A DNA stretch of 64,000 nucleotides. Origin: an uncultured Hyphomicrobiales bacterium. Lineage in GTDB: Bacteria; Bacteroidota; Ignavibacteria; Kapaibacteriales; UBA2268. The translations under genes were made by a program, and so were the position numbers. Positions 1 to 64,000 of this stretch are shown here, one piece after another (position 1 is the first letter of the stretch; the number at the start of each line of letters is the position of its first letter). The notes beneath the pieces were generated by a model. That model saw only the letters and a program-made list of their open reading frames with translations. It had not been told where the DNA came from and searched no databases. The DNA lies in assembly GCA_964634885.1 (NCBI GenBank), contig CAZWLN010000007.1, positions 1,008 to 65,007 of the forward strand. The letters run 5' to 3'.

Positions 1-2441
1 AAGTACAGGTCGGCCGTTTTATTCTTATAGGACTTCAGGCCCATCAGGTCGAGATTCTGGTTAACGGAGACAAACCCGTTGATTTCAGCGCGGAACCCAT
101 ACTGCCTTCCGCCGGGAAGTACTATTTTATACATGCCGTTTGCCGGGTTTGTATGCGCCGTACCAATCTCTTCGCCGGTCTTCAGGTCTTCGTATTTGAC
201 GAGTGCGTTGAGCGGTTCGCCTGTCTTCGTGTCGATTACTTTACCGCTAAGCAGCACAACAGGATTGGGTCGCTTGTCCAAAGGAAGCCCTATCCGGAAT
301 ATATCCCAGCCGCCGAGGGACTGGTTGTTGGAGGAGAAATAGGCAAACTCGCCCGAAGCAGGTATGGTGTAGAAGTTTTCGTCTTTGGTAGTGTTGATTG
401 TCGGTCCGAGGTTCACGGGTTTAGACCAGTTCGTCCAACTGTTGCCGATGCGGCGTGACATAAATATATCCCTTTTACCGACTCCCTGGTGGCCGTTACT
501 TGAGAAGTAAAGCGTTACACCGTCGGAAGCAAGGAAAGGATCGGATTCTTCTTTTTCAGTGTTAATCGTCCTGCCGAGGCTTTTGGGTTCTGTCCATTTG
601 CCGTCTTTTCTGCGGAAGCTGACAAACAGGTCGTTTGTACCGAGTTTCTTGTTCTTGCACAGGGAAATGATCATGACATTGCCTTCGCTGGAAAGGCAGC
701 CGTTGTGGTACATGCTGTAAGTATAGAATCCCGGGATGTCCAGGTCTGTAGGGAAGCTCCACCCGTCTGCCGTTTTTGCCGACAGGGACAAACCGTTGCC
801 GGTGCTGTGATAGAGGTTGTGGAGCAGAAGGTAGTTGCCGTCGGGAGTAACGGAGTTCACACCGTTAGGATACTTGTTATTGAGCGGGTCCCTGATGTTT
901 TCGGCCTTGTTCCAACTGTCGAAGCCTGACTTAACGGAGAAATAGATGTCTTCGCCGCCATAGGAATCGCTGCCGCCGTTGCGGACGAAGTACAGAGTCT
1001 CGCCGTCGGGGGAAATTACAGCCAGGTATTCATCGTTGCCTGTATTGATGTTACTGCCTAAGTTCTCAACCTTATTTATTATCGCATTGTCGTATTTCAG
1101 TTTTATATCCCTGCCGTATTCACTGTCGCCGAAATAATTCAGGTAATTCCTGATGTCTTCGAGAGAACTGCACAATTGGGCAGCTTTTTCGGCAGACGGG
1201 TCGTAGAGGTCTTCGAAACTCTGCGAGGCGTCGATTAACTCATTGACAGTAGAGCATTTCCTGATATACTCGTTTTTTACGAGCTTGGAACTGCCCGAAA
1301 ACGGGAAACTCCTGATCATGTCCTTAAGTTCGTCCTTCGAAAGTTGCGGCGCCAGACGGTTGATGGCAGTGTCGATTTTGGGATTGCCTGCAAATATCTT
1401 TGCATAGTATTTCAGCGCCGGAAGGCCGTTAACATAGTCCAGCCCCCTGTCGTCGAGCCCTGCATGATTGAAATCCGGGAAATAGTTAAGGTAGTTTTCA
1501 ATGTCCTGTAGCGATTTCACATTATTGAGTGCATTCTTTTCAATATCCGGTATCCTGTCGCTGCCGGGAAACAGGTTGGTAAATGTCTTGCAGTCCGCCA
1601 TCCTGTTTACCATCGAGTAAGCAATCTTTTCCAGTTCAGGCCTGTTTTCTCCAAGCCCTATCTCACCGTTAAGTTTTACGATGTCGCTTAAGGAATCAAT
1701 CTTTGCAGTGATCTTCCTGAAATTCATATTCCTGAGTTGTGGAAAGAGCTTTGCTGCCTGCAGCAGTTGGTCAAGGTTTGTCGATTTGTCGTAGTAGGCC
1801 TGTTTGAGTATGTCGAGGGCAGTAATGGTCCTCAGGGCGCCAATGACGGGAGGAATCAGGTCCCTGCCGAGCCCGGGCGCTGAATTGGTAAGCACTGTGT
1901 CGGAGTAGCGGTTTGAAGGGAAGTACCTGTTGAAGAACACAGCATCATCCAGGCTGCCGATAATGAAATACTTATCCGAGTCCTTATGTATCCCCCTGAG
2001 TACAGCTTTGTCGGCAGACATACCGTAACTGATGAATATCTGGTCGTCATCGAGTTTTCCGAGCCATGCCTCTGCTCCCAGTTTTTCGATGGGATGGCGG
2101 TTGCCGTCAGGACTGAGGAGGTAATAGAGTGTGCCGACGACCAGGGCGCTGCCTGCACCGGCAATCAGCCTGTTCTGCTCATAGCTTAAGCTTGGCAGCC
2201 CTGCTTTCTCAGGCAGGTAATGATAGACAGCGTAGCCCACACCGGCAGAAACGGCAACATTGACCGACCAGCCCCAGACATTGAGTTTCTCGACGAAGTA
2301 GGGTTCCTGGTATGCCAGTACCTGGTTGCGTTCCACCTGTACGGGTTCAGTGTACCGGGGACGCATGGACGTACAGTTTGTCAGAAGCTGGAGCGCCAGC
2401 CCCAAACAAGATAAGAAATATATGAATCTCCTGCCTGTCAA
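1..2441 (-). CDS. Large secreted/lipoprotein-like protein, partial (C-terminus off the window edge). Its N-terminal helical region has a duplicated 'DI(E/R)NYLNYF' motif. This is followed by TolB/PD40-like beta-propeller repeats and a carboxypeptidase-regulatory-like segment, which is an OmpA-family outer-membrane protein architecture.
   Basis: Hand translation of the minus strand gives an uninterrupted frame from ~2441 to position 1. It is absent from the ORF track because it has no in-window stop. The N-terminus 'FLSCLGLALQLLTNC' is lipobox-like. Repeats 'DGETLYFVRNGG...EDIYFS' and 'DGVTLYFSSNG...RDIFMS' are PD40-like. The start is uncertain (TTG ~2441 or ATG 2366). Confidence 0.5.
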   Translation of the reverse strand, partial: MTGRRFIYFLSCLGLALQLLTNCTSMRPRYTEPVQVERNQVLAYQEPYFVEKLNVWGWSVNVAVSAGVGYAVYHYLPEKAGLPSLSYEQNRLIAGAGSALVVGTLYYLLSPDGNRHPIEKLGAEAWLGKLDDDQIFISYGMSADKAVLRGIHKDSDKYFIIGSLDDAVFFNRYFPSNRYSDTVLTNSAPGLGRDLIPPVIGALRTITALDILKQAYYDKSTNLDQLLQAAKLFPQLRNMNFRKITAKIDSLSDIVKLNGEIGLGENRPELEKIAYSMVNRMADCKTFTNLFPGSDRIPDIEKNALNNVKSLQDIENYLNYFPDFNHAGLDDRGLDYVNGLPALKYYAKIFAGNPKIDTAINRLAPQLSKDELKDMIRSFPFSGSSKLVKNEYIRKCSTVNELIDASQSFEDLYDPSAEKAAQLCSSLEDIRNYLNYFGDSEYGRDIKLKYDNAIINKVENLGSNINTGNDEYLAVISPDGETLYFVRNGGSDSYGGEDIYFSVKSGFDSWNKAENIRDPLNNKYPNGVNSVTPDGNYLLLHNLYHSTGNGLSLSAKTADGWSFPTDLDIPGFYTYSMYHNGCLSSEGNVMIISLCKNKKLGTNDLFVSFRRKDGKWTEPKSLGRTINTEKEESDPFLASDGVTLYFSSNGHQGVGKRDIFMSRRIGNSWTNWSKPVNLGPTINTTKDENFYTIPASGEFAYFSSNNQSLGGWDIFRIGLPLDKRPNPVVLLSGKVIDTKTGEPLNALVKYEDLKTGEEIGTAHTNPANGMYKIVLPGGRQYGFRAEINGFVSVNQNLDLMGLKSYKNKTADLY

Positions 2442-2688
2442 TAGAATTCCATCTATTTTTCACCCATACTCTATCACAATTTTTCCGTCGTTTCTAACAA
2501 AACGATAAACGGACTTTATTCAAATTTAATATCATTTTTTATTTATTGCTAATAGATATGAAATTAATTAAATTTAAAATGTACAATTTTTCCGGTTTTT
2601 TATTACAATGAAAGAAATTATTTGCGGAGTTTTCAGTCTATTACAATTTAATTGTAAGAGCAACAAGTATAATAAAGCGGAGGCTACA

Positions 2689-3537
2689 ATGCAGACCATC
2701 AGGACTGTTAAAAAAGTATTCAGGGGACACAGTACCTCTGACGGCGCCGGTGTACGCCTAAGGCGCATCTTCGGCTTTGGCGACACGGCCATGACCGACC
2801 CTTTCCTGCTTCTGGACTACTTCGGCTCCGACAATCCCAACGATTACCTTGCCGGTTTCCCCTGGCACCCTCACCGCGGCATCGAAACAGTAACCTATAT
2901 GCTCGACGGCAGGGTCGAGCACGGCGACAGCTTAGGCAATTCCGGCGTCATCGGCAGCGGCGACATCCAGTGGATGACAGCCGGAAGCGGGATAATCCAC
3001 CAGGAGATGCCCAAATCCGACGGCGGAAGCATGTTCGGCTTCCAGTTGTGGGTCAACCTGCCGGCTTCGCATAAGATGATGGCCCCACGGTACCAGGAGA
3101 TTAAAGCTTCTGCCATTCCTGCGTTAAAGTATGAAAACGGCATAGTGGTAAAGGTCATCGCCGGTGAATATGGAGGTGTACATGGGCCTGTGAAGGACAT
3201 CGTAACCAATCCTGAATATCTGGACATATCCATTCCGGCAGACACAGAGTTTTCCGTCGGCGTCAATCCCGAACATACAGTATTCATAATAGCCTTCGAG
3301 GGTGAAGGCAATTTCGGCAACGGCCAACCGAACCTTATGAAGTCCGGCGAAGGTGCATTGATGAGCGACGGCGACACAGTCAGGGTTACTACACACGACA
3401 GCAGGCTGAGGTTCCTGCTCATTGCCGGCAGGCCCATCGGTGAGCCTGTCGCCTGGAAAGGCCCCATTGTGATGAACACTGCCGAAGAGCTCGAAACGGC
3501 CTTCAGGGAATACCGCGAAGGCAGGTTTGTGAAGTAA
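2689..3537 (+). CDS. Pirin-family (bicupin) protein
   Basis: Motifs 'GFPWHPHRGIETVTYMLDG' and 'HGDSLGNSGVIGSGDIQWMTAGSGIIHQEMP' are typical of the pirin cupin. A GGAGG ribosome-binding site sits 8 nt before the ATG at 2689, so this start is preferred over the ORF-track start at 2608. Confidence 0.85.
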   Translation: MQTIRTVKKVFRGHSTSDGAGVRLRRIFGFGDTAMTDPFLLLDYFGSDNPNDYLAGFPWHPHRGIETVTYMLDGRVEHGDSLGNSGVIGSGDIQWMTAGSGIIHQEMPKSDGGSMFGFQLWVNLPASHKMMAPRYQEIKASAIPALKYENGIVVKVIAGEYGGVHGPVKDIVTNPEYLDISIPADTEFSVGVNPEHTVFIIAFEGEGNFGNGQPNLMKSGEGALMSDGDTVRVTTHDSRLRFLLIAGRPIGEPVAWKGPIVMNTAEELETAFREYREGRFVK

Positions 3538-3583
3538 AGGATTTCAATTACTATGCACAGCACGGGATATTATTTGATTTTCA

Positions 3584-4666
3584 TTAATACTGCTTCGTAA
3601 AGAATTTATTAGTATCGTCAAGTTTAATCTGATTGTTCGTAAACCATTCGGCAAAAGCATTCCACTTGTCCCGGTTGGCAGCGGCCCACTTTTTGAATGC
3701 CTCCTCGTCGCCTTTCATCAGTATCCAGTAATTATAGGGCTCCATCATACCTGCGTCCAGTACCTTCTTTTGGTAGTCGAACAGGGCATTGGGGTATTTT
3801 TCTTCGAATTTCCGAAGATAGAAATTTGTAACGATGCCCTGCCTCATCAGGTGCAGTTTCTTAATATTCAAAGGTTCTTCATGGGGTACCGACATCAACA
3901 GCAGTATTTCGAATACACCGGTTCCAAATGGCATTTTGGCATCCTCCGGCTTTCCGTTTTCCGGAATTTTGACAAGATTATTCTCGCTGAAACTGACCGC
4001 AACTTCGTCTTTGCTTATTTTAATCTGGCTTTGATAGGTTTTGTAGAGTAACTCGCTGATCTCGGCAGTACGTTTGCTGTTTCGCTCCAGATTCATGAAC
4101 AACTCACCGTAGATCAGGCCCCAGACTTTTTCTGTTGTACTCATGTAAAGCTTGCACGCCCAGTAATAATTAGAAGGAAACGCCGGCTCGTTTTCGATGC
4201 CTTTTTCATAATACGACAAGGCCGTATCATAGCTTTCCTTTGTCACATACATATTGCCAAGTTCAAGTAAAAGCTTACCCGAGCGGGGAAATTTCTTCAA
4301 ACCCTCGTTGTATATCTCTAATGCTTTAGCGGGGTTACCCACATAGTCGTAACTGTTGCCAAGCAATTGATAGACCTGGTCGTAACTGTCCCTGTGATCT
4401 TTCAACTTCTCAAGGATTGGAATCGCTTCATCAAATTTATTAGTAATACACTTTGCGTAAGCAATTTCATAGGGGTAGGCGATATTGTCCGGGTCCAGCC
4501 GGCATGCTTCGTTCAACAGTGTCAGCGATTCATCGATATTGCCTGCATCCATCAATTCGACAGCTTTTTTAGCTTTTTCAAAGGCTTTCTCCTTGTCGGT
4601 CTGGGAAAAAGCAAGACTGTGAGAAGAAATAATTAATAATAATAAAACACAAAGTTTTCTGCTCAT
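3584..4666 (-). CDS. Secreted TPR-repeat protein
   Basis: Signal peptide 'MSRKLCVLLLLIISSHSLAFSQ' is followed by several TPR-like helical repeats ('AYAKCITNKFDEAIPILEKL', 'YQLLGNSYDYVGNPAKALEIYNEGL'). An internal Met was chosen as the start (the ORF-track start at 4762 lacks a signal peptide). Confidence 0.65.
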   Translation of the reverse strand: MSRKLCVLLLLIISSHSLAFSQTDKEKAFEKAKKAVELMDAGNIDESLTLLNEACRLDPDNIAYPYEIAYAKCITNKFDEAIPILEKLKDHRDSYDQVYQLLGNSYDYVGNPAKALEIYNEGLKKFPRSGKLLLELGNMYVTKESYDTALSYYEKGIENEPAFPSNYYWACKLYMSTTEKVWGLIYGELFMNLERNSKRTAEISELLYKTYQSQIKISKDEVAVSFSENNLVKIPENGKPEDAKMPFGTGVFEILLLMSVPHEEPLNIKKLHLMRQGIVTNFYLRKFEEKYPNALFDYQKKVLDAGMMEPYNYWILMKGDEEAFKKWAAANRDKWNAFAEWFTNNQIKLDDTNKFFTKQY

Positions 4667-4946
4667 TGCAGTTTCCCTTTCGAAATGTGAATTAATACCG
4701 GAATAAATTAATAATAATCCGTGATAATTCAAATTGTTATTTTCACGGATTAGAAAAAGCAAAGAACTAAAAAATTAAATATATAATTTTTAAAATGACT
4801 AAATATTTTATAATTTTTCGAGCGGAAAAATGGTTTTTATTTAAAATATATATTTTTTATTGATTTATGAATTGTTTGATATTTTAAATAAGTAACCATT
4901 GGGTTGAGAATATTACTATTATTAATATTTTGAGGTAAAAAGAGTT

Positions 4947-6257
4947 ATGTACGATTATGTAAAAAATAGCGACCCTGAAGTTTTTAACACTCTGATGAGG
5001 GAATACAAGAGACAGAAGACGAAGATCGAACTGATTGCCAGCGAGAATTTCACCTCACCGTCAGTAATGCAGGCACAGGGCTCAGTCCTGACCAACAAGT
5101 ACGCCGAGGGTTACCCCGGTAAAAGGTACTACGGCGGCTGCGAAGAAGTGGACGTTGCAGAAAACATCGCCCGCGACCGCGTAAAGAAGCTCTTCGGCGC
5201 CGAATACGCCAACGTTCAGCCCCACAGCGGCAGCCAGGCAAACATGGCAGTCTATTTCACATATATTAACCACGGCGACACAGTCATGGGCCTCAGCCTC
5301 GCACACGGCGGACACCTGACTCACGGCTCCCCGGTCAACTTCTCAGGCAAATTCTTTAAGTTCGTTCCCTATGAACTGGACCCGGCAACAGGCAGGATCG
5401 ACTACAACAAAGTCGAAGAACTCGCCATGACTCACAAACCTAAGATGATTACCGTCGGCGCTTCCGCCTATCCCCGCGACATAGATTTCAAAGCCTTCAG
5501 GGATATATGCGACAAAGTCGGCGCTTTCATGTTCGTTGACATTGCCCATCCGGCAGGCCTCATAGCCAAAGGCTTCCTTAACAATCCTCTGCCATACGCA
5601 GACGTGGTGGCAAGTACTACCCACAAGACACTGCGCGGCCCCCGCGGCGGCATCATCATGCTCGGCAAAGACCGTGAGAATCCCTTCGGTCAGGTAGCTC
5701 CCAAATCCGGCAGGGTGAAGATGATGAGCGAACTGATAGATTCATGGGTAATGCCCGGCGTACAGGGCGGCCCACTCATGCACGTCATTGCAGCCAAAGC
5801 CGTAGCTTTCGGCGAGTGCCTCACAGACAATTTCAGGGACTATATCGTGCAGGTAATGAAGAATGCTCAGGCCCTTGCCGAAGCCATGACTTCAAAAGGC
5901 TACAGCCTCGTCAGCGGCGGCACCGACAACCACCTGATGCTCATCGACCTTCAGAACAAAGGCGTCACAGGCAAACAGGCAGAAGAAGCCCTCGACCTGG
6001 CCGGCATTACAGTTAACAAGAACGCTGTTCCTAACGACCCGAAACCGCCGCTCGTTACTTCAGGCATCAGGATCGGTACTCCTGCCATGACAACCAGAGG
6101 ACTTGTCGAGAAGGACATGAAACAGATTGCCGAATTCCTCGACAAAGTAATTACCAATCATGACAAAGCCGAAGTCATCGAACAGGTAAAGAATCAGGTA
6201 AGCGAGTTCACCTCAGCATTCCCGCTCTACAAAGACACTGACGGTGAAGCTGTTTAA
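4947..6257 (+). CDS. glyA: Serine hydroxymethyltransferase
   Basis: '[39 protein letters not shown]' and the PLP-lysine region '[12 protein letters not shown]' are SHMT hallmarks. The length of 436 aa is consistent. Confidence 0.95.
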
Positions 6258-6431
6258 GCAGGTTAAAGTTTTATTTTTATTGCCGATTATTATTATTGGG
6301 TAATAAAACATATTTTATGATTCTGAGGAAAGCTGTTTCGGGCGGGAGGCAGCTTTTTTCAGATGGCAGCAGCCGGATGAAGGGCTGATTAATAGTTGAA
6401 TCGATGTATTTACATGAAAATTATCTTTGCA

Positions 6432-7382
6432 ATGGTTATGAATAAAAAGTTCAGTTTCAGCAAAACAGCATTAAATACATTCTTACTAATCCTTCTTGTC
6501 TCTCAGTTCCAATGTACCAGAAGCCTCGACAGCGACAACAACCTGGCAAGGAAGGAAAGCAAAGAGAGGTCCCTGGAAGAGGTACTGAAAGCAGACTCGG
6601 CACAATCGACCGACAATACCGTACAAACGGCAGCCGCTGAAGTCGATTCAATCCCCTATCCTGCCATCAGTTACACCCGAATCAAAATCAGGGACAAGAA
6701 GCATCTCGACTCCATCAAGAAGTCTTTTTTTGTGAATAAGGAGTTCACTGCCGCCTACAGGGCCATTTCCACGCTTAACAGGAAGGAATATGTATTTTTC
6801 AGGGTAAAAGATTCCATTCTCGTGCCCGACCAAGTCATCGACGACCAGAAAGCCTATTCCCTCTTTCCTCACACCTACCCACAGGCAGCGTCGTTTAAGA
6901 AGCTGATTGTAGTCTCCATCATGAACCAGTGCTACGGGGCCTATGAATTCGGGAAGCTGGTACACTTTGCGGCAATCAACTCCGGTAAACATGCCGGTTC
7001 CAACCCTCAGGGGCTTTATTACCTTACCTGGAAAGCCAGAAGCCACACCTCGTCCTATGACGAAACATGGATTATGCCCTACACCTTCAATTACACAAGA
7101 ATCGGGCAGGCTTTCCATCAGTACCAGATGCCCGGCTACCCTGCCTCTCACGGTTGCCTGAGACAGTTTACCCGCGATGCGGAATGGCTGTTCACCTGGG
7201 GTGAGACACGTAAAATTGACCCTGCGACAAAAAAGTGGGGGCTTCGTACAGGCACTCCCGTCATCATCATCGACCAGTACGACTACGAAAACCGGTACAA
7301 ACCATGGCGTTACCTGAAATCAAACAGGGAAGGAATCATCGGGCTACCACCCGATCCAATGGGACTTGAAGAAAGATTCTGA
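6432..7382 (+). CDS. L,D-transpeptidase (YkuD) domain lipoprotein
   Basis: The catalytic motif 'PASHGCLRQ' matches the SHGC(I/L)R motif of YkuD L,D-transpeptidases. The N-terminus is a signal/lipoprotein-like peptide. The start is ambiguous (6396, 6432 or 6438). Confidence 0.6.
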   Translation: MVMNKKFSFSKTALNTFLLILLVSQFQCTRSLDSDNNLARKESKERSLEEVLKADSAQSTDNTVQTAAAEVDSIPYPAISYTRIKIRDKKHLDSIKKSFFVNKEFTAAYRAISTLNRKEYVFFRVKDSILVPDQVIDDQKAYSLFPHTYPQAASFKKLIVVSIMNQCYGAYEFGKLVHFAAINSGKHAGSNPQGLYYLTWKARSHTSSYDETWIMPYTFNYTRIGQAFHQYQMPGYPASHGCLRQFTRDAEWLFTWGETRKIDPATKKWGLRTGTPVIIIDQYDYENRYKPWRYLKSNREGIIGLPPDPMGLEERF

Positions 7383-7778
7383 TTATTTCTGTGTACTCTT
7401 GGCTGCTTCAACCATAGCATCCATCAGCCGTTTGTAATTCTCCGCATTTTCGCCCTTGAATTTTCCCCTGCTGAGGAATGTGGAAAGGTTCTGGGCCGTT
7501 ACCAGGGGTATCTCGATGGCAATCTTGTCGTTTGCTTTCTTTTGTTCAGCCTGGGCTTTGTCGATGGCGCCTTTCAGGAAATTCTTGCACTCGAGGAAAG
7601 GATCGACTTCAGCGCCTAATATCTCTATCGTACCCATCATGTTATAGGCAAACACTATGTCTTCAAGCACGAAATTAGGCTTGATGATCATATTCTTCTG
7701 GGCGCTCTGTACCTGGGCCTGAACGGCAAGCGTAGTGAGTACAAAAGCAATTGACAGTATAGTAACAATTCTTTTCAT
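7383..7778 (-). CDS. Small secreted hypothetical protein (131 aa)
   Basis: Signal peptide 'MKRIVTILSIAFVLTTLAVQAQ' is followed by a charged helical body. No recognised motif. It lies co-directional with the downstream T9SS/par cluster. Confidence 0.45.
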   Translation of the reverse strand: MKRIVTILSIAFVLTTLAVQAQVQSAQKNMIIKPNFVLEDIVFAYNMMGTIEILGAEVDPFLECKNFLKGAIDKAQAEQKKANDKIAIEIPLVTAQNLSTFLSRGKFKGENAENYKRLMDAMVEAAKSTQK

Positions 7779-7809
7779 TTTTTTATTCCTTTATTTTGAA
7801 ATTTGTTTT

Positions 7810-8748
7810 CTACAGCCCAAAAGCAAGGCTGAACCTGTGGAAATAGGCAAATGCGCCAACCTGGGCAATGCCGTAATCGAAGTTGAAGTCTTTCAGCCTC
7901 ATGCCGACGCCACCTGAAAACCCGGATAGTTTCTTGTCGAAATCGGGAGCGGAATTCTGCCTGATGGCATTGTCGTAGCCGACTCTTACCTGTATTACCT
8001 TTCCAAAACTGAACTCGCCGCCAATCGAGAAATTGAGGAACCTGTCGAAGAAATTGTCTTCTTCGTCGGCGAGATGGTGTATCGAAACATTGAGAAGCAG
8101 GGGAAGCCCCTTTAGGGAATGGTTAAGGCCAAGCCTGACGTCGAGCGGAGGATTCTCCGAGATGTCGCCGAACTTCGAAATCTGCATACCGGCATTCAAT
8201 ATCGAAAAGGCAAGGTTAGTTCGTTTTTCGGGTATGCAGTAGATCAGGCCGGCATCGACAGCAAAAGCCATCGACGAAGCGTCTTCGATGCCGAAATAGA
8301 CCATCTTGGCTGTAGCGCCCCAGTAGAGGTTGCTGTCCAGTTCATTGGAATAGCTGATACCCATTGCGAAGTTGCTGCCGGAGAAAGTGCCGGTAACATT
8401 GCCGTACTGGTCGGTAGCGTCGAAGCTGCCGTAACTGGTAAAGCTGACAGCGGCGGCAAACCTGCCGACATCCTTGAAATCGCGTATGTATGTAACTAAG
8501 CCGGAGTTAATATCGAGTACATGTTTAAAGAAGGTAGCAGAAAAATTCTTTTCTTCAACGGTATATATTGTTGCAGGATTGAAGAACACGGCATTGACGT
8601 CGTCGGTCATTGCCTCGAAACTTCCGGACAGGGCGGCAGCCCTGGCGCTCATGTTGTTCCTGAGCAGCATGAATGATTTGTCCTGCGAATAAGCCGCGCT
8701 GCCGATAAGTACCAGCATAATCAAAGACGAAAGCAGATTCCTGAACAT
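7810..8748 (-). CDS. PorV/PorQ-family outer-membrane beta-barrel protein (T9SS-associated)
   Basis: It has a signal peptide. The N-terminal 'ARAAALSGSFEAMTDDVNAVFFNPA' resembles the PorV/PorQ 'ARAGGMGDAG...NALFWNPA' signature. The sequence alternates hydrophobic residues in beta-barrel fashion and ends in an aromatic C-terminus ('FGL'). At ~312 aa it fits PorQ better than PorV. Confidence 0.5.
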   Translation of the reverse strand: MFRNLLSSLIMLVLIGSAAYSQDKSFMLLRNNMSARAAALSGSFEAMTDDVNAVFFNPATIYTVEEKNFSATFFKHVLDINSGLVTYIRDFKDVGRFAAAVSFTSYGSFDATDQYGNVTGTFSGSNFAMGISYSNELDSNLYWGATAKMVYFGIEDASSMAFAVDAGLIYCIPEKRTNLAFSILNAGMQISKFGDISENPPLDVRLGLNHSLKGLPLLLNVSIHHLADEEDNFFDRFLNFSIGGEFSFGKVIQVRVGYDNAIRQNSAPDFDKKLSGFSGGVGMRLKDFNFDYGIAQVGAFAYFHRFSLAFGL

Positions 8749-8770
8749 TATACCTCTAAGATACTGTTTA

Positions 8771-9247
8771 TCAAATACTTGTCTTTACACCGGCCATAAT
8801 ATCCAAGTAAAACTTCGGAGGCCTGACCGGTTTACGGGTAACAGCGTTCATAAAAGTATGTACGGTGTACCCTTCAGCAATTGTCGTATCACCCCGGAAA
8901 ATATTATAATCAAATCTTACTGTTGCTTTCATTTCCGGTTTCATCACAGTGGCAATCCTCAGCGTATCGTCATAATAGGATGGGGTTTTGTACCTGACAT
9001 GGGCTTCAACCACCGGGAGGAAGAATCCGTATTCCTCAAAAACGGTGTAGGGCAGGCCGTAGTGCCTCATAGTCTCTGTCCTGCCGATTTCGAAGAAAGC
9101 GAGGTAATTGCCGTTGTAAACGAACCCCATCTTGTCGGTGTCCGAATACCTTACCCTGATCTCTGTGGTATGCTTCAGTAAGGTATTACTGAAATCATAG
9201 GTTTCAATGGCATTGCTGCCGGATGTATTCTCTTCATTAATATTCAT
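8771..9247 (-). CDS. Acyl-CoA thioesterase, 4HBT/YbgC hotdog family
   Basis: 'IRVRYSDTDKMGFVYNGNYLAFFEIGRTE' matches the YbgC/4HBT motif (V-Y-x-D-x-D-x-G-x-V-x-N-x-x-Y). Confidence 0.75.
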   Translation of the reverse strand: MNINEENTSGSNAIETYDFSNTLLKHTTEIRVRYSDTDKMGFVYNGNYLAFFEIGRTETMRHYGLPYTVFEEYGFFLPVVEAHVRYKTPSYYDDTLRIATVMKPEMKATVRFDYNIFRGDTTIAEGYTVHTFMNAVTRKPVRPPKFYLDIMAGVKTSI

Positions 9248-9265
9248 TTCTTGACCTGATTGTTA

Positions 9266-10222
9266 TTACTTGCCGTTGTCGGAAAAAAACAATTCCAGAA
9301 GCCTGTCGAGGTCGTCCTTTGTATAGAACTCAAACTCGATGGTCCCGCTTTCCTTCGACTTGGCATTAATCTTTACCTGTGTGCCGTATATATGCCTTAA
9401 TTTGTTTTCATTGTCGGCTAAGACATAAGCTTCTTCGGGAGTAATTACCTGTTTGGGCTTCTGTTCTTCCTTTTTGTCTCCTGTTTTTTGTTTTCCCGAT
9501 TCAATTTGTTTGACCAGGTCCTCGGTAGCTCTGACGGAAAGGTTCTTTTCGGTTATTTCCTTCCAGGCCCAGAGCATATTGCCGGCCTGGGATACGCCCA
9601 ACAAAGCGCGCGCATGGCCCATCGACAATTCCTTCATCCTGACACTTTCCTGTATCTTCTCAGGAAGACGCAGCAGCCTCAGGAAATTGGTAATCGTTGT
9701 CCTGTCTTTGCCGACTTTGACAGACAGTTGTTCCTGCGTCAGTCCGCACTCTTCGATGAGCCTCTGGTAACCGTTGGCGATTTCGATGGGATTGAGGTTC
9801 TCGCGCTGTACGTTCTCGATCAGTGCAATCTCAAGCGAAGCCGAACCTTCTTCAATATCGATGATATATGCCGGAATCTTTTCCAGGCCTGCTTCTTTCG
9901 ACGCCCTGAACCTTCTCTCGCCTGCTATGAGCTCAAAGCCGTCAACAATGCGGCGAACAGTAACAGGTTGTATTACACCGTGTTCAAGGATGGAATTCTT
10001 CAGGTCCTCGAGTGCCTGTTCGTCGAAGTCTTTACGTGGCTGGTACGGGTTTGCCCTGATCTTCGACACCTCGATGAACGGCAGGGCTTGCTCCCTGTCT
10101 TTTTCCTTACCGTTGGCATCTTCAGGCTTAATCCTGAATCCCTTGTTGGAAAACTCTATCGAAGGCAGGAGGGCTCCAAGGCCTTTACCCAATCCGGTTG
10201 GTGTTTTCTTTGTTTTTGTCAT
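9266..10222 (-). CDS. parB: Chromosome partitioning protein ParB/Spo0J
   Basis: ParB box 'LIAGERRFRASKEAGL', an HTH region, an N-terminal 'GLGKGLGALL', and adjacency to parA. Confidence 0.93.
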   Translation of the reverse strand: MTKTKKTPTGLGKGLGALLPSIEFSNKGFRIKPEDANGKEKDREQALPFIEVSKIRANPYQPRKDFDEQALEDLKNSILEHGVIQPVTVRRIVDGFELIAGERRFRASKEAGLEKIPAYIIDIEEGSASLEIALIENVQRENLNPIEIANGYQRLIEECGLTQEQLSVKVGKDRTTITNFLRLLRLPEKIQESVRMKELSMGHARALLGVSQAGNMLWAWKEITEKNLSVRATEDLVKQIESGKQKTGDKKEEQKPKQVITPEEAYVLADNENKLRHIYGTQVKINAKSKESGTIEFEFYTKDDLDRLLELFFSDNGK

Positions 10223-10231
10223 TCAATAAAC

Positions 10232-11017
10232 TTATGAATTTATTTTTACAATGTTTTGATTTCTGTCAATCAGTTCTTTCGCCAGGTCCATATAATTGCG
10301 GGCGCCGGTGGAGATGGCGTCATACAATATCACAGGTTTCCCGTGGCTCGGAGCTTCGGAAATCCTGACGTTCCTGTAGATGATGGTGTTGAAAGCCTTA
10401 TCTTCGAAATGCTTCCTGACTTCCTCCACTACCTGGTTTGACAACCTGAGCCTCGAATCGAACATCGTCAGTAGTACGCCTTCGATGTCGAGGGCAGTAT
10501 TGAGCCTGTACCTGACAATGGAGATTGTGTTGAGCAACTGTCCCAGGCCCTCGAGAGCGTAATACTCGCACTGGACGGGAATGAGTATGGAATTGGCAGC
10601 CGAAAGTGCGTTCAGTGTCAACAGCCCCAGTGACGGCGGGCAGTCGATCAGTATGAAGTCGAACTGGTTCCTGACATTCGTCAGGGCCTCTTTCAGTACC
10701 ATTTCCCGGTTCTTCTTGTTCACCATTTCGATTTCTGCGCCGACGAGATTGATGTGTGAAGGCAGCAGATAGAGATTGGGCATGTCGGTTTTAAGGATGG
10801 CGTCTTTCGCCGGAACCGAATTGACCAATGTCTCATAGACAGTGCTGTCCAGATCCCTTGTGTTGATGCCCATGCCGCCGGAGGCGTTTGCCTGGGGGTC
10901 AATATCTATTAAAAGTACTTTATATTCCGCTGCAGCAAGTGACGCTGCAAGGTTGATGGCCGTCGTCGTCTTGCCTACGCCGCCCTTTTGGTTTGCTATT
11001 GCTATTACTTTACCCAT
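10232..11017 (-). CDS. parA: Chromosome partitioning ATPase ParA/Soj
   Basis: Deviant Walker A '[18 protein letters not shown]' near the N-terminus. Length 261 aa. It sits immediately upstream of parB. Confidence 0.93.
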
Positions 11018-11018
11018 A

Positions 11019-11588
11019 TTATGCCTGTATCACCTTATCATACTTCAGGAAATAAAAGAAAAATGCCGTTAATACTAATGAATGTTTAATTTGGCCGTCG
11101 AGGATCATCTCTTTCACGCTGGAAAGCGGATACTCCACTATTCGTATATCCTCGTGGCCGTCGAGTTTCTGTGCGCCGACCTTTTCACAGTCCTTCCAGA
11201 GGAACGACCAGCACTTGTTGTTAAGGAATGCCGGGTTCGGTATGTTTTCGCCCAGCAGTTCAGCGCTGCCGGCGCCGGCAAAACCCGTCTCTTCGGTACA
11301 TTCCCTTTGTGCGGCAGCCAGGGGTTCTTCTCCGGCTTCGACGAGGCCGCCCGGTACTTCGAGGGTAATTTCGTCGATGCCGTGCCGGTACTGTTCGATG
11401 AACACCACGTTGCCGCCTTTGGTAACAGGAATGATGTTCACCCAGCGTGGCGAGTCGAGAACGACGAACGAGCCGGACTTCTGCCTGTCGGGGTGCTTAC
11501 GCTCGATCTCCCACAGGTCGAATATCCGGAAATTGCCTGCGAACTTCCTGTTCAAAGTGTCCCATTTCTTAATGCTGTCAGCCATCAC
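11019..11588 (-). CDS. NUDIX hydrolase
   Basis: Nudix box '[23 protein letters not shown]' (GX5EX7REUXEEXGU pattern). Its stop overlaps the parA start, implying translational coupling. Confidence 0.85.
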
Positions 11589-11797
11589 TATCTATCACTC
11601 TGCAATACGATCCAAATAAACATTAACCTTAATAATTATTTGCATAAACTACAAAGTTAAGGAATTTTTGGATTTTATAATATAAATGTAATTATCTTTC
11701 GGTTAAACAATTGGAATAAAAAGGAGAAAACTGCAACTGGCTGATTTGCACCGCCGTTACTTTTGCAGTTATGCCCATTCAGGCAAGGAATGGCTTA

Positions 11798-12331
11798 TTA
11801 TTGCACTTCGCCGAGTTCAATCTGGCTGCCCTTCTCGATGATCTTTTCCAGGTCGAGGAGGATGAGCAGGCGGTCTTCAAGCTTGCCGATGGAGGTGATG
11901 AACTGCGAATCGACGCTGCCGGTCATCTGAGGCGGCGGCTCAGTGATGTTTTTACTAATGCGGATGACTTCGTTGACGTTGTCCACGATGAAGCCGATGG
12001 TCTTGTTGTCGTGTTCGATGACGACGATGCGGGTGTCTTTGTTGTGTTCCCTCGAGTCCATACTCAGCCGCTGTCGCAGGTTGATGATCGGGATGACCTT
12101 GCCGCGGAGGTTGATGACGCCGACGACGAAGTCGGGAGTGTTCGGCACCCTCGTAATTTCTACAATCCTGATGATTTCTTTGACTTTTGTAATATCAACG
12201 CCGAATTCTTCATCTCCGATGTTGAAACTTACGAGTTGGATCAGGTCCAGGCTCGATGCGGCAGCATTTTCTTCTGCAATCTTCTGGTGCAAGTCCTGTA
12301 CAACAGCTTCCGACATTTTTTCACCCTCCAT
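11798..12331 (-). CDS. cheW: Chemotaxis coupling protein CheW
   Basis: The CheW domain is recognisable ('EEFGVDITKVKEIIRIVEITRVPNTPDFVVGVINLRGKVIPIINLR'). At ~175 aa it is a single-domain protein. Confidence 0.85.
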   Translation of the reverse strand: MEGEKMSEAVVQDLHQKIAEENAAASSLDLIQLVSFNIGDEEFGVDITKVKEIIRIVEITRVPNTPDFVVGVINLRGKVIPIINLRQRLSMDSREHNKDTRIVVIEHDNKTIGFIVDNVNEVIRISKNITEPPPQMTGSVDSQFITSIGKLEDRLLILLDLEKIIEKGSQIELGEVQ

Positions 12332-12407
12332 AGGTTACCAATTAATCCTTAATTCTTTGTTAATATCGGCAGGCAGAAAAAAAACTTTACTGCTTCTTTT
12401 CTTCGTA

Positions 12408-15400
12408 CTATCTTCCGCCTGCAATCGAGATCCTCAGGTCCAGGCCGAACTGCTGGACGTAGTATCCCGGCTGTGCGGCGCCTTCGTTGAAAGTGCCTTC
12501 GTAACGGTAGAACAGCGAAGCAACGACACGCTTGCTCATCGTGTAACGGATACGCGGCTCGACACTAATCTGCGTCGTACCGTTAAGAGTCCTTCCGTTA
12601 TCTCCGTTGTCGGCCGTCTCGTCGTTCTCGTCGAAAGTAACGTCGTAAGTCGCGGTTTTGTTTGCCTTCACCGACGCCGTCAGCGAGAATTCGATCTCGT
12701 TCTCAAGTTTCAGGCCGATGAGGTCCCACTCGAACTTCTTCTTGGCGTAGGAAGCCTGCAACTGGAATTCATCCGATGAACTCTTGGAAACTGTTGCCTT
12801 GTTCGAAGAGTTAAGGCTGTAGGAAGATGTGGTCGAGTACCTGAGGGTAGCAGACATTACACCGTCCATTTTATCTTCATTGAACGAAGCGTTAATTCCT
12901 ATCAGCGGCTGGAAGCCATACTGAACAGACTGTGCCTGGACTGTCTTTCCAAGCGAAGTGTACTCTATTCGTTCGAGGTAGGTGGAAGCGTACTTGTGTT
13001 CGAGGGACATTTTCTGGATAGTACCGCCCCAGATTCCCCACTTCTCGATGCCTTCCCATTTCAACTGCCAGTTGACGGCAGGCAGGAATTTGCCGATTTC
13101 GCCGCTGGAGAATGAAAAGGCTTCCATTCCTTCGGCAAAAGATTCTGAAAGAGCCTGGAGCATCTTCTGATTTCTCGTGGCTCCGGCGGAATCTGTCGCA
13201 ATGATCCGGGTCCTGCGCTGGCCGTAGAGTTCGAGTACATGTTCGATATTGTTGTTGAAGATGTTCAGGCCGAAGATGGACGGGAAAGTAAGGAATGTTT
13301 TATTATACGACTTCAATCCGATGGCATTAGTAAATGTCTGGTTACCCTGATCATCGGTTTCCGAATTGTACCTCTTCGTCCAGCTCAGCTCACTGCTCCA
13401 GTTCAGTTCCAGAGTAGCGCCCACCCACAAAGGCCTCGACGTTTTCAGGTCGAGCTTTGAACGCTGGGAAAAATTGTCCTGTAGAATGGCATTGGGGGGC
13501 CTTTTTCCCGGATAGGTCTCGAAGCCGAAGAACGGGAAATTGTCGCTGCCAACGACGCGGAAACCGCCGTGGGGGAATGTCACAAGGCCAAGCTGGTAAG
13601 CAGCGCTGGGTCCGTAAATGGCGTCGCTCGACCTGGCAGACCAGAAATTGGTCAGGCCGTTGCCGCCGAGGACTCCGGGATTGGTAGCGCTGTTTGACTG
13701 ATTAAAATTAATATCTATCTTTTCATAGTCCATGAATATGAATTTCAGGGCTTTGCCGATGGCGGGGAATATGCCGCTGCCGTTTGACCCGCTGCTGTCC
13801 TTCTGCCCCGGTTTGTGCGGAAGTCCCGGAGTAGCGGCGCTGGAGCCGAAGAGGTCGTCGCCGAGAGCTTTCAGCTTGATTGGCATATTGAACCTGACAG
13901 TGTTGTTAAAAGACGCCACTTTTACTACATCCCTGATGTCCGGATCTTCCTGAAGAGGGTCGGTCCAGTTATAGGATGTGTTGAAAGTGCCGGTCATATC
14001 GAAATACTTTTCGTAACGGCCGAGCGGAAGTTTGGGTTTCATGTTCAGGACAACAGTCTGCGTGTGATAGTTATCCCTTCCGAGGAAAAGGAATTTGCCG
14101 TTGTTGAAGAATACAACGTCTGCCAGTTGGCTGCCGGTACGCTGTTTACCCTCTTCGTTCAACTCGAAGGGAACGAGGGTGCTGAGGGTGTTCATCGAAT
14201 AGTCTATTGAAGGGTTGATGAAACCGTTTTCGGATATTCTCCATGTGAACTGTGCCGAACGGGTCGAGGAGAAATCCCTGATTACAGGCGAAGCCGATTC
14301 AAGGAACCGTGACTTCTCCGTTAAACGGCTTCTCGACATATCGAAATTCAAAGTCAGGTTTGTCGGCAGGAAATTAATTTTCTGCTTTTCATAGGTTCCA
14401 AGTATGAACGCATCCTTGGCCCAGGCAAATGGTTCCAGGGTCAGAAGCGGCGGAATCGTAACGTTATAGGCTACGCCCAGTTTCCATATCCAGTTGAACC
14501 GTTGTTCCACAATGGGGCTTCTCTCAAAGTTTTGAGAATAGGAATAATTGATTGTAACCTGGTTCAGAGTTTGTTTCATCCACCAGTCCTCCACCGGGAT
14601 GCCGAGCTTAATGCCTGTCAGGGCCCAATTGTCTGATACCTTGAGTGTTTGCGAAGGTTTCCTGATTGTGTCTTCGATGTAGGCCATTTCCGATTCGGTC
14701 AGTTTCCTGCCCAGCGCTTTTGATGCATTATACTGGGCAGTAGCAACGGCGGCATCGATACTGATGTCGCTGTTGGCAACGAACTGCGGGTCCTGTACCG
14801 ATTCGGTATGCGTCATCGTTATTGGTATCCTTGTCTGTTTAAATGCTTTCGGTAGGAATTTCTCGGCAGCAATCTGCCCCGTAATCGTCATGTCGTTAGT
14901 AGAGATCCTGTCCCCGAATTTTTCTTCCAGGCCGTGGAAATTGGGCTTCTTCATCGAGAAGCTCCCATTGAAGGTACCGATGTCGGCGAGCTTAAGCTCG
15001 CTGCTGACCCTCGCAGCCCAGTCCGTACTTTTCTCCGGGCTGATCAACCTTAACTCGTCAGCCCACATTGTTGTAGTAAGCTCATCGGGGTATTTGTCCG
15101 CAGGGTTGGCAATGCCGAGGCCGAAATACTGCACCTTTGTGAGTATAGGGTTCCCCTTGATTACATAGGTGATGGTATTATCATTGGGATCGGTGAACGA
15201 CTGCCGTTCATCTATTTTCGTAATATCTCTCGACTGTTTGTAGGACGTCAGTTCCGACAGAGTGATGTTGATGCTCTGCCAGCCGCGCAACAGGGGTTTC
15301 CGGAGTTCATAGTAATTGGAGGAGTCCACTCCGAACCTGATGAAAGCGTATGCTTTGGGTGTAATACCTGAAACGATATTGTCGGGCATGGAGCCGTCAC

Positions 15401-18400
15401 CGTGGAGAAATATCCTCATTTTCTTGTAGTAGAAAAGATCCATCGCCCTGAAGAACCGTACTGCCATTCTTTCCTCGCCATATCTCAGGTTCTGTACACT
15501 GACGGCGATGGACTGTTCGTTAAGCCTGATGTCCTTGGTGGGATCCGAACTGTTCAGCTGCCTTGGAGCTTTAACACCGGGAGGCATCCTGTAATATTCG
15601 GGAGCTTCATAGTTTTCTTCGACGTTAACGTAAGACACCTGGAGTACACTGTCGGATGAAGGTACATTGGCCTGCATATTGTTCTGGCGTAACCAGTGTG
15701 AGCCGGCAAGGCGCCAGTCAGCAATGGACACATTGGCGAGACCGCCCTTAAACCAGAGCCTTACGTATTGTATATTAGAATAGCTGGGACTGCCCACGCT
15801 TCTCGACGGTTTGCGGATTGGTATCCTGTACAGGAACCAGCCGTTGTTGCCGCCGCCGACGATCTGTGAGTTTGCTTCAGCGATAGGCTCCATATTGATT
15901 TCATATGAGAAATAGCTGTTTGTAAGCGACACTGTTTGTCCGTTGTTCTTGTTCAGCACCTCTGAGTCAGGGAACTGGCCGGTTTCTGCATATTTCGAAT
16001 TATTTTCATAATTGTTATATTTTGCGAAATCGCTTTCTTTCCTTTCGTCTGAGGCATTGAAATCGAAATAGTAATCGTCTTTGGCAGGGTCTTCCTCTTC
16101 GGCAAGAATGGCAGCTCCTTTACCACTATAATATGTTTTTTCTTCCGTATTATTTTGGTTGTCCAACCCCTCGTCTTCGCCAATGTCGATGATGTTATTA
16201 GGGAGAGGGTTGTTGGGAGTGCTGCCGTCTTCCGAATTGAGGGTCCCGTTTGCGATGACATCTTCGCTGATATACCCCAGGTCCATGAACATTTTTGTCT
16301 TACCGGGTTCCCAGGCGTTAACCTTCATCATGATTTCAATATATTCAATATTCTCATTGTCAAAATTGGTGTTGAACGATGACAGCAACCGCATCATGCC
16401 GCCCCAGATCTTATCCTGGTTTCTTTCAAAAAAGGGTTCCATCGCCATAGAATCATACTGGGGATTATCTTTATCAAGGTATTCGGGATTCTCATTGTAG
16501 ATGCCGCGCATATGAGGGTCGAATGAAATATACAATGGGCTGAGCATCTGGTTTGTTGCAAGCGTCTGCCTTTTGGGGTAAACTTCATTGATCCTGATGT
16601 TGGGAATGAAATACTGGTACCAGAAAGCCTTACCTTTGAGCTTTGTTGCGTTGGAATCCGTTTTAGCAATGCTGCTGTCAACAGGAGGCGATGAGTGAGA
16701 CCACTGAGTGGGCGTCAAGCCAAGAGATATGTATTTCTGTGCGCCTTCGAAGTCATCTACGTAAACGACAGGTTCGTTCAGGTCTTCAGAAACTTCAGAG
16801 TACCTTTTGTTTGGCTCGGGAATCATCATGGCCCATTCACCCTTCAGCGAGAAGGTGGATTTGACTTTTGTGTCGTAGAAAGGAAGTTTGTTGAGCGCTT
16901 CGGTAATCCAGGGCGCTTCATAGCGCAGGTTCCCGTCAAACCCCATCATGATGTTGGACACGGGTTCATCTCCAAGCCTGACCCTGTCCTGTATTACAGA
17001 CTGGTCATAGAACATGGCGGTAAATCCCAGGCCTGCCTGAACGTTTCGTTTTTTGATGAGTTCGTAGTCGGCTCTCAACCCAAGCATTGTACGGGTGGTG
17101 ATATTGAAGACGTCGTTGGCTTCATATTCAATCGTAACATTGGCGTTCGGCAGGGTTGCACGGGCGTTTCTCAGTGTAACGATGCCGGAATAGTAATCGA
17201 CAATATAGTCGTCATATTCTTTTAACGCCACACCGTCGAGCATTACCTTAACGCTTTTTTCTGCCAGGTTGATTGCACCGAGGGATATCCTGTTCGTAGC
17301 TTTGCCTGAGACCTGGCCGCTGATGATGAAATGGTCCTTGTTCGTATTCTTCTTAGCAGCGTCGTATGTTGTGTCATAAATATCGGGATAGGTATATTGG
17401 TCGGCAAGACTCTCGTTCTGCAATTTTTCCCTGAAATAGTCTCTGAGGCCCTGGTCAAAAGGCTCCAGTTCAGGAAAAGTAATTTCACCTCTTGCAGCGT
17501 CGAAGAACGGGTCTTTCAGGTCAAACTGGCCGTCGGGCGTCGTAGAGCCTGTGCTGTTGTTGATCTGGTCAACACGCATGATGGTAACCAGCTTGTCCTG
17601 GACGTTAGGCAGCAGGTCAGTAGAATCGTTAGACTTGTTAATATACCAGATGCCGACCTTCGTGTCGGTTACATTGACATTCGTAGCGTTGATGGAGTAT
17701 TTGTTTTTCATCTGCCTGTTCCACAGTATCCCGAAGGAAGGCTGAAGGTTGGGAACATAGAGCAGTTTAAGAGTAAGTTTCGCTTTTGCGTCAACGTCAG
17801 TCTGCAAGTCGCCGTAGAATTCGTTCTCGGTAGTACCTTTGATGCTGTAGGCAACGGCGTAATACCTGTCGGACCTGAGGTTGTTGATTGTCAGTGTTCC
17901 CAGGCTGGTATTGAGTTTGTAACGGTTTGTGTCCAATTTCATGAACTTTCCTTCGACGACGGCCCCGATTTGAAGTGTTCTTCCGGTAACAGACGCGTCG
18001 TAAGACTGGTTTCTTTTTCGGGAAGGCAGGTCGGCAATTGCTTTTGCATCTCTCGATATATCCGTTACAGTGTTTGTCGATTCCCAGACTTCAATTCCCT
18101 GGAGTACCTCCAGCGCCCTTGAAGAATCATCCGTAGGAATGATCGGGCTGGTACTCTTGAAATACTTCTTGTACACTTTCTTATAGTTAGAGTCCAGGAA
18201 GAAGTGGTTTCTGGCATAGTCGTAAGCCCTGATGGAAAACACCTGTGTGCTGACGCCGCCGGTAACCTTAACCGTCTTTTTTTCGCCTCTTCTTTGGGAA
18301 GCAATAGTTTTAAGGAAGAGCGGCCCGAACTGAAAATCGGCACGTACGCCGAAGAGCGCCTGGCCACCGCTGATGAGTCCCTGGAGAGGAAGCGAAACGT

Positions 18401-19280
18401 TACCGAGTTGTATCAGTTTGATGATGTCGTCGTCTTCGCCTTCATAGCCGATATTGAATTTATTTTCGTACTCAAACTGGCGGCGTGTGTTCCAGTCCGT
18501 ACCAAGCTTGAGCTTGTCGCCGATCTTGGCATCGACCCTGACCCTGATGTCCTGTGTAAAGACAGGCGTGGACTGTGTCTGGCCGAAAGCCGAAACAGTA
18601 CCGAGGTTCTGGCTGTCCCAGCGCCAGCCCAGGCGCAGCAGCACTTCACCGCTGACGTTGATGTTGATTTCCGGCTTGCCGAAGAGGCTCATTACGGGAT
18701 TGGGGGGGACAGGAATGGCAAACCCCGTTGCCTGTGCAAGCATTCGGGCGATATCACCGCCGGACAGCGCCTGTTTCAGGTCGTAACGGGTAAGTATCGA
18801 GTCCCATATCTCATTCCTGATCTTATCTTTCCTGAGTTCGAGATACCTGTCAAGGCCCAGGTCATAGGGATAGTTTACAATGTAGTTGCCGAATTTCTCT
18901 TCAACACGGTACGCCCTGCCGGTGGAATCAGCCGACACATCTACCCTGACACTGTCGGCGCTTGCACCGAACTTCTTGTCGCCTCTCGACGAGTTCGTCC
19001 TGTACCTGTCTGCCGGCGGCTTTGGTATCTGGAAGGCATCCCTCAGTGAGTCAATCTGGCTCACTGCGTCAAATATGGTATTGTAAACAGTAAGAGCTGA
19101 TGAGTACGTAAAAGGAAATCCGAAGAAGGCCTGCGACGTAACCAATGAACATGTATTTAGCAAGGAATTGTTTACTTTACTGTATGGCTGTACGAAGCCC
19201 ACAGGGGCTGCGTCCACTTCTGCCGCTATTGCAATGATGGCAATAGCAGCGGCTATGATATTTCTTACACTGCTGCTCAA
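12408..19280 (-). CDS. sprA: SprA/Sov-like type IX secretion translocon (2290 aa outer-membrane protein)
   Basis: A single 6.9-kb ORF whose N-terminal hydrophobic segment is consistent with export. The size is in the SprA range (~2300-2400 aa). The sequence is rich in Asn/Tyr/Gly and has a beta-barrel-like composition. T9SS cargo proteins and a PorV/Q-like gene lie nearby. Assigned by size and context, not by a verified motif. Confidence 0.65.
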   Translation of the reverse strand: MSSSVRNIIAAAIAIIAIAAEVDAAPVGFVQPYSKVNNSLLNTCSLVTSQAFFGFPFTYSSALTVYNTIFDAVSQIDSLRDAFQIPKPPADRYRTNSSRGDKKFGASADSVRVDVSADSTGRAYRVEEKFGNYIVNYPYDLGLDRYLELRKDKIRNEIWDSILTRYDLKQALSGGDIARMLAQATGFAIPVPPNPVMSLFGKPEININVSGEVLLRLGWRWDSQNLGTVSAFGQTQSTPVFTQDIRVRVDAKIGDKLKLGTDWNTRRQFEYENKFNIGYEGEDDDIIKLIQLGNVSLPLQGLISGGQALFGVRADFQFGPLFLKTIASQRRGEKKTVKVTGGVSTQVFSIRAYDYARNHFFLDSNYKKVYKKYFKSTSPIIPTDDSSRALEVLQGIEVWESTNTVTDISRDAKAIADLPSRKRNQSYDASVTGRTLQIGAVVEGKFMKLDTNRYKLNTSLGTLTINNLRSDRYYAVAYSIKGTTENEFYGDLQTDVDAKAKLTLKLLYVPNLQPSFGILWNRQMKNKYSINATNVNVTDTKVGIWYINKSNDSTDLLPNVQDKLVTIMRVDQINNSTGSTTPDGQFDLKDPFFDAARGEITFPELEPFDQGLRDYFREKLQNESLADQYTYPDIYDTTYDAAKKNTNKDHFIISGQVSGKATNRISLGAINLAEKSVKVMLDGVALKEYDDYIVDYYSGIVTLRNARATLPNANVTIEYEANDVFNITTRTMLGLRADYELIKKRNVQAGLGFTAMFYDQSVIQDRVRLGDEPVSNIMMGFDGNLRYEAPWITEALNKLPFYDTKVKSTFSLKGEWAMMIPEPNKRYSEVSEDLNEPVVYVDDFEGAQKYISLGLTPTQWSHSSPPVDSSIAKTDSNATKLKGKAFWYQYFIPNIRINEVYPKRQTLATNQMLSPLYISFDPHMRGIYNENPEYLDKDNPQYDSMAMEPFFERNQDKIWGGMMRLLSSFNTNFDNENIEYIEIMMKVNAWEPGKTKMFMDLGYISEDVIANGTLNSEDGSTPNNPLPNNIIDIGEDEGLDNQNNTEEKTYYSGKGAAILAEEEDPAKDDYYFDFNASDERKESDFAKYNNYENNSKYAETGQFPDSEVLNKNNGQTVSLTNSYFSYEINMEPIAEANSQIVGGGNNGWFLYRIPIRKPSRSVGSPSYSNIQYVRLWFKGGLANVSIADWRLAGSHWLRQNNMQANVPSSDSVLQVSYVNVEENYEAPEYYRMPPGVKAPRQLNSSDPTKDIRLNEQSIAVSVQNLRYGEERMAVRFFRAMDLFYYKKMRIFLHGDGSMPDNIVSGITPKAYAFIRFGVDSSNYYELRKPLLRGWQSINITLSELTSYKQSRDITKIDERQSFTDPNDNTITYVIKGNPILTKVQYFGLGIANPADKYPDELTTTMWADELRLISPEKSTDWAARVSSELKLADIGTFNGSFSMKKPNFHGLEEKFGDRISTNDMTITGQIAAEKFLPKAFKQTRIPITMTHTESVQDPQFVANSDISIDAAVATAQYNASKALGRKLTESEMAYIEDTIRKPSQTLKVSDNWALTGIKLGIPVEDWWMKQTLNQVTINYSYSQNFERSPIVEQRFNWIWKLGVAYNVTIPPLLTLEPFAWAKDAFILGTYEKQKINFLPTNLTLNFDMSRSRLTEKSRFLESASPVIRDFSSTRSAQFTWRISENGFINPSIDYSMNTLSTLVPFELNEEGKQRTGSQLADVVFFNNGKFLFLGRDNYHTQTVVLNMKPKLPLGRYEKYFDMTGTFNTSYNWTDPLQEDPDIRDVVKVASFNNTVRFNMPIKLKALGDDLFGSSAATPGLPHKPGQKDSSGSNGSGIFPAIGKALKFIFMDYEKIDINFNQSNSATNPGVLGGNGLTNFWSARSSDAIYGPSAAYQLGLVTFPHGGFRVVGSDNFPFFGFETYPGKRPPNAILQDNFSQRSKLDLKTSRPLWVGATLELNWSSELSWTKRYNSETDDQGNQTFTNAIGLKSYNKTFLTFPSIFGLNIFNNNIEHVLELYGQRRTRIIATDSAGATRNQKMLQALSESFAEGMEAFSFSSGEIGKFLPAVNWQLKWEGIEKWGIWGGTIQKMSLEHKYASTYLERIEYTSLGKTVQAQSVQYGFQPLIGINASFNEDKMDGVMSATLRYSTTSSYSLNSSNKATVSKSSSDEFQLQASYAKKKFEWDLIGLKLENEIEFSLTASVKANKTATYDVTFDENDETADNGDNGRTLNGTTQISVEPRIRYTMSKRVVASLFYRYEGTFNEGAAQPGYYVQQFGLDLRISIAGGR

Positions 19281-19796
19281 TCGTACTCAAACATTAATTC
19301 AACATAACACCTTAAGGGCACAACACCGGTTTACAGCCAGTGCCGGCTCCTCTTTCCAATGTGTCTGTCTTTATGCAAATTATCAACCTACTATCTTTAC
19401 AAAAAACAAATATAACGTAGCAGTGTACTCTATATAGCCTCTGACTTGTTAATAATAACCATTTCTTTCTTACACAATTCCATTTGTTTCATTCTCTTTC
19501 AACTGCCGTCAATGGACAAAAAATCTTTTCCCTGCCACTACAGGCCATTTTCGACATTCTTCCCGACTTCATTAATCGGTTTTTTATTATTGCAAATTAG
19601 CACTATAATCTATTTCCGTGCCATTTTGCAATTCAACTTAATAAGATTATCTTAAAATTTTCAAATTTTAATAGTATAATAAACATTTTTACTCCTTTTT
19701 TATTTTAATACCCTCTGCTGCTATTTTTTTAATTGCCTGATAAAACAATAATCTTTAATTTACTAAAAATAGTATTGATTATTTATTGTCGGGCAA

Positions 19797-22700
19797 TTGT
19801 TACTGAAGAAAAACGCAATGACTATGAGGTTTCACAATATATCGGCTGTGTTATTGCTCTTGCTGGCAACAGCCTTCAATTCATACGGAAGGCCTTCCTC
19901 CGGAACCTGTTTCACGGAGAACAGGGGACAGGTAACGGATATGAACGGCGCTCCGGCTGACAATGTCCTTTACACCCTTGAATCCAGCAATGCCAAAGTC
20001 TATTTCGGAATCAACACCGTCAGCTATGTTTTCCGCAGGATTGCCCCTGTCGGTTCACCCCTGAAGACAATCCCGGGGAACATATTACCTGTGGAAAACG
20101 ACTCCGTCCTCGTCAACTATCACCGTATCGACCTTACATTCGAAGGCTCCCTGCCGGGAGTAACCGTCGAGCCATTGGAGCCTGCCGGCGGATACTGCAA
20201 TGTGTACAGCCCGAACCTGCCCGGCGGCGCCTGCTCCGTCAGGTCATTCAGGCGTCTCCGGTACAGGAATATATACCCCCATATCGATTTGGTTTTCTAT
20301 GTCAGCGCCGACAATAACATGAAATACGACATTATAGTCAATCCCGGGGGGAGTGTGTCTGACATAGCAATGACGTACAAAGGTCAGGAGGCTGTCGAAC
20401 TGCTGAAAGGCAACATCATCGTCAACTGCCCGCTTGGAACAGTAACAGAAATGAAACCATACACATACCAGCATCTTCCGGGCAGCGCCGTTACCGTGAA
20501 GAGTAATCCCACTGAAGTAACAGTTGCCAGCAGTTTCAATGTCAGCAACGGGAGCATCCGTTTCGACGTAGCCGGCTATGACAAATCAAGGGCGCTGGTA
20601 ATTGACCCTAATGTCACCTGGTCTTCATACTACGGCGGCATTGACCCCGATCACGGATACTCTGTGACTGTCAACGGCCTCAATGAAGTAATCCTCGTAG
20701 GAAGGACCATTAGCAGCAATTTCCCGGTTTCTCCCGGGGCTTACCAGAATAAAATTACCGGCTCCTACGACATGTACATCACTCGCATGAATTCCGACGG
20801 AGAGATCATCTGGACAACATTTTACGGCGGTACCGACAATGAATATGTAAACAATGTCTGCACAGACAAAGACTACAATATCATTGTCGGAGGCTGGACC
20901 TGGAGTACGGATTTCCCTGTTTCAGCCGGCGCTTACCAGACAAATTTTGCAGGGCCGGAAAATGACGTTGTAATAATGAAATTCGACTCAAGTGGAATGA
21001 GGCTCTGGAGTACATTCTTCGGCGGCGATAAAACAGAACACCTTTACGGCCTGGCCATCGACTCGGAGGACAACATCATTGCCACGGGATGGACAAACAG
21101 TAAAACCTTCTCCGAAGCTCCGTTCGCAACCTCTTTCAATTCATTCCAGAGGACAAACCAGGGAGTGGACGACGTTTACCTCCTGAAACTCAACCCTTCG
21201 GGCGGATATGTCTGGGGAACATTTTTCGGCGGAGACAGCACCGAGGAAGCAATGAGCCTTGCCGTCGGAGAGTTAGACAACATTTACATTACGGGTTCGA
21301 CCAAAAGTCCCGATTTCCCGCTTGCCGGCAATGTAATGTCCCCTTCATTGCAGGGCCTGAGGGACGCTTTCCTGGCACAGTTCGGGTCTTCCGGCAACCT
21401 GGTCTATTCTTCTTACTTCGGTTCCGACGACAATGATGAAGGAATGGGTATCTGCCTCGATCCGGATAATAATATATATATTACAGGCTATACGTACAGT
21501 AAGTCCTTTCCTGTTACAAAAGGCTGCATCCAGGACAGCCTTTCCGGCATTGCCGATGCATTCATAATGAAACTGAACAACGGCAAAATCGTACAATGGT
21601 CAACTTTCTACGGCAGCGACGAATATGATTATGCCTCGTCCATAGCTGCAGACAGAATTGGGAATTTCGCCATTACAGGCCAGACCTGGGGCAACGGCCT
21701 GCCGGTCTCCCCGGGCGCACTCTCCGATACGCTAAATGGAATTACCGACGCTTTCGCGTCCAAGTTCAATGCCGCTGACTGTTCGTTGATCTGGGGTTCA
21801 TACTACGGCGGTGAAAATGATGATATTGGTAGATACATTGCGGCAGACATATATGATAATTTCTATTCCACCGGCAGCACTTCCAGCCCGGACTTCCCGG
21901 CCATCGACCCTCCCCTCCAGGGTAATTACGGTGGCAATACGGACGCCTACCTGATGAAACACTGCCTGTCTGAGCCTGTCACAGAAATTACGCCTTCCGG
22001 CGCGCTCGAATTCTGCGAAGGCAACTTTGTCAGCCTCGACGGCGGCGAAGGTTTTGCTGCTTACCGCTGGTCAAACGGTTCTACCGACAGATTTGTCGAT
22101 ATTACTGAGTCCGGCGAATTCTATGTTACGGTGTGGGATGATAATTACTGCCGAGGAGTGTCGAAGCCGGTACGCGTTACCGTCCATCCCCTGCCCGACA
22201 TACAGATCTTAGGCAAACAGATGATCTGTCCCGGCGAATCCGGGGTACTGTCTTCGAACCATGATTACAAAAGCTATTCATGGTCAACGGGAGAAACGAC
22301 CAAACAGATAACGGTTGACAAAGAAAACATCTATGAGCTGACTGTAATCGACAGTTTCGGCTGCACAAGTACGACAAGCATTCTTGTTACATTCTACCCG
22401 GAAACATACTCTGAAGTTACCGGCCCGACCAAGGTTTACGTCAGCAATACGCAGAAAACATATTCAATTAAAAATACCAACGGCACGGATTTCACCTGGA
22501 CAATAGTAAACGGTACCTTACTGTCAGGCCAGAACTCCAAGAAAATCGACGTTAACTGGGACAGCAATGCCGACACAGGCTTCATCTATCTTAAAACAGA
22601 AAACATGAATACCGGTTGCATCTCCTATGACACGATCACTGTCGTTATCAGCCAGTTGTTTGTCCCGAAGATCACTACCAGCACCGGGATGTTCCATGTC

Positions 22701-24251
22701 TGTGAGGGCGACACGCTGGAACTGATTGCAGAAGAAGGCTTCAACAGGTATGAATGGTCAACCGGCGAAAAAACCCGCTCAATTAAAGTAACAGAGGAAG
22801 GCACATACTGGGTAAAAGTCTATGAGGACTATATATTGGTCGGCTTGAACACAACGGAAATTATTGTGGTACAAAAGCCCGCACCTGAGGTCATAGGCGA
22901 TAGTCTGCTTTGTTCTGCCGGTAAGGAAGTTCACTATTCAACGGCCGGTAACCCCATGAATATATATCAATGGTTTACAAAGACCGGTAATATCGTCTCC
23001 GGTGGGAATACACCCGATGTTACACTCAGTTGGGACAGAGGTGGATGGGATACGCTTACCGTGTCGGAAACTCTTGACAGTCTCGGATGTGAAGGATTGT
23101 CAAAGCCATTTTTTGTCTATATCGACACTACTCCTCCCGTAACCATTTCTCATGACAGGCCACTAACGTTCTGCTCCGGCGATTCGGTAATCCTCAGGAT
23201 TGCCGGCGACTATGCCGGCCTGCAATGGAATGACGGCAGCTCAGACGCCTGGCGTACCGTTAAAACATCCGGCAGGTACCTTATAAATGCGCTTAGCAGC
23301 CATGGCTGCCCTTCGGTTGACAGCGTAGATGTGAACGTAATCCCTTCACCCGGCAAACCTGTCATCGTCCAGGTGGACGACACCCTTTTCACTGGCGACT
23401 ATGCAGGATATAAATGGAAACTCAACGGCAGTCCGGTTTCAGGGGCTGCCGGAAAGAAATTTGTTCCCGAATCGGAAGATGTTTACACTGTCGAGGTCAA
23501 TAATGAATTCGGCTGCTCAGACGAATCCGATGCATTCAGTTTCAGGAAAATTACTGCCTATGCAGCTATTTCCATCAGGGCCACAGACCTGAACGACACC
23601 CTGTTCGGCGGTTCCAGCAGGCCGGTGAAAGCTTTGCTGTACCTCGACAGTTCTGCCAACCTGAATAAGTTTCATGCCGAACAATTTACGGCATACATCA
23701 GGTTCAATAAAACACTGCTGCTGCCGGAAGGAGACTTCGTCGGCGTCAGTGAAGACGACGAAGAGCGGGCCATCTTAATCAACGCCATTCGTAACCCGGC
23801 AACGACAGCCGGCATACTTCATGAAATCAATTTCACCGGAGCCCTCGGTGACACTGTCTGCGGTAAAATTTACCTCGATTCGGTGATATGGAAAACCGAC
23901 TCCAAAGTATGGGTCAAAACTACTGACGGCGTTTTCTGCCTGTCGGACTATTGCATAACCAACGGACACATCCGGCTGCTGCTCGTTAAGGAAGACCTGG
24001 TGTTTTACAATCTTCCCAACCCCTTCTCCGACATGACGGAAATTGTTTTCATCCTGAAAGAAAAGCAGCAGTGTAACGTTACGCTGTCTGACTGTTACGG
24101 TAAGCAGATTGCCGTAATCTGCGACGGCAACACGGAAGCAGGCGAGCACAGGAAATTCTTAAACACGGGGCAACTCGCCTCGGGCTTTTATTATATTACC
24201 CTGAGGACACCCACCCGTTTCAGTGTCCTGAAGGCTGAGATAATAAAGTAA
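19797..24251 (+). CDS. Giant T9SS cargo or adhesin. Domain order: signal peptide, SBBP-type beta-propeller repeats, multiple Cys-pair Ig-like domains, Por C-terminal sorting domain.
   Basis: Signal peptide 'AVLLLLLATAFNSYG'. The segment 'YGG.D...G....D....I..G.T.S.DFPV..GAYQ' recurs at least 8 times, which is SBBP beta-propeller-like. At least 7 ~90-aa modules are each bounded by a Cys pair ('FCEGNFVSL...YCRG', 'ICPGESGVL...GCTS'). The C-terminus 'YNLPNPFSDMTEIVFIL...GFYYITLRTPTRFSVLKAEIIK' matches the T9SS CTD consensus. Confidence 0.8.
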   Translation: MLLKKNAMTMRFHNISAVLLLLLATAFNSYGRPSSGTCFTENRGQVTDMNGAPADNVLYTLESSNAKVYFGINTVSYVFRRIAPVGSPLKTIPGNILPVENDSVLVNYHRIDLTFEGSLPGVTVEPLEPAGGYCNVYSPNLPGGACSVRSFRRLRYRNIYPHIDLVFYVSADNNMKYDIIVNPGGSVSDIAMTYKGQEAVELLKGNIIVNCPLGTVTEMKPYTYQHLPGSAVTVKSNPTEVTVASSFNVSNGSIRFDVAGYDKSRALVIDPNVTWSSYYGGIDPDHGYSVTVNGLNEVILVGRTISSNFPVSPGAYQNKITGSYDMYITRMNSDGEIIWTTFYGGTDNEYVNNVCTDKDYNIIVGGWTWSTDFPVSAGAYQTNFAGPENDVVIMKFDSSGMRLWSTFFGGDKTEHLYGLAIDSEDNIIATGWTNSKTFSEAPFATSFNSFQRTNQGVDDVYLLKLNPSGGYVWGTFFGGDSTEEAMSLAVGELDNIYITGSTKSPDFPLAGNVMSPSLQGLRDAFLAQFGSSGNLVYSSYFGSDDNDEGMGICLDPDNNIYITGYTYSKSFPVTKGCIQDSLSGIADAFIMKLNNGKIVQWSTFYGSDEYDYASSIAADRIGNFAITGQTWGNGLPVSPGALSDTLNGITDAFASKFNAADCSLIWGSYYGGENDDIGRYIAADIYDNFYSTGSTSSPDFPAIDPPLQGNYGGNTDAYLMKHCLSEPVTEITPSGALEFCEGNFVSLDGGEGFAAYRWSNGSTDRFVDITESGEFYVTVWDDNYCRGVSKPVRVTVHPLPDIQILGKQMICPGESGVLSSNHDYKSYSWSTGETTKQITVDKENIYELTVIDSFGCTSTTSILVTFYPETYSEVTGPTKVYVSNTQKTYSIKNTNGTDFTWTIVNGTLLSGQNSKKIDVNWDSNADTGFIYLKTENMNTGCISYDTITVVISQLFVPKITTSTGMFHVCEGDTLELIAEEGFNRYEWSTGEKTRSIKVTEEGTYWVKVYEDYILVGLNTTEIIVVQKPAPEVIGDSLLCSAGKEVHYSTAGNPMNIYQWFTKTGNIVSGGNTPDVTLSWDRGGWDTLTVSETLDSLGCEGLSKPFFVYIDTTPPVTISHDRPLTFCSGDSVILRIAGDYAGLQWNDGSSDAWRTVKTSGRYLINALSSHGCPSVDSVDVNVIPSPGKPVIVQVDDTLFTGDYAGYKWKLNGSPVSGAAGKKFVPESEDVYTVEVNNEFGCSDESDAFSFRKITAYAAISIRATDLNDTLFGGSSRPVKALLYLDSSANLNKFHAEQFTAYIRFNKTLLLPEGDFVGVSEDDEERAILINAIRNPATTAGILHEINFTGALGDTVCGKIYLDSVIWKTDSKVWVKTTDGVFCLSDYCITNGHIRLLLVKEDLVFYNLPNPFSDMTEIVFILKEKQQCNVTLSDCYGKQIAVICDGNTEAGEHRKFLNTGQLASGFYYITLRTPTRFSVLKAEIIK

Positions 24252-24348
24252 TAAATATTATAGCACTTTTTGGAAACATTTTTGTAATTTTTGCGTACAA
24301 TGATAATGATGTTAGAGATATTGATAATTGATAGCGTTTTTTGAATAG

Positions 24349-26238
24349 ATGATGAAAAAAATATTTGTAATTCTGATAATAATTGCCTTAGCAGCATGCT
24401 CGGAAGAAGGCGGACAACGCCTCGGACAGGTTGAAGCCAATATTTCACTGAAAGATTTTTTCCGTAACCCTGACAAGTCGGATGTGAAGATTTCTCCCGA
24501 CGGCAGCCATATTTCATACCTGGCGCCATACAAGAACCGCCTCAACGTTTTCGTTCAGGAAATCGGCAAAGACACAGCCGTCAGGATTACTTCAGAGACC
24601 GCACGGGACATCAACAACTATCTCTGGGCCGGCAACAACAAGATACTCTACCAGAAAGACAACGCAGGAGACGAGAACTTCAGCATCTTTGCCGCGAACA
24701 TCGACGGCAGCGGAAGTAAAGCGCTCGTCAGCCAGAAAGATGCGTGTGCGCTTTTCGTTGACGGCATGGTTTACGACGATGAAATCCTGATTGCTTTGAA
24801 CAAACGCGACCCAAAACTCGATGATGTTTTCAGGGTTAACATCAACACGGGCCGGATGAAATCAGCCGCCGTCAATCCCGGCAACATACAACGCTTCGTT
24901 CCGGACCATGACGGCAGGATCAGGATGGCTTTCGGCGCCGACAGCTGCAATTCGGTACTGTATTACAGAGACAATGAGAACCAGCAGTTCAGGAAAGTCC
25001 TCAATATCAATTATAACGATATTTTCATCCCCATGATTTTTACAGGCGACAACAAAAGAATCATCGCCTCTTCCAATCTCGGACGCGACAAACAGGCAAT
25101 AGTCGAATTCGACCCCGTCACTTCCAGGGAAGCGAAAGTAATATACCAGAATCCCGACTACGACGCAGCCATGCTGCTCTATTCTTTCTCCCGCAGGACA
25201 ACGCTGGCCGTGCAATATACATCCTGGAAGAAAGAGTATTACATCACTGATAACGCTTTCAAAAACATATACTCCAAGCTCGACAAGCTGCTCGGCGACT
25301 ATGAAATCGTGATTGCCGACTTCAGCTTAGACGAAAAGAAGTTCATCATCCGTACATACAGCGACAAATCCCTCGGGGCCTACTACCTCTGGGATGAGGG
25401 TACCGGCAAGCTCGACATCATCTGCGAAGTCAGCCCCTGGATCAATGAAAACTCCCTCTCCGACATGAAGCCTATTGAGTATATGTCCCGCGACAGCCTC
25501 GTCATTCACGGCTATCTTACCATTCCCAAAGGCAGGGAAGCGAAGAACCTGCCGGTAGTCGTCAGGATTCACGGCGGCCCCTGGGCTCGCGACACCTGGG
25601 GATTCAACCCGGAAGCGCAATTCCTTGCCAGCCGCGGCTATGCCGTATTCCAGATGAATTTCCGGGGCTCCGTAGGCTACGGCCGCAAATTCTGGGAAGC
25701 GTCCTTCCGCCAGTGGGGCCTAAAAATGGCCGACGACGTAACCGACGGTGTCAACTGGCTCATCAGCGAGGGAATTGCCGACCCGAATAGAATCGCCGTG
25801 TACGGCTCCAGTTTCGGCGGCTACCAGGCGCTCGTCTCGCTGGTCAGGGAACCGCAGCTTTACGCCTGCGGCATCAGCTATGTAGGCATTTCCAACCTCT
25901 TTACTTTCACAAAGTCAATGCCCCCGTCGTGGATGCTTGTCCGTAACAAGATCTACGCCATGGTAGGCAATCCCGTTACCGACAGCGCCCAGTTCTACGC
26001 CACCTCGCCCGTATTCCACACCGACAGGATACGCGTACCGGTATTCATCGCACAGGGCGCCAACGACACCCGCGTGAAGCAGGCCGAAGCGGAGCAAATG
26101 GTGGCAGCGCTGAAGAAGCGCGGCATACCCGTCAGGTATATGCTCAAAAACGATGAAGGCCACGGTTTCATGAAAGAAGAGAACCGCTTCGACTTCTACC
26201 ACACAATGGAAGAGTTCCTCGCTGAACACCTGAAGTAA
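24349..26238 (+). CDS. S9-family serine peptidase (prolyl oligopeptidase/dipeptidyl peptidase-like) lipoprotein
   Basis: Lipoprotein signal 'IIALAACSEEGG'. An N-terminal beta-propeller-like region is followed by an alpha/beta hydrolase with the nucleophile elbow 'YGSSFGGY' and C-terminal 'NDEGHGF'. Confidence 0.85.
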   Translation: MMKKIFVILIIIALAACSEEGGQRLGQVEANISLKDFFRNPDKSDVKISPDGSHISYLAPYKNRLNVFVQEIGKDTAVRITSETARDINNYLWAGNNKILYQKDNAGDENFSIFAANIDGSGSKALVSQKDACALFVDGMVYDDEILIALNKRDPKLDDVFRVNINTGRMKSAAVNPGNIQRFVPDHDGRIRMAFGADSCNSVLYYRDNENQQFRKVLNINYNDIFIPMIFTGDNKRIIASSNLGRDKQAIVEFDPVTSREAKVIYQNPDYDAAMLLYSFSRRTTLAVQYTSWKKEYYITDNAFKNIYSKLDKLLGDYEIVIADFSLDEKKFIIRTYSDKSLGAYYLWDEGTGKLDIICEVSPWINENSLSDMKPIEYMSRDSLVIHGYLTIPKGREAKNLPVVVRIHGGPWARDTWGFNPEAQFLASRGYAVFQMNFRGSVGYGRKFWEASFRQWGLKMADDVTDGVNWLISEGIADPNRIAVYGSSFGGYQALVSLVREPQLYACGISYVGISNLFTFTKSMPPSWMLVRNKIYAMVGNPVTDSAQFYATSPVFHTDRIRVPVFIAQGANDTRVKQAEAEQMVAALKKRGIPVRYMLKNDEGHGFMKEENRFDFYHTMEEFLAEHLK

Positions 26239-26320
26239 CTCTCAATTTTTTACACTATTCTTCCCCCTTTTAAGTCTCATTTCTTCGTTTGAGATTTGTT
26301 TGACAATTATTTCGGTTACT

Positions 26321-28753
26321 ATGAAAATGAGAATCGGCAGATATGCACTGGCTGCGGCCCTTTGCTTCGTCGCTACGCTGAATACGGCGGCGGCACAGGA
26401 AAAACTGAATTATATGACGCCCCCGAAGGCGATGATAGAAATCGTCGATGCGCCACAACTCCCGGCACAGTCCGTGTCCCCCGACAAGAATTATATAATG
26501 CTGCTCGACAAGCCCCTGCATCCCTCCATCGAGGAACTGTCGCGGCCCGAGCTGAAGCTCGCCGGGCTGCGCTTCGACCCTGAGAAATACGGCCCTTCCC
26601 GGCCCTACAATTACAGGGGAATGACGCTAAAAAACCTCGCTACCCTCGACGAGAAAACCGTAACAGGCCTGCCCCTGAAGCCGGAGATTGCCTGGGTTGC
26701 CTGGTCGCCCGATTCAAAGAAAGCAGCCTTCACACTCCTCCAGAACGGCCATTACGAATTGTGGCTGCTGGACGTCGCTTCCGCCTCTGCCAAAAGGCTT
26801 ACCGCCCTCGAACTCAACGCAATTCAGGGTATGTCCTACACATGGCTGTCAGACAGTAAAACACTGCTTGTCAGGGCTAAGCCCGAAACAAAGGGCATAC
26901 TGCCCGTTGAAAACAGTATCCCTTCAGGCCCCGTCGTCAGCATCTCTGACGGCAGGCCCGCTCCCGTAAAGACATACCAGGACCTGCTGAAAACACCCTA
27001 CGATGAGCAGCTCTTCGACTATTACCTGCAGTCGCAGCTATACAAGGTTACAACTGACGGTGCTGCCGAAAAATTCCCCGTCAGCGGAATCATCAGGGCT
27101 TTCAGGCCTTCACCCGACGGCGCCTGGGCGCTCATCGAGACAATCCAAAAACCTTATTCGTACCTCGTACCGTGGGACCGCTTCCCTTACAAAGTGGAAT
27201 TGTACCCCACCGGCGGCGGCCAGCCTGTAAAAATTGAAGATGTACCGCTAGGAGAAAACATACCCAAGGGATTCAACGCCGTCAGGACCGGCAGGCGCGA
27301 ATTCACATGGCGTTCCGACGCCGACGCCGAACTGTACTGGGTGGAAGCCCGGGACGACGGAGACCCCGAAACCAAAACCGAAGTAAGGGACAGGATATTC
27401 TGCCTCAAAGCCCCTTTCACCGGTGAAGCGCTACCGGTTACCGACCTGAAATTCCGGTTCGGCTCCATTCTCTGGGGCTCGGGCAAAACGGCAGTCGTCA
27501 CTGAGGAATGGTGGAAAACACGCAAGGAATTCGTCTATACCTTCGCTCCGGACAGCGTCGGCGCTACGATAATCGCAAAGAACAGGGTGTTCGAACTGAA
27601 CACCGAAGACAGCTACGCCGACCCCGGCAATTTCGCGACGAGACTCAACGACAGAGGCTTTCCCGTTCTGCTGATGGGCAGCGACCCGAATATCCTCTTC
27701 CTGACTGGCGAAGGCGCCTCCCCTGCCGGCAATGTCCCGTTCATCGCAATGATGAACCTGAAGGACAACGCCAGGATAAATATCTGGGAATCAGAAGCCC
27801 CCTGGTACGAGACTCCCGTCAATATACTCGACATCGGCAAGAAGCTGATAATTACCCGCAGGGAATCGATTGAAGAGCCGCCGAATTATTACATCAGGGA
27901 CATCGGGGCCAAAAAGCTGACTAAGCTCACAAAATTCACCCACCCCTACCCCGGGTTGAAGAATGTCCGGAAAAAAGTATTGAAATACAAGAGGAGCGAC
28001 GGCGTTGACCTTACTGCCGACCTCTATCTCCCCCCCAATTACAAAGAAGGCAAAAGGCTCCCGGTGCTCGTCTGGGCCTATCCCAACGAATACAAGAGCA
28101 AGAACGCTGCCGGCCAGGTAAGGGAATCGCCCTACACTTTCATGCGCATTGGCGCACTGTCTCCGTTGTACTGGCTCACACAGGGCTATGCCGTTCTCGA
28201 CGATCCGTCCATGCCCATCGTCGGCGAAGGTAAAGCCGAACCCAACGACAGCTATATTAAACAATTGAAAGACGACGCCGAGGCTGCCGTCCGCCATATC
28301 GTGAAGCTCGGAATCGCCGACAGCAACAGGATTGCCGTCGGAGGCCATTCCTACGGCGCATTCATGGCCGCCAACCTCCTCGCCCACACAGACCTGTTTG
28401 CAGCCGGCATCGCCCGCAGCGGAGCCTACAACAGGACTCTGACACCCTTCGGTTTCCAGTCCGAGGAACGTACTTTCTGGGAAGCTCCGGTGCAGTACAT
28501 CGAGATGTCCCCGTTCATGTTCGCCGACCGGATCAAGGAACCGCTCCTGCTCATCCACGGCGAAGAAGACAGCAACACCGGTACTTTCCCGATGCAGAGC
28601 GAACGCTTCTTTGCAGCCCTGAAAGGCCACGGGGCAATAGCCCGGCTGGTGCTGCTGCCGGAGGAAAGCCACGGATACAGCGCCAGGGAATCGATTCTGC
28701 ACACTCTCTGGGAAATGAACGAATGGCTCGGGAAATATTTAAAAAACAATTAA
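26321..28753 (+). CDS. S9-family serine peptidase (second, larger paralog)
   Basis: Signal peptide 'MKMRIGRYALAAALCFVATLNTAAAQ'. Catalytic region 'GGHSYGAFMAANLLAHTDLFAAGIARSGAYNRTLT...IHGEEDSNTGT...ESHGY' is typical of S9 peptidases. Confidence 0.8.
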   Translation: MKMRIGRYALAAALCFVATLNTAAAQEKLNYMTPPKAMIEIVDAPQLPAQSVSPDKNYIMLLDKPLHPSIEELSRPELKLAGLRFDPEKYGPSRPYNYRGMTLKNLATLDEKTVTGLPLKPEIAWVAWSPDSKKAAFTLLQNGHYELWLLDVASASAKRLTALELNAIQGMSYTWLSDSKTLLVRAKPETKGILPVENSIPSGPVVSISDGRPAPVKTYQDLLKTPYDEQLFDYYLQSQLYKVTTDGAAEKFPVSGIIRAFRPSPDGAWALIETIQKPYSYLVPWDRFPYKVELYPTGGGQPVKIEDVPLGENIPKGFNAVRTGRREFTWRSDADAELYWVEARDDGDPETKTEVRDRIFCLKAPFTGEALPVTDLKFRFGSILWGSGKTAVVTEEWWKTRKEFVYTFAPDSVGATIIAKNRVFELNTEDSYADPGNFATRLNDRGFPVLLMGSDPNILFLTGEGASPAGNVPFIAMMNLKDNARINIWESEAPWYETPVNILDIGKKLIITRRESIEEPPNYYIRDIGAKKLTKLTKFTHPYPGLKNVRKKVLKYKRSDGVDLTADLYLPPNYKEGKRLPVLVWAYPNEYKSKNAAGQVRESPYTFMRIGALSPLYWLTQGYAVLDDPSMPIVGEGKAEPNDSYIKQLKDDAEAAVRHIVKLGIADSNRIAVGGHSYGAFMAANLLAHTDLFAAGIARSGAYNRTLTPFGFQSEERTFWEAPVQYIEMSPFMFADRIKEPLLLIHGEEDSNTGTFPMQSERFFAALKGHGAIARLVLLPEESHGYSARESILHTLWEMNEWLGKYLKNN

Positions 28754-28828
28754 TAATTATATAATAAATTCTATCCTGTTCGTTATTAGACAAATAATTA
28801 ATTATTGTTAATTAATTAGATATAACTA

Positions 28829-30961
28829 ATGGATGAAACCAACAGGAAGCCTAACAGGCTGATAAACGAAAAAAGCCCATACCTGCTGCAGCACGCTTAC
28901 AATCCCGTGGACTGGCATCCCTGGGGCGACGAAGCCTTCGGGAAAGCCCGCAGTGAGAATAAACCCGTATTCCTGTCTATAGGATACTCGACCTGCCACT
29001 GGTGCCATGTGATGGAGCACGAGTCGTTCATGGACGACGAAGTTGCAGCATTGCTCAACAAATATTTTATCTGCATCAAAGTGGACCGTGAGGAACGGCC
29101 CGACATAGACTCTGTCTATATGAACGTATGCCAGATGCTCACCGGCAGCGGCGGCTGGCCTTTGACGCTGGCTCTCACTGCCGACAGGAAGCCGTTTTAC
29201 GCCTCCACATACATCCCGAAAAACTCGGCTTACGGACGGATTGGCCTGATGGAACTGCTGCCGAGAATTGTCAGGATATGGACAGAAAACAAAATGACCC
29301 TGGTGCAGACTTCCAACGATATTACCGAAAAAATCGAACAATCGGCCCAGGAACCGGGCACAGCAGAACCGGGCGGGGAGATTTTCACAAGGACATACAA
29401 CAAGCTTGCCACCGCTTTTGACAATCAATACGCCGGGTTCGGCCAGGCTCCCAAATTCCCGATGCCGCACCAGTTAACATTTCTCCTCAGGTATTATCAG
29501 TCAGAAAAAGCTGAACCGGCCCTTACGATGGTCCTGAGAACCCTCGAAGCCATGAGGTACGGGGGCATCTACGACCAGGCGGGCGGTGGTTTCCACCGCT
29601 ATTCAACGGACGCGGGCTGGCTGGTTCCGCACTTTGAGAAAATGCTCTACGACCAGGCCCTGTTAACCATTGCTTATACTGAAGCATACCAGGTCAAGCC
29701 CGGAGACATATTGGAGGAGACGGTTCATGAAACTGTCGGCTATGTGTTGAGAGACCTCGCCCACCCGGACGGAGCATTCTATTCCGCTGAGGACGCCGAC
29801 AGCGATGGCATAGAAGGGAAATTCTACCTCTGGACCAAAGGTGAAATCGACTCGATCATCGAGGATAAAGACTTCCTTTGTAAAGCATTTTCAATTCAAG
29901 AGGAGGGCAATTTCCAGGACCCTGCCGGGCACAGCCTCGAAGCCGGCAACATCCTCCATTTTTCCGCTCCTGTCGCAGAATTGGCCCGACAGGCAGGACT
30001 CAGCCCCGGGGAATTCAAGGACAGGCTTGCACCGTCTCTAAGTCAATTGTTCATGGCAAGAGAAAAGCGTGTCCGTCCGTTCAGGGACGACAAGATACTC
30101 ACCGACTGGAACGGGCTGATGATTGCTGCTCTTTCGAAGGCAGCAGCAGTTTTCGACAGGCCGGACTATCTCCGGAGCGCCGAAAAAGCGTGGTCTTTCA
30201 TCGGAAACAACCTGACACTACCTGACGGCAGGCTGCTGCACCGTTTCCGCGACGGCGAAGCCTCCGGATACGCAGGCCTTGACGATTACGCTTTCATGAT
30301 CTGGGGTTTACTGGAATTGTATGAAGCTTCGTTTAACCCGGCCTTTCTTGAGGACGCCGTTAAGGCTGCGAACCTAATGATCGGGGACTATTACGACGAG
30401 GAAAACGGCGGATTCTTCCTTACTTCGAACAAAGGCGAGCAACTGATTGCAAGGCCGAAGGAACTGTACGACGGAGCCGTCCCTTCCGGCAATTCTGTTG
30501 CACTCATGAGCCTGATACGCCTGCAAAGAATCACATCCGATGAAGGATACCGGGAAGTAATAGACAGTACAATACGCCTTTTTACCAGTGCAGTTGACAA
30601 TTACCCCCGGGGCTACACCCAGTTTCTCAATGCTTTTTATTATTTTACATCCGGTTCCGTCGAAATTGTAATCTGTGGTGAAAGCTGCGACGAGCAGACC
30701 AAAAAGATGATTGGCATCGCCAGGTCCGGATTCGTCCCAAACAGGGCAATATTACTACAAACAAGCGCCAATGCGGAGCGCCTTGCTGCCATCGCACCCT
30801 ACACAAAGACGATGAGTCCGTCTGAAGGCAGGCCAAGAGCCTATGTCTGCCGCAACTTCACATGCTCACAACCTGTCAGCGACGCAGACGGGCTGGCTGC
30901 GTTGATGTCTGAACCATCGCGAATGCATAATTACGAATTACGAATTACGAATTACGAATGA
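28829..30961 (+). CDS. Thioredoxin-domain protein, DUF255/YyaL family (N-terminal Trx-like plus six-hairpin glycosidase-like domain)
   Basis: The N-terminus '[52 protein letters not shown]' is the classic DUF255 signature. The last ~10 codons ('[10 protein letters not shown]') are encoded by a tandem 7-bp repeat. Confidence 0.9.
30929..30959. repeat. Tandem heptamer repeat (aattacg/attacga), ~4.4 copies. It is followed by related AT-rich heptamer-like units ('aaaatgaaaaattaagaattaagaatgc') up to ~30995.
   Basis: The string 'aattacgaattacgaattacgaattacgaatg' is read directly. A near-identical block, 'ggaattacgaattacaaatgaaaaatgaaaaatgaaaaaataagaatgaagaatgc', recurs at 32287-32345. Confidence 0.9.
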
Positions 30962-30995
30962 AAAATGAAAAATTAAGAATTAAGAATGCTGAACC

Positions 30996-31330
30996 GGAGC
31001 GGCTTTTCCCCCACCTTGGATAAGGAGGGGGTGGGGGGCGGTTGGACTTTCCGCGTTTTGGGTTATCTAATGCACAATCCGGGATAAACCTATTCTTTGC
31101 GCCTTTGCGAGCTTTGCGTGAGATAATTCTTCCTCCCAAATACTCTTCCTTTGCGGGCTTTGCGCCTTTGCGTGAGATATTTCTTCTTCAGTCCGCAAGG
31201 TTAATCCATTGTATATTATAGTTATTATAAAGTTCTATATTCTTCATTAGCAATATATTTTTTTAAATTTGTAACTAAACTTATTTAGTAATCGTTAATA
31301 TCATTTTAAATATTTTGTTTAATTAACAGG
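30996..31330. repeat. Cluster of GC-rich interspersed repeat modules. Contents: 'ccaccttggataaggagggggtggggggcgg' and two copies of 'ctttgcg(g/a)gctttgcg(cc)tttgcgtgagata(a/t)ttcttc'.
   Basis: The first module recurs inverted at 39585-39640 and in a variant at 35148-35200. The 'ctttgcgggctttgcgcctttgcgtgagatatttctt' module recurs at 39530-39568. Confidence 0.8.
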
Positions 31331-31337
31331 AAAGATT

Positions 31338-32147
31338 ATGGCAGAGAAGAATTTATATGCATTAATACTCGGCGTGTCCAGCGGTTTCGGCAAAGCCACC
31401 GCAATCGAACTCGCAAAACTCGGCTATAATATTTACGGGGTCCATCTCGACAGGGCTTCTAATATGGCAAGTGTCAACAAAACTAAAGAGGAAATCGAAA
31501 GCATCGGGACAAAAGTCCGCTTTTTCAATGTCAACGCTGCCGACGACGATAAACGAAAAGAAGTGATTGAAGAAATAAAGGCTGATTTTGCCAACCAGAA
31601 CTCACCCCACCTCAAAGTGGTACTCCATTCCCTGGCGTTCGGCGCCCTGGGCCCGCTCATCGGCAGGAAGCCCGAAGAGGCGCTCAACAAGAAAAAGATT
31701 GAAATGACGGTTAACGTAATGGCAAACAGCCTCGTTTACTGGGCACAGGACCTGTTCCACAACGGATTGCTTAAAGAAAACAGCCGCATCTATGCCATGA
31801 CAAGCAACGGCTCACAAAAGGTCATGCATAACTACGGGGCTGTCGGCGCCGCAAAATCCGCCCTCGAAGCATACATCAGGTACCTGTCGATTGAACTGGG
31901 TAAATACAAAATTACAGCAAACTCGATAATGGCAGGTTTTACGGATACCCCCGCCGCAAAAGTCATTCCCGGCTTCGACGAGAACCTCGTGCTGGCACGT
32001 AAACTCAATCCCCAGCACCGTAACACCGAACCGGAAGACGTTGCAAGGATGATTGCCCTGCTCCAGGACGACCGCTCCGGTTGGATTACCGGCCAGGTCA
32101 TCGGCGTGGACGGCGGCGAAGGCCTGGTAGTGTTTACAGAGAAATAA
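31338..32147 (+). CDS. SDR-family enoyl-[acyl-carrier-protein] reductase-like protein (FabI/FabL-like)
   Basis: Gly-rich NAD(P)-binding N-terminus 'ILGVSSGFGKATAIELAKLGYNIYGV'. Active-site Tyr-x6-Lys 'HNYGAVGAAKSALEAYIRYLS' resembles the FabI 'YNVMGxAKAxLEAxVRYLA' region. The length is ~269 aa. Confidence 0.55.
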   Translation: MAEKNLYALILGVSSGFGKATAIELAKLGYNIYGVHLDRASNMASVNKTKEEIESIGTKVRFFNVNAADDDKRKEVIEEIKADFANQNSPHLKVVLHSLAFGALGPLIGRKPEEALNKKKIEMTVNVMANSLVYWAQDLFHNGLLKENSRIYAMTSNGSQKVMHNYGAVGAAKSALEAYIRYLSIELGKYKITANSIMAGFTDTPAAKVIPGFDENLVLARKLNPQHRNTEPEDVARMIALLQDDRSGWITGQVIGVDGGEGLVVFTEK

Positions 32148-32165
32148 GCCGAATTTGAGAAACCT

Positions 32166-32760
32166 TCCGAAGGTAAAGAAACCTTCGGAAGTGCACCCCA
32201 CCTAAATCCTCCCCAAGGGGAGGACTTGAAGACCCTGTGTTTCTTGCCCCTTCCCCCTGGGGAAGGCTGGGATGGGGTGATCAAGGAATTACGAATTACA
32301 AATGAAAAATGAAAAATGAAAAAATAAGAATGAAGAATGCAGCCCCAAAGAGACTTTCCCTGAAGATGGACTCCACCTTGGCGTGCAATCTTAAGTCAAT
32401 CTTGCCTGCCGTCCCAACTGCTTAGGTGGAGTCCATCTTGCCCGACGCGAACCTTCCGATTTTTTCAATCCTTCGGAAGGGCACCCCACCTAAATCCTCC
32501 CCAAGGGGAGGACTTGAAGACCCTGTGTTTCTTGCCCCTTCCCCCTGGGGAAGGCTGGGATGGGGTTAATCAGTTCATCAAGTTCGTAAAGAATTCTGAG
32601 CCGGGCGTAGCGAGACCGGCGTTGCCAATTAAGAATGCTCTGAATGCTGTCTTAAAGATGGACTCCACCTTGGCGTGCAATTTTAAGTCAATCTTGCCTG
32701 CCGTCCCAACTGCTTAGGTGGAGTCCATCTTACCCGACGTGAAACCTTCCGAAGGCTAAG
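32166..32760. repeat. Tandemly duplicated ~290-bp composite repeat. Each unit is 'ccttcggaagg' palindrome + GC-rich module B (87 bp, copies 32193-32279 and 32481-32566) + a 74-76-bp hairpin element with 14-bp terminal inverted repeats 'agatggactccacc...ggtggagtccatct' (copies 32365-32438 and 32655-32730).
   Basis: Direct reading shows the two B copies are near-identical, as are the two hairpin elements. Module B itself contains the stem 'cctcccc-aa-ggggagg'. Confidence 0.85.
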
Positions 32761-32776
32761 AAACCTTCGGAAGGGC

Positions 32777-32814
32777 AAAAAAAAAACGCCCCGAATAACC
32801 GGGGCGTTTTTTTT
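32777..32814. terminator. Bidirectional rho-independent terminator (A-run, GC hairpin cgccccg-aataa-ccggggcg, T-run)
   Basis: 'aaaaaaaaaacgccccgaataaccggggcgtttttttt'. It lies 40 bp downstream of the stop of the minus-strand gene ending at 32855 and downstream of the plus-strand fabI-like gene and repeat block. Confidence 0.7.
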
Positions 32815-32854
32815 ATGTATTCAGTGCGGCTTTGCCGCTCTGTAACTCAGCTTA

Positions 32855-33712
32855 TTACGGCTGTGTTGTCAGTGAGAATGCACTGGGGTCAGCAGGATTG
32901 GGGCTGCCGGTGTAGTAGTAGTTTGATGCATCTTTAAATGTCAGATAGTCAACTTCAATGTAAACCGGGAAAGTATAGAAACCTTCGGATGCATCGGGAG
33001 AAGCCCAAACTGTACCGGGTGTCAAAGTGAACATGCCTTTACCCTGGCAAGCATTGCTGGGGCAGCACTCGGAGCATTTTACCCAAAATTCTTTGATAGC
33101 AGAATTTGATGCAAATTCGGGAGTAGTTGTAGGAACAACACTGCGGCCGCCACCGTAATTGTCGCCAATTTTGGGGCTGCTTGTGTTTGTGCCGAACATG
33201 CCCATTGTTCCGCTGAGAGCGAAGTTCTGGTTTGTCCACTGCTGGCCAGTGATGTTTGATAAATTACCGCCTTCGGGCTGGTATGTCCATGTCGAACCAG
33301 TGATAAATACGTTATTTGTCATCTGATCGTTGTTCTGTTCGTCGCATGCAAAAGCATTTGTTGCATTGCTGCCGGTAGCGCCGAATTTTGCATTGGCTTC
33401 AAAGGGCCAGCCGTTGCCGCCTGTAACTTTGAACTGCATGTTGTAAGCTGTACCGAGGTCTTTGGCGCCGTCGGGGTTCAACCAGCCAAGGTAAATGTTG
33501 CCGGTAACGTTTGTGATGTCGATCTGGCAGATAACGAATATTTTGTATTCGCCTGTTGCATTGTCAAATGAATAGTCATTTGCTTCGATCTTGCCGTTTG
33601 TTAAGTTGTCGTCTGCATTCCAGGGGCCTGTCTTGCTGGCGGAAGGTTCTACAGCAAATGCAAATGATGCTGTAAGGAGGAGAGCTGCAAAAATTGCAAA
33701 GAATTTCTTCAT
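32855..33712 (-). CDS. Secreted hypothetical protein (~285 aa), Gly/Asn/Thr-rich with a C-terminal Cys cluster
   Basis: Signal peptide 'MKKFFAIFAALLLTASFAFA'. No recognised catalytic motif. Cys-rich segment 'KCSECCPSNACQGKGMF'. An internal Met was chosen as the start on the basis of the signal peptide. Confidence 0.5.
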   Translation of the reverse strand: MKKFFAIFAALLLTASFAFAVEPSASKTGPWNADDNLTNGKIEANDYSFDNATGEYKIFVICQIDITNVTGNIYLGWLNPDGAKDLGTAYNMQFKVTGGNGWPFEANAKFGATGSNATNAFACDEQNNDQMTNNVFITGSTWTYQPEGGNLSNITGQQWTNQNFALSGTMGMFGTNTSSPKIGDNYGGGRSVVPTTTPEFASNSAIKEFWVKCSECCPSNACQGKGMFTLTPGTVWASPDASEGFYTFPVYIEVDYLTFKDASNYYYTGSPNPADPSAFSLTTQP

Positions 33713-33774
33713 GATAAACTCCAAAAAATTATAAAAAAACAATAATTAAAACATAAACACTGAGAAAAAATTTA

Positions 33775-34230
33775 CTATACAAATTCTATTTTCTTCATTG
33801 CCATTTCTCTTTGTACACCGGTTGCCATTGCCAGTGCGTTGTCGCCGAAAAACATTTTCCCTTCGGAAACGGCCCTGATACCGTCGAGGATGTCGTTCAT
33901 CCCTACCCTTTTCGACATATATCCGGCTGCTCCCAGCGACAAAGATTTCCGGATTACTTCTTCTTCGGTGTGAGCGGACAAGACCAGCACCTTCGATTTG
34001 CTTGGCGCCGGAAGCTTGCCCATTATCTCGAATCCGTTCATGAAGGGCATTTCCAGGTCGAGCAGAAGCACGTCAACATCGACGTTGTTCATTGCAGTAA
34101 CTACATCGGCGCCATTGCACAGCACATCGACAACTCTCATGTTGTCCTGTTTGTTCAGTACCGATTGCAATAGTTTTGCTGTCATTCTGTGGTCTTCTGC
34201 TATTAGGATGTTTAACAAATTAGTTGACAT
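33775..34230 (-). CDS. Stand-alone response regulator receiver domain protein (CheY-like, no output domain)
   Basis: 'NILIAEDHRMTAKLL...DVLLLDLEMPFMNGFEIMGKL...KVLVLSAHTEEEVIRKSLSLGAAGYMSK' contains the receiver Asp pocket and the phospho-acceptor 'LDLEMP'. At 151 aa there is no DNA-binding domain. Confidence 0.8.
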   Translation of the reverse strand: MSTNLLNILIAEDHRMTAKLLQSVLNKQDNMRVVDVLCNGADVVTAMNNVDVDVLLLDLEMPFMNGFEIMGKLPAPSKSKVLVLSAHTEEEVIRKSLSLGAAGYMSKRVGMNDILDGIRAVSEGKMFFGDNALAMATGVQREMAMKKIEFV

Positions 34231-34392
34231 TATATATTAGTTCCGTTTCTTTTATATTGTTATTCTTTTGTTTTCAAAAATCACTTTATATTTCCAACAA
34301 ATCCTTATTTCAAACAATATCACAAACTCACGGTGCAAATTTACACAGTAAAAACCCTAATGTAAATACCATGAACTCGGTAATTTGAGAAA

Positions 34393-34410
34393 ATACCGAG
34401 CACTCGGTAT
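34393..34410. promoter_or_regulatory. Perfect 8-bp-arm inverted repeat 'ataccgag-ca-ctcggtat' (candidate operator) ~165 bp upstream of the response regulator start. A second IR 'tacggat-tccgac-atccgta' lies at 34476-34495.
   Basis: Palindromes read directly. Their position in the 5' region of the minus-strand receiver gene is the only basis for calling them regulatory. Confidence 0.3.
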
Positions 34411-35032
34411 TGACCATCAGCAAATTGAAGTATAACCTATATGCGTATAATTAGGTATCATATAATAGTCATATTTACGGATTCCGACATCCGTATTTAT
34501 ACGGGTTGCATCATCAATATTCAATCATGAGCGGCTCATTTCAATCCCTGTTATATTAAAGGTACGATATTTAGAAACAGGTCTGAGAGCGGACTCTGTT
34601 GAGATTCATCAATTTGAAATTATGTAAAGCACATGATGGTTTCTACCTCGCAGTTGTAGTCCGTCTAAGTAAAATAATTGAAGATAAGGGAAAAGCCGTT
34701 CCGGTTCTGTATAACCAAAAGAATCAGAAAGGACTCTTTGGAACCCCACAGGATTCTACATCGTATTACTCTCTGTATGTTCAACCCCTAACGTGCTTGT
34801 TTTGGCCTGATACCACCGGTTTGTTACCGATATACAATCCCTGACGGGGTTAATCTCCAAGCGTGAATTGAAAGATATTTTTCCGAAAACCCATCCCGAC
34901 CTTCCACAGAGGGGAAGGGGAAAGAAGCAGCGGAGATATTCAAGTCCTCCCACCTGCAGAGGATTTAGGTGGGGTGGAACTGCTTCTTTTGACTACAATA
35001 ATGTCACCCCTTCAGGTTTTTTTGTCTTTACT

Positions 35033-35121
35033 AACTTGATGAACTATTAACATGTCGCCCCGATGGGGCTATTCTTGAGAAACTTGATGAACTATTAACA
35101 TGCCGCCCCGCTGGGGCTATT
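35033..35121. repeat. Tandem duplication of a ~44-bp unit 'cttgatgaactattaacatg(t/c)cgccccg(a/c)tggggctattcttga'. Each unit carries a 'cgcccc-n3-ggggc' hairpin.
   Basis: Two adjacent near-identical copies. A third single copy ('ctattaacatgtcgcccctacggggctttcgttcggggctatttg') lies at 39478-39520. Confidence 0.8.
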
Positions 35122-35285
35122 CTTGATGAACTTTACAAATTAAAAAATCCAACCTCCCCCTGACCCATCCTTATCCAGGGAGTGGGAAACCGCGTGGGTA
35201 CTGTTATTCTGCTGTTTCATCGGTGGAGACAGCTTGAGACTTGTCTCTACGTTTGTCAAATCAGATAACTGAAAAAGGAGACGGC

Positions 35286-37325
35286 CTATCTTTCGACGAT
35301 GAATTTGCGCGTCAGGACACTGCTGCCGGCTTTCACAGTAAAGAAATAGAGTCCTGGGTCGAGTCCTTCGATGTTGACAATGCCATTGTTCCCGACATCG
35401 CCACTCATTACAACTACGCCCAGCGTGTTAACAACCACCATCGAGGCTTCATCGCAGCCGTCGGGCAGCCTGACGGTGAGGTGGCCCGAGGCAGGGACAG
35501 GAGCCAGCGAGAAGGACAATTCACCGGAAACTGCGTCGCCGCCGCCATCCCCGACAGAAACGGCATTTTTGATGTAAGATAAATCGGTGTGGTAAATGCC
35601 GTTTGAAGTAAGGGCATATGCTTTGTTACCGATGAAAACCATGGAACTTAACGGGCCTTCAATCCCGTTCCCTATATAGGCCCATTTCCGGCAATCGCCA
35701 CTGCCGGCAAATAGTCCGCTGTTAGTGTTGAGGAAAACATAATCATCCCTGAAGGCAGAACTGAAAATTCTAATGTTTGTGTCGGGCATGTCAATCTTTT
35801 TCCAGGTAATGCCGTTGTCGGGGGTAAAGACAATCGAGTCTGTGTAAATAGTATATACACCTCTGCTGTTCACGGCAATCGAAGGAGTTTCCCCGCTTTT
35901 TCCGGTGCTGTCGATTTTGATCCAGTTCTCACCCCTGTCCGGGGAATACACCAGCTTTCCATAATAGGGACTGACAGCGGCATAGACATAGTTATTAATC
36001 GCTGCAATCTGTCCTGCTTCGAACATTTTGCCGAATCCGGCAGATACTTTCCAATTCCGGCCAAAATCGTGGGAATAACAGAATTTATTTCCTGAAGAAA
36101 CAATATAAATACACTGGCCTGAAACAGCCAGTGCCGTAGCTCCGAAGCCATTTGCAGCGGTAAGGTGTTCCCAGGTCAATCCGTAATCTTTTGAAATATA
36201 TTTATCATCGGACAAAGCTCCCAAAGCCACGATGGCCGGGCCGTCACTATTCATGATATTAATTTTTTTAAGGGGTAATCTTTCCGGAAGAGGTGTATAG
36301 GCTGCACCGTCGTCTAGAACTTTCAGCAGGCCATTGGCGCCGGCGGCAAGAAATTCATTGCCGTTGTACACGATGGCGTTGATCGTGCCACGGGCCAGTC
36401 CCGTATTCATTATTTTCCAGGTTTTCCCGCCATCGCCGGTATATGATGTACCGTATTTATTGCCGACAATGATATTGTCGCCGGCAAAGCAAAAACAACC
36501 CGGGACATATATTGAATCGGGTATGGGAAGGTTATTCCAGTGTACTCCGCAATCGGTGGACAGATAGCAGCCCTTGTAGCCTACACATATAACCTTCGAA
36601 CCGGAGACACTGAATTTTTTTAAATCGGAATTAGGAGGGGCAATAACAGGCAGCCAATTAGCTCCATTATCTGAAGAGTAAAAAGCTCCCATGTTTGTAT
36701 TTATTATTATATTCCCTTCAGAAACCACGATTTGTGACACTTCTAAATTGGTCAGGCCGGGGTTGAGCTGCTTCCAGGCAGGTTCCTCATCTTCGGGGCT
36801 GCAAACCCAGACACCCCCGGTTTTACCGCCTCCATAAAGCTTATTGCCGGAAACATAAAGGCATTCGATTTTATCATTGTCCAGTCCCGATTCGATCTTT
36901 ACCCATGAAGCGCCTCTGTCGTATGTTGCCAGAACCCCTTTGTCGCTCCCGTTGGTAATGAAAATGGTATTATCCATTGCTGCTAATTTACCGGCGCCTT
37001 TTTTCTCCGTAATAGTGTTCCAATTCATACCCTCGTCAGTAGAATAATATATTTTATATCCTGACCATGCGTATAATGTATTGCCGGACTTTGCCATGCC
37101 CGACATATATTCGTTCCTCAGGCCGCAATTGACGGAAACCCAGGTCACTCCGTTGTCTGTCGAACGGAAAACACCTGCACGTTGTGACAGGGCATATACT
37201 TTACCGTTGTTTTCCATTAAATCGCATATTTCGTGAAATTCCTGCATCGGCTGGGACCATTGGGCAGCGAGGGGTTGCACGGCAAAGGCCAGTGCCAGGA
37301 CAAGCAATATATAGTATTTATTCAT
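35286..37325 (-). CDS. BNR/Asp-box repeat beta-propeller protein with T9SS C-terminal sorting domain
   Basis: Signal peptide 'LVLALAFAVQPLAAQ'. Recurrent BNR motifs ('STDNGVTW', 'STDEGMNW', 'TYDRGASW', 'SSDNGANW', 'STDCGVHW', 'SKDYGLTW', 'SHDFGRNW', 'SPDRGENW', 'TPDNGITW'). C-terminus 'GLYFFTVKAGSSVLTRKFIVER' is a Por-secretion CTD. Confidence 0.78.
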   Translation of the reverse strand: MNKYYILLVLALAFAVQPLAAQWSQPMQEFHEICDLMENNGKVYALSQRAGVFRSTDNGVTWVSVNCGLRNEYMSGMAKSGNTLYAWSGYKIYYSTDEGMNWNTITEKKGAGKLAAMDNTIFITNGSDKGVLATYDRGASWVKIESGLDNDKIECLYVSGNKLYGGGKTGGVWVCSPEDEEPAWKQLNPGLTNLEVSQIVVSEGNIIINTNMGAFYSSDNGANWLPVIAPPNSDLKKFSVSGSKVICVGYKGCYLSTDCGVHWNNLPIPDSIYVPGCFCFAGDNIIVGNKYGTSYTGDGGKTWKIMNTGLARGTINAIVYNGNEFLAAGANGLLKVLDDGAAYTPLPERLPLKKINIMNSDGPAIVALGALSDDKYISKDYGLTWEHLTAANGFGATALAVSGQCIYIVSSGNKFCYSHDFGRNWKVSAGFGKMFEAGQIAAINNYVYAAVSPYYGKLVYSPDRGENWIKIDSTGKSGETPSIAVNSRGVYTIYTDSIVFTPDNGITWKKIDMPDTNIRIFSSAFRDDYVFLNTNSGLFAGSGDCRKWAYIGNGIEGPLSSMVFIGNKAYALTSNGIYHTDLSYIKNAVSVGDGGGDAVSGELSFSLAPVPASGHLTVRLPDGCDEASMVVVNTLGVVVMSGDVGNNGIVNIEGLDPGLYFFTVKAGSSVLTRKFIVER

Positions 37326-37342
37326 AATTGCTCCGGAAGGGA

Positions 37343-39361
37343 TTACTTAGTTATGATAAACTTCCGGGTATATGACCTGCTGCCGGAACTGACAGTGCAG
37401 AAATATAGTCCGGAACTGAGTTTCCTGAGATCGATATAATTATTTGTAATGAATTCATCTATGCAAATATTGCCTGATTCATCAGCAATACATACCCGTG
37501 CGCCGTCGAATCCCGGCGGCAGTTCGATTGACAGGTAATCGTCCGCAGGCTGTGGTATGAGGCGAAAAGGGGCCTCACCCCTGCCGGCTTCCTCAACGGA
37601 CACAGGTAAGGCCTGTCGCTCAATCCTGTAAAAGCCGATATTCTTACAGAAAATGAAAACATATGGCCCGAATATCTCCAATTTGGCAGATTCATATTCA
37701 TTATAGAAATTCATGTATAATCCGGAATTTTTCAATTCATCTGTCGAATCGGAACCATGATGGATCTTGATACCGTAATAGCTGACAGAGATAATATCCC
37801 CCCCGGAAAAAGCGCAGTCCCCATAGCCGTGGTGGCTGTTCACCGCTCCCCAGTGAGCGCCCTTGTCGGAAGAATATAACAATCCTGACCCGGAAGCCAT
37901 ATACACTATGGAACTACAGTGCCTGATGCTGTTGACAGAATAATTATAAACTCCGTTTGTCTTAATCCAGACGTTCCCGTTATTAGTGGAAATATACATT
38001 CCACGCCACCCTCCTAAGTAAAGTACACCGTCGTAAGCAGCGAGGCATGAAAACATTTCATTGGGCAAACCAAATGTCGAGGCGGTCCAGGAAATTCCAT
38101 TGTCCGTTGACTTGTAAACGGTGGAAGTAATCCCTGCCACGGCAAACAAGCAATCGGCGTTTCTCGTCAGGGCATAGAACTTGAGGTAACTTGAGAGCGT
38201 ATCTATCCTACTCCACGAAGCGCCTCCATTGGTGGAGAGATGGAGCCCTCCTTCTGTCCCGGCATAGATATTCCCGCCTTCGACATAGAATGTATTAACT
38301 TTTGTGTTTTGCAGCCCCCCATTAGCCGTTTTCCAGGTCTCTCCGTAGTCTGTCGATACGTAGATTCCCGACTGGGAACCGTAGAAAAGCTTGCCGCTGC
38401 ATACTGCAGAACAGGTAAAATCTTTTGCTTTCAAACCGGAATTGACAGACCGGAAATTCTTGCCGTCGTCATTCGAGTAGTATAGATTCTTATCTGTAAA
38501 ACCGAGGACAGTCCCCCACCTGGTAAGCTGCAATGGCATAGGAGTGCCGTCGGGATAGCCTGACGACACAGCGTTCCAGGAAGCGCCGTCGTCAGAGGAG
38601 AGGAATATGCCCTGGGCAGCAGCAGCGTATATCTTCCTGCCGCTGACAGCAAAGTAATTAATAGTACCAATCTGAGAGCTCAGTGGAAACTGCGTCCAGT
38701 TCTTTCCCCCGTCAACAGTACCGTAAATTTTATTGTTAACCAGGATATAGGCTATTGAACCGGACAACTGCAGGCTGTACTTGTCGTATTTACAAGGCTC
38801 TAACGAAGACCTGGCCCATTTCGATCCCATGTTTGACGAAACGAGGACGCTGTCGCCGGTCAGGACTATGACACTTTTATCAATGACAGCAAATGATTCA
38901 ATATCAGAACAAACAAGAACCAGGCTCCAGGTGGCTCCGTAGTCTTTCGACCGGAAAAGCCCCGAATAAGTCGATGCCCAGAATTCATTGCCCATTGCTT
39001 TAATTATTTCAAATGTTTTGTTATTATCATCCGGTTTTTCCCAATTCCTCCCCCGATCGTTTGACTTCCAGAGGCCTTCCCCTGTCTGTGCGATGACTTT
39101 GTCGCCAATCGAAGCGACAGAGTAAACATAACCCTTATTAATTCCGAAATTTGTCGACTGCCAGTTAAGCCCGTTGTCACTCGAAGTAAATATCCCTCCG
39201 CAATCCGTACCGATAAACAGGGCGCTTTCTCCACAGTCGTAACATGAGAGCTTGTAAAAATTGTGCAGCGGCTGGACCCACTGGCCTGAACATGGAATTA
39301 TCGATGAGAGTAAGACAGCAATCATGAGCACAGGCATGAAGCTGATCCTGATATTTATCAT
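37343..39361 (-). CDS. BNR/Asp-box repeat beta-propeller protein with T9SS C-terminal sorting domain (tandem paralog of the previous gene)
   Basis: BNR motifs ('SSDNGLNW', 'SNDRGRNW', 'SKDYGATW', 'TVDGGKNW', 'SSDDGASW', 'SNDDGKNF', 'STDYGETW', 'STNGGASW', 'STDNGISW', 'SSDKGAHW'). CTD 'SGLYFCTVSSGSRSYTRKFIITK'. The start was chosen at 'MINIRISFMPVLMIAVLLSS', which is signal-peptide-like; the ORF-track start at 39451 would add an unlikely leader. Confidence 0.7.
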   Translation of the reverse strand: MINIRISFMPVLMIAVLLSSIIPCSGQWVQPLHNFYKLSCYDCGESALFIGTDCGGIFTSSDNGLNWQSTNFGINKGYVYSVASIGDKVIAQTGEGLWKSNDRGRNWEKPDDNNKTFEIIKAMGNEFWASTYSGLFRSKDYGATWSLVLVCSDIESFAVIDKSVIVLTGDSVLVSSNMGSKWARSSLEPCKYDKYSLQLSGSIAYILVNNKIYGTVDGGKNWTQFPLSSQIGTINYFAVSGRKIYAAAAQGIFLSSDDGASWNAVSSGYPDGTPMPLQLTRWGTVLGFTDKNLYYSNDDGKNFRSVNSGLKAKDFTCSAVCSGKLFYGSQSGIYVSTDYGETWKTANGGLQNTKVNTFYVEGGNIYAGTEGGLHLSTNGGASWSRIDTLSSYLKFYALTRNADCLFAVAGITSTVYKSTDNGISWTASTFGLPNEMFSCLAAYDGVLYLGGWRGMYISTNNGNVWIKTNGVYNYSVNSIRHCSSIVYMASGSGLLYSSDKGAHWGAVNSHHGYGDCAFSGGDIISVSYYGIKIHHGSDSTDELKNSGLYMNFYNEYESAKLEIFGPYVFIFCKNIGFYRIERQALPVSVEEAGRGEAPFRLIPQPADDYLSIELPPGFDGARVCIADESGNICIDEFITNNYIDLRKLSSGLYFCTVSSGSRSYTRKFIITK

Positions 39362-39529
39362 TAGGCGTTCTCCGTACAAATAAAAAAAATAATACCTGCC
39401 ATCATTCAAAAAACCAAATATAATATAATAAAAATAAAAAGTCAAAGGCATCTACTCTACAGGCGGGTTTTGCTATTAACATGTCGCCCCTACGGGGCTT
39501 TCGTTCGGGGCTATTTGTATAATCACTAA

Positions 39530-39640
39530 CTTTGCGGGCTTTGCGCCTTTGCGTGAGATATTTCTTACTTTCTTTACAAACAATTAGTCCAACCACCCCC
39601 TGCCCCCTCCTTATCCAAGGCGGGGGAAAGCCGCACTACG
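39530..39640. repeat. Interspersed repeat modules (copies of the 31 kb cluster). Modules: 'ctttgcgggctttgcgcctttgcgtgagatatttctt' and inverted 'ccaccccctgccccctccttatccaaggcgggggaaagccg'.
   Basis: Direct comparison with 31009-31060 and 31145-31190. Confidence 0.8.
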
Positions 39641-39694
39641 CCTGCTTCTACTTGCTTTATGAACTTGATAAACTTGACAAACTTTATAAACTTA

Positions 39695-42490
39695 TCAAAG
39701 GCTGTCGCTGAAAAATTCCCTGAGTGCAGCTCCTGTGTAAGAATTGTCAACACGGGCAATATCTTCCGGAGTACCGGCAGCGACAACAGCTCCGCCTTCA
39801 ACACCGGCTTCCGGCCCCAGGTCGATGATCCAGTCTGCCGAAGCAATTACGTTCATGTTGTGTTCGATGATGATCATCGAGTGCCCGGCATCCACAAGAC
39901 GGCTGAAACACTCGAGCAGGCGCGAGATGTCGTCTAAATGCAGGCCGGTTGTCGGCTCGTCGAAGATGAACAGGGTATGGTTCGCATTGGAATCGAGGTG
40001 ATTGGCAAGTTTTATCCTCTGGGACTCGCCACCGGAAAGCATCGTACTCGGTTGTCCCAGTTTGAGGTATCCCAGGCCTACATCCTGAAGCACTTTCAGT
40101 TTGCGTGTTACTTTCTGGATCGGCTCAAAGAACTCAATCGCATCATCGACGGTCATTTCCAGTACATCGATGATTGACTTGCCGTTGAAAAGTATGTTCC
40201 TGATTTCCTTTTTGTAACGCGTTCCCTTGCACGATTCACATTCTAAGTGGACATCGGAAAGGAACTGCATGTCAACACTGACGATGCCTTCTCCTTCGCA
40301 GACCTCACACCTTCCGCCCGCGACATTGAAAGAAAAGTATCCCGGTTTGTATCCCATCTGCTTTGCAGCCTGTGTTGTTGCAAAGACATCCCTGATGGCG
40401 TCGAAAGCCTTGGTGAAAGTCGCCGGTGTCGAACGTGACGACTTACCGATGGGTGCCTGGTCAACGAGTTGTATATCGTCGATGTTGGCAAACCCCCTGA
40501 TTTCGCTGTAAGAGCCGGCCTTGCCGTCGTAGCCCACCTTGATCTTCTTCAGGGCAGTGTACAGTACATCGTGCACCAGTGTACTCTTTCCCGACCCCGA
40601 CACCCCGGTAACCACCGTCATAGTATTGAGCGGGAAAGCTACCTCGTCAATCTTCAGGTTATGTTCACGCGGGTTGACCAGTACGATTTCATTGCCGGGC
40701 TGACGCTGCCTGCGGGCAGGGACACTGAATTTCCTGGCGCCGGACATATAAAGCCCCGTAAGGGACTTCCCGTCTTTCAACAACTCATCGAAGCTGCCGG
40801 AGAACATGACTTCTCCGCCACGATCGCCGGCCCTTGGGCCCATGTCGATGACATAGTCCGTTTTCCTGATGATATCCGGGTCGTGTTCCACAACGACAAT
40901 CGTGTTGCCGAGATTGCGCAATTTATTAAGGATATTGATCAGCTTCTGAGTATCTCTGTGATGCATACCGATGCTGGGTTCGTCGAGTACATAGAGAGTA
41001 CCGACGAGTGAAGATCCGAGTGCAGTGGAGAGGTTAATCCTCTGGGCTTCACCTCCGGAGAGGGTATGTGTAAGCCTGTCGAGAGTCAGGTATTCGAGTC
41101 CGATCTCCACCAGCAGGCGTGTACGCCAGATTATTTCCCTGACAACCTGGCCTGCAACTTTTTCTTCATACTTTGTCAATTGGAGGTTGACGAAATAGTC
41201 GAGGAGCTTTTCAAGCGGCATTCTAATTAATTCGGGGATATTCTTGCCGCCGACATAGACCTGGCGTGCGGACGTCCTCAGTCTTGAACCTCCACAGGCC
41301 TTACAGGTGGTATAGCCACGGTAGCGGCTGATCATTACCCTGTTCTGTACTTTGTAATTCTCCTGCTCGAGCCATGAGAAGAACCCGTTAATGCCTATGT
41401 AGCCGTTGGCTCCGTCCCATATTACTTTCAACTGCTCTTCGGACAGCGTAGAGTATGGAGCATCGACATTGATCCTATACTTCGGGGCAATTTTCAGCAG
41501 GTCTCTCTGGAACGAAGAATAGACGACACCTTTGAAGGGGTGGATGGCGCCCCGTTTCAGGGATTTGGACTTATCGGGGACAACGAGGTCGTCGTCGATG
41601 CCGATGGTCCTTCCGAATCCCTGGCATGTAGGACAGGCTCCGTAAGGATTGTTGAACGAGAACAGCCTCGGTTCAGGCTCGACGTAAACGATTTCAGACT
41701 CCGGGTCTTCGAACAGGATGCTGAATTTTCGCAGTTGGCCGCGTGTCAGGTTTCTCACGGCAATTCTTCCCGAACCGGACCTGAAAGCCAGTTCGAGGGA
41801 GTCGATGAGGCGCGACCCGGTTTCTTCGTCGTGCCTGAGTACCATCCTGTCAACAAGGATATAGAGGTTTTTACCGGCAAGGGACGTCAGCGCCTCGAGT
41901 GAATCGAGGTCGATGATGTCGTCGCCCTCGTCGGTTACAGCCCTGAAAAAGCCCGATTCCTTAAGGTATTTATACAATTCTGCGTGATTCTTCGAGTTGA
42001 GGTCCAGTGGAAAGAGTATATAGAGCTTGTCGTCGTCTTTCCATTTCATCAGTTCTTCGAGCACAGAGTCAGGCGTATCTTTCTTTACCACTTTTCCTGT
42101 TACCTTACAGATGGTAATTCCAATTCTGCCGTAAAGAAGCCTAAGGTAGTCGTAGATTTCAGTGGTCGTACCGACAGTAGAACGGGGATTCTTCTGGGGC
42201 TGTTTCTGCTCTATGGCAATGGCCGGTGGCAGTCCGGAAACAGATTCGACATCCGGCTTGTTCATCCTCTCGAGGAACTGCCGGGCGTAGGAAGAAAGAG
42301 ACTCGACGAAACGCCTCTGCCCTTCGGCGTAGATGGTGTCGAAGGCAAGGGATGACTTGCCGGAACCACTGACACCGGTAATTACGGTAAATTTGTTATG
42401 GGGAATGGTTATGGACACATTCTTGAGATTGTGGACCTTCGCATTCTTCACTTCGATATATTTCTGTTTCTTAGTTTCCATATTTTTCAA
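39695..42490 (-). CDS. uvrA: Excinuclease ABC subunit A
   Basis: 931 aa. Two ABC ATPase modules (Walker A 'GVSGSGKSSLAFDT' and 'GVSGSGKSTLVHDV'; signatures 'LSGGEAQRINLSTAL' and 'LSGGESQRIKLANHL'). Zinc-finger Cys clusters ('CPTCQGFG', 'CKACGG', 'CEVCEGEG', 'CESCKG'). Confidence 0.95.
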   Translation of the reverse strand: MKNMETKKQKYIEVKNAKVHNLKNVSITIPHNKFTVITGVSGSGKSSLAFDTIYAEGQRRFVESLSSYARQFLERMNKPDVESVSGLPPAIAIEQKQPQKNPRSTVGTTTEIYDYLRLLYGRIGITICKVTGKVVKKDTPDSVLEELMKWKDDDKLYILFPLDLNSKNHAELYKYLKESGFFRAVTDEGDDIIDLDSLEALTSLAGKNLYILVDRMVLRHDEETGSRLIDSLELAFRSGSGRIAVRNLTRGQLRKFSILFEDPESEIVYVEPEPRLFSFNNPYGACPTCQGFGRTIGIDDDLVVPDKSKSLKRGAIHPFKGVVYSSFQRDLLKIAPKYRINVDAPYSTLSEEQLKVIWDGANGYIGINGFFSWLEQENYKVQNRVMISRYRGYTTCKACGGSRLRTSARQVYVGGKNIPELIRMPLEKLLDYFVNLQLTKYEEKVAGQVVREIIWRTRLLVEIGLEYLTLDRLTHTLSGGEAQRINLSTALGSSLVGTLYVLDEPSIGMHHRDTQKLINILNKLRNLGNTIVVVEHDPDIIRKTDYVIDMGPRAGDRGGEVMFSGSFDELLKDGKSLTGLYMSGARKFSVPARRQRQPGNEIVLVNPREHNLKIDEVAFPLNTMTVVTGVSGSGKSTLVHDVLYTALKKIKVGYDGKAGSYSEIRGFANIDDIQLVDQAPIGKSSRSTPATFTKAFDAIRDVFATTQAAKQMGYKPGYFSFNVAGGRCEVCEGEGIVSVDMQFLSDVHLECESCKGTRYKKEIRNILFNGKSIIDVLEMTVDDAIEFFEPIQKVTRKLKVLQDVGLGYLKLGQPSTMLSGGESQRIKLANHLDSNANHTLFIFDEPTTGLHLDDISRLLECFSRLVDAGHSMIIIEHNMNVIASADWIIDLGPEAGVEGGAVVAAGTPEDIARVDNSYTGAALREFFSDSL

Positions 42491-42549
42491 TTTCTAACAA
42501 AAATAAACAGGCAAATTAGCAAGAATAGATTTAATGGAAAAATTTATTA

Positions 42550-42590
42550 GAATTCTGAATTCTGAATTCTGAATTCTGAATTCTGAATGC
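42550..42590. repeat. Tandem heptamer repeat (gaattct)x~5
   Basis: 'agaattctgaattctgaattctgaattctgaatgctg' read directly, in the uvrA/histidine-kinase divergent intergenic region. Confidence 0.9.
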
Positions 42591-42652
42591 TGAGCCGAGC
42601 GCAGCGAGACCGGCGTAGCCAATGCTGAATGCTGGAAAAGCAGAGCCAGAGC

Positions 42653-42920
42653 GACTTTCCCCTCTCTACAAGAAAATTATACTGGTAGAGACAGGTCTCA
42701 GACCTGTCTCAATATCATTAATACATTAGATGGTCTCCACCTCTGAGGTGGAGTCCATCTTGCTGATTGCCTGTTGCCAACCTTCGGAAGGTTCTAAAGA
42801 CAGAGCCAAAGCGTCTTTCCCCTCTCTACAAGAAAATTATACTGGTAGAGACAGGTCTCAGACCTGTCTCAATATCATTAATACATTAGATGGTCTCCAC
42901 CTCAAAGGTGGAGTCCATCT
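42653..42920. repeat. Two direct copies (~108 bp, ~97% identical; 42653-42760 and 42811-42920) of an element containing two hairpins: 'gagacaggtct-c-agacctgtctc' and 'agatggtctccacc-n4-ggtggagtccatct'
   Basis: Direct reading. The second hairpin shares its arms with the 74-bp hairpin elements at 32365-32438 and 32655-32730. Confidence 0.85.
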
Positions 42921-43065
42921 TACCCGAAACGAACCGGCAGATAATTATTAATTGGAGCATGAATATTATTAATAATTTTCATTTTATTACCGAAATATGA
43001 AAGAAATGTATTATTAGTAATCTCTTTATTATAAAAGAGTAAAACATGACAGGCTGCGGTGAATT

Positions 43066-46000
43066 ATGAAAAGCGACCAGGAAAAAACTAAGGACGAACT
43101 GCTGCTGGAATTGCAGAGCCTGAGGAAAGAATGTGAATCGTGGAAGATAAAAAACCTTGAAGACCAATCAGCACACTCTACGTCAGAACAGGAGCTGAGA
43201 TCGACCATATCGCTTCTCAATGCCACTCTCGAATCGACAGCCGACGCTATTCTGGTAATGGACTTAGACAGGAATGTCGTCAGTTACAACCGCAATTTCC
43301 TTGAGTTGTGGGCCATCGTCGGTGAGAAGGTTGACAAATCGGTCCTGAAGCATATCGCCGGCCAAATATCACCCTACAATGATTTCAAAGATAAAGTTGT
43401 ATTTTTGTTCGACAATCCCGGAGAGAAGTGCCTGGACGCAGTTACCCTGACAGACAGGCGTGTAGTCGAATACTTCACTCAGCCCCGGAGAATCGGCAAT
43501 GAGATTGTGGGAAGAGTGTGGTCATTCCGGGACATAACCGAAAGAAAACAAATTGACAATCTTGAAACCGAGTTGCTTAATCTTTCATCCTATCTTGTCG
43601 CAATACCCTATTCAGACATAAACAAAGCAATAGAAATCGCTCTTGGCAAGATAGGTCAATACTTTTCAGCCGACAGGGCTTACATTTTCGAATTCGACTC
43701 TGCGTACAGCACTGCCAGCAATACCCACGAGTGGTGTAAGGAAGGAATACGGCCCGATAGAGACAATCTTCAGAATATTCCGTGCGACCTTTTTCCAAAG
43801 TGGATGGAAAGCCTGTCTGCCAAAGAGCCTATTGTCATAGCCTCTGTTGACGACTTGCCTGACGAGTGGACAGCAGAAAAAGAGATACTGAAAGGTATCA
43901 AATCCGTAATAATTATTCCTTTAATAAACAACGGCGTCTTAGTCGGCTTCGTAGGACTTGACGATATTAACAACTGCAAGACATACCGGCCCGGTGAAAT
44001 CAACTTATTAAGAATATGGGGCGATATGCTCGGAAGCCTCGTTAGCAACAACAAGATATCAAAAGAGTTGCAGAGAATCAACGACCAGATGACTGCCACG
44101 CTGAAAGCTATACCCGACCTGTTGTTTAAACTCGACAGGAATGGTGTCTTCCTTGACTACCACGGGCCTGAAGAGTTTACCCTGATAGCTCCGCCCGAAG
44201 AATTCATCGGAAAAAACATCAATCGGTTCCTGCCTCAGGATATATGCGACAATCTGATACCGCTGTTTGAAAAGGCCATTGAAACAAACCTTATGCAATC
44301 TTACGAATATTCTCTCGTTTTAGGCGGCCAGACTCGCTATTTTGAATCAAGAATCGTAGCAAAGGAAAATGAAAATATCATCTGTATTGTCAGGGACCAT
44401 ACGGAAAAGAAATTGTCCGAGGAAATGCTGAAACAGACAAAGAAAAACTATGAATCGTTCTTTAATACATTGAGCGAGTTACTATTCATCCTCGACGAAC
44501 AGGGCAACATTCTCCAGGCTAACAAAACAGTCTATGACAGGCTCGGATACTCTTCCGAAGAACTTCTTGGACAAAGTGTGCTGATGGTTCATCCACCCGA
44601 CAGGCGAGAGGAAGCTTTGGAAATTGTGACAAAGATGATTCTCGGGCAAACAAAATACTGCCCGGTACCTGTTATTACAAAATCGGGCAGTCTAATACCT
44701 GTGGAAACAAGAGTTATGCACGGACAGTGGGACGGGAAACCGGTTCTGTTCGGTGTTACAAAAGATATATCGGAAATCAAATTCTCCGAAGAGAAATTCT
44801 CCAAAGTTTTCTATGTCAATCCTTCAGCCTGCAGCCTCACCGACATGGCAACCGGAAAATTCATCGAAGTGAACAATATGTTCTACAAAATATTCGGCTT
44901 CGACATAGATGAAGTCATAGGCAGAAGCATTACCGAACTTGGGATAATGACACAGGAATCTTTTACAAAAGTAATGTCAGAAGCAGACGACAAGGGTAAT
45001 GTTACAAATGTGGAAGTTACGCTGAAAGCTAAGAACGGCAATGACAAAAATGTACTATTGTCGTCTGAGAACATTACTATCCAGGATAAAAAATACCGTT
45101 ACACCGTAGCTCATGACATCACTGAACTTAAACGCTTTGAAGAAGCCCTGGAGATTGAAAGGCGCAGATTGTCCGACATTCTGGAAGGTACAAATGTCGG
45201 TACATGGGAATGGAACATCCAAACAGGTGAGACTGTTTTCAATGAACGCTGGGCTAATATTATGGGCTATACCCTGGAAGAGCTGGCGCCATTATCGATT
45301 GAAACCTGGGTGAAAGCCTGTCACCCCGACGACCTGGTACAATCAGGCGAACTTTTAAATAAGCATTTCGAAGGAATTACAGACTACTACGAGTTTGAAG
45401 CAAGGATGAGGCACAAAAACGGCAATTGGGTATGGGTTCTCGACAGAGGAAAGGTACACACCCGCGACAGCGAGGGGAAGCCTTTGTTCATGTCTGGTAC
45501 CCACCAGGATATTACAAAGCGCAAAACGTCAGAGGAAAATTTCTTACTGGTGTTTGAAGAGTTGAAGGCATCGAAAAGAATAATTGAAGAAAACCTGTTA
45601 CAAAAGAATTCACTGCTTCAGGACCTCGAAAAGACCAATACGGAAAAAGACAAATTCTTCTCCATAATCGCCCACGACCTGAGAAGCCCGTTCTCAGGCT
45701 TCCTCGGCTTAACACAGTATATGGCTGAAAAAATACAGGACCTGACCCTCGGGGAGATTCAGAGTTTAGGTATTACAATGAAAGAGCAGGCTACGAATCT
45801 GTTCAAACTGCTCGAAAACCTTCTGGAATGGTCCAGGGTACAAAGAGGAATCATGGAATTCACACCCGTTGTCTGCTCCGTCAATCAGATTGTAGATTAC
45901 AATATCGGGATCATATCGGGAATTGCGAAGCATAAGAATATTGAGTTGACGAGTGTCGTCGGTGACAGCCTGTTGATTAAAGCCGACATGGCTATGATCA

Positions 46001-46410
46001 ATACTATAATACGCAACCTGGTATCCAACGCCGTCAAGTTCACTCCTGAAGGCGGCAAAGTCGAAGTGGGAGCTTTCATTCCACCGGCAGGCTCCCTTGT
46101 TCCTGAAAACCAGGTAGTAATATCAATCAAAGACAGTGGCATCGGTATGGACAGCCAAATGAAAGACAAGCTTTTCAAGATTGACAAAAAGGTTTCACGC
46201 CCCGGTACGAACAATGAACCAAGCACCGGCCTCGGACTGATACTGTGTAAAGAATTTGTCGACAAACACAGCGGCTCAATCTGGGTCGAAAGCGAAGAGA
46301 ACAGAGGTACTACTTTTTTCTTCTCTGTTCCCGTAGCAGACAAAGACGATATAGCAGTTGATCTTTCCGGACTGGATGTGTTTTATAATGATCCGGAGGC
46401 ATGGAAATAA
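43066..46410 (+). CDS. Multi-sensor histidine kinase with no receiver domain. Domain order: coiled-coil, PAS, GAF, several PAS/PAC, HisKA, HATPase_c.
   Basis: H-box 'FFSIIAHDLRSPFSGFLGL'. ATPase boxes 'RNLVSNAVKFTPEGGKVEV', 'IKDSGIGMD', 'GTGLGLILCKEFV'. At least three PAS-like segments ('VMDLDRNVVSYNRNFLELW', 'ILDEQGNILQANKTVYDRLGYSSEELLGQ', 'VGTWEWNIQTGETVFNERWANIMGY'). A GAF-like block spans roughly residues 190-330. Confidence 0.9.
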   Translation: MKSDQEKTKDELLLELQSLRKECESWKIKNLEDQSAHSTSEQELRSTISLLNATLESTADAILVMDLDRNVVSYNRNFLELWAIVGEKVDKSVLKHIAGQISPYNDFKDKVVFLFDNPGEKCLDAVTLTDRRVVEYFTQPRRIGNEIVGRVWSFRDITERKQIDNLETELLNLSSYLVAIPYSDINKAIEIALGKIGQYFSADRAYIFEFDSAYSTASNTHEWCKEGIRPDRDNLQNIPCDLFPKWMESLSAKEPIVIASVDDLPDEWTAEKEILKGIKSVIIIPLINNGVLVGFVGLDDINNCKTYRPGEINLLRIWGDMLGSLVSNNKISKELQRINDQMTATLKAIPDLLFKLDRNGVFLDYHGPEEFTLIAPPEEFIGKNINRFLPQDICDNLIPLFEKAIETNLMQSYEYSLVLGGQTRYFESRIVAKENENIICIVRDHTEKKLSEEMLKQTKKNYESFFNTLSELLFILDEQGNILQANKTVYDRLGYSSEELLGQSVLMVHPPDRREEALEIVTKMILGQTKYCPVPVITKSGSLIPVETRVMHGQWDGKPVLFGVTKDISEIKFSEEKFSKVFYVNPSACSLTDMATGKFIEVNNMFYKIFGFDIDEVIGRSITELGIMTQESFTKVMSEADDKGNVTNVEVTLKAKNGNDKNVLLSSENITIQDKKYRYTVAHDITELKRFEEALEIERRRLSDILEGTNVGTWEWNIQTGETVFNERWANIMGYTLEELAPLSIETWVKACHPDDLVQSGELLNKHFEGITDYYEFEARMRHKNGNWVWVLDRGKVHTRDSEGKPLFMSGTHQDITKRKTSEENFLLVFEELKASKRIIEENLLQKNSLLQDLEKTNTEKDKFFSIIAHDLRSPFSGFLGLTQYMAEKIQDLTLGEIQSLGITMKEQATNLFKLLENLLEWSRVQRGIMEFTPVVCSVNQIVDYNIGIISGIAKHKNIELTSVVGDSLLIKADMAMINTIIRNLVSNAVKFTPEGGKVEVGAFIPPAGSLVPENQVVISIKDSGIGMDSQMKDKLFKIDKKVSRPGTNNEPSTGLGLILCKEFVDKHSGSIWVESEENRGTTFFFSVPVADKDDIAVDLSGLDVFYNDPEAWK

Positions 46411-46443
46411 CGTTCCGTATTACAAAGGAATACTGCTACGGGT

Positions 46444-46911
46444 TCACAATCGCATGCTTTTTCCTTTTACAGCTAAAGTCTCCAAGACAAGCCCGGCCAG
46501 TTCCGCCGGTACGATTGCCTTTTGCCGTTCTTTTTCCTCTTCTACAGATTGGCCGGCACTTTTGACAGCTTTCAATGCGTAGAGGGCAGCTCCGGGTGAA
46601 TGGTCAGCCATGTGGGCTGTAGCAACGGCATGGCCTACTGAACGTGCTACGGCAACAGCCACGGGATTGGTCGATTCGTTTGCCACAGCGATTGCTCCGA
46701 CAGCAGCTTTTCTGGCTTCTCCGACAGAGGCTCCGCCTCTTTCCCATTCCCTGCCGACCGAGAGAGCGTGGAGCAGCCTTCCGTCAATATTCCCGCCGAG
46801 GAGAGGCAGGACATGCTCAGAACATTGCACTGCCCATCCCATCAACAAACGGTGATGTGCTTTCGTGAGCAAGCCTCCCCTGTGTTCCGCCACATATCTT
46901 CTGTCGCGCAT
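46444..46911 (-). CDS. Imm5-like putative immunity protein (all-helical, HEAT-like) with no adjacent toxin gene
   Basis: 155-aa Ala/Val-rich helical protein. The segments 'WAVQCSEHVLPLL' and 'ARSVGHAVATAHMADHSPGAALYALKAV' resemble the remembered Imm5 (polymorphic-toxin immunity) conserved blocks 'WAADCAERVLPLFE' and 'AAGHAAATAHVADHA.GAA.YAxKAV'. The gene is conspicuously GC-richer (~57%) than its neighbours. The family assignment is from memory, not a search. Confidence 0.45.
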   Translation of the reverse strand: MRDRRYVAEHRGGLLTKAHHRLLMGWAVQCSEHVLPLLGGNIDGRLLHALSVGREWERGGASVGEARKAAVGAIAVANESTNPVAVAVARSVGHAVATAHMADHSPGAALYALKAVKSAGQSVEEEKERQKAIVPAELAGLVLETLAVKGKSMRL

Positions 46912-46936
46912 TCACTCCCCTGGATTTAATACATCT

Positions 46937-48133
46937 TTACAAATTTTTCTTTATTACTTCTTCCAGTTTGGCTTCAGCTTCTTCATCGTAGCCTAACTGT
47001 ACAAAGAGGATCCTGCCGTCCTTGCCGATGAGGTACATCGTGGGGTATCCTGTAACCCTGTAGAGTTTTGGAAGCTCCGGCGGGGCCATTAGAATGGTAT
47101 AAGTAACTCCTCTCTTAGAAAGGAAAGTCCCGACGTCGTCTTCTTTCTTGTCCCTTGGGTCGATGCCGATTACTTCCAGTCCCCTGTCTTTATACTTCAT
47201 GTGTAGCTTCTGCAACATAGGATAGGACTTCATGCACCAGTAGCAGGCCTTGTAGAAAAAGTCCACCAGCACGAGTTTTCCCCTGAAGTCGGACAGGCTG
47301 CGCGTTTCACCGGAGAGAGAAGGCAGGCTCCAGGCCGGCGCTACCGTATCGACAGGCAGCAAGGGTGTTTCATCCTCTTTAGAATACTCTTTCAACCTGA
47401 TGTATTTCGGTACAGAAGCCGGTTGGAATTGGGATTCGCCTTTCACCTGTTCCGGTTCGTGTTTATCCAATACATATTTCTCATATTGGTACATGGTGTC
47501 TGCAAAGGAAACAATATCAGACAGGACAGAATACTGTACCGGCAGCAGGCCTTTTTTATCAATCCATATATTGTACTCGGTTTTCAGGCTGTGAATGACA
47601 TCGGAACTGTCGTAGTCCGGTTTTTCGATTATTCTGACCCGGTAGCAGGGATTGTTTTTGATAGATTCTTCACCGGCAAGGGTAACAGAAACCTTCGGGG
47701 ATTCTGAGGGAACCGGGAAGCATTTACTGTTTTTAAATGGTGCGTATATATTCGCATATTCGAGCATCTCCTTTACCAGATCGGGGTTCTTTGCTATCGA
47801 ATATATTCTGCCGGTACTGTCCTTGGTGGTATAATTGACATAGTCTTTGCCGGAGAACAATTCAACTTTTTGGGAACCTCCGGGTACTGAAGAAGTAAGG
47901 TGGAACAGCAAAGGGTGAAGGGTATCGGCGCCATTCTTTTTAAATGTACAGCTTGAAACGTCTGTAAGGGTATCCTTACGAGTCATCGACTTCCTGTATT
48001 TTGTCATTTCATAGTAGCCGCTTTTCACTGCTTTGCATTTTTCTGCCGACTGCTTCAGTATTGCCTGGGGGTCCTGTGCAAGAACCTTCGATGACAGAAT
48101 GACAATTGCTAATGTAAATATGTAATATTTCAT
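46937..48133 (-). CDS. Secreted thiol:disulfide oxidoreductase, TlpA/ResA-like thioredoxin fold, with an N-terminal domain of unknown function
   Basis: Signal peptide 'MKYYIFTLAIVILSSKVLAQ'. The C-terminal Trx fold has 'GKLVLVDFFYKACYWCMKSYPMLQKL' (CxxC motif) and 'VTGYPTMYLIGKDGRI' (cis-Pro region). Confidence 0.7.
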   Translation of the reverse strand: MKYYIFTLAIVILSSKVLAQDPQAILKQSAEKCKAVKSGYYEMTKYRKSMTRKDTLTDVSSCTFKKNGADTLHPLLFHLTSSVPGGSQKVELFSGKDYVNYTTKDSTGRIYSIAKNPDLVKEMLEYANIYAPFKNSKCFPVPSESPKVSVTLAGEESIKNNPCYRVRIIEKPDYDSSDVIHSLKTEYNIWIDKKGLLPVQYSVLSDIVSFADTMYQYEKYVLDKHEPEQVKGESQFQPASVPKYIRLKEYSKEDETPLLPVDTVAPAWSLPSLSGETRSLSDFRGKLVLVDFFYKACYWCMKSYPMLQKLHMKYKDRGLEVIGIDPRDKKEDDVGTFLSKRGVTYTILMAPPELPKLYRVTGYPTMYLIGKDGRILFVQLGYDEEAEAKLEEVIKKNL

Positions 48134-48447
48134 GAATCCATATTCCAAATTGATGAAAAATTAATCTATTAAGCAATCCAAATATAATAAATACTTTACT
48201 ATTAAATTATAAATTATCAGTTTTGCGCCCAATCAGGTACGTCAATCCCCCAAGGCAGTTTTCTTTAATAATGAATTGACATCAATTTCTCTTCACTGCG
48301 CTTTTCTTCACTGTTCCTCCTAATTACAAGTATTATGAATACAAAGGCAGAATATTTTTTCCCTAATGATATATTAACATGTATTAAATTGCACAATTTT
48401 TTTGGAATTTAATAAATATTAGTATTCAGGAATTGTGAAAACCATAG

Positions 48448-50409
48448 ATGAATAAAGAACTTGAAAATAAAGGAGCGGATGCCGGCCAGCCGAAGTTCGG
48501 GCTGATAGGGTTGATCATTACGATGGGTATCGTTTACGGGGACATCGGCACTTCACCGCTTTATGTAATGAACGCTCTGATCGACGGCAGCCGGCTCAGC
48601 GCCGATTTCATCATCGGGGCCATATCCTGTGTGATATGGACCCTGACATTTCAAACCACGATAAAGTATGTGCTGATTACGTTGAAAGCCCACAATAAGG
48701 GGGAAGGCGGCATCCTGGCACTCTATGCGCTTCTGAGGAAGAAGAAGAAGTACCTGTTCGCATTCGCTGTCGTCGGTGGTGCGGCATTGCTTGCCGACGG
48801 GGTCATTACACCGGCAATCACCATCACTTCCGCCGTCGAAGGACTGAGGGGCATCTACCCCGACATTCCCGTCCTGCCGATAGTATTAGTGATTTTTGCA
48901 GTCTTGTTTTTCTCCCAGCAATTCGGGACTGAAAAACTCGGGAAATCATTCGGCCCGATTATGCTGGTCTGGTTTTCGACAATCGGAGTCCTGGGATTCA
49001 TGGAAATATTCGAGTTCCCCGAAGTGTTGAAGGCATTCAATCCCTATTATGTGTATGTCTTCCTTACTCGATTCCCGGAAGGATTTGTACTGCTCGGAGC
49101 AGTATTCCTGTGTACAACCGGAGCCGAAGCCCTGTACTCCGACCTGGGGCATTGCGGCTACAAGAACATCAAAGTGTCGTGGCTGTTCGTCAAAGCGACA
49201 CTCATCCTGAACTACCTGGGGCAAGGCGCCTGGGTACTGACCCATCCGGAAATGGTTACGGCAACCACCAACCCGTTTTTTTCGATAATGCCGCAATGGT
49301 TCCTTATGGCCGGCATCATCCTGGCAACACTCGCGTCCATCATCGCCAGCCAGGCGCTGATCAGCGGTACGTTCACCCTGATTTCCGAAGCCATACAACT
49401 GAACTTCTGGCCCAAACTCAAGGTGGACCATCCCACAGAACTGAAAGGACAGATGTATATACCTTTCATCAACTGGCTCCTGTTCATCGGCTGCTGCTTT
49501 GTAGAAATCTATTTCGTCGAGTCTTCGAGAATGGAAGCGGCTTACGGCCTGGCAATCACCATTACCATGCTCATGACCACAATTCTGGTAACCTTCCACC
49601 TGAGGCTGAATAAAAAAAGGAATTTACCTCTTGTTGCTTTGTTCATGACAGTTTTCCTGACGATAGAGCTGTCGTTCCTGTACGCGTGCAGCAGCAAGTT
49701 CATACACGGCGGCTGGTTCACCATCATGCTGTCCTCTTTCTTCGCCCTGATTATGTTCGTGTGGTTCAGGACGAGGGAGATAAAAAAGCGCTACCTCCAG
49801 TTCTGCGACTTTCGTGAATACTTTCCCGCCATCAAGGACCTGCAGAAAGACGAGAAGGTACCCATCTTCACTTCGAATCTGGTTTACCTTACAAAAGCAG
49901 ACCGGCCGTCGGACATCGAAAGCAAGATTATCTATTCCATCCTGAATAAGTTTCCCAAAAGAGCCGACAAATACTGGATTCTACACATCAACTACACCGA
50001 CGAACCCGAGACAATGGAGTATTTTGTTACACAATTGGTTCCGGACATCGTTTTCAGGATAGATTTTAACATTGGATTCAGGATAAGCCCCAAAGTTAAC
50101 GTCTTTTTCAGGAAAGCTGTAGGAGACCTGATCGACAGCGGAGAGATCGACATTGTCAGCAGTTTCCCGTCGCTCAGGAAACACAAGATACAGGGTGACT
50201 TCAAGTTCGTGTTGATTGACAGGATACATACGCACGATTTTGACCTGAACTTCTTTGACAAGATGATTATGAACCTCTACGAACTATTCAACAGGGCCAG
50301 CGTGCCTGAAAGCAAAGCGTTCGGCCTGGACACCAGTGTTGTAATAGACGAGAAAGTGCCTCTCCATCACAAAACAGCCATGCCTGAGAACCTGGTGCGT
50401 GTAGGTTAA
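48448..50409 (+). CDS. kup: Potassium uptake protein Kup/HAK/KT family
   Basis: Signature 'GIVYGDIGTSPLYVMNALI' near the N-terminus, about 12 TM segments, a cytoplasmic C-terminal domain, and a length of 653 aa. Confidence 0.93.
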   Translation: MNKELENKGADAGQPKFGLIGLIITMGIVYGDIGTSPLYVMNALIDGSRLSADFIIGAISCVIWTLTFQTTIKYVLITLKAHNKGEGGILALYALLRKKKKYLFAFAVVGGAALLADGVITPAITITSAVEGLRGIYPDIPVLPIVLVIFAVLFFSQQFGTEKLGKSFGPIMLVWFSTIGVLGFMEIFEFPEVLKAFNPYYVYVFLTRFPEGFVLLGAVFLCTTGAEALYSDLGHCGYKNIKVSWLFVKATLILNYLGQGAWVLTHPEMVTATTNPFFSIMPQWFLMAGIILATLASIIASQALISGTFTLISEAIQLNFWPKLKVDHPTELKGQMYIPFINWLLFIGCCFVEIYFVESSRMEAAYGLAITITMLMTTILVTFHLRLNKKRNLPLVALFMTVFLTIELSFLYACSSKFIHGGWFTIMLSSFFALIMFVWFRTREIKKRYLQFCDFREYFPAIKDLQKDEKVPIFTSNLVYLTKADRPSDIESKIIYSILNKFPKRADKYWILHINYTDEPETMEYFVTQLVPDIVFRIDFNIGFRISPKVNVFFRKAVGDLIDSGEIDIVSSFPSLRKHKIQGDFKFVLIDRIHTHDFDLNFFDKMIMNLYELFNRASVPESKAFGLDTSVVIDEKVPLHHKTAMPENLVRVG

Positions 50410-50600
50410 AGAAGATGCATTGATGACAGGTGCGATTTCAGACTGGAATTGTCCGGCCTGACGGTTTGCATTGTCCTGTTGTTCCACTCATCATCGATGT
50501 TGCTATTAAGAATGCTGCCGAAACATACGCCTGCCGTGTTCATTGTGCTACCTGTGAAACCCTGGCCGTGCTGTCGCTTCTTTTTGCCGTTTCCATGGAA
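50407..50600 (-). pseudogene. Decayed 3'-end fragment of a radical SAM/SPASM gene (paralog/duplicate of 53242-54246). It has no start codon and an internal deletion.
   Basis: Minus-strand translation 'NGKKKRQHGQGFTGSTMNTAGVCFGSILNSNIDDEWNNRTMQ' aligns to rSAM residues 'NGKDKRKSCYWLW...SSDFSFGNILHNSINDEWNNRTMQ'. The nucleotide identity is ~76% over ~58 bp, with 27 of the first 30 positions matching, against 53331-53390. Its stop overlaps the kup stop on the opposite strand. Confidence 0.5.
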
Positions 50601-50701
50601 CGGGCTGAGATTATGTGTTTACTAACAAGAAAAAGTATTTTTTATTCGAAGTCTTTTTTTTATATTAATGAAAATTATTTTGTAATTTTTACTGATTCTG
50701 T

Positions 50702-52534
50702 ATGACAAAGCGAATACTATACTTGTTTTTAATACTTCAACTATATTCCTGCGAATATCCTCTTGACGAACTGGAAAATTCCGGAGCAATTAAACCGGAT
50801 AAGCCCCCGGTAATCGAGTTAGGAAAGAATTTCACCGGCGACACGATTTATCTGTACAAGGGACTGTCCGTAAACCTCGAGTTTAAGGCCGACTCTGCTA
50901 TCGATGTATCAGGTTATACCTTAATACTCGATGACGACACCATATCTAAGAGTAATTATTCTTTCAGTCTTATTAATTATTATATTGAAAACGGTACAGG
51001 TAGCCCAAAAGGCCAACTGAGCCTGGGAATACACAAATTACAAGTCAATGTTTACTCTCATTCATCTTCAGGTTCCATAGCCGACGGAATGGGACTTGAA
51101 AGATATTTTTACACATATTTCTGGTATGTCAACATCAGGGATTTTCCTAATTTCCTTCATTTCAGGACGGATACTACTTCCAATGTCCTGAAGCTATGTT
51201 GGGATAAATATACCCCTCCCGATTTTAAAGCTTACCTGTTTAATTCGTTCTGGGAGACACAAAACAATTGGATTCAAGAATCCATATTAGATATTAATAA
51301 AGTCTGTATGGAAGATTCAGCTTATGTCGGCTACCCCACGTATTATTATTTTGACGTTAAAAGCAGTTGCGGTAACATAAGAATCGGCAGCATTACTGCC
51401 TCTTGGTCATTGCCTTCATTCAATAAAATCACTTATGAAGACCAGAAATACTATTTAAACTGGAATGACAGCAAATACCAGCACTTGATCAGCGAATACC
51501 ATATATTCACAAACTCTGGTAAGAAGACAGTTGTCAAAGATCCAAACTGCAGGAAATTCAATATTACTGACGTCGGATTCCTTACAGGCTCAAAGTATTG
51601 GGTTCTGCCTCTCTCCAGGTACGACAACAACAGAACGAATTTCTCTAAGTACCTCCGGCCTGAAAGCCTTGCGTGCAAAACAGACCTGGGCGAAAAATAC
51701 GGTTCCGGGTACAGTTACTGCGGTAAGGCTGCCAATGGTAACTTCTGTTTTAAAATCAGCGATGAAAACAAATGTGCAATATATAATCCTACCCAGGGGA
51801 AAGTAGTAAAAACATTAAATTATATATTCCAGTCTTTTTCTCCCAACGGCAGATATGGAGTTTTCTGTTCGGTTGAAAGCCAGATGTATTATATCATCTG
51901 CGTTTATGACCTGATTAATGATAATATGGTGTACAAACTGAAAACCCTTGACATTCTCGATACTAATATTTCCGTCAACTTTAAAATATCCGATAACCTC
52001 ATCGGTGTGCTAAGTTTTGGCAACAACCTTGTTGCATACGATTTCAAAGAAAAGAAAATATTAGCAAGTAAGCAATACTACAGCAAAATATGGGGTATAG
52101 CAGTATCTTCCGGAGGAAAGTATTTCTATATCGACAGCGAAAGCGAAAATGAGATCGATTGCATTCAAAACGGCAGCTTTGTTAAGAAGTATAATCTTAA
52201 CGACAAGGGATGCCTGTTCAATCCTGAATCTGAAGATGAAATTGTTTATTCGGTAGCTGACGAAAATAAATATATACTTATGAACCTTGACAACGGTAAT
52301 AAAAAGACATTGCTTACCGGAAATGGTCTCCTGGATATTGATTTCTACAATGAGCAATATGTCATTTATAGTGTCGGTTATCTTAGTGTATGGAATTTTA
52401 ATAACATAAAATTATTTGACATCAAGACATCGCTCGATTTAAGTTTTGGCCTGGTAAATACCGGATTGGCCCTGAACAACAAAATTCTTCTTCACAAGAA
52501 TGGATACTTACTTGATATGAGGAGCTTCTATTGA
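50702..52534 (+). CDS. Hypothetical lipoprotein (610 aa), AT-rich gene, no recognised domain
   Basis: Lipoprotein signal 'MTKRILYLFLILQLYSCEYP' (lipobox L-Y-S-C). The body is Asn/Tyr/Ser-rich. The stop overlaps the start of the next gene (ATGA-type coupling at 52531-52534). Confidence 0.5.
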   Translation: MTKRILYLFLILQLYSCEYPLDELENSGAIKPDKPPVIELGKNFTGDTIYLYKGLSVNLEFKADSAIDVSGYTLILDDDTISKSNYSFSLINYYIENGTGSPKGQLSLGIHKLQVNVYSHSSSGSIADGMGLERYFYTYFWYVNIRDFPNFLHFRTDTTSNVLKLCWDKYTPPDFKAYLFNSFWETQNNWIQESILDINKVCMEDSAYVGYPTYYYFDVKSSCGNIRIGSITASWSLPSFNKITYEDQKYYLNWNDSKYQHLISEYHIFTNSGKKTVVKDPNCRKFNITDVGFLTGSKYWVLPLSRYDNNRTNFSKYLRPESLACKTDLGEKYGSGYSYCGKAANGNFCFKISDENKCAIYNPTQGKVVKTLNYIFQSFSPNGRYGVFCSVESQMYYIICVYDLINDNMVYKLKTLDILDTNISVNFKISDNLIGVLSFGNNLVAYDFKEKKILASKQYYSKIWGIAVSSGGKYFYIDSESENEIDCIQNGSFVKKYNLNDKGCLFNPESEDEIVYSVADENKYILMNLDNGNKKTLLTGNGLLDIDFYNEQYVIYSVGYLSVWNFNNIKLFDIKTSLDLSFGLVNTGLALNNKILLHKNGYLLDMRSFY

Positions 52535-53190
52535 AAAAGATAATAGTAATACTTTTGATTATCAGCTGTAAGTGCTATGCCGGCAATCTTGCCTTCAGTG
52601 TCAGCAGTTCCTACGGACAGTACAGCATGTCCAAACTGAAGGTCGTTAACTCGGAGGTGATGTCTTCGCTTCCGTTCTCTACAAAATTAATTAATGATTT
52701 CCCGGGTTATTATACATTTTCCTTTGAAAGCTATTACCTTGATTCCAAGCATTTCATGTTTGGCCTGCGCTATACAAACGAGACTACCGCCTCAAGGCTC
52801 GGGACCATTGACTATTCAGGATCTTTCAGGTTCGATCAGACAATGAATTCCGGATCCATTGCTTTAATGGTATATTATCCATTTAGAAGTTATGAGGTGC
52901 AGGTACTCTTGGGATTAGACCTCGGAATAAAATTTACCGGTTATTCCTCTGAAAAAGAGTTCACTCTCGGCAATACTACAAAAAAAATAACAGAGATGAA
53001 AGACTATACAAATTTTTACTCTATGCCGGGCATCAGGATTGTCTATCCCATTAGTTCTTTCAACCTGGCCTTTAACTTTAACTATCATTTGGGAATAGAT
53101 AAAGATACGGGTGCCACAACAGTAGCGAAAGAATGGAATGGTGTCAGAATCGGCCTTTCATTTGCAGTTATTTTCGACCTTTCTGAATAA
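52531..53190 (+). CDS. Hypothetical outer-membrane beta-barrel-like protein (219 aa), AT-rich gene
   Basis: Signal peptide 'MKKIIVILLIISCKCYA'. Alternating hydrophobic/polar beta-strand pattern with Tyr/Phe/Gly-rich turns (e.g. 'YTFSFESYYLD', 'FMFGLRYTNE', 'IALMVYYPF', 'NLAFNFNYHLG'). Topology is predicted by eye only. Confidence 0.45.
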   Translation: MKKIIVILLIISCKCYAGNLAFSVSSSYGQYSMSKLKVVNSEVMSSLPFSTKLINDFPGYYTFSFESYYLDSKHFMFGLRYTNETTASRLGTIDYSGSFRFDQTMNSGSIALMVYYPFRSYEVQVLLGLDLGIKFTGYSSEKEFTLGNTTKKITEMKDYTNFYSMPGIRIVYPISSFNLAFNFNYHLGIDKDTGATTVAKEWNGVRIGLSFAVIFDLSE

Positions 53191-53241
53191 CGCTTTATAT
53201 ATTTACCGTACTGCATATAGTGTGAATCAATACTATGCATC

Positions 53242-54246
53242 CTACCACAGCTTGTAGCAGTCTAAGCAGATGCAGCCATCCAATTCCCTGACAATGGCCG
53301 GGTCTTTTTCGATGAACAGTTTCCTGATGTTTTGCATTGTCCGGTTGTTCCATTCGTCATTAATACTATTATGCAGGATATTGCCGAAGGAGAAATCGCT
53401 TGACAGGCCTGCCAGGCAGCAGGCTTTCAGGTCTCCCTGCCATGTAATGTTCGCCACGTACCACAGCCAGTAACAGGACTTCCTTTTGTCTTTTCCATTC
53501 TTTGGGACATTAACAGCCATGTCCCTGAGGTCTTTAACCAAGTGGCGGTCTGCTCCGAGATCGATAGATAATTGCCTGACCTGCTCCGCCTCGTGCTCAT
53601 TTTCATTGAATGTTACAAACTGTGTTTCAATTAACGGGTGCTTACTCTTTCTTGCCCTTTTTCTCTCAGCCAGGTATCTTGTGTTTTCGACGACTTTCTC
53701 TAAGCTGCCACCGGTACGTACCTTCCGGTACACTTCCTCTGTGGCGGCGTCGAGCCCGACGATCAGGTAATCGAGGCCCGCATCGATGAACTGTTCCGTG
53801 TCTTCTTTGGCAATGGTATTAAAGTTTGTGCTGACGGCAGTTACTATGTTGTTCCTGGAGGCATACTCCACCATTCGGAAGAAATCTCTGTTCAACAATG
53901 ACTCGCCCACACCGTCAAGCCGGACCAATATGAGGTACTCTTTCAGGTCATCGACAATCTTTTTGAAGCCTTCGTAGTCGAGGTATCCCTTTTTCTGAAG
54001 GTTGGTTTCGTTGCCTGTCAGGCAGTATGGGCACTTCAGATTGCAGACATTAGTAAGTTCTACGTGCAATATGAAAGGATGGGCCGCCATCGTGAGCTTC
54101 TTTCTACGACGCTCATACTCAGCTCTCATCGCATTCATTAACTTCTTTAAACCAATCTTTTTTTTCGTTTTGATAATCGCAGGTAAATACCTCAGGAATG
54201 TCTGTCCCAGTTCCTGCGGCCCGTAAAGCAAAGATAACAATTTCAT
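53242..54246 (-). CDS. Radical SAM protein with C-terminal SPASM-type auxiliary cluster domain (peptide/protein-modifying maturase-like)
   Basis: Radical SAM core 'PFILHVELTNVCNLKCPYCLTG' (CxxxCxxC). The C-terminal Cys cluster 'LKACCLAGLSS...GCICLDCYKLW' is SPASM-like. A ~60-aa N-terminal extension precedes the core. Confidence 0.85.
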   Translation of the reverse strand: MKLLSLLYGPQELGQTFLRYLPAIIKTKKKIGLKKLMNAMRAEYERRRKKLTMAAHPFILHVELTNVCNLKCPYCLTGNETNLQKKGYLDYEGFKKIVDDLKEYLILVRLDGVGESLLNRDFFRMVEYASRNNIVTAVSTNFNTIAKEDTEQFIDAGLDYLIVGLDAATEEVYRKVRTGGSLEKVVENTRYLAERKRARKSKHPLIETQFVTFNENEHEAEQVRQLSIDLGADRHLVKDLRDMAVNVPKNGKDKRKSCYWLWYVANITWQGDLKACCLAGLSSDFSFGNILHNSINDEWNNRTMQNIRKLFIEKDPAIVRELDGCICLDCYKLW

Positions 54247-54576
54247 TCAGCCTCTTCATTCCAAGTCCTGTTATTGCTACCTGTCAAAAAGCACAGAATC
54301 AGTAACAGGAATAAACCAGATAATAATTCATATCGTTATGTTTCTGTAAACGATATATCATCGTGAATATTTTGAAGATCCGGCCGGGCAATAGTATATT
54401 GACATTCTGTGCCAGGTGGCACCGGTCAATTGGAAAGGCCCTGCCATTACTATTCCTTTACTTATGATTCACCCAATGCTTTTTTCATAAAGTATAAATC
54501 TTTAATCAGAAAATATTATCAGAATTCTTCGTCTAAATAATAATAAAATAATTGTGTTGAATTAATTGATGACACT

Positions 54577-54789
54577 ATGGCTGAACAGATGATATATTCA
54601 AAGATTCGCGAGTTGCCTGTCGATATGAAAAAAGAGGTCAATGATTTCGTGGATTTTCTTCTTGCAAAACGTCGGAACAATAATTCCCAGGCAAAAAAGC
54701 AAAGAATATTCGGCTATGCGAAAGGATCAATTGTAATAAAAAGCAATTTTGATGAACCACTTGAAGACTTCAAAGAGTATATGCAATGA
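54577..54789 (+). CDS. DUF2281-like small protein (putative type II antitoxin) with no cognate toxin gene
   Basis: 70 aa. 'IRELPVDMKKEVNDFVDFLLAK' followed by an acidic tail '...DEPLEDFKEYMQ' resembles the DUF2281 pattern. The family assignment is from memory. Confidence 0.4.
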   Translation: MAEQMIYSKIRELPVDMKKEVNDFVDFLLAKRRNNNSQAKKQRIFGYAKGSIVIKSNFDEPLEDFKEYMQ

Positions 54790-54813
54790 ATTTACTATTA
54801 GACACACTTTGTC

Positions 54814-55629
54814 TCACTCTACCAAAGCCAGTTTCTCAATTAATTCCGCGCAGCCGCCGTTACAGATGTATTCTGTGTGTTCGCCGAGGCTGCCGAAACT
54901 CCGTCCGGCAATTTTCCTGCATTCCAACTCATAGCCGGTAATTTTCATGAACCTGTCTAAGGTACCCTTCGCCTTCGGATTATTGTAAGGTGACTTACCG
55001 GGATTGTCTTTCATCCACGCAATTGTGTTGAGCCAAATGGCAGCAGCCAGTGCACCGCAGCCGCTGCCGCTGAGGCCGATGCCCCCGGCAAAGCCGGCAA
55101 CCATGGCTGCGTGTTCCTCGTCTGCCCCCATTTTCCGCGCCAGTTCAGAAGCACAACTCAAGGCTTGCTCCGAAGGGCAGGCAGCTTCGGCGGCCAAACC
55201 TTTTTTGGCTGCAGAGACAGCTTCCGGCGCCCATTTCTCAGCGTATTTGAAGCAGGACCTGGCTTTCAAAAAGATGAATTTCGCCATACTCAGCTTACTT
55301 GCAAAATTCGTCTCGGTTATGTCATAGCACTCACAACTGCCGAACCTTCCTGCAAACGACCCTGCAATATGTTGCGATGCAACAATGGCCCTGGCCGTAG
55401 AGTTACCGTTACTCCTGCGCCGGGCTTCGGCTCCTGCGGCGATTACGGCGCCCCAAAGCATACCGCATTGATAGCCCTGTTGCATTATCCCGCCGGCAAA
55501 AGGGTCTGCTGCTTTTTGCTCTTCATCATTCAGGGCGCCGAATTCGCGGTTGAGAAGGTAAAAGAATGTACGGGAGCAGGTCCCCTGTTCTTTGAATACT
55601 TTCTTAGTGTCGTTATTTTCATCTATCAT
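54814..55629 (-). CDS. C_GCAxxG_C_C-family putative redox-active protein
   Basis: Gly/Ala/Cys-rich 271-aa protein with 'GGIGLSGSGCGALAAAIW', 'CGMLWGAVIAAGAE', and the C-terminal Cys pair 'CNGGCAELI', as in the C_GCAxxG_C_C family. The assignment is tentative. Confidence 0.4.
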   Translation of the reverse strand: MIDENNDTKKVFKEQGTCSRTFFYLLNREFGALNDEEQKAADPFAGGIMQQGYQCGMLWGAVIAAGAEARRRSNGNSTARAIVASQHIAGSFAGRFGSCECYDITETNFASKLSMAKFIFLKARSCFKYAEKWAPEAVSAAKKGLAAEAACPSEQALSCASELARKMGADEEHAAMVAGFAGGIGLSGSGCGALAAAIWLNTIAWMKDNPGKSPYNNPKAKGTLDRFMKITGYELECRKIAGRSFGSLGEHTEYICNGGCAELIEKLALVE

Positions 55630-55642
55630 GATTATTCCTTTT

Positions 55643-56557
55643 CTAATCTGTTTGGTCGAATGTAATTACAACGTTACCTCTTTTGTGCCGCTTTTCCACA
55701 TACCTGTGTGCCTCCGGCACCTGTTCCAGCGGGTACCGCCTGTCGATGACCGCCCTGATCTTCCCTTCTGCTGCCAGGTTCCCAAGAAAAACCAGGTAAT
55801 CTGTTTTCTCTTTTGTGGGTTTCCTTACGGACACGTAAGCCCCGTCCTTCGCTAAGGACTTTTCACAGGCTGAACGGCGTATCTTGCCCACAGCGTCAAA
55901 AATTACATCATAGCTTTCACCGTTTTTCCTGAAGTCTTCCTTTGTGTAGTCAATTACCCGGGCGGCCCCGAGACTTCCGACCATATCCATGTTATCCGTG
56001 CTGCAAACGCCTGTAACATCCGCACCGAAATAGACTGCAAGCTGCACGGCATAGGTACCGACGGAGCCGGAAGCTCCGTAAACCAGGACTTTGCAGCCCT
56101 TCCGGATATTTACTTTATTCAGAAGGTACATGGCCGTCATACCTCCTACAGGCAGGGCTGCCGCTTCTTCGAAAGGCACAGCTCCCGGTTTGACAGCTAC
56201 CACACCCTGCTTCCACCGTTCGGGTATGCATATATACTGTGAATTGCCCCCAGTACGCAGGCCCGTAGTAGTGCCAAACACCTCGTCCCCGGCTTTGAAC
56301 AGCTTCACGTCTTTACCTGTCGATTCCACTACTCCGGCGAACTCTGTACCTGGAACGGTTTTCACCTTGAATCCGAACATCATGCCCAGCGGTATTAATA
56401 CTATACGCGGCATCTTTCTTAACAAAACGTCGCCAATCGTAACTGTAGCTGCTTTAACTTTAACAATCATCTCATTGTCCTGCGGCACGGGTTTGCCAAT
56501 CTCTTCAAGCCGAAGGACATCCGCTGTTCCCGACTTTCGACAGGTTATTGCTTTCAT
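55643..56557 (-). CDS. Zinc-independent medium-chain dehydrogenase/reductase (quinone oxidoreductase-like)
   Basis: GroES-like N-terminus. Rossmann motif 'VLVYGASGSVGTYAVQLAVYFGADV'. 304 aa. Confidence 0.85.
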   Translation of the reverse strand: MKAITCRKSGTADVLRLEEIGKPVPQDNEMIVKVKAATVTIGDVLLRKMPRIVLIPLGMMFGFKVKTVPGTEFAGVVESTGKDVKLFKAGDEVFGTTTGLRTGGNSQYICIPERWKQGVVAVKPGAVPFEEAAALPVGGMTAMYLLNKVNIRKGCKVLVYGASGSVGTYAVQLAVYFGADVTGVCSTDNMDMVGSLGAARVIDYTKEDFRKNGESYDVIFDAVGKIRRSACEKSLAKDGAYVSVRKPTKEKTDYLVFLGNLAAEGKIRAVIDRRYPLEQVPEAHRYVEKRHKRGNVVITFDQTD

Positions 56558-56966
56558 TCATCTATCCCGGTACATTTAACATCTTCAAAATTGCGTTTTT
56601 GGAAAGTACGGCTGATCACGGATATTGTTTCAAAATGAATACTCATTTACCGGTCCGAGTAATTGGGGGATTGTCCTCCTGTCTGCCTGGAAACAACTTC
56701 CGCGGTTTTCGGTATTGAGGTTTTGGAGGCATCATTCAATGTAACACCTGATTAAAAGATCACCATCAAACTTCTTAATATTCCCATGCCGGTTAATACT
56801 TCATAAACGCATATACAAGATACACTTAATCAAAGGCATAATTATTGTAATATTTATTTTTAAAAAAAATTGAAAAAAATTCATTTTCCTCATAATATTT
56901 ACAAAATCAACACGTTCTTAGCCATGCAATTTTTGTTCTTTGAACGTTTTTTGGAGGTTTTAAACC

Positions 56967-57215
56967 ATGAAGAAGTTAGTATTTTTCATTATGTTTGCCC
57001 TGATGGTCGGCAGCGTTGGCGTATATGCAGGTACGGACAATAAGACAACAAAAGAGCCTAAGACTGAAAAAGTCGTCGAGAAGAAAGCTCCCGAAAAGAA
57101 GCTTGCTACAACAAAGGCTCCCAAAGTGCAATGCAAGTTTGTTGATGACAAAGGCAAACAATGCAAAAAGAAAACATCTGATCCCAGCGGTTTCTGCAAA
57201 AAACACAAGAAATAA
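56967..57215 (+). CDS. Small secreted lysine-rich protein (82 aa) with C-x7-C-x10-C-x2-H motif
   Basis: Strong RBS (GGAGG 9 nt upstream). Signal peptide 'MKKLVFFIMFALMVGSVGVYA'. Low-complexity K/E/T/P region. C-terminus 'QCKFVDDKGKQCKKKTSDPSGFCKKHKK'. Confidence 0.5.
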   Translation: MKKLVFFIMFALMVGSVGVYAGTDNKTTKEPKTEKVVEKKAPEKKLATTKAPKVQCKFVDDKGKQCKKKTSDPSGFCKKHKK

Positions 57216-57618
57216 TCTTCAGGAGTCGTCGATTCCTCAGGATTACGGTTTACAAAACCACTGATAATCGTGTTGGAGGTATGGGAGCAATCCCATACTG
57301 TACCCTCACTCTGACGGGCCTGCTGTTGAATGCGGCAGGCCCGTGGAGCCAGCCTCAAAGAACAAATTTCCAAACTATTTTTTAAATATATTCCCATCAA
57401 CGACACAGGCGCGGCACTGCCGATCAACCCAGCACAACAGCATAACGTCATCAGGCCCCTCATCTCAAGGCGAAGACGATGTGCCCCTTTGACAAAAATT
57501 CCAAAATAATCTGATAGTAATACAATTAAAATCCAATTAAAACGGCGTTTATGTAAATTTTTTCATTTTTTGGTCGTAATATGCATTAAGAAAAAGTACT
57601 ATGGTAAGGAGGTATATA

Positions 57619-58149
57619 ATGAATGAAAAACTGATTGCAGCCTGCAAAATGACAGGCCTGGCCCTGTTAATAAGTTTTATGCTTGCTTCCTGTGGTTCTG
57701 TCAACAGCGTTGAAAACCCTGAAAAAATGTATGTCGAGAGCGGGACCGTAGATTACATCATCGGGAAAATGCAGCGCTTTTACCATGATACCATTCCCGG
57801 AACCTTCGATGTAACCTATGATCGGAACAGTAATATATTCGTGAAGGATCTTCCGGCGATATGGAGTGTTCTCGGCTATTCTACAAAAGAGCTTAACAAG
57901 CTCGATTACAAGGAAGTCAACACCTATCTCAAGAAAGGCCCTGTCGTCGTCATCTATTCGAAGCCGATATTCCTGTGGTTCGGCTCGAAACTCGTATTGG
58001 CAAGAGTCTTCAGGGTGGACGGCTACAGGGACGGCACCTACGCCGCCTTCATCGACAACCCGGACTCGCAGAAGGAAACAGTAATCGAATACACCAGGAT
58101 TGTCGAACCTGACTATCTGACATTCATCGCACTCAGCCCCATGCCGTAA
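57619..58149 (+). CDS. Hypothetical lipoprotein
   Basis: AGGAGG RBS 6 nt before the ATG at 57619. Lipobox 'MLASCGS'. No known motif. Confidence 0.5.
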   Translation: MNEKLIAACKMTGLALLISFMLASCGSVNSVENPEKMYVESGTVDYIIGKMQRFYHDTIPGTFDVTYDRNSNIFVKDLPAIWSVLGYSTKELNKLDYKEVNTYLKKGPVVVIYSKPIFLWFGSKLVLARVFRVDGYRDGTYAAFIDNPDSQKETVIEYTRIVEPDYLTFIALSPMP

Positions 58150-58238
58150 TCATTTCCTCCTGTTATCTTAAGAATATTTGTAACATTTCTACATTTATTG
58201 CCGTATTACACACATTTTGAAACAACAACGAGAAGAAA

Positions 58239-59306
58239 ATGACATTAGAAGAATTGGGTTACAGCGAAAGAATCGGGAAGCTGATGGAAGAAGGAGGCTT
58301 CGAAGGCTTCGAACCCGGCAGAGTGCTTGCCGAGCACAAAGAACGGTACATCGTAGCTGCTGCCTCCGGCGAATATGAGGCGGAAATAACCGGCAACCTG
58401 CGCTTCTCTGCCGAAAACCGGGAAGACTTCCCTGCCGTCGGCGACTGGGTAGCCCTGACTGCCTGTGACAGCGATTTTGCCGTAATCCACGCGGTACTAC
58501 CGAGGTACTCGATCATCAAAAGACGGGCCGTAGGACAGTTCGGGGAGGTCCAGGTCATTGGCGCAAACATCGACTATGCTTTCCTGGTGCAGGCCGTGGA
58601 CAGGGATTTCAACATCAACAGGCTGGAACGCTACCTTACCATTTGTAACTCTTCGCGTGTGGAACCGGTAATACTCCTTACCAAGACCGACCTTGCCGAG
58701 GAGGCTTACGTTGCTGAAATTACCGGCAGCATCAGGGCCCGAATCGCCAGTGTGCCGGTCGTCGCAGTAAGCAACAGTACCCGGAACGGCTACGAAACGC
58801 TCACGTCGTTAATAGAGTCCGGAAGAACATACTGTATGCTCGGCTCCTCAGGCGTCGGCAAATCCACCCTGCTGAACAACCTGACCGGCAGGGACATGAT
58901 GAGAACCGACTCCATCAGCCAAAGTACCAACAAAGGCAGGCACGTTACCAGCCACAGGGAATTGACCGTGCTGGACAACGGGGGAATACTGATTGACAAC
59001 CCCGGCATGAGGGAAGTGGGAATTGCAGATACGGCAGACGGCCTTGAGGTAACATTCGACATAATTGCCGGACTGGCAGGGGATTGCAAATACAAAGACT
59101 GCACCCATACGCAGGAAGACGGATGCGCCGTACTGGAAGCCCTCGACAACGGAGAAATCGACAGGGGCCACTACGAAAACTACCTGAAAATCGAAAAAGA
59201 GAGGTCCTATTTTGAGTCATCGCTGGTCGAAAGGCGAAAGAAAGACAAGGACTTCGGGAAAATGCTGAAGAATTACAAAAAAGACAAAAAACGCAATAAC
59301 TGGTAA
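58239..59306 (+). CDS. rsgA: Ribosome small-subunit-dependent GTPase A
   Basis: Circularly permuted GTPase. G-motifs 'LLTKTDL' (G4) precede 'GSSGVGKSTLLNNL' (G1) and 'DNPGMRE' (G3). C-terminal zinc finger 'CKYKDCTHTQEDGCAV'. Confidence 0.9.
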   Translation: MTLEELGYSERIGKLMEEGGFEGFEPGRVLAEHKERYIVAAASGEYEAEITGNLRFSAENREDFPAVGDWVALTACDSDFAVIHAVLPRYSIIKRRAVGQFGEVQVIGANIDYAFLVQAVDRDFNINRLERYLTICNSSRVEPVILLTKTDLAEEAYVAEITGSIRARIASVPVVAVSNSTRNGYETLTSLIESGRTYCMLGSSGVGKSTLLNNLTGRDMMRTDSISQSTNKGRHVTSHRELTVLDNGGILIDNPGMREVGIADTADGLEVTFDIIAGLAGDCKYKDCTHTQEDGCAVLEALDNGEIDRGHYENYLKIEKERSYFESSLVERRKKDKDFGKMLKNYKKDKKRNNW

Positions 59307-59504
59307 CGGCAGGAACCGGTCCTCAGGCAAAGGACGACGGGCCGGGAATGTTACAGGATTGTATTACCTTTGCCCAAACGCAACTCAATCATCGACTGCC
59401 GTTCCTTTTTTCCGCCACCGGAATTTATTAGGATATTTCAGTTTTTTAAATCATATTATACACATGAAAAGTGTATGATTTATATAAGTATATTTTAATA
59501 AATA

Positions 59505-60392
59505 TTGGTGTTTATGAAACAGGATACAACCCGGGAAAATTACTATCCCAAGTGGCTTGACAGGAATGAATACCCGTTCGAAAGCCATTACTTCCAATTG
59601 CCTGCAGGCAGAATGCACTACATCGACGAAGGCAGTGGCGAGCCGATCGTACTCTTACACGGCAATCCCGGCTGGAGCTTCGAGTACAGGCATGTCATCA
59701 AAGAGCTGTCAAAGACAAACCGTTGCATCGCCATTGACCACATAGGCTTCGGCCTGTCGGACAAACCCTCTGACTTTGACTACCTCCCGGCAAGCCAGGC
59801 AAAGAACTTCGAGTTGTTCATGGACAGCATGAACCTGGAAAACATCACAATGACTTTCAACGACTGGGGCGGGCCAATCGGCCTTTCCTATGCCATCAGA
59901 CACCCGGAAAAATTCAGGAAGCTGGTTTTCATGAACACCTGGCTCTGGTCTGTGGAAGATGACCCATATTACAGGAAATTCAGCGGTTTTATGGGCGGAT
60001 GGCTTGGGAGGTTTTTAATTAAAAACTTCAATGTCTTCGCCGGAGCATTCCTGAAACAGGTATTCGGAGACAGGAACAAGCTTACTAAGCCTATCCACAG
60101 GCACTATTCAAAACACCTGGCAACACGGAAAGAAAGAAAAGGCTGCTATACTTTTCCAAAGCATATCATTGCTTCGTCAAAGTGGCTCGACAGCCTGTGG
60201 CAGCAGCACGAAAAGATCAATACTATTCCTGCTGCTTTCGTCTGGGGCATGAAAGACATTGCTTTCAGGGAGAAAGAACTCAATTACTGGATTGAACACT
60301 GGAACAACCCGAAAGTCGTCAGGCTCGACAACGTAGGCCATTACCCGCAGGAAGAGTCCCCGGACGACGTAATCAGGGAATTGAGAAGTTAA
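59505..60392 (+). CDS. Alpha/beta hydrolase (haloalkane dehalogenase/epoxide hydrolase-like)
   Basis: 'GEPIVLLHGNPGWSFEYRHVI' is an HGxP oxyanion motif. Nucleophile region 'NDWGGPIGLSYA'. C-terminal 'VGHYPQEE' contains the catalytic His. Confidence 0.8.
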   Translation: MVFMKQDTTRENYYPKWLDRNEYPFESHYFQLPAGRMHYIDEGSGEPIVLLHGNPGWSFEYRHVIKELSKTNRCIAIDHIGFGLSDKPSDFDYLPASQAKNFELFMDSMNLENITMTFNDWGGPIGLSYAIRHPEKFRKLVFMNTWLWSVEDDPYYRKFSGFMGGWLGRFLIKNFNVFAGAFLKQVFGDRNKLTKPIHRHYSKHLATRKERKGCYTFPKHIIASSKWLDSLWQQHEKINTIPAAFVWGMKDIAFREKELNYWIEHWNNPKVVRLDNVGHYPQEESPDDVIRELRS

Positions 60393-60561
60393 CGCGATGG
60401 TATCGGGCTATTGATCATTTCCCAACACCTGTGGTTAACGGGATTACTGCCAGGTAGCGAGAGAGAGCATATTTCATTATCATGATTTACATTACAATTT
60501 TTCCCTTGTTACTGAGTGTCATTACTATTGAAAAAGTATGTATTTGATTGAAGGTAAAGCG

Positions 60562-61032
60562 ATGCAGAGTATTAAACCGTGCCTGTGGTTTGACAGTCAG
60601 GCAGAAGAAGCTGTGAATTTCTATTGCAGCATATTCAAAAACTCAGCCGTCATTCAAACGAGCCGCTACGGTGACGGCGCCCCCTTCGAGAAAGGCACAG
60701 TCCTGACGATCGGCTTCACACTCGACGGACAGCAATTCCTGGCTATGAACGGCGGGCCGATGTACTCGTTTACTCCTGCCATATCATTAGTGAAACAATG
60801 TGAAACGCAGGAAGAAATCGATTATTACTGGGAGCGCCTGTGCGATGGCGGCAAGCCCCTGAACTGCGGATGGCTGACGGACAGGTACGGCGTTACCTGG
60901 CAGATTGTCCCGTCCTTCATCGGCGATATGTTAACCGATCCCGACGACGAAAGGACAAAAAGAGTAACGACAGAATTGTTGAAAATGGTGAAGTTGGATA
61001 TTGCAAAATTAAAAGAAGCCTGGAACAGTTAA
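60562..61032 (+). CDS. VOC-family protein, PhnB-like (3-demethylubiquinone-9 3-methyltransferase domain)
   Basis: 'IKPCLWFDSQAEEAVNFYCSIF' and 'CGWLTDRYGVTWQIVP' are typical of PhnB-like glyoxalase-fold proteins. Start taken at 'MQSIKP', which has an AAGG RBS. Confidence 0.8.
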   Translation: MQSIKPCLWFDSQAEEAVNFYCSIFKNSAVIQTSRYGDGAPFEKGTVLTIGFTLDGQQFLAMNGGPMYSFTPAISLVKQCETQEEIDYYWERLCDGGKPLNCGWLTDRYGVTWQIVPSFIGDMLTDPDDERTKRVTTELLKMVKLDIAKLKEAWNS

Positions 61033-61064
61033 AAGAATCAATTCAGCTAAACAAAAGGAATGTC

Positions 61065-61469
61065 ATGAAACTTAAACCTGTCTCAAAATTCAATAATCAC
61101 GAGGAATATATTGCCCTTCAGTGCGAACCGGCACAAAGCATGCTGAAGCAGGTACGGGAGGCTGTTAAGGCAATCATTCCCGATGCGGAAGAAGTCATCA
61201 GCTATCAGATGCCTGCTTTTCGTCTTCGCACCATCATTGTCTGGTACGCCGCCTTTACGAACCACATCGGCTTCTACCCTACTGCTTCGGGCATTGAGGC
61301 TTTCAAAGATGAACTGGCTCCGTACAAAAGCTCTAAAGGCGCAGTACAGTTCCCCTTTGGCAAGCCCCTCCCACTCGAGCTCATCAGCCGAATCGTCCGC
61401 TTCCGGGTGGAGGAAGAACAGGGGAAAGGAAAAACCAAAAAACTAATTAATCAACCATCCAAACAATAA
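61065..61469 (+). CDS. DUF1801 (YdhG-like) domain protein. Its 3' end is rewritten by the insertion of the downstream cassette.
   Basis: 'YQMPAFRLRTIIVWYAAFTNHIGFYP' and 'KGAVQFPFGKPLPLELISRIVRFRVEE' fit DUF1801. The present C-terminus '...VEEEQGKGKTKKLINQPSKQ' reads across a direct repeat into AT-rich DNA. A second copy of the repeat, 1.77 kb downstream, would encode '...VEEELGKGKK*'. Confidence 0.7.
   Translation: MKLKPVSKFNNHEEYIALQCEPAQSMLKQVREAVKAIIPDAEEVISYQMPAFRLRTIIVWYAAFTNHIGFYPTASGIEAFKDELAPYKSSKGAVQFPFGKPLPLELISRIVRFRVEEEQGKGKTKKLINQPSKQ
61395..61436. repeat. Left copy of a ~42-bp imperfect direct repeat ('gtccgcttccgggtggaggaagaacaggggaaaggaaaaacc') flanking the AT-rich cassette
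   Basis: It matches 63204-63245 ('gtccggttccgggtggaggaagaactgggaaaaggaaagaag') at roughly 37 of 42 positions. Confidence 0.85.
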
Positions 61470-61535
61470 ACTGATTATTTCGTTAAATATATTATATTTG
61501 TTTGTTTTATTATGATAAATGTAATTGAAAGAAAT

Positions 61536-62258
61536 ATGAAATTACCAAAGAAAATCAGCAAATGTCCCATAATTGATGCGGTAATTGAAATACGATTCGA
61601 ATCAAGTATAAATTCGAATGCCATATTCGGAATAATATATAGTTGTTTACAGGCAGAGTATCCAAAAGTCGAGACACTGCCAATTCTCCAGGTTCCGGAA
61701 CCTTTACGTGAGAATGACCCGGTCTTCAAATATAAACCTCATTATAAGATTTCAGATGATCAATATACAATACAAATCGGATCCGATGTAATTGCTTTTG
61801 GATCAGTGATTCCATATCCGGGTTGGACTGAATTTAGTAGAAAGTTCCAAAGTAATTTTGATAACATATTAAAAACAGGTATTATTCATAAGGTAATCAG
61901 ATTAGGTGTAAGATATATTAATTATTTTGACAATAACATTTTCGATAATGTTATATTGGAATTTAAATCTACCGACAATATTCTGAATCTGCCAACCGGC
62001 AATACAGTCATTCGGACAGATGTACCCTGCAATTCCTATACATCTACATTGCAAATTACTAACAATGCTAAAATTGATCCCGAAAATGAAATTGTTGGTT
62101 CATTAATCGATATTGATACTTTCAAAATATATCAGGACATGTCCTTTTTGAATTCCTACAAATCTGAGATTCAGAATGCACATAATATTGAAAAAGAACT
62201 GTTTTTTAGTATTCTTAAGCAGGATTATATAAATTCATTAGAGCCCGTATATGAGTAA
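61536..62258 (+). CDS. Cassette gene A: hypothetical protein (~241 aa), AT-rich, first gene of a coupled three-gene operon. It is possibly related to the 'sporadically distributed' TIGR04255-type proteins.
   Basis: ORF in the track (start chosen at 'MKLPKK'). The N-terminus 'CPIIDAVIEIRFES' resembles the remembered TIGR04255 N-terminal motif (P-I-x-E-A-V-x-E-I-R-F); this is low-confidence and from memory. The stop overlaps the gene B start by 8 nt. Confidence 0.5.
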   Translation: MKLPKKISKCPIIDAVIEIRFESSINSNAIFGIIYSCLQAEYPKVETLPILQVPEPLRENDPVFKYKPHYKISDDQYTIQIGSDVIAFGSVIPYPGWTEFSRKFQSNFDNILKTGIIHKVIRLGVRYINYFDNNIFDNVILEFKSTDNILNLPTGNTVIRTDVPCNSYTSTLQITNNAKIDPENEIVGSLIDIDTFKIYQDMSFLNSYKSEIQNAHNIEKELFFSILKQDYINSLEPVYE

Positions 62259-62565
62259 TACTAACCTAACAAAGAATTTTTTACCTTTTATATTGATTGG
62301 GTCTTCATTAATGAACTTCCAATATGATAACGGCAGTACTATTACAGGCTCCAGCCATTCACTTACTCCATCAATTATTGCTAATTATAAGAATTTAACT
62401 ACCAGCAAATATGAAATAAATACCAATGTGATTGCCAAACAGTTAAGTAATATGGATCAAGCCAGAGTATTTTCCGATTTTATTGCGCAAATCATTACAC
62501 AATCAATTGATATTGATGAATCGGTTCAGAAAGTAATAAATGACAATTTCTGGGATTTGCTATGA
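62251..62565 (+). CDS. Cassette gene B: hypothetical small protein (104 aa)
   Basis: ORF with start and stop overlapping its neighbours (8-nt overlap with gene A, ATGA overlap with gene C). One hydrophobic stretch 'FLPFILIGSSLMNF'. No recognised motif. Confidence 0.45.
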   Translation: MSNTNLTKNFLPFILIGSSLMNFQYDNGSTITGSSHSLTPSIIANYKNLTTSKYEINTNVIAKQLSNMDQARVFSDFIAQIITQSIDIDESVQKVINDNFWDLL

Positions 62566-63188
62566 ATCTTGATGACATTAAGGACTTTTTACCAAAATAT
62601 CTCACTCCCGCTTCAACAGAAGAACTATATAAAGGACTTAATCAATTCCCGGATAATATTTCGAAAATGAATTTCTATACCTCATATTTAAAGAATGATC
62701 CTATAATCTACCAGGGCGATTGTATAAAAGATATGATTGTTGTTAATTTGCCTGCCACCCAAAAAAAAGAGGTGCCTGCAATCATTATTTCTAACACTTG
62801 CGATGCCGATCTTAACAATTCAAGGAATTATCAATCTCATTTGGTTTATTCGCCAATTATTAATCTGAATTCTTTTAAACAAACGTTATTAGTTTCTGGT
62901 CTATTGCCTGAAAAGGTTGATGAATTAATTTACAACATTAAAAAACAAAGAATTACATCAATATTTTACCTGCCTAAATATGATCCCTCATTTGATGAAT
63001 CGATAATATTTTTCGATCGAATTTATAATATTGGGAATACATATATAAATAGAAACGACTTGAATAAGATACGGATTTTCTCATTAAGTAATTATGGCCA
63101 TTATTTATTTCTAATTAAGTTTTCTATGCATTATACGCGTTTCAATGAAAAAGTCGATAGGAAGTCGTTCAATCAACAGCAATACTGA
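62562..63188 (+). CDS. Cassette gene C: hypothetical protein (208 aa)
   Basis: ORF translationally coupled to gene B (ATGA). No recognised catalytic motif. It ends 15 bp before the right direct repeat. Confidence 0.5.
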   Translation: MNLDDIKDFLPKYLTPASTEELYKGLNQFPDNISKMNFYTSYLKNDPIIYQGDCIKDMIVVNLPATQKKEVPAIIISNTCDADLNNSRNYQSHLVYSPIINLNSFKQTLLVSGLLPEKVDELIYNIKKQRITSIFYLPKYDPSFDESIIFFDRIYNIGNTYINRNDLNKIRIFSLSNYGHYLFLIKFSMHYTRFNEKVDRKSFNQQQY

Positions 63189-63203
63189 TAATTACATTTA
63201 CAG

Positions 63204-63245
63204 TCCGGTTCCGGGTGGAGGAAGAACTGGGAAAAGGAAAGAAGT
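63204..63245. repeat. Right copy of the direct repeat flanking the cassette. It carries the displaced original 3' end (encoding ...VEEELGKGKK, then a stop) of the DUF1801 gene.
   Basis: See 61395-61436. Translating through this copy gives 'R V E E E L G K G K K *'. Confidence 0.85.
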
Positions 63246-63340
63246 GACAGAAGGCTATCCAATTAGTAATATCAAAGTTCACCATTAGACAATATAACCG
63301 TATATCTTCCCGTTAAATAGTATTTTTTGTTGGAATTTTA

Positions 63341-64000
63341 TGAAATCGATAATTGTTTTCCTTGTACCAATCATCTGCTTGCTTGGATTCACGAGCCAAA
63401 CCGATAGTTTATCCTACGGAATGACCGATGCAGTTCGGTACAGCAGTCAGGAAGACAGTGCAGAGGCCGGAACCCGACAGAATGGAACCGGCACAGCAAA
63501 CCTGAAGCCTGTTTGCGGCTATCGTTTTGCCATCGACGGAGACTTCGACGGCGACGGGAACAAGGAAACACTGGTCGAGCACTATTACAGTATGCTTGAG
63601 AAGAGTGAAACCAACAAATACTACGAAGGCCTCGAAGACTACGATCGACTGGTTGATCTTACCGTTCGGAAGAAACCATATTCATTTGTTGTTTCCGATA
63701 ATCAACTCATAGATACTTTAAGAATTTCAACAAACGAACAGTTGTTAGGCCTTTCTTTCCTGAAAAACGAAGGCGACCTGAACGGCGACGGCAACGACGA
63801 AGTATCTTATGTTGTTGACTGGGCAGACTGGTCCAATATCAACACATGGCATATCATGACATACAGGCATAATAAATGGCAGGAAATGTATTCTTTCACC
63901 ATCTGGGACTGGCAACTGCCCGATTTACCTCAAAACAACAAAGACTATTCCTGTATGGGATTATTCGACGGTGTGGCAGTTGTTACCGACGACAGTACGA
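63341..64000 (+). CDS. Secreted hypothetical protein with FG-GAP/Ca-binding-like 'DGDGNxE' repeats (partial, runs off the window end)
   Basis: Signal peptide 'MKSIIVFLVPIICLLGFTSQ'. Motifs 'IDGDFDGDGNKETLV' and 'EGDLNGDGNDEVSYVV'. No stop before position 64000. Confidence 0.5.

Follow-up and report, generated by a model that had tools for sequence, protein, structure and literature searches.

A lipoprotein gene and its probable barrel partner, both AT-rich, lie in the DNA analysed here (the window, 64,000 nucleotides) between kup and the 3' end of an intact radical SAM/SPASM (rSAM) gene, and a decayed copy of that same 3' end lies on their other side, next to kup. The best fit to our data, though not a proven one, is that this two-gene module was inserted at the rSAM 3' end with duplication of that end, a reading to which we assign a probability of about 0.5. 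The features concerned are as follows.

48448-50409, plus strand: kup, K+ uptake transporter, 653 aa (K_trans and K_trans_C Pfam families, on an identical gene)
50397-50597, minus strand: pseudogene relic of an rSAM/SPASM 3' end, about 200 nt, matching residues ~250-331 of the intact gene
50457-50522, minus strand: best preserved core of the relic (FGSILNSNIDDEWNNRTMQTVR), a direct repeat of 53323-53388
50598-50701, plus strand: AT-rich leader of the module, GC 0.23 by composition, presumed to be a promoter region
50702-52534, plus strand: lipoprotein, 610 aa (signal peptide, lipobox Cys17, relatives, structure model)
52531-53190, plus strand: partner protein, 219 aa, probably a small outer-membrane beta-barrel (weak family matches, synteny)
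53191-53241, no strand: AT-rich spacer (by composition) of 51 nt between the stop of the barrel gene and that of the convergent rSAM gene
53242-54246, minus strand: intact radical SAM/SPASM gene, 334 aa (Radical_SAM and SPASM Pfam matches above cut-off)
53242-53499, minus strand: repeated part of the intact rSAM gene, residues ~250-334, with its core at 53323-53388
61395-63248, plus strand: three-gene AT-rich insert at the 3' end of a DUF1801 gene (insert proper 61433-63202, GC3 0.28-0.29)

An earlier note on this DNA had proposed that the minus strand of 50407-50600 is homologous to the rSAM 3' end and that the two segments, in the same orientation, bracket the AT-rich pair, and both proposals are borne out. 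The core and its repeat are identical at 50 of 66 nt (76%) with a start-to-start spacing of 2866, and 27 of the first 30 plus-strand positions match. Within the window, blastn aligns the relic with the rSAM gene at E=6e-8 and returns no other hit with E<0.01; tblastn of the intact protein against all 64 kb likewise gives the relic as the sole second site (E=5e-6), with no further rSAM remnants. The local alignment score of the repeat is 34, against a mean of 12.6 (sd 2.0, maximum 22.5) for shuffled sequence, a z of about 10, and none of 1,969 random window segments reaches the score of the core. Beyond the core, weaker similarity runs on collinearly, both towards the 5' end of the gene (NGK.., about 50523-50597; P=0.009 against shuffles, 0.007 against random segments) and towards its 3' end, where TGCATCTTCTTTAAC--CTACACGC stands opposite TGCATCTGCTTAGACTGCTACAAGC with its CICLDCYK motif (P=0.02 and 0.03), and the relic therefore spans about 50397-50597. 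Its minus-strand translation ends in NGKKKRQHGQGFTGSTMNTAGVCFGSILNSNIDDEWNNRTMQTVRPDNSSLKSHLSSMHLL, followed by a stop codon (50406-50408) which, as the note had stated, overlaps the kup stop (50407-50409), the two sharing a TTAA.

The relic is a non-functional pseudogene. It has suffered a net loss of about 45 nt (about 15 codons) that took the SPASM cysteines with it, and otherwise invariant residues have been replaced, two Asn having become Ser by two nucleotide changes each, while the frame is open from NGK to the stop despite the 45-nt length difference. Its GC of 0.489 is host-like, with a sharp change in composition at about 50615. Judged by its sequence, the relic is specifically closest to the resident rSAM gene: the core shares 50 of 66 nt with it, as against 35-41 of 66 with three orthologues, and the residues RTMQ are common to these two only, among 19 family members. 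The relic also retains family-consensus residues where the resident gene differs (N for H, N for S), and the motif in its core is the most conserved of the family, with F287, G288, I290, E298, W299, N300, N301 and R308 invariant. Between the resident gene and an orthologue of 74% identity, 50 of 66 nt agree as well, the same divergence as that between relic and resident gene; the relic must therefore be very old or else was never an identical copy.

The intact rSAM protein matches PF04055 (63.7 bits) and PF13186 (36.5 bits) above their cut-offs, the CxxxCxxC cluster motif (C68-x3-C72-x2-C75) is kept across the family, and no specific NCBIfam subfamily model is reached. It belongs to a rare stand-alone family, with about 20 relatives of at least 47% identity among 5.8 billion clusters, and in 10 other genomic contexts of this family there was no adjoining kup, no module and no tandem copy of the same family. 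The 3' part of the gene does not look foreign (GC3 0.674, against 0.586 in the 5' part), which argues against a replacement end brought by an element from a low-GC donor. Alignments with Kup homologues run to residue 652 of 653, so that kup has its native 3' end, and none of the neighbours recurs beside its best relatives, which are 74-77% identical. The exact Kup and rSAM proteins were present only on copies of the same contig, and the collections scanned contained no close relative with an empty site.

The description of 50702-53190 as an AT-rich, translationally coupled pair also holds. The two genes overlap by 4 nt (TTGA), the TTG start of the barrel gene overlapping the stop of the lipoprotein gene. 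GC falls abruptly to 0.12-0.23 at the module leader and is 0.38 over the module, compared with 0.47 in the rest of the window; GC3 of the two genes (0.43 and 0.455, against 0.49-0.69 for most window genes) is the lowest in the window except for vapB and the insert at 61-63 kb. The lipoprotein begins MTKRILYLFLILQLYSC, with acidic residues after a cysteine (Cys17) that is invariant in 50 family members. Its AlphaFold2 model (mean pLDDT 87.6) has an N-terminal helix at residues 4-16 and about three Ig/fn3-like beta-sandwich domains followed by a C-terminal WD40-like beta-propeller, and the fold matches in the PDB are WD40 propellers and Ig/fn3 arrays. The 219-aa protein has a signal-like N-terminus and is likely an outer-membrane barrel, given a weak NCBIfam match to the TDE1717 outer-membrane barrel family (E=4e-6, 26.9 bits against a cut-off of 135) and OMP_b-brl or OMP_b-brl_2 matches in 3 of 22 homologues; a single-sequence model is all-beta at a low confidence (pLDDT 35) that makes it unreliable. 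Most likely, judging only from domain content, the module makes a cell-surface binding protein that is held at, or exported through, the partner barrel.

This pair is a widespread, fast-evolving and uncharacterised family that lacks fixed neighbours. A full HMMER search returned 153 mostly distant relatives of the lipoprotein at E<1e-3, mainly of 595-640 aa and some with fn3 and beta-propeller Pfam matches. Clustered at 50% identity, the family amounts to more than 150 groups, and neither Pfam nor NCBIfam has a model whose threshold the pair reaches. In 27 of 34 metagenomic loci the gene that immediately follows the lipoprotein gene is a homologue of the barrel gene, whose product in the family is about 220-245 aa. 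The loci share no further neighbour, contain no rSAM, kup or recombinase gene, and have no conserved small ORF upstream of the lipoprotein gene. The closest homologue of the module (locus L072, 43% identity) lies in a different genomic context and is itself low in GC, at -0.087 relative to its flanks; a second locus, L044, stands at -0.097, and the mean offset of the family is -0.02. The low GC of the module is therefore partly a family trait, and composition alone is no proof of import.

Bacteroidota are known for gene pairs encoding a surface lipoprotein and an outer-membrane barrel, such as SusD/SusC and BtuG/BtuB, and BtuG is a beta-propeller lipoprotein; surface-exposed lipoproteins of this phylum carry acidic residues just after the lipidated cysteine. 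The module resembles these systems in the tight coupling of a lipoprotein gene to a probable outer-membrane barrel gene, and BtuG further in having a propeller. In contrast to SusC and BtuB, the barrel here is of about 220-245 aa rather than a TonB-dependent transporter of ~1000 aa, and the lipoprotein gene comes first. Membership of the module in either system is not supported.

We envisage that the lipoprotein-barrel pair arrived long ago at the rSAM 3' end, and that its arrival left this end in duplicate. The copy joined to the rSAM gene would have stayed under selection, while the copy stranded beside kup would have decayed, acquiring indels and substitutions at residues invariant in the family and losing its cysteine motifs; the recombinase responsible would have gone from the insert, or would have acted in trans. 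Such an insertion is favoured by a relic that is real, unique in the window, flanked by collinear sequence in the right order and closest to the resident gene, and by the passage from host-like GC in the relic to the abrupt drop at the module leader, together with the low GC and GC3 of the module. It is also consistent with the recurrence of the pair in 27 of 34 loci amid differing neighbours without rSAM, with the different context of its closest homologue, and with the 10 other rSAM contexts that contain neither tandem copy, kup nor module. Against it, a repeat diverged to the level of orthologues would require dead DNA to have survived unusually long, and the concentration of similarity in the most conserved motif could also have come from two genes diverging under selection; the partly familial low GC weakens the argument from composition. 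So does the want of machinery weigh against insertion: the insert consists of the lipoprotein and barrel genes only, with no recombinase match in Pfam, NCBIfam or PADLOC, no transposase in Pfam or NCBIfam and no terminal inverted repeats pairing its ends, no tRNA or Rfam RNA was found near it, and there was no recombinase among the annotated genes around the locus or among 10 larger ORFs sampled elsewhere in the window. The earlier note's proposal of insertion with target duplication is partly supported: it stands as to the decayed homologue and its closeness to the resident gene, but gains nothing from a recombinase or from terminal inverted repeats. A transposon or insertion sequence was considered and rejected: inverted repeats and transposase are lacking, and the repeat is of 66 to about 250 nt, not 2-15 nt.

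There is a published precedent for this geometry, which lends support to insertion, in the E. coli element e14, which lies in icd with the intact gene at one end and the C-terminal pseudogene icdC at the other (PMC13626634). As with e14 (and phage 21), the insert here lies at the 3' end of a protein-coding gene that is intact at one junction, and a homologous C-terminal fragment lies in direct orientation at the other, beside the original downstream neighbour; target-derived direct repeats are thus found at both junctions, with an intact gene and a truncated copy. Unlike e14, which carries its own integrase and still excises, the insert encodes no site-specific recombinase that we could find, comprises two genes only, and has far more diverged repeats (76% in the best 66 nt, with indels elsewhere). 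Islands that lack an integrase, such as cis-mobilizable elements and decayed genomic islands at gene 3' ends, are flanked by att-type direct repeats; what identifies them is that these repeats are nearly identical and that a related element with an integrase is present in the same genome or a related one, and here there is neither. The locus is like these in that direct repeats of the target 3' end flank a compositionally odd insert without recombinase, but its repeat has decayed so far that it defines no att core.

The insert at 61-63 kb, which lies 8 kb away from the locus, shows the same geometry with a clearer repeat, as the earlier note had pointed out, and supports the insertion reading. 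Its direct repeat (61395-61432 and 63203-63240) is of 38 nt and 92% identity, and the right copy, which reads VRFRVEEELGKGKK up to a stop codon, is apparently the displaced original gene end. Its GC3 is 0.29, compared with 0.44 for the module, a difference that suits two events of one kind, the one at 61-63 kb being the younger. Each of these AT-rich inserts occupies a host-gene 3' end, has a direct repeat of it on either side and lacks a recombinase. That both (50.6-53.2 kb and 61.4-63.2 kb) are products of a single trans-acting system, inserting cassettes at gene 3' ends in this Bacteroidota lineage by a mechanism not yet described, is a long shot.

The relic could instead be what is left of a second, full-length rSAM/SPASM paralogue that stood in tandem beside kup and lost its 5' three-quarters, by deletion or replacement, when the module arrived or later, with no target duplication. 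This history is less probable than insertion with duplication, but is a serious rival to it. It would explain a divergence as large as that between orthologues at 74% protein identity, the best preservation of the motif most conserved in the family (which selection on the protein during most of the divergence would produce), the frame kept from NGK to the stop, and the consensus residues present in the relic where the resident gene has changed. Tandem copies of the same family were nevertheless seen in 0 of 10 other contexts and the window holds no other rSAM remnant, the replacement of invariant Asn residues fits neutral decay, and with the 61-63 kb insert this genome offers a case of a gene 3' end duplicated on insertion. 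Improbable, in our view, is a long-resident module beside which the relic arose independently, when the rSAM 3' end was partly duplicated, or translocated, within the locus. Low GC in the closest relative, in another genome, and the lack of mobility genes would suit such a history, but the gene-5' boundary of the relic coincides with the compositional boundary of the module leader, the two repeats bracket the module exactly, and neighbours differ in 34 of 34 loci.

It is very unlikely that 50.4-50.7 kb encodes a live small protein. Both a 45-aa minus-strand ORF (50406-50543) and a 91-aa plus-strand ORF (50430-50705) are open, and the latter, which ends 4 nt into the lipoprotein gene, has been called as a gene on a JGI contig; but it is an antisense reading of the relic, and a conserved small ORF ahead of the lipoprotein gene is missing from the 34 related loci. 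The 45-aa ORF has no SPASM cysteine motif, and the 68-aa minus-strand reading that contains it (50406-50612) has no Pfam match. Similarity by chance, or through a generic SPASM motif, which the earlier note had named as grounds for refutation, is effectively refuted. FGNI...W is indeed common in SPASM domains at the protein level, but the match is one of nucleotides, with the statistics given above, is the sole secondary match in 64 kb by tblastn, has collinear flanks on both sides and is nearer to the resident gene than to orthologues.

As genome history, the locus is routine, the ordinary scar of an old rearrangement that would account for how a surface-protein operon came to lie between kup and rSAM. 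The 45-aa and 91-aa ORFs at 50.4-50.7 kb are best read as annotation artefacts that arise from a pseudogene. If both inserts share a mechanism, this would be a route of cassette insertion that targets gene ends without a resident integrase, and if one system is responsible, the context-free spread over 34 loci would mean that the two genes move together. Of more use is a by-product, the large uncharacterised family itself, in which a lipoprotein of ~610 aa is paired with a barrel-like protein of ~230 aa; such a rapidly evolving pair at the cell surface of Bacteroidota is a candidate for an adhesin, a receptor or a phage target.

The minus strand directly downstream of kup carries a relic homologous to the radical SAM/SPASM (rSAM) gene that lies intact on the far side of an AT-rich two-gene module, in the following arrangement.

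Features of the locus, in order along the window
48448-50409, plus strand: kup
directly 3' of kup, minus strand: rSAM-like fragment (the relic)
between the fragment and the 610-aa gene: AT-rich leader of 104 nt
50702-52534, plus strand: 610-aa gene, overlapping the 219-aa gene by 4 nt
52531-53190, plus strand: 219-aa gene
between the 219-aa gene and the intact rSAM gene: spacer of 51 nt
53242-54246, minus strand: intact radical SAM/SPASM gene, 334 aa
right of the intact rSAM gene: AT-rich gap of 330 nt
54577-54789, plus strand: vapB antitoxin gene (NCBIfam TA_VapB, E=3e-26)
54814-55629, minus strand: C_GCAxxG_C_C gene

The homology of the fragment to the rSAM gene is real. A repeat finder recovers a 66-nt direct repeat of 76% identity (50457-50522 and 53323-53388), a blastn search of the window with the fragment returns this pair at E=6e-8 and nothing else below 0.01, and the alignment scores about 10 standard deviations above shuffles, a score reached by 0 of 1,969 random window segments. 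When the intact rSAM protein was compared with all six frames of the window by tblastn, exactly one further site was found, the relic itself (E=5e-6), and with this single secondary site the possibility raised in the earlier note, that the similarity is a generic motif common in the genome, fails. We obtain the same minus-strand reading as that note, NGKKKRQ...FGSILNSNIDDEWNNRTMQ, and the same overlap, at TTAA, between the stop codons of the relic open reading frame and of kup. Outside the core repeat, weak collinear similarity extends on the gene-5' flank from the NGK codons (P about 0.007-0.009) and on the gene-3' flank through the CICLDCYK codons (P about 0.02-0.03). Because the core and both weak flanks align, the relic spans about 50397-50597, equivalent to residues ~250-331 of the intact protein. 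Between NGK and FG it is shorter by 45 nt, and the deleted stretch carried the CYWLW...ACC cysteine motifs, almost invariant across the rSAM family. The relic is a pseudogene, of which both a 45-aa minus-strand open reading frame and a 91-aa plus-strand one, annotated as a gene by one pipeline, are by-products.

In an alignment of 19 rSAM family members with the fragment, the fragment fits the most conserved block of the family, and 'RTMQ' is common to the fragment and the resident gene only. The relic core matches the resident gene at 50 of 66 nt, as against 40, 35 and 41 of 66 for three orthologues; the relic is GC-rich at third codon positions and, with a GC of 0.489, host-like. Judged by this closer match and host-like composition, the relic is a relative of the resident gene that was housed in this genome, and was not imported with the AT-rich module. 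Their split is a deep one, given that the resident gene is equally near in this core (50/66) to its 74%-identical orthologue at locus L032. Two Asn residues that are otherwise invariant, one of them N289, are replaced by Ser in the fragment, a pattern suggestive of relaxed constraint; elsewhere the fragment keeps consensus residues that the resident gene has lost (N for H, N for S). Codon positions 1, 2 and 3 account for 4, 4 and 8 of the 16 core differences, numbers too small to separate neutral decay from selection.

We favour an insertion with duplication of the rSAM 3' end, to which we assign a probability of about 0.5. The geometry of the locus, with an intact gene, an insert, a displaced gene end and the original neighbour, is that of elements integrated at the 3' ends of protein genes, for which e14 of E. 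coli, inserted in icd and accompanied by the icdC pseudogene, is the textbook example (PMC13626634). A clearer case lies in the same window, where a very AT-rich insert of three genes (61433-63202) at the 3' end of a DUF1801 gene sits between two copies of a 38-nt, 92% repeat of that gene's end. Its genes (window 61395-63248) encode 248, 104 and 208 aa, with GC3 of 0.28-0.29 and no Pfam or PADLOC matches; the right-hand repeat copy reads ...VRFRVEEELGKGKK to a stop, presumed to be the original terminus of the DUF1801 gene. The 50-53 kb locus may be an older event of the same kind, with which its more decayed repeat and less extreme GC3 fit. A replacement 3' end borne by the element from a low-GC donor is not supported, as the last 258 nt of the intact gene have GC3 of 0.674, above that of the rest of the gene. 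Since this end is not compositionally foreign, a replacement end, if supplied by the element, would have come from a similar genome.

The relic could instead be a once-functional tandem rSAM paralogue that the module truncated, an origin that also fits a divergence as great as that between genera and concentrated outside the conserved motif. Such an arrangement is, however, without precedent in ten other contexts of the rSAM family (from L001-L007, L032, L068-L071 and one contig without DNA), all of which differ and lack kup, the module and any tandem copy from the same family, and we consider a truncated paralogue less likely than the insertion. A local duplication unrelated to the module seems improbable, and little probability remains for any further reading. 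By analogy with insertion elements at gene ends, the locus would behave like a decayed, integrase-less island at a gene 3' end, a kind of scar already known: the repeat is present, as is the intact gene with its pseudogene end, and the module has no recombinase or transposase and no terminal inverted repeats. No transposon ends, tRNA target or structured or known RNAs were found near the module.

Module GC is 0.38 vs 0.47 for the rest of the window, and its two genes have GC3 of 0.43 and 0.455, values undercut only by vapB and by the genes at 61-63 kb. In 17 other loci that offer over 3 kb of flank, the module averages only 0.02 below flanking GC, with deficits of 0.097 in L044 and 0.087 in L072, the closest relative. 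As a similar offset recurs in these two, the low GC is in part characteristic of the family, and argues only weakly for a recent import. The L072 module homologue sits after a peptidase S66 gene, and the L032 rSAM orthologue has an ABC transporter on one side and a TonB-type receptor on the other. L032 (rSAM, 74%) and L072 (lipoprotein, 43%) derive from the same sequencing run, SRR12113407, with contig GC of about 0.39-0.41, so the two contigs may be from one organism; in that run the closest rSAM and lipoprotein genes are on separate contigs and non-adjacent. The order kup-relic-module-rSAM was not seen elsewhere among the loci examined. When 185,579 species genomes were scanned with the Kup protein for an empty site, 22 loci were returned, at best 77% identical, none sharing neighbours with the window, and the exact Kup and rSAM proteins were found only on copies of the same contig. 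The sequence is of metagenomic origin (JGI 3300022666, SRR6476076).

The rSAM/SPASM family is rare, with about 20 clusters at >=47% identity among 5.8 billion, and its members share a conserved extension of about 55 aa at the N terminus. In the loci read it is always stand-alone, in a different context each time, behind an intergenic gap of about 280-960 nt. A 44-aa open reading frame upstream in L005-L007 suggested a precursor peptide, a candidate rejected when no conserved upstream peptide was found across four loci. NCBIfam models did not reach a subfamily for the rSAM gene. Defence-system models match neither cassette, and to the rSAM gene they show only generic viperin-like radical-SAM similarity.

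Among the neighbours, Kup has its relatives in Draconibacterium, Prolixibacteraceae and other Bacteroidota MAGs, and other window genes contain T9SS sorting domains; both assign the organism to Bacteroidota. Just upstream of kup, a gene for an Imm5-like immunity protein (Pfam E=3e-36), with no evident toxin partner, adjoins one for a 403-aa TlpA/AhpC-type thiol-disulfide oxidoreductase (window 46444-48148). On the opposite side of the rSAM gene (window 54577-54941), vapB has no intact toxin gene alongside; a 51-aa open reading frame that overlaps its stop begins MNLLLDT, resembling a PIN-domain start, has no Pfam match and extends into the convergent C_GCAxxG gene. This region (GC 0.35) resembles a further AT-rich insert that has decayed.

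For both module proteins, word-indexed searches recovered nothing but the query itself, and the "ORFan" status this implied was overturned for the lipoprotein by full HMMER and for its barrel partner by tblastn on fetched loci. The 610-aa protein has 153 relatives at E<1e-3 among 1.84 billion representatives, mostly of 595-640 aa and at best 43% identical. The lipobox Cys17 is invariant in 50 members, and conservation extends to an SGTGSIAD motif and several propeller-repeat motifs. The family alignment gives a confident AlphaFold2 model (pLDDT 87.6) in which an N-terminal helix is followed by three beta-sandwich domains and a beta-propeller; its PDB matches are WD40 propellers and Ig/fn3 arrays of a generic kind. 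Some family members match Pfam models for fn3 and propellers, and no NCBIfam model was applicable to the 610-aa protein. Family-wide alignments being too diverse, metagenomes were scanned with a seven-member sub-alignment carrying the GTGSIADK motif, which gave 34 lipoprotein loci. A homologue of the 219-aa protein lies directly 3' of the lipoprotein gene in 27 of these, essentially all those with a long enough contig, often with the same 4-nt overlap. None of the 34 carries an rSAM gene, and beyond near-duplicate contigs no other gene family recurs in their flanks. The pair is thus a conserved, autonomous, context-free two-gene operon. At one locus (L041:7974-12442), the only one so built, genes of 601 aa and 203 aa, in that order, come after the lipoprotein homologue; neither clusters with the barrel family, and the locus represents a variant module architecture.

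The 219-aa protein has a signal peptide and is predicted, in a single-sequence model of low confidence, to be all-beta. Its match to the TDE1717 outer-membrane barrel family is sub-threshold, and OMP_b-brl models match a few of its homologues; it is probably an outer-membrane barrel. From domain content alone, we read the pair as a putative binding lipoprotein, exposed at the surface, and a small outer-membrane partner dedicated to it. This lipoprotein-barrel family, without annotation so far, is the most reusable result of the analysis.

Follow-up and report, generated by a model that had tools for sequence, protein, structure and literature searches.

A repeat-flanked three-gene cassette headed by a TIGR04255 family protein as a candidate mobile tripartite toxin-antitoxin module

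In TAC systems a conserved accessory protein is combined with swappable toxin-antitoxin (TA) units and senses phage proteins (PMC5105189; bioRxiv 10.1101/2024.02.24.581848). Their antitoxin carries a short aggregation-prone hydrophobic or aromatic segment recognised by the accessory protein, and the modules protect against phages, the accessory protein being the sensor (PMC5105189; PMC6377645; bioRxiv 10.1101/2024.02.24.581848; PMC11618068). Association of one conserved domain with many unrelated toxin partners is also known for PanA (DUF4065) of the Panacea systems (PMC8832971), while a TBP-like fold aiding substrate binding is present in the phage-defence TA toxins RnlA and LsoA (PMC8266594). 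Here we describe a locus of three genes, A, B and C, which we estimate with a probability of about 0.6 to be a mobile, self-contained toxin-antitoxin-accessory module analogous to TAC systems.

All three genes lie on the forward strand of the window, that is the entire 64-kb stretch of DNA analysed, in the order A (61536-62258, 240 aa), B (62251-62565, 104 aa) and C (62562-63188, 208 aa), and together occupy 1.65 kb. A overlaps B by 8 nt (ATGAGTAA) and B overlaps C by 4 nt (ATGA), which confirmed the three coupled reading frames of the initial annotation in the order given there. The trio is more than a chance set of open reading frames, since its homologues are abundant and both order and overlaps recur in dozens of unrelated loci. 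An alternative ATG at position 61512 would extend A to 248 aa, but 61536 was accepted as the right start because the homologues begin at the motif MxLPKxI. The foreign composition noticed earlier was borne out: GC content is 0.27-0.33 over positions 61450-63200 (~30% for the trio) versus 0.41-0.56 in the flanks (~47%). The AT-rich leader of the cassette (61433-61535, forward strand) contains a match to the Bacteroidetes-type -7 box (TATATTTG, positions 61493-61500, 36 nt 5' of the start of A); it is a motif match only, and its position is just suggestive, because the motif is not enriched across the window. Scanning of the leader for sigma-70 promoters gave the background level with no excess, and a search for an intrinsic terminator at the cassette found none. 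The private region upstream of A measured 66 bp (61470-61535) instead of the ~100 bp initially ascribed to its own promoter.

A repeat search showed that the cassette is bracketed by an imperfect direct repeat of 38 nt (35/38), with the left copy at positions 61395-61432 (no strand assigned) and the right copy at positions 63203-63240; its score was 29, while 20 shuffles gave at most 11. The repeat duplicates the 3'-terminal part of a DUF1801 gene (PF08818; 61065-61469, forward strand; Pfam E 9.2e-16, contig gene call and sequence reading), the probable target of insertion. The present C-terminus of the DUF1801 protein (...EEEQGKGKTKKLINQPSKQ, then stop) extends into cassette DNA, and codon-by-codon reading of the right copy with 7 additional nucleotides (63203-63247, forward strand) revealed the gene's original 3' end, now displaced (VRFRVEEELGKGKK, then stop); the uninterrupted gene would be expected to have the junction ...CGAATCGTCCGSTTCCGGGTGGAGGAAGAACWGGGRAAAGGAAAGAAGTGA. 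The cassette, 1.8 kb long and putatively mobile, looks like a mini-island inserted at the 3' end of a gene. Flanking direct repeats of 20-26 nt were also found at three other loci of the family, at tRNA genes in two of them, where the copies lie at tRNA 3' ends. There is no recombinase between the flanking repeats, and metagenome contigs searched for the empty insertion site gave 0 matches. The initial annotation, which missed the repeats around the cassette itself, had placed it on an “integrative-looking scaffold”. This description did not survive inspection of the window, as ten open reading frames sampled elsewhere in it were for the most part common chromosomal genes (SHMT, YkuD, enoyl reductase, Kup, AhpC-like, radical SAM, TPR and DUF1801, with two others giving no match) and had no integrase or transposase among them, no tRNA was found in the whole 64 kb, and the genes directly upstream of the cassette on its own contig are housekeeping ones.

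Gene A was attributed to the family TIGR04255 in the initial annotation by its N-terminal segment P-I-I-D-A-V-I-E-I-R-F, and this attribution was correct: the NCBIfam profile is matched over positions 1-251 of 252 with E 1.4e-38 and 133.2 bits, the curated cut-off being 30 bits. The family comprises at least 4,000 clusters at 50% identity (4,195 counted) and matches phrog_5464; 211 homologues of A are present in the 90%-clustered collection. Pfam gave no match for A, and a sequence-profile search of the PDB returned nothing significant, the AAC(6') match (E 0.22) being discarded as noise. According to structure prediction, A is a TBP-like pseudo-dimeric alpha/beta saddle and not a SecB-like protein. 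A saddle of this type could bind the promoter, in which case B and C would form a TA pair, and A would be a separate autorepressor supplying the DNA-binding domain that is absent from B, as omega does in omega-epsilon-zeta or PaaR in paaR-paaA-parE. We consider such an arrangement unlikely, as TM-scores of the predicted structure to TBP are low (0.26-0.36), the protein is acidic to neutral (pI 5.1 in the window, family mean 6.0) and has invariant Asp and Glu residues, unlike a DNA-binding saddle, nothing resembling a conserved operator repeat was seen within the leader of 66 bp, and the N-terminal region of B co-varies with A, suggesting a protein-protein contact. The invariant charged residues of A (E18, R20, R122, R126, D192, D194, H216, E219 and K220) look more like a specific ligand-binding or active site than like a generic chaperone surface. 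This pattern was counted against the chaperone-like role given to A in the preferred explanation. If A is an enzyme, it might modify B, C or some cellular or phage ligand, as a part of a type VII-like TA system or as a sensor enzyme, and the trio would still be a toxin module; we regard this version as improbable.

Conservation of the trio favours the tripartite TA module. Of the 77 TIGR04255 genome loci that could be assessed, 61 have A followed, after a gap of ~300 nt, by C, and all sampled homologues of C (7/7) had A and B upstream. The distribution is sporadic and crosses phylum borders, spanning Bacteroidota, Planctomycetota, Spirochaetota, Desulfobacterota, Nitrospirota, Legionellales and others. 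Elsewhere a different middle gene comes after the TIGR04255 gene, and then PemK, RelE or another third gene; the third genes behind this family are of at least five kinds. The third gene of locus L054 is PemK_toxin (29 bits versus the Pfam cut-off of 23.1) and that of L079 is RelE (35.7 bits versus 27). Since these Pfam-confirmed toxins stand behind close homologues of A, the third position can be considered as a toxin slot. Third genes of L065, L071 and L074 matched no family (a by-eye guess that the last one is HicA-like was not confirmed on checking), and the “aspartyl protease” of L086-L089 is based solely on a DTGA motif and Pfam E-values of 0.06-0.09. Among pseudogenes, C is broken and A intact in three loci versus one locus (L004) with broken A and intact C; the asymmetry was counted in favour of the preferred explanation and the single reverse case against it.

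For C, modelling predicts the toxin fold of the MazF/Kid/CcdB structural superfamily (SH3-like barrel), to which a helical extension at the N-terminus and a helical insert are added, so the statement of the initial annotation that none of the three proteins has a placeable motif does not hold for C. RNase activity of this putative toxin is plausible. The family of C (~200 aa; 153 homologues in the 90%-clustered collection) corresponds to phrog_4575. In Pfam, no match was obtained at E≤1 and hence none at the gathering score of PemK/MazF (PF02452); NCBIfam gave no match either, and the sequence-profile search of the PDB returned no MazF and nothing significant, the BstYI hit (E 0.31) being discarded as noise. 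Comparison by hhalign of the C family with an alignment of MazF, Kid and the third protein of L054 gave a probability of 0.4%, the MazF and Kid sequences in it being approximate. The invariant residues of C are Q51, S77, N78, C80, D81, P98, P138, L175, K186, H190, R193 and R200, while positions equivalent to R25 and T48 of B. subtilis MazF are, by eye, not conserved in the family alignment. As the invariant set differs, again by eye, from the catalytic Arg and Thr of MazF, the fold alone is no proof of toxicity. A variant third gene of 180 aa, C', showed weak similarity to C in hhalign (E 0.0015, probability 17%) with the QGD, S-x-x-CD and P motifs aligned, and its product is a possible homologue. 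One could therefore imagine no toxin system at all: given that C has no sequence-level link to PemK, that the MazF catalytic residues were not identified in it and that the neighbours are mostly housekeeping, C might be a benign MazF-fold (SH3-like barrel) protein binding nucleic acids or proteins within an accessory, non-conflict trio that is mobile by chance. This is highly unlikely in view of Pfam-confirmed PemK and RelE filling the same slot behind close A homologues, the presence of the trio in phage accessory/defence hotspots, its sporadic cross-phylum spread with flanking repeats and the acidic and fast-evolving nature of B.

The small acidic gene B lies directly upstream of the putative toxin gene with the ATGA overlap, which is a typical TA layout. 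No match for B was found in Pfam, NCBIfam or PHROG, and a word-index homology search with it retrieved B alone. Its homologues were gathered by position in the locus, and one was present in every locus examined. The protein has a pI of 4.7 (family mean 4.5) and a net charge of -4 in the last 35 aa. This conserved C-terminal part (...DIDESVQKVINDNFWDLL) has a similarity of 0.43 versus 0.12 for the N-terminus and is as conserved as A and C. In the middle proteins of L081 (C-type) and L091 (variant type) residues 1-76 are homologous (E 1e-23), while the last ~30 are unrelated. B is modular, its last ~35 residues changing with the type of toxin. Within the C-type the C-terminus of B tracks A and C equally. 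In 89% of the middle proteins a hydrophobic N-terminal 13-mer lies among the first 30 residues, with a median position of 12; the variants without this segment are those of L061/L063/L070/L075, L065 and L074. The N-terminal similarity of B correlates better with A than with C (partial rho 0.48 versus 0.26; reached in 14/300 permutations), which gives moderate support, at about p 0.05, to the suggestion that the N-terminus follows A. Scanning of B and the other middle proteins revealed none of the known antitoxin domains, and no AbrB or RHH in B. The missing antitoxin domain was counted against the preferred explanation, together with the moderate statistics for the N-terminus of B, the equal tracking of A and C by its C-terminus, the variants devoid of the hydrophobic segment, the absence of PemK/MazF profile similarity in C and the predominance of housekeeping neighbours.

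Complete trios are carried by two cultured temperate Pseudomonas phages: in the P2-like phage Dobby the trio adjoins the portal gene, within the P2 hotspot near cos that is defined in PMC9122126, and in VW-6S it lies between cI and int. Such prophage-hotspot locations support a defence role. Among the genome loci, the neighbourhood of one contains an integrase and restriction-modification (RM) genes and that of another is prophage-like, while 148 nearest neighbours comprise 4 integrases, a handful of RM genes and otherwise housekeeping genes. The link to defence islands is a modest one. No model of PADLOC-DB v2.0.0 matched A, B or C at E≤1, so the PADLOC check proposed with the initial annotation gave nothing for any of the three proteins. 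The module is absent from PADLOC and from the searchable literature, where full-text queries returned nothing on TIGR04255, IPR026349, CHP04255, phrog_5464 or phrog_4575. The early reading of the locus as a conflict system of toxin or defence type has gained support from the toxin slot with PemK and RelE and from the prophage-hotspot positions. Its other version, in which a secreted polymorphic toxin and its immunity protein serve inter-bacterial competition, agrees with a small variable protein adjoining a conserved effector-like one and with a swappable third gene, and is nevertheless extremely improbable. No secretion-system genes, including T6SS, T7SS, CDI and Rhs, are among the listed families of the sampled neighbourhoods, neither a signal peptide nor a toxin-delivery domain is apparent on C by eye, and PemK and RelE are intracellular TA toxins. 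Besides, in immunity pairs the toxin gene is normally followed by the immunity gene, and here the small gene comes first. Taken together, the findings favour a toxin-antitoxin architecture that is intracellular and includes one further conserved component.

In the tripartite module, C would be a toxin with a MazF/CcdB-fold core, probably causing growth arrest, and B a labile acidic antitoxin. The conserved C-terminal ~35 residues of B, acidic and ending with the aromatic F-W-D-L motif, may neutralise C by direct binding; the acidic, Trp-containing tail of MazE, which blocks MazF, provides a model for this pair. The hydrophobic Ser/Thr-rich N-terminal segment of B would dock on A, the conserved third component that is presumably reused with many toxin/antitoxin “warheads”. 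Most likely A stabilises or controls B, and it may be the trigger sensor, like the SecB-like chaperones in TAC, so that its loss or titration would set C free. The cassette would then probably serve for abortive-infection/anti-phage defence and/or addiction of the carrier DNA.

Only tentatively can this scheme be extended to the whole family. It is possible, albeit doubtful, that TIGR04255 represents a second, non-SecB class of “platform” for swappable TA warheads, in which A holds the antitoxin by its N-terminal segment, senses phage and on infection releases a toxin of a new MazF-fold family (or PemK, RelE and others), and that the trio moves as a recombinase-less mini-island into 3' ends of tRNA or protein genes. 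If true, a role would be assigned to the orphan family TIGR04255, with all its 4,195 clusters and phrog_5464, and to phrog_4575; the combination of a conserved accessory protein with swappable TA warheads, so far known only from SecB-type TAC, would acquire a second case, and a new candidate phage sensor would appear along with a new MazF-fold toxin clade having different conserved residues. The recombinase-less, repeat-flanked form bears on the spread of TA cassettes. The system is easily tested, being only 1.65 kb long and occurring in cultured phages at classic defence-hotspot positions.

Compared with MazEF, Kis-Kid (PemIK) and CcdAB, C shares the predicted fold but not the PF02452 profile similarity, is twice the size of their toxins, carries the helical N-terminal extension and insert, and has a different invariant set (S-N-T-C-D and K/H/R on the last helix); B lacks an AbrB/RHH domain, and a third gene is obligatory here. 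The TBP-like domains of RnlA/LsoA are fused to a HEPN RNase toxin, whereas A is a separate protein, and no relationship to them is detectable in its sequence. The order of accessory, antitoxin and toxin genes, with an antitoxin devoid of its own DNA-binding domain, is shared with omega-epsilon-zeta and paaR-paaA-parE, but the regulators of both these systems are small RHH/HTH proteins, while A is an acidic to neutral protein of 240 aa with a predicted TBP-like fold. As in Panacea, one conserved family precedes diverse third genes; PanA, however, is the antitoxin of two-gene systems, and here a separate variable middle protein stands between A and the toxin. In TAC the accessory gene is the last and its product is SecB-like, whereas A is the first and is predicted to be TBP-like, and the ChAD is a C-terminal extension of the antitoxin, whereas in B the putative docking segment is N-terminal and the C-terminus is toxin-type-specific. 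For all these differences, TAC systems (HigBA-SecB of M. tuberculosis, HigBAC and CmdTAC of E. coli) are likewise TA modules of three genes, pairing a single conserved accessory protein with varied toxin/antitoxin units.

Three genes located head-to-tail on the plus strand of the window, according to the ORF reading, encode proteins A (61536–62258, 240 aa), B (62251–62565, 104 aa) and C (62562–63188, 208 aa). The stop of A and the start of B share 8 nt (ATGAGTAA), between B and C the shared sequence is ATGA, and the GC content is 0.27–0.33 in the cassette vs 0.41–0.56 on both flanks, which confirms the coupled and compositionally foreign operon perceived in the initial annotation. Gene A has a second in-frame ATG upstream, at 61512. 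Since aligned homologues start at the conserved motif M-x-L-P-K-x-I, its start was assigned to 61536. A Bacteroidetes-type −7 box match (TATATTTG, 61493–61500) lies 36 nt before A and is only suggestive, since the window shows no enrichment of this motif; no terminator-like site was found after C. A 9-nt inverted repeat (AATGTAATT and AATTACATT, 61520–61528 and 63190–63198), registered close to both inner cassette ends, may well be accidental in DNA with 30% GC. The full-length NCBIfam match of A (133 bits, E 1.4e-38) showed the assignment of its segment PIIDAVIEIRF to TIGR04255 in the initial annotation to be correct. NCBIfam gave no match for B and C, while Pfam and PADLOC v2.0.0, the latter run as the initial annotation had advised, gave none for any of the three.

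The AT-rich DNA is bracketed by a 38-nt imperfect direct repeat (35/38; 61395–61432 and 63203–63240), which scored 29 vs a shuffle maximum of 11. Its left copy is the 3′ end of a plus-strand DUF1801 gene (61065–61469, Pfam E 9e-16), whose ORF, as read from the sequence, now continues into cassette DNA and ends with EEEQGKGKTKKLINQPSKQ before the stop. The right copy with 7 additional nucleotides (63203–63247) encodes the apparent original end of this gene (VRFRVEEELGKGKK and a stop). Thus, approximately 1.8 kb went into the end of the DUF1801 housekeeping gene, with A-B-C and a 103-nt leader as the only cargo. The remaining window is ordinary chromosome, where ten sampled ORFs were mostly housekeeping (SHMT, YkuD, enoyl reductase, Kup, AhpC-like, radical SAM, TPR and DUF1801) and two of them had no match; RsgA and an alpha/beta hydrolase are encoded just upstream on the same contig. 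No integrase or transposase was present among these ten ORFs or the genes called in the contig's last ~10 kb upstream of the cassette, and no tRNA in the window, so the previously supposed integrative scaffold found no support. The window also contains two very long ORFs (12408–19280, minus strand, 2290 aa; 19797–24251, plus strand, 1484 aa) and two ORFs with no Pfam match at E≤1e-5 (50702–52534, plus strand, 610 aa; 32855–33742, minus strand, 295 aa).

Significant flanking direct repeats of 20–26 nt, differing in sequence from each other and spaced by 1.85–2.15 kb, were detected around three further A-B-C cassettes. In locus L069 the 20-nt repeat (5707–5726 and 7707–7726) is the 3′ end of tRNA-Glu (5655–5730), in L066 an exact 23-nt repeat (5746–5768 and 7896–7918) is located just after tRNA-Met (5652–5726), and in L078 the repeat has 26 nt (5862–5887 and 7709–7734). 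There is no recombinase between the repeats, and A, B and C therefore behave as a mini-island. Possibilities for its movement are a trans-acting integrase or Campbell-type recombination of a looped-out circle; alternatively, the cassette may be an addictive remnant of decayed islands. The search for an empty insertion site in metagenome contigs returned none.

Homology search collected 153 homologues of C (~200 aa, none annotated) and, from the same collection, 211 homologues of A, while exhaustive profile search revealed 4,195 TIGR04255 clusters at 50% identity, of which 1,047 at E≤1e-30, nearly all being stand-alone proteins of ~240 aa. Each of the seven inspected contigs with C homologues has, immediately upstream of C, a homologue of A together with a gene for ~100 aa, in otherwise unrelated neighbourhoods. 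The trio of L003 occurs within an integrase/excisionase/Rep/MutH-Dcm element and that of L007 in a prophage-like block; in L009, an Acidobacteria contig, a DDE transposase is adjacent, and in L005 and L011 the trio lies between housekeeping genes. The stretch 8621–14215 of L003, directly downstream of its trio, encodes a MutH-like endonuclease and a Dcm-type methylase, along with Rep (REP_ORF2-G2P), an excisionase-like HTH_17 protein and a tyrosine integrase, i.e. a small integrative element with a restriction-modification system beside the cassette. The A-led survey comprised 80 genome loci from Bacteroidota, Planctomycetota, Spirochaetota, Desulfobacterota, Nitrospirota, Legionellales, Actinomycetota and others. 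An ORF ~300 nt past the stop of A matched the C-family HMM in 61 of the 77 loci not interrupted by a contig end. In one Rhodohalobacter contig (L004) A is divided into three ORFs (6864–7449), and C is intact (8001–8612) with all invariant residues kept, which means either assembly frameshifts or dispensability of A with retention of C.

Pfam and PADLOC were used to characterize 148 nearest neighbours across the loci. Pfam identified Phage_integrase (4), ResIII (4), SWI2_SNF2 (3), HsdR_N (2), AAA_21 (3) and HTH_3 (3), and PADLOC gave a small number of matches to mad, PbeA, AriA and to REase and MTase of type I systems, the others being assorted housekeeping genes. The distribution is scattered, as expected of toxin-antitoxin modules, with a modest defence and mobile signal. 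Complete trios with the 8-nt A/B overlap are carried by two temperate Pseudomonas phages. In Dobby (MK034952), a phiCTX-like phage without ctx (PMC7454045), A (1090–1854), B (1847–2176) and C (2187–2786) are cos-proximal and directly adjoin the portal gene; in P2-like phages this region is an anti-phage hotspot (Rousset et al., PMC9122126). In VW-6S (MF975720; A 2436–3188, B 3181–3498 and C 3501–4097 in coordinates of the fetched locus L094) the trio lies between the CI repressor and integrase. The GenBank record of Dobby starts A at 1483, which leaves 123 of its 254 aa, and that of VW-6S has a shortened A and labels a 46-aa ORF within B “XerC integrase”. PHROG families of no assigned function match both A (phrog_5464, 3.9e-31) and C (phrog_4575, 9.6e-44).

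In loci lacking the C family, A is followed by a different middle ORF and a third ORF. Behind close A homologues (250–277 bits) the third gene encodes a PemK/MazF toxin in L054 (29 bits, cut-off 23.1) and a RelE toxin in L079 (35.7 bits, cut-off 27). Seven loci have C′ (180–188 aa, motifs Q-G-D and S-Q-x-C-D), which may be related to C, though the signal is weak (hhalign E 0.0015, probability 17%). Near-identical cassettes L086–L089 combine A with proteins of 208–212 aa and 148 aa, the latter with a DTGA (retropepsin-like) motif and a non-significant Pfam aspartyl-protease score (E 0.06–0.09). Their bins are Nanoarchaeota, Proteobacteria and Deltaproteobacteria, and such near-identity points to one mobile element or virus common to them, or else to mis-binning. 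Third genes of three loci belong to no recognised family. Judging from these matches, the third position is a putative toxin slot.

C itself has a predicted toxin fold of the MazF type, with an additional N-terminal helical region (1–50) and a helical insert (102–127). No MazF/PemK relationship was found at the sequence level: Pfam gave no match, PDB profile search no MazF, and hhalign with canonical MazF/Kid sequences a probability of 0.4%. Aligned invariant residues (Q51, S77, N78, C80, D81, P98, P138, L175, K186, H190, R193 and R200) do not match, by eye, the catalytic Arg/Thr positions of MazF. C may therefore be an RNase, a gyrase poison like CcdB, or something else.

Word-index search with B returned B alone, and homologues gathered by position do align. 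Mean normalised similarity is 0.43 in the last ~35 residues, equal to the conservation of A and C, 0.12 in the first 35 and 0.07 in the middle. The C-terminal consensus is ..I..F...L..NS.DID.E...IVN.NFWDLI, with F/W/L at positions −5/−4/−2 in 85–89% of sequences. Acidic overall, with a mean pI of 4.5, the homologues carry a net charge of −4 over their C-terminal 35 residues. In 89% of middle proteins from all cassette types the most hydrophobic 13-mer is confined to residues 1–30 and has a median position of 12; this segment is Ser/Thr/Ala-rich (e.g. LVILATLSSSVVS) and, with ~13–17 residues, looks by eye too short for a membrane span. A natural swap is provided by B of L081 (C-type cassette) and L091 (C′-type): residues 1–76 are homologous (43% identity, E 1e-23), the last ~30 unrelated. 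Among 64 C-type cassettes N-terminal similarity of B is tied more closely to A (partial Spearman 0.48) than to C (0.26), a result reached by 14 of 300 permutations, and C-terminal similarity follows both about equally (0.45 and 0.39, respectively). This pattern moderately supports pairing of the N-terminus with A and of the C-terminus with the toxin. Scanning of middle proteins for known antitoxin domains gave no match, and by its sequence features B behaves like a putative modular antitoxin.

The structure model of A is very confident (pLDDT 93.7, pTM 0.89) and has two similar halves, each composed of strands and then a long helix. The predicted fold is a TBP-like saddle, and SecB-like identity was rejected. 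Invariant residues, including E18, R20, R122, R126, D192, D194, H216, E219 and K220, recur along adjacent strands with a spacing of i, i+2 or i+4, which implies that one face of the sheet is common to them; this face resembles a specific site for binding or catalysis. Substrate-binding TBP-like domains are present in RnlA, a toxin of toxin-antitoxin and defence systems (PMC8266594). A function of A as a repressor is considered unlikely, and as an enzyme slightly less likely still.

The proposed mechanism, with a probability of about 0.6, takes C as a toxin, B as the labile acidic antitoxin acting on it and A as a conserved platform. The C-terminal segment of B would neutralise C, the N-terminal one would bind A, and A would stabilise or control B and may sense a trigger. 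Quite probably, B and C are an antitoxin and its toxin, the latter of MazF fold; a role of A specifically as chaperone or sensor is tentative. Against the tripartite scheme stand the missing sequence link of C to PemK and of B to recognised antitoxin domains, the lack of the N-terminal hydrophobic segment in some variant middle proteins, the invariant charged site of A, which needs accounting for, and the broken A with intact C in L004 (the reverse was found in L022, L030 and L068).

TIGR04255, its InterPro names, phrog_5464 and phrog_4575 are not mentioned in the searchable literature, whose coverage excludes most subscription journals, so that earlier description is possible. In SecB-type toxin-antitoxin-chaperone systems the antitoxin carries a hydrophobic/aromatic element, ChAD, that is recognised by the chaperone, phage proteins are competitors in this recognition, and chaperone and toxin-antitoxin units are interchangeable (PMC5105189; bioRxiv 10.1101/2024.02.24.581848). 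The proposed A-B-C scheme is analogous, with A in the chaperone's place. A tripartite toxin-antitoxin system with a promiscuous accessory protein is, thus, an already known concept; new are the components, i.e. the TIGR04255 platform, this MazF-fold clade and this antitoxin family, and the architecture, with the accessory gene placed first and a putative N-terminal docking segment.
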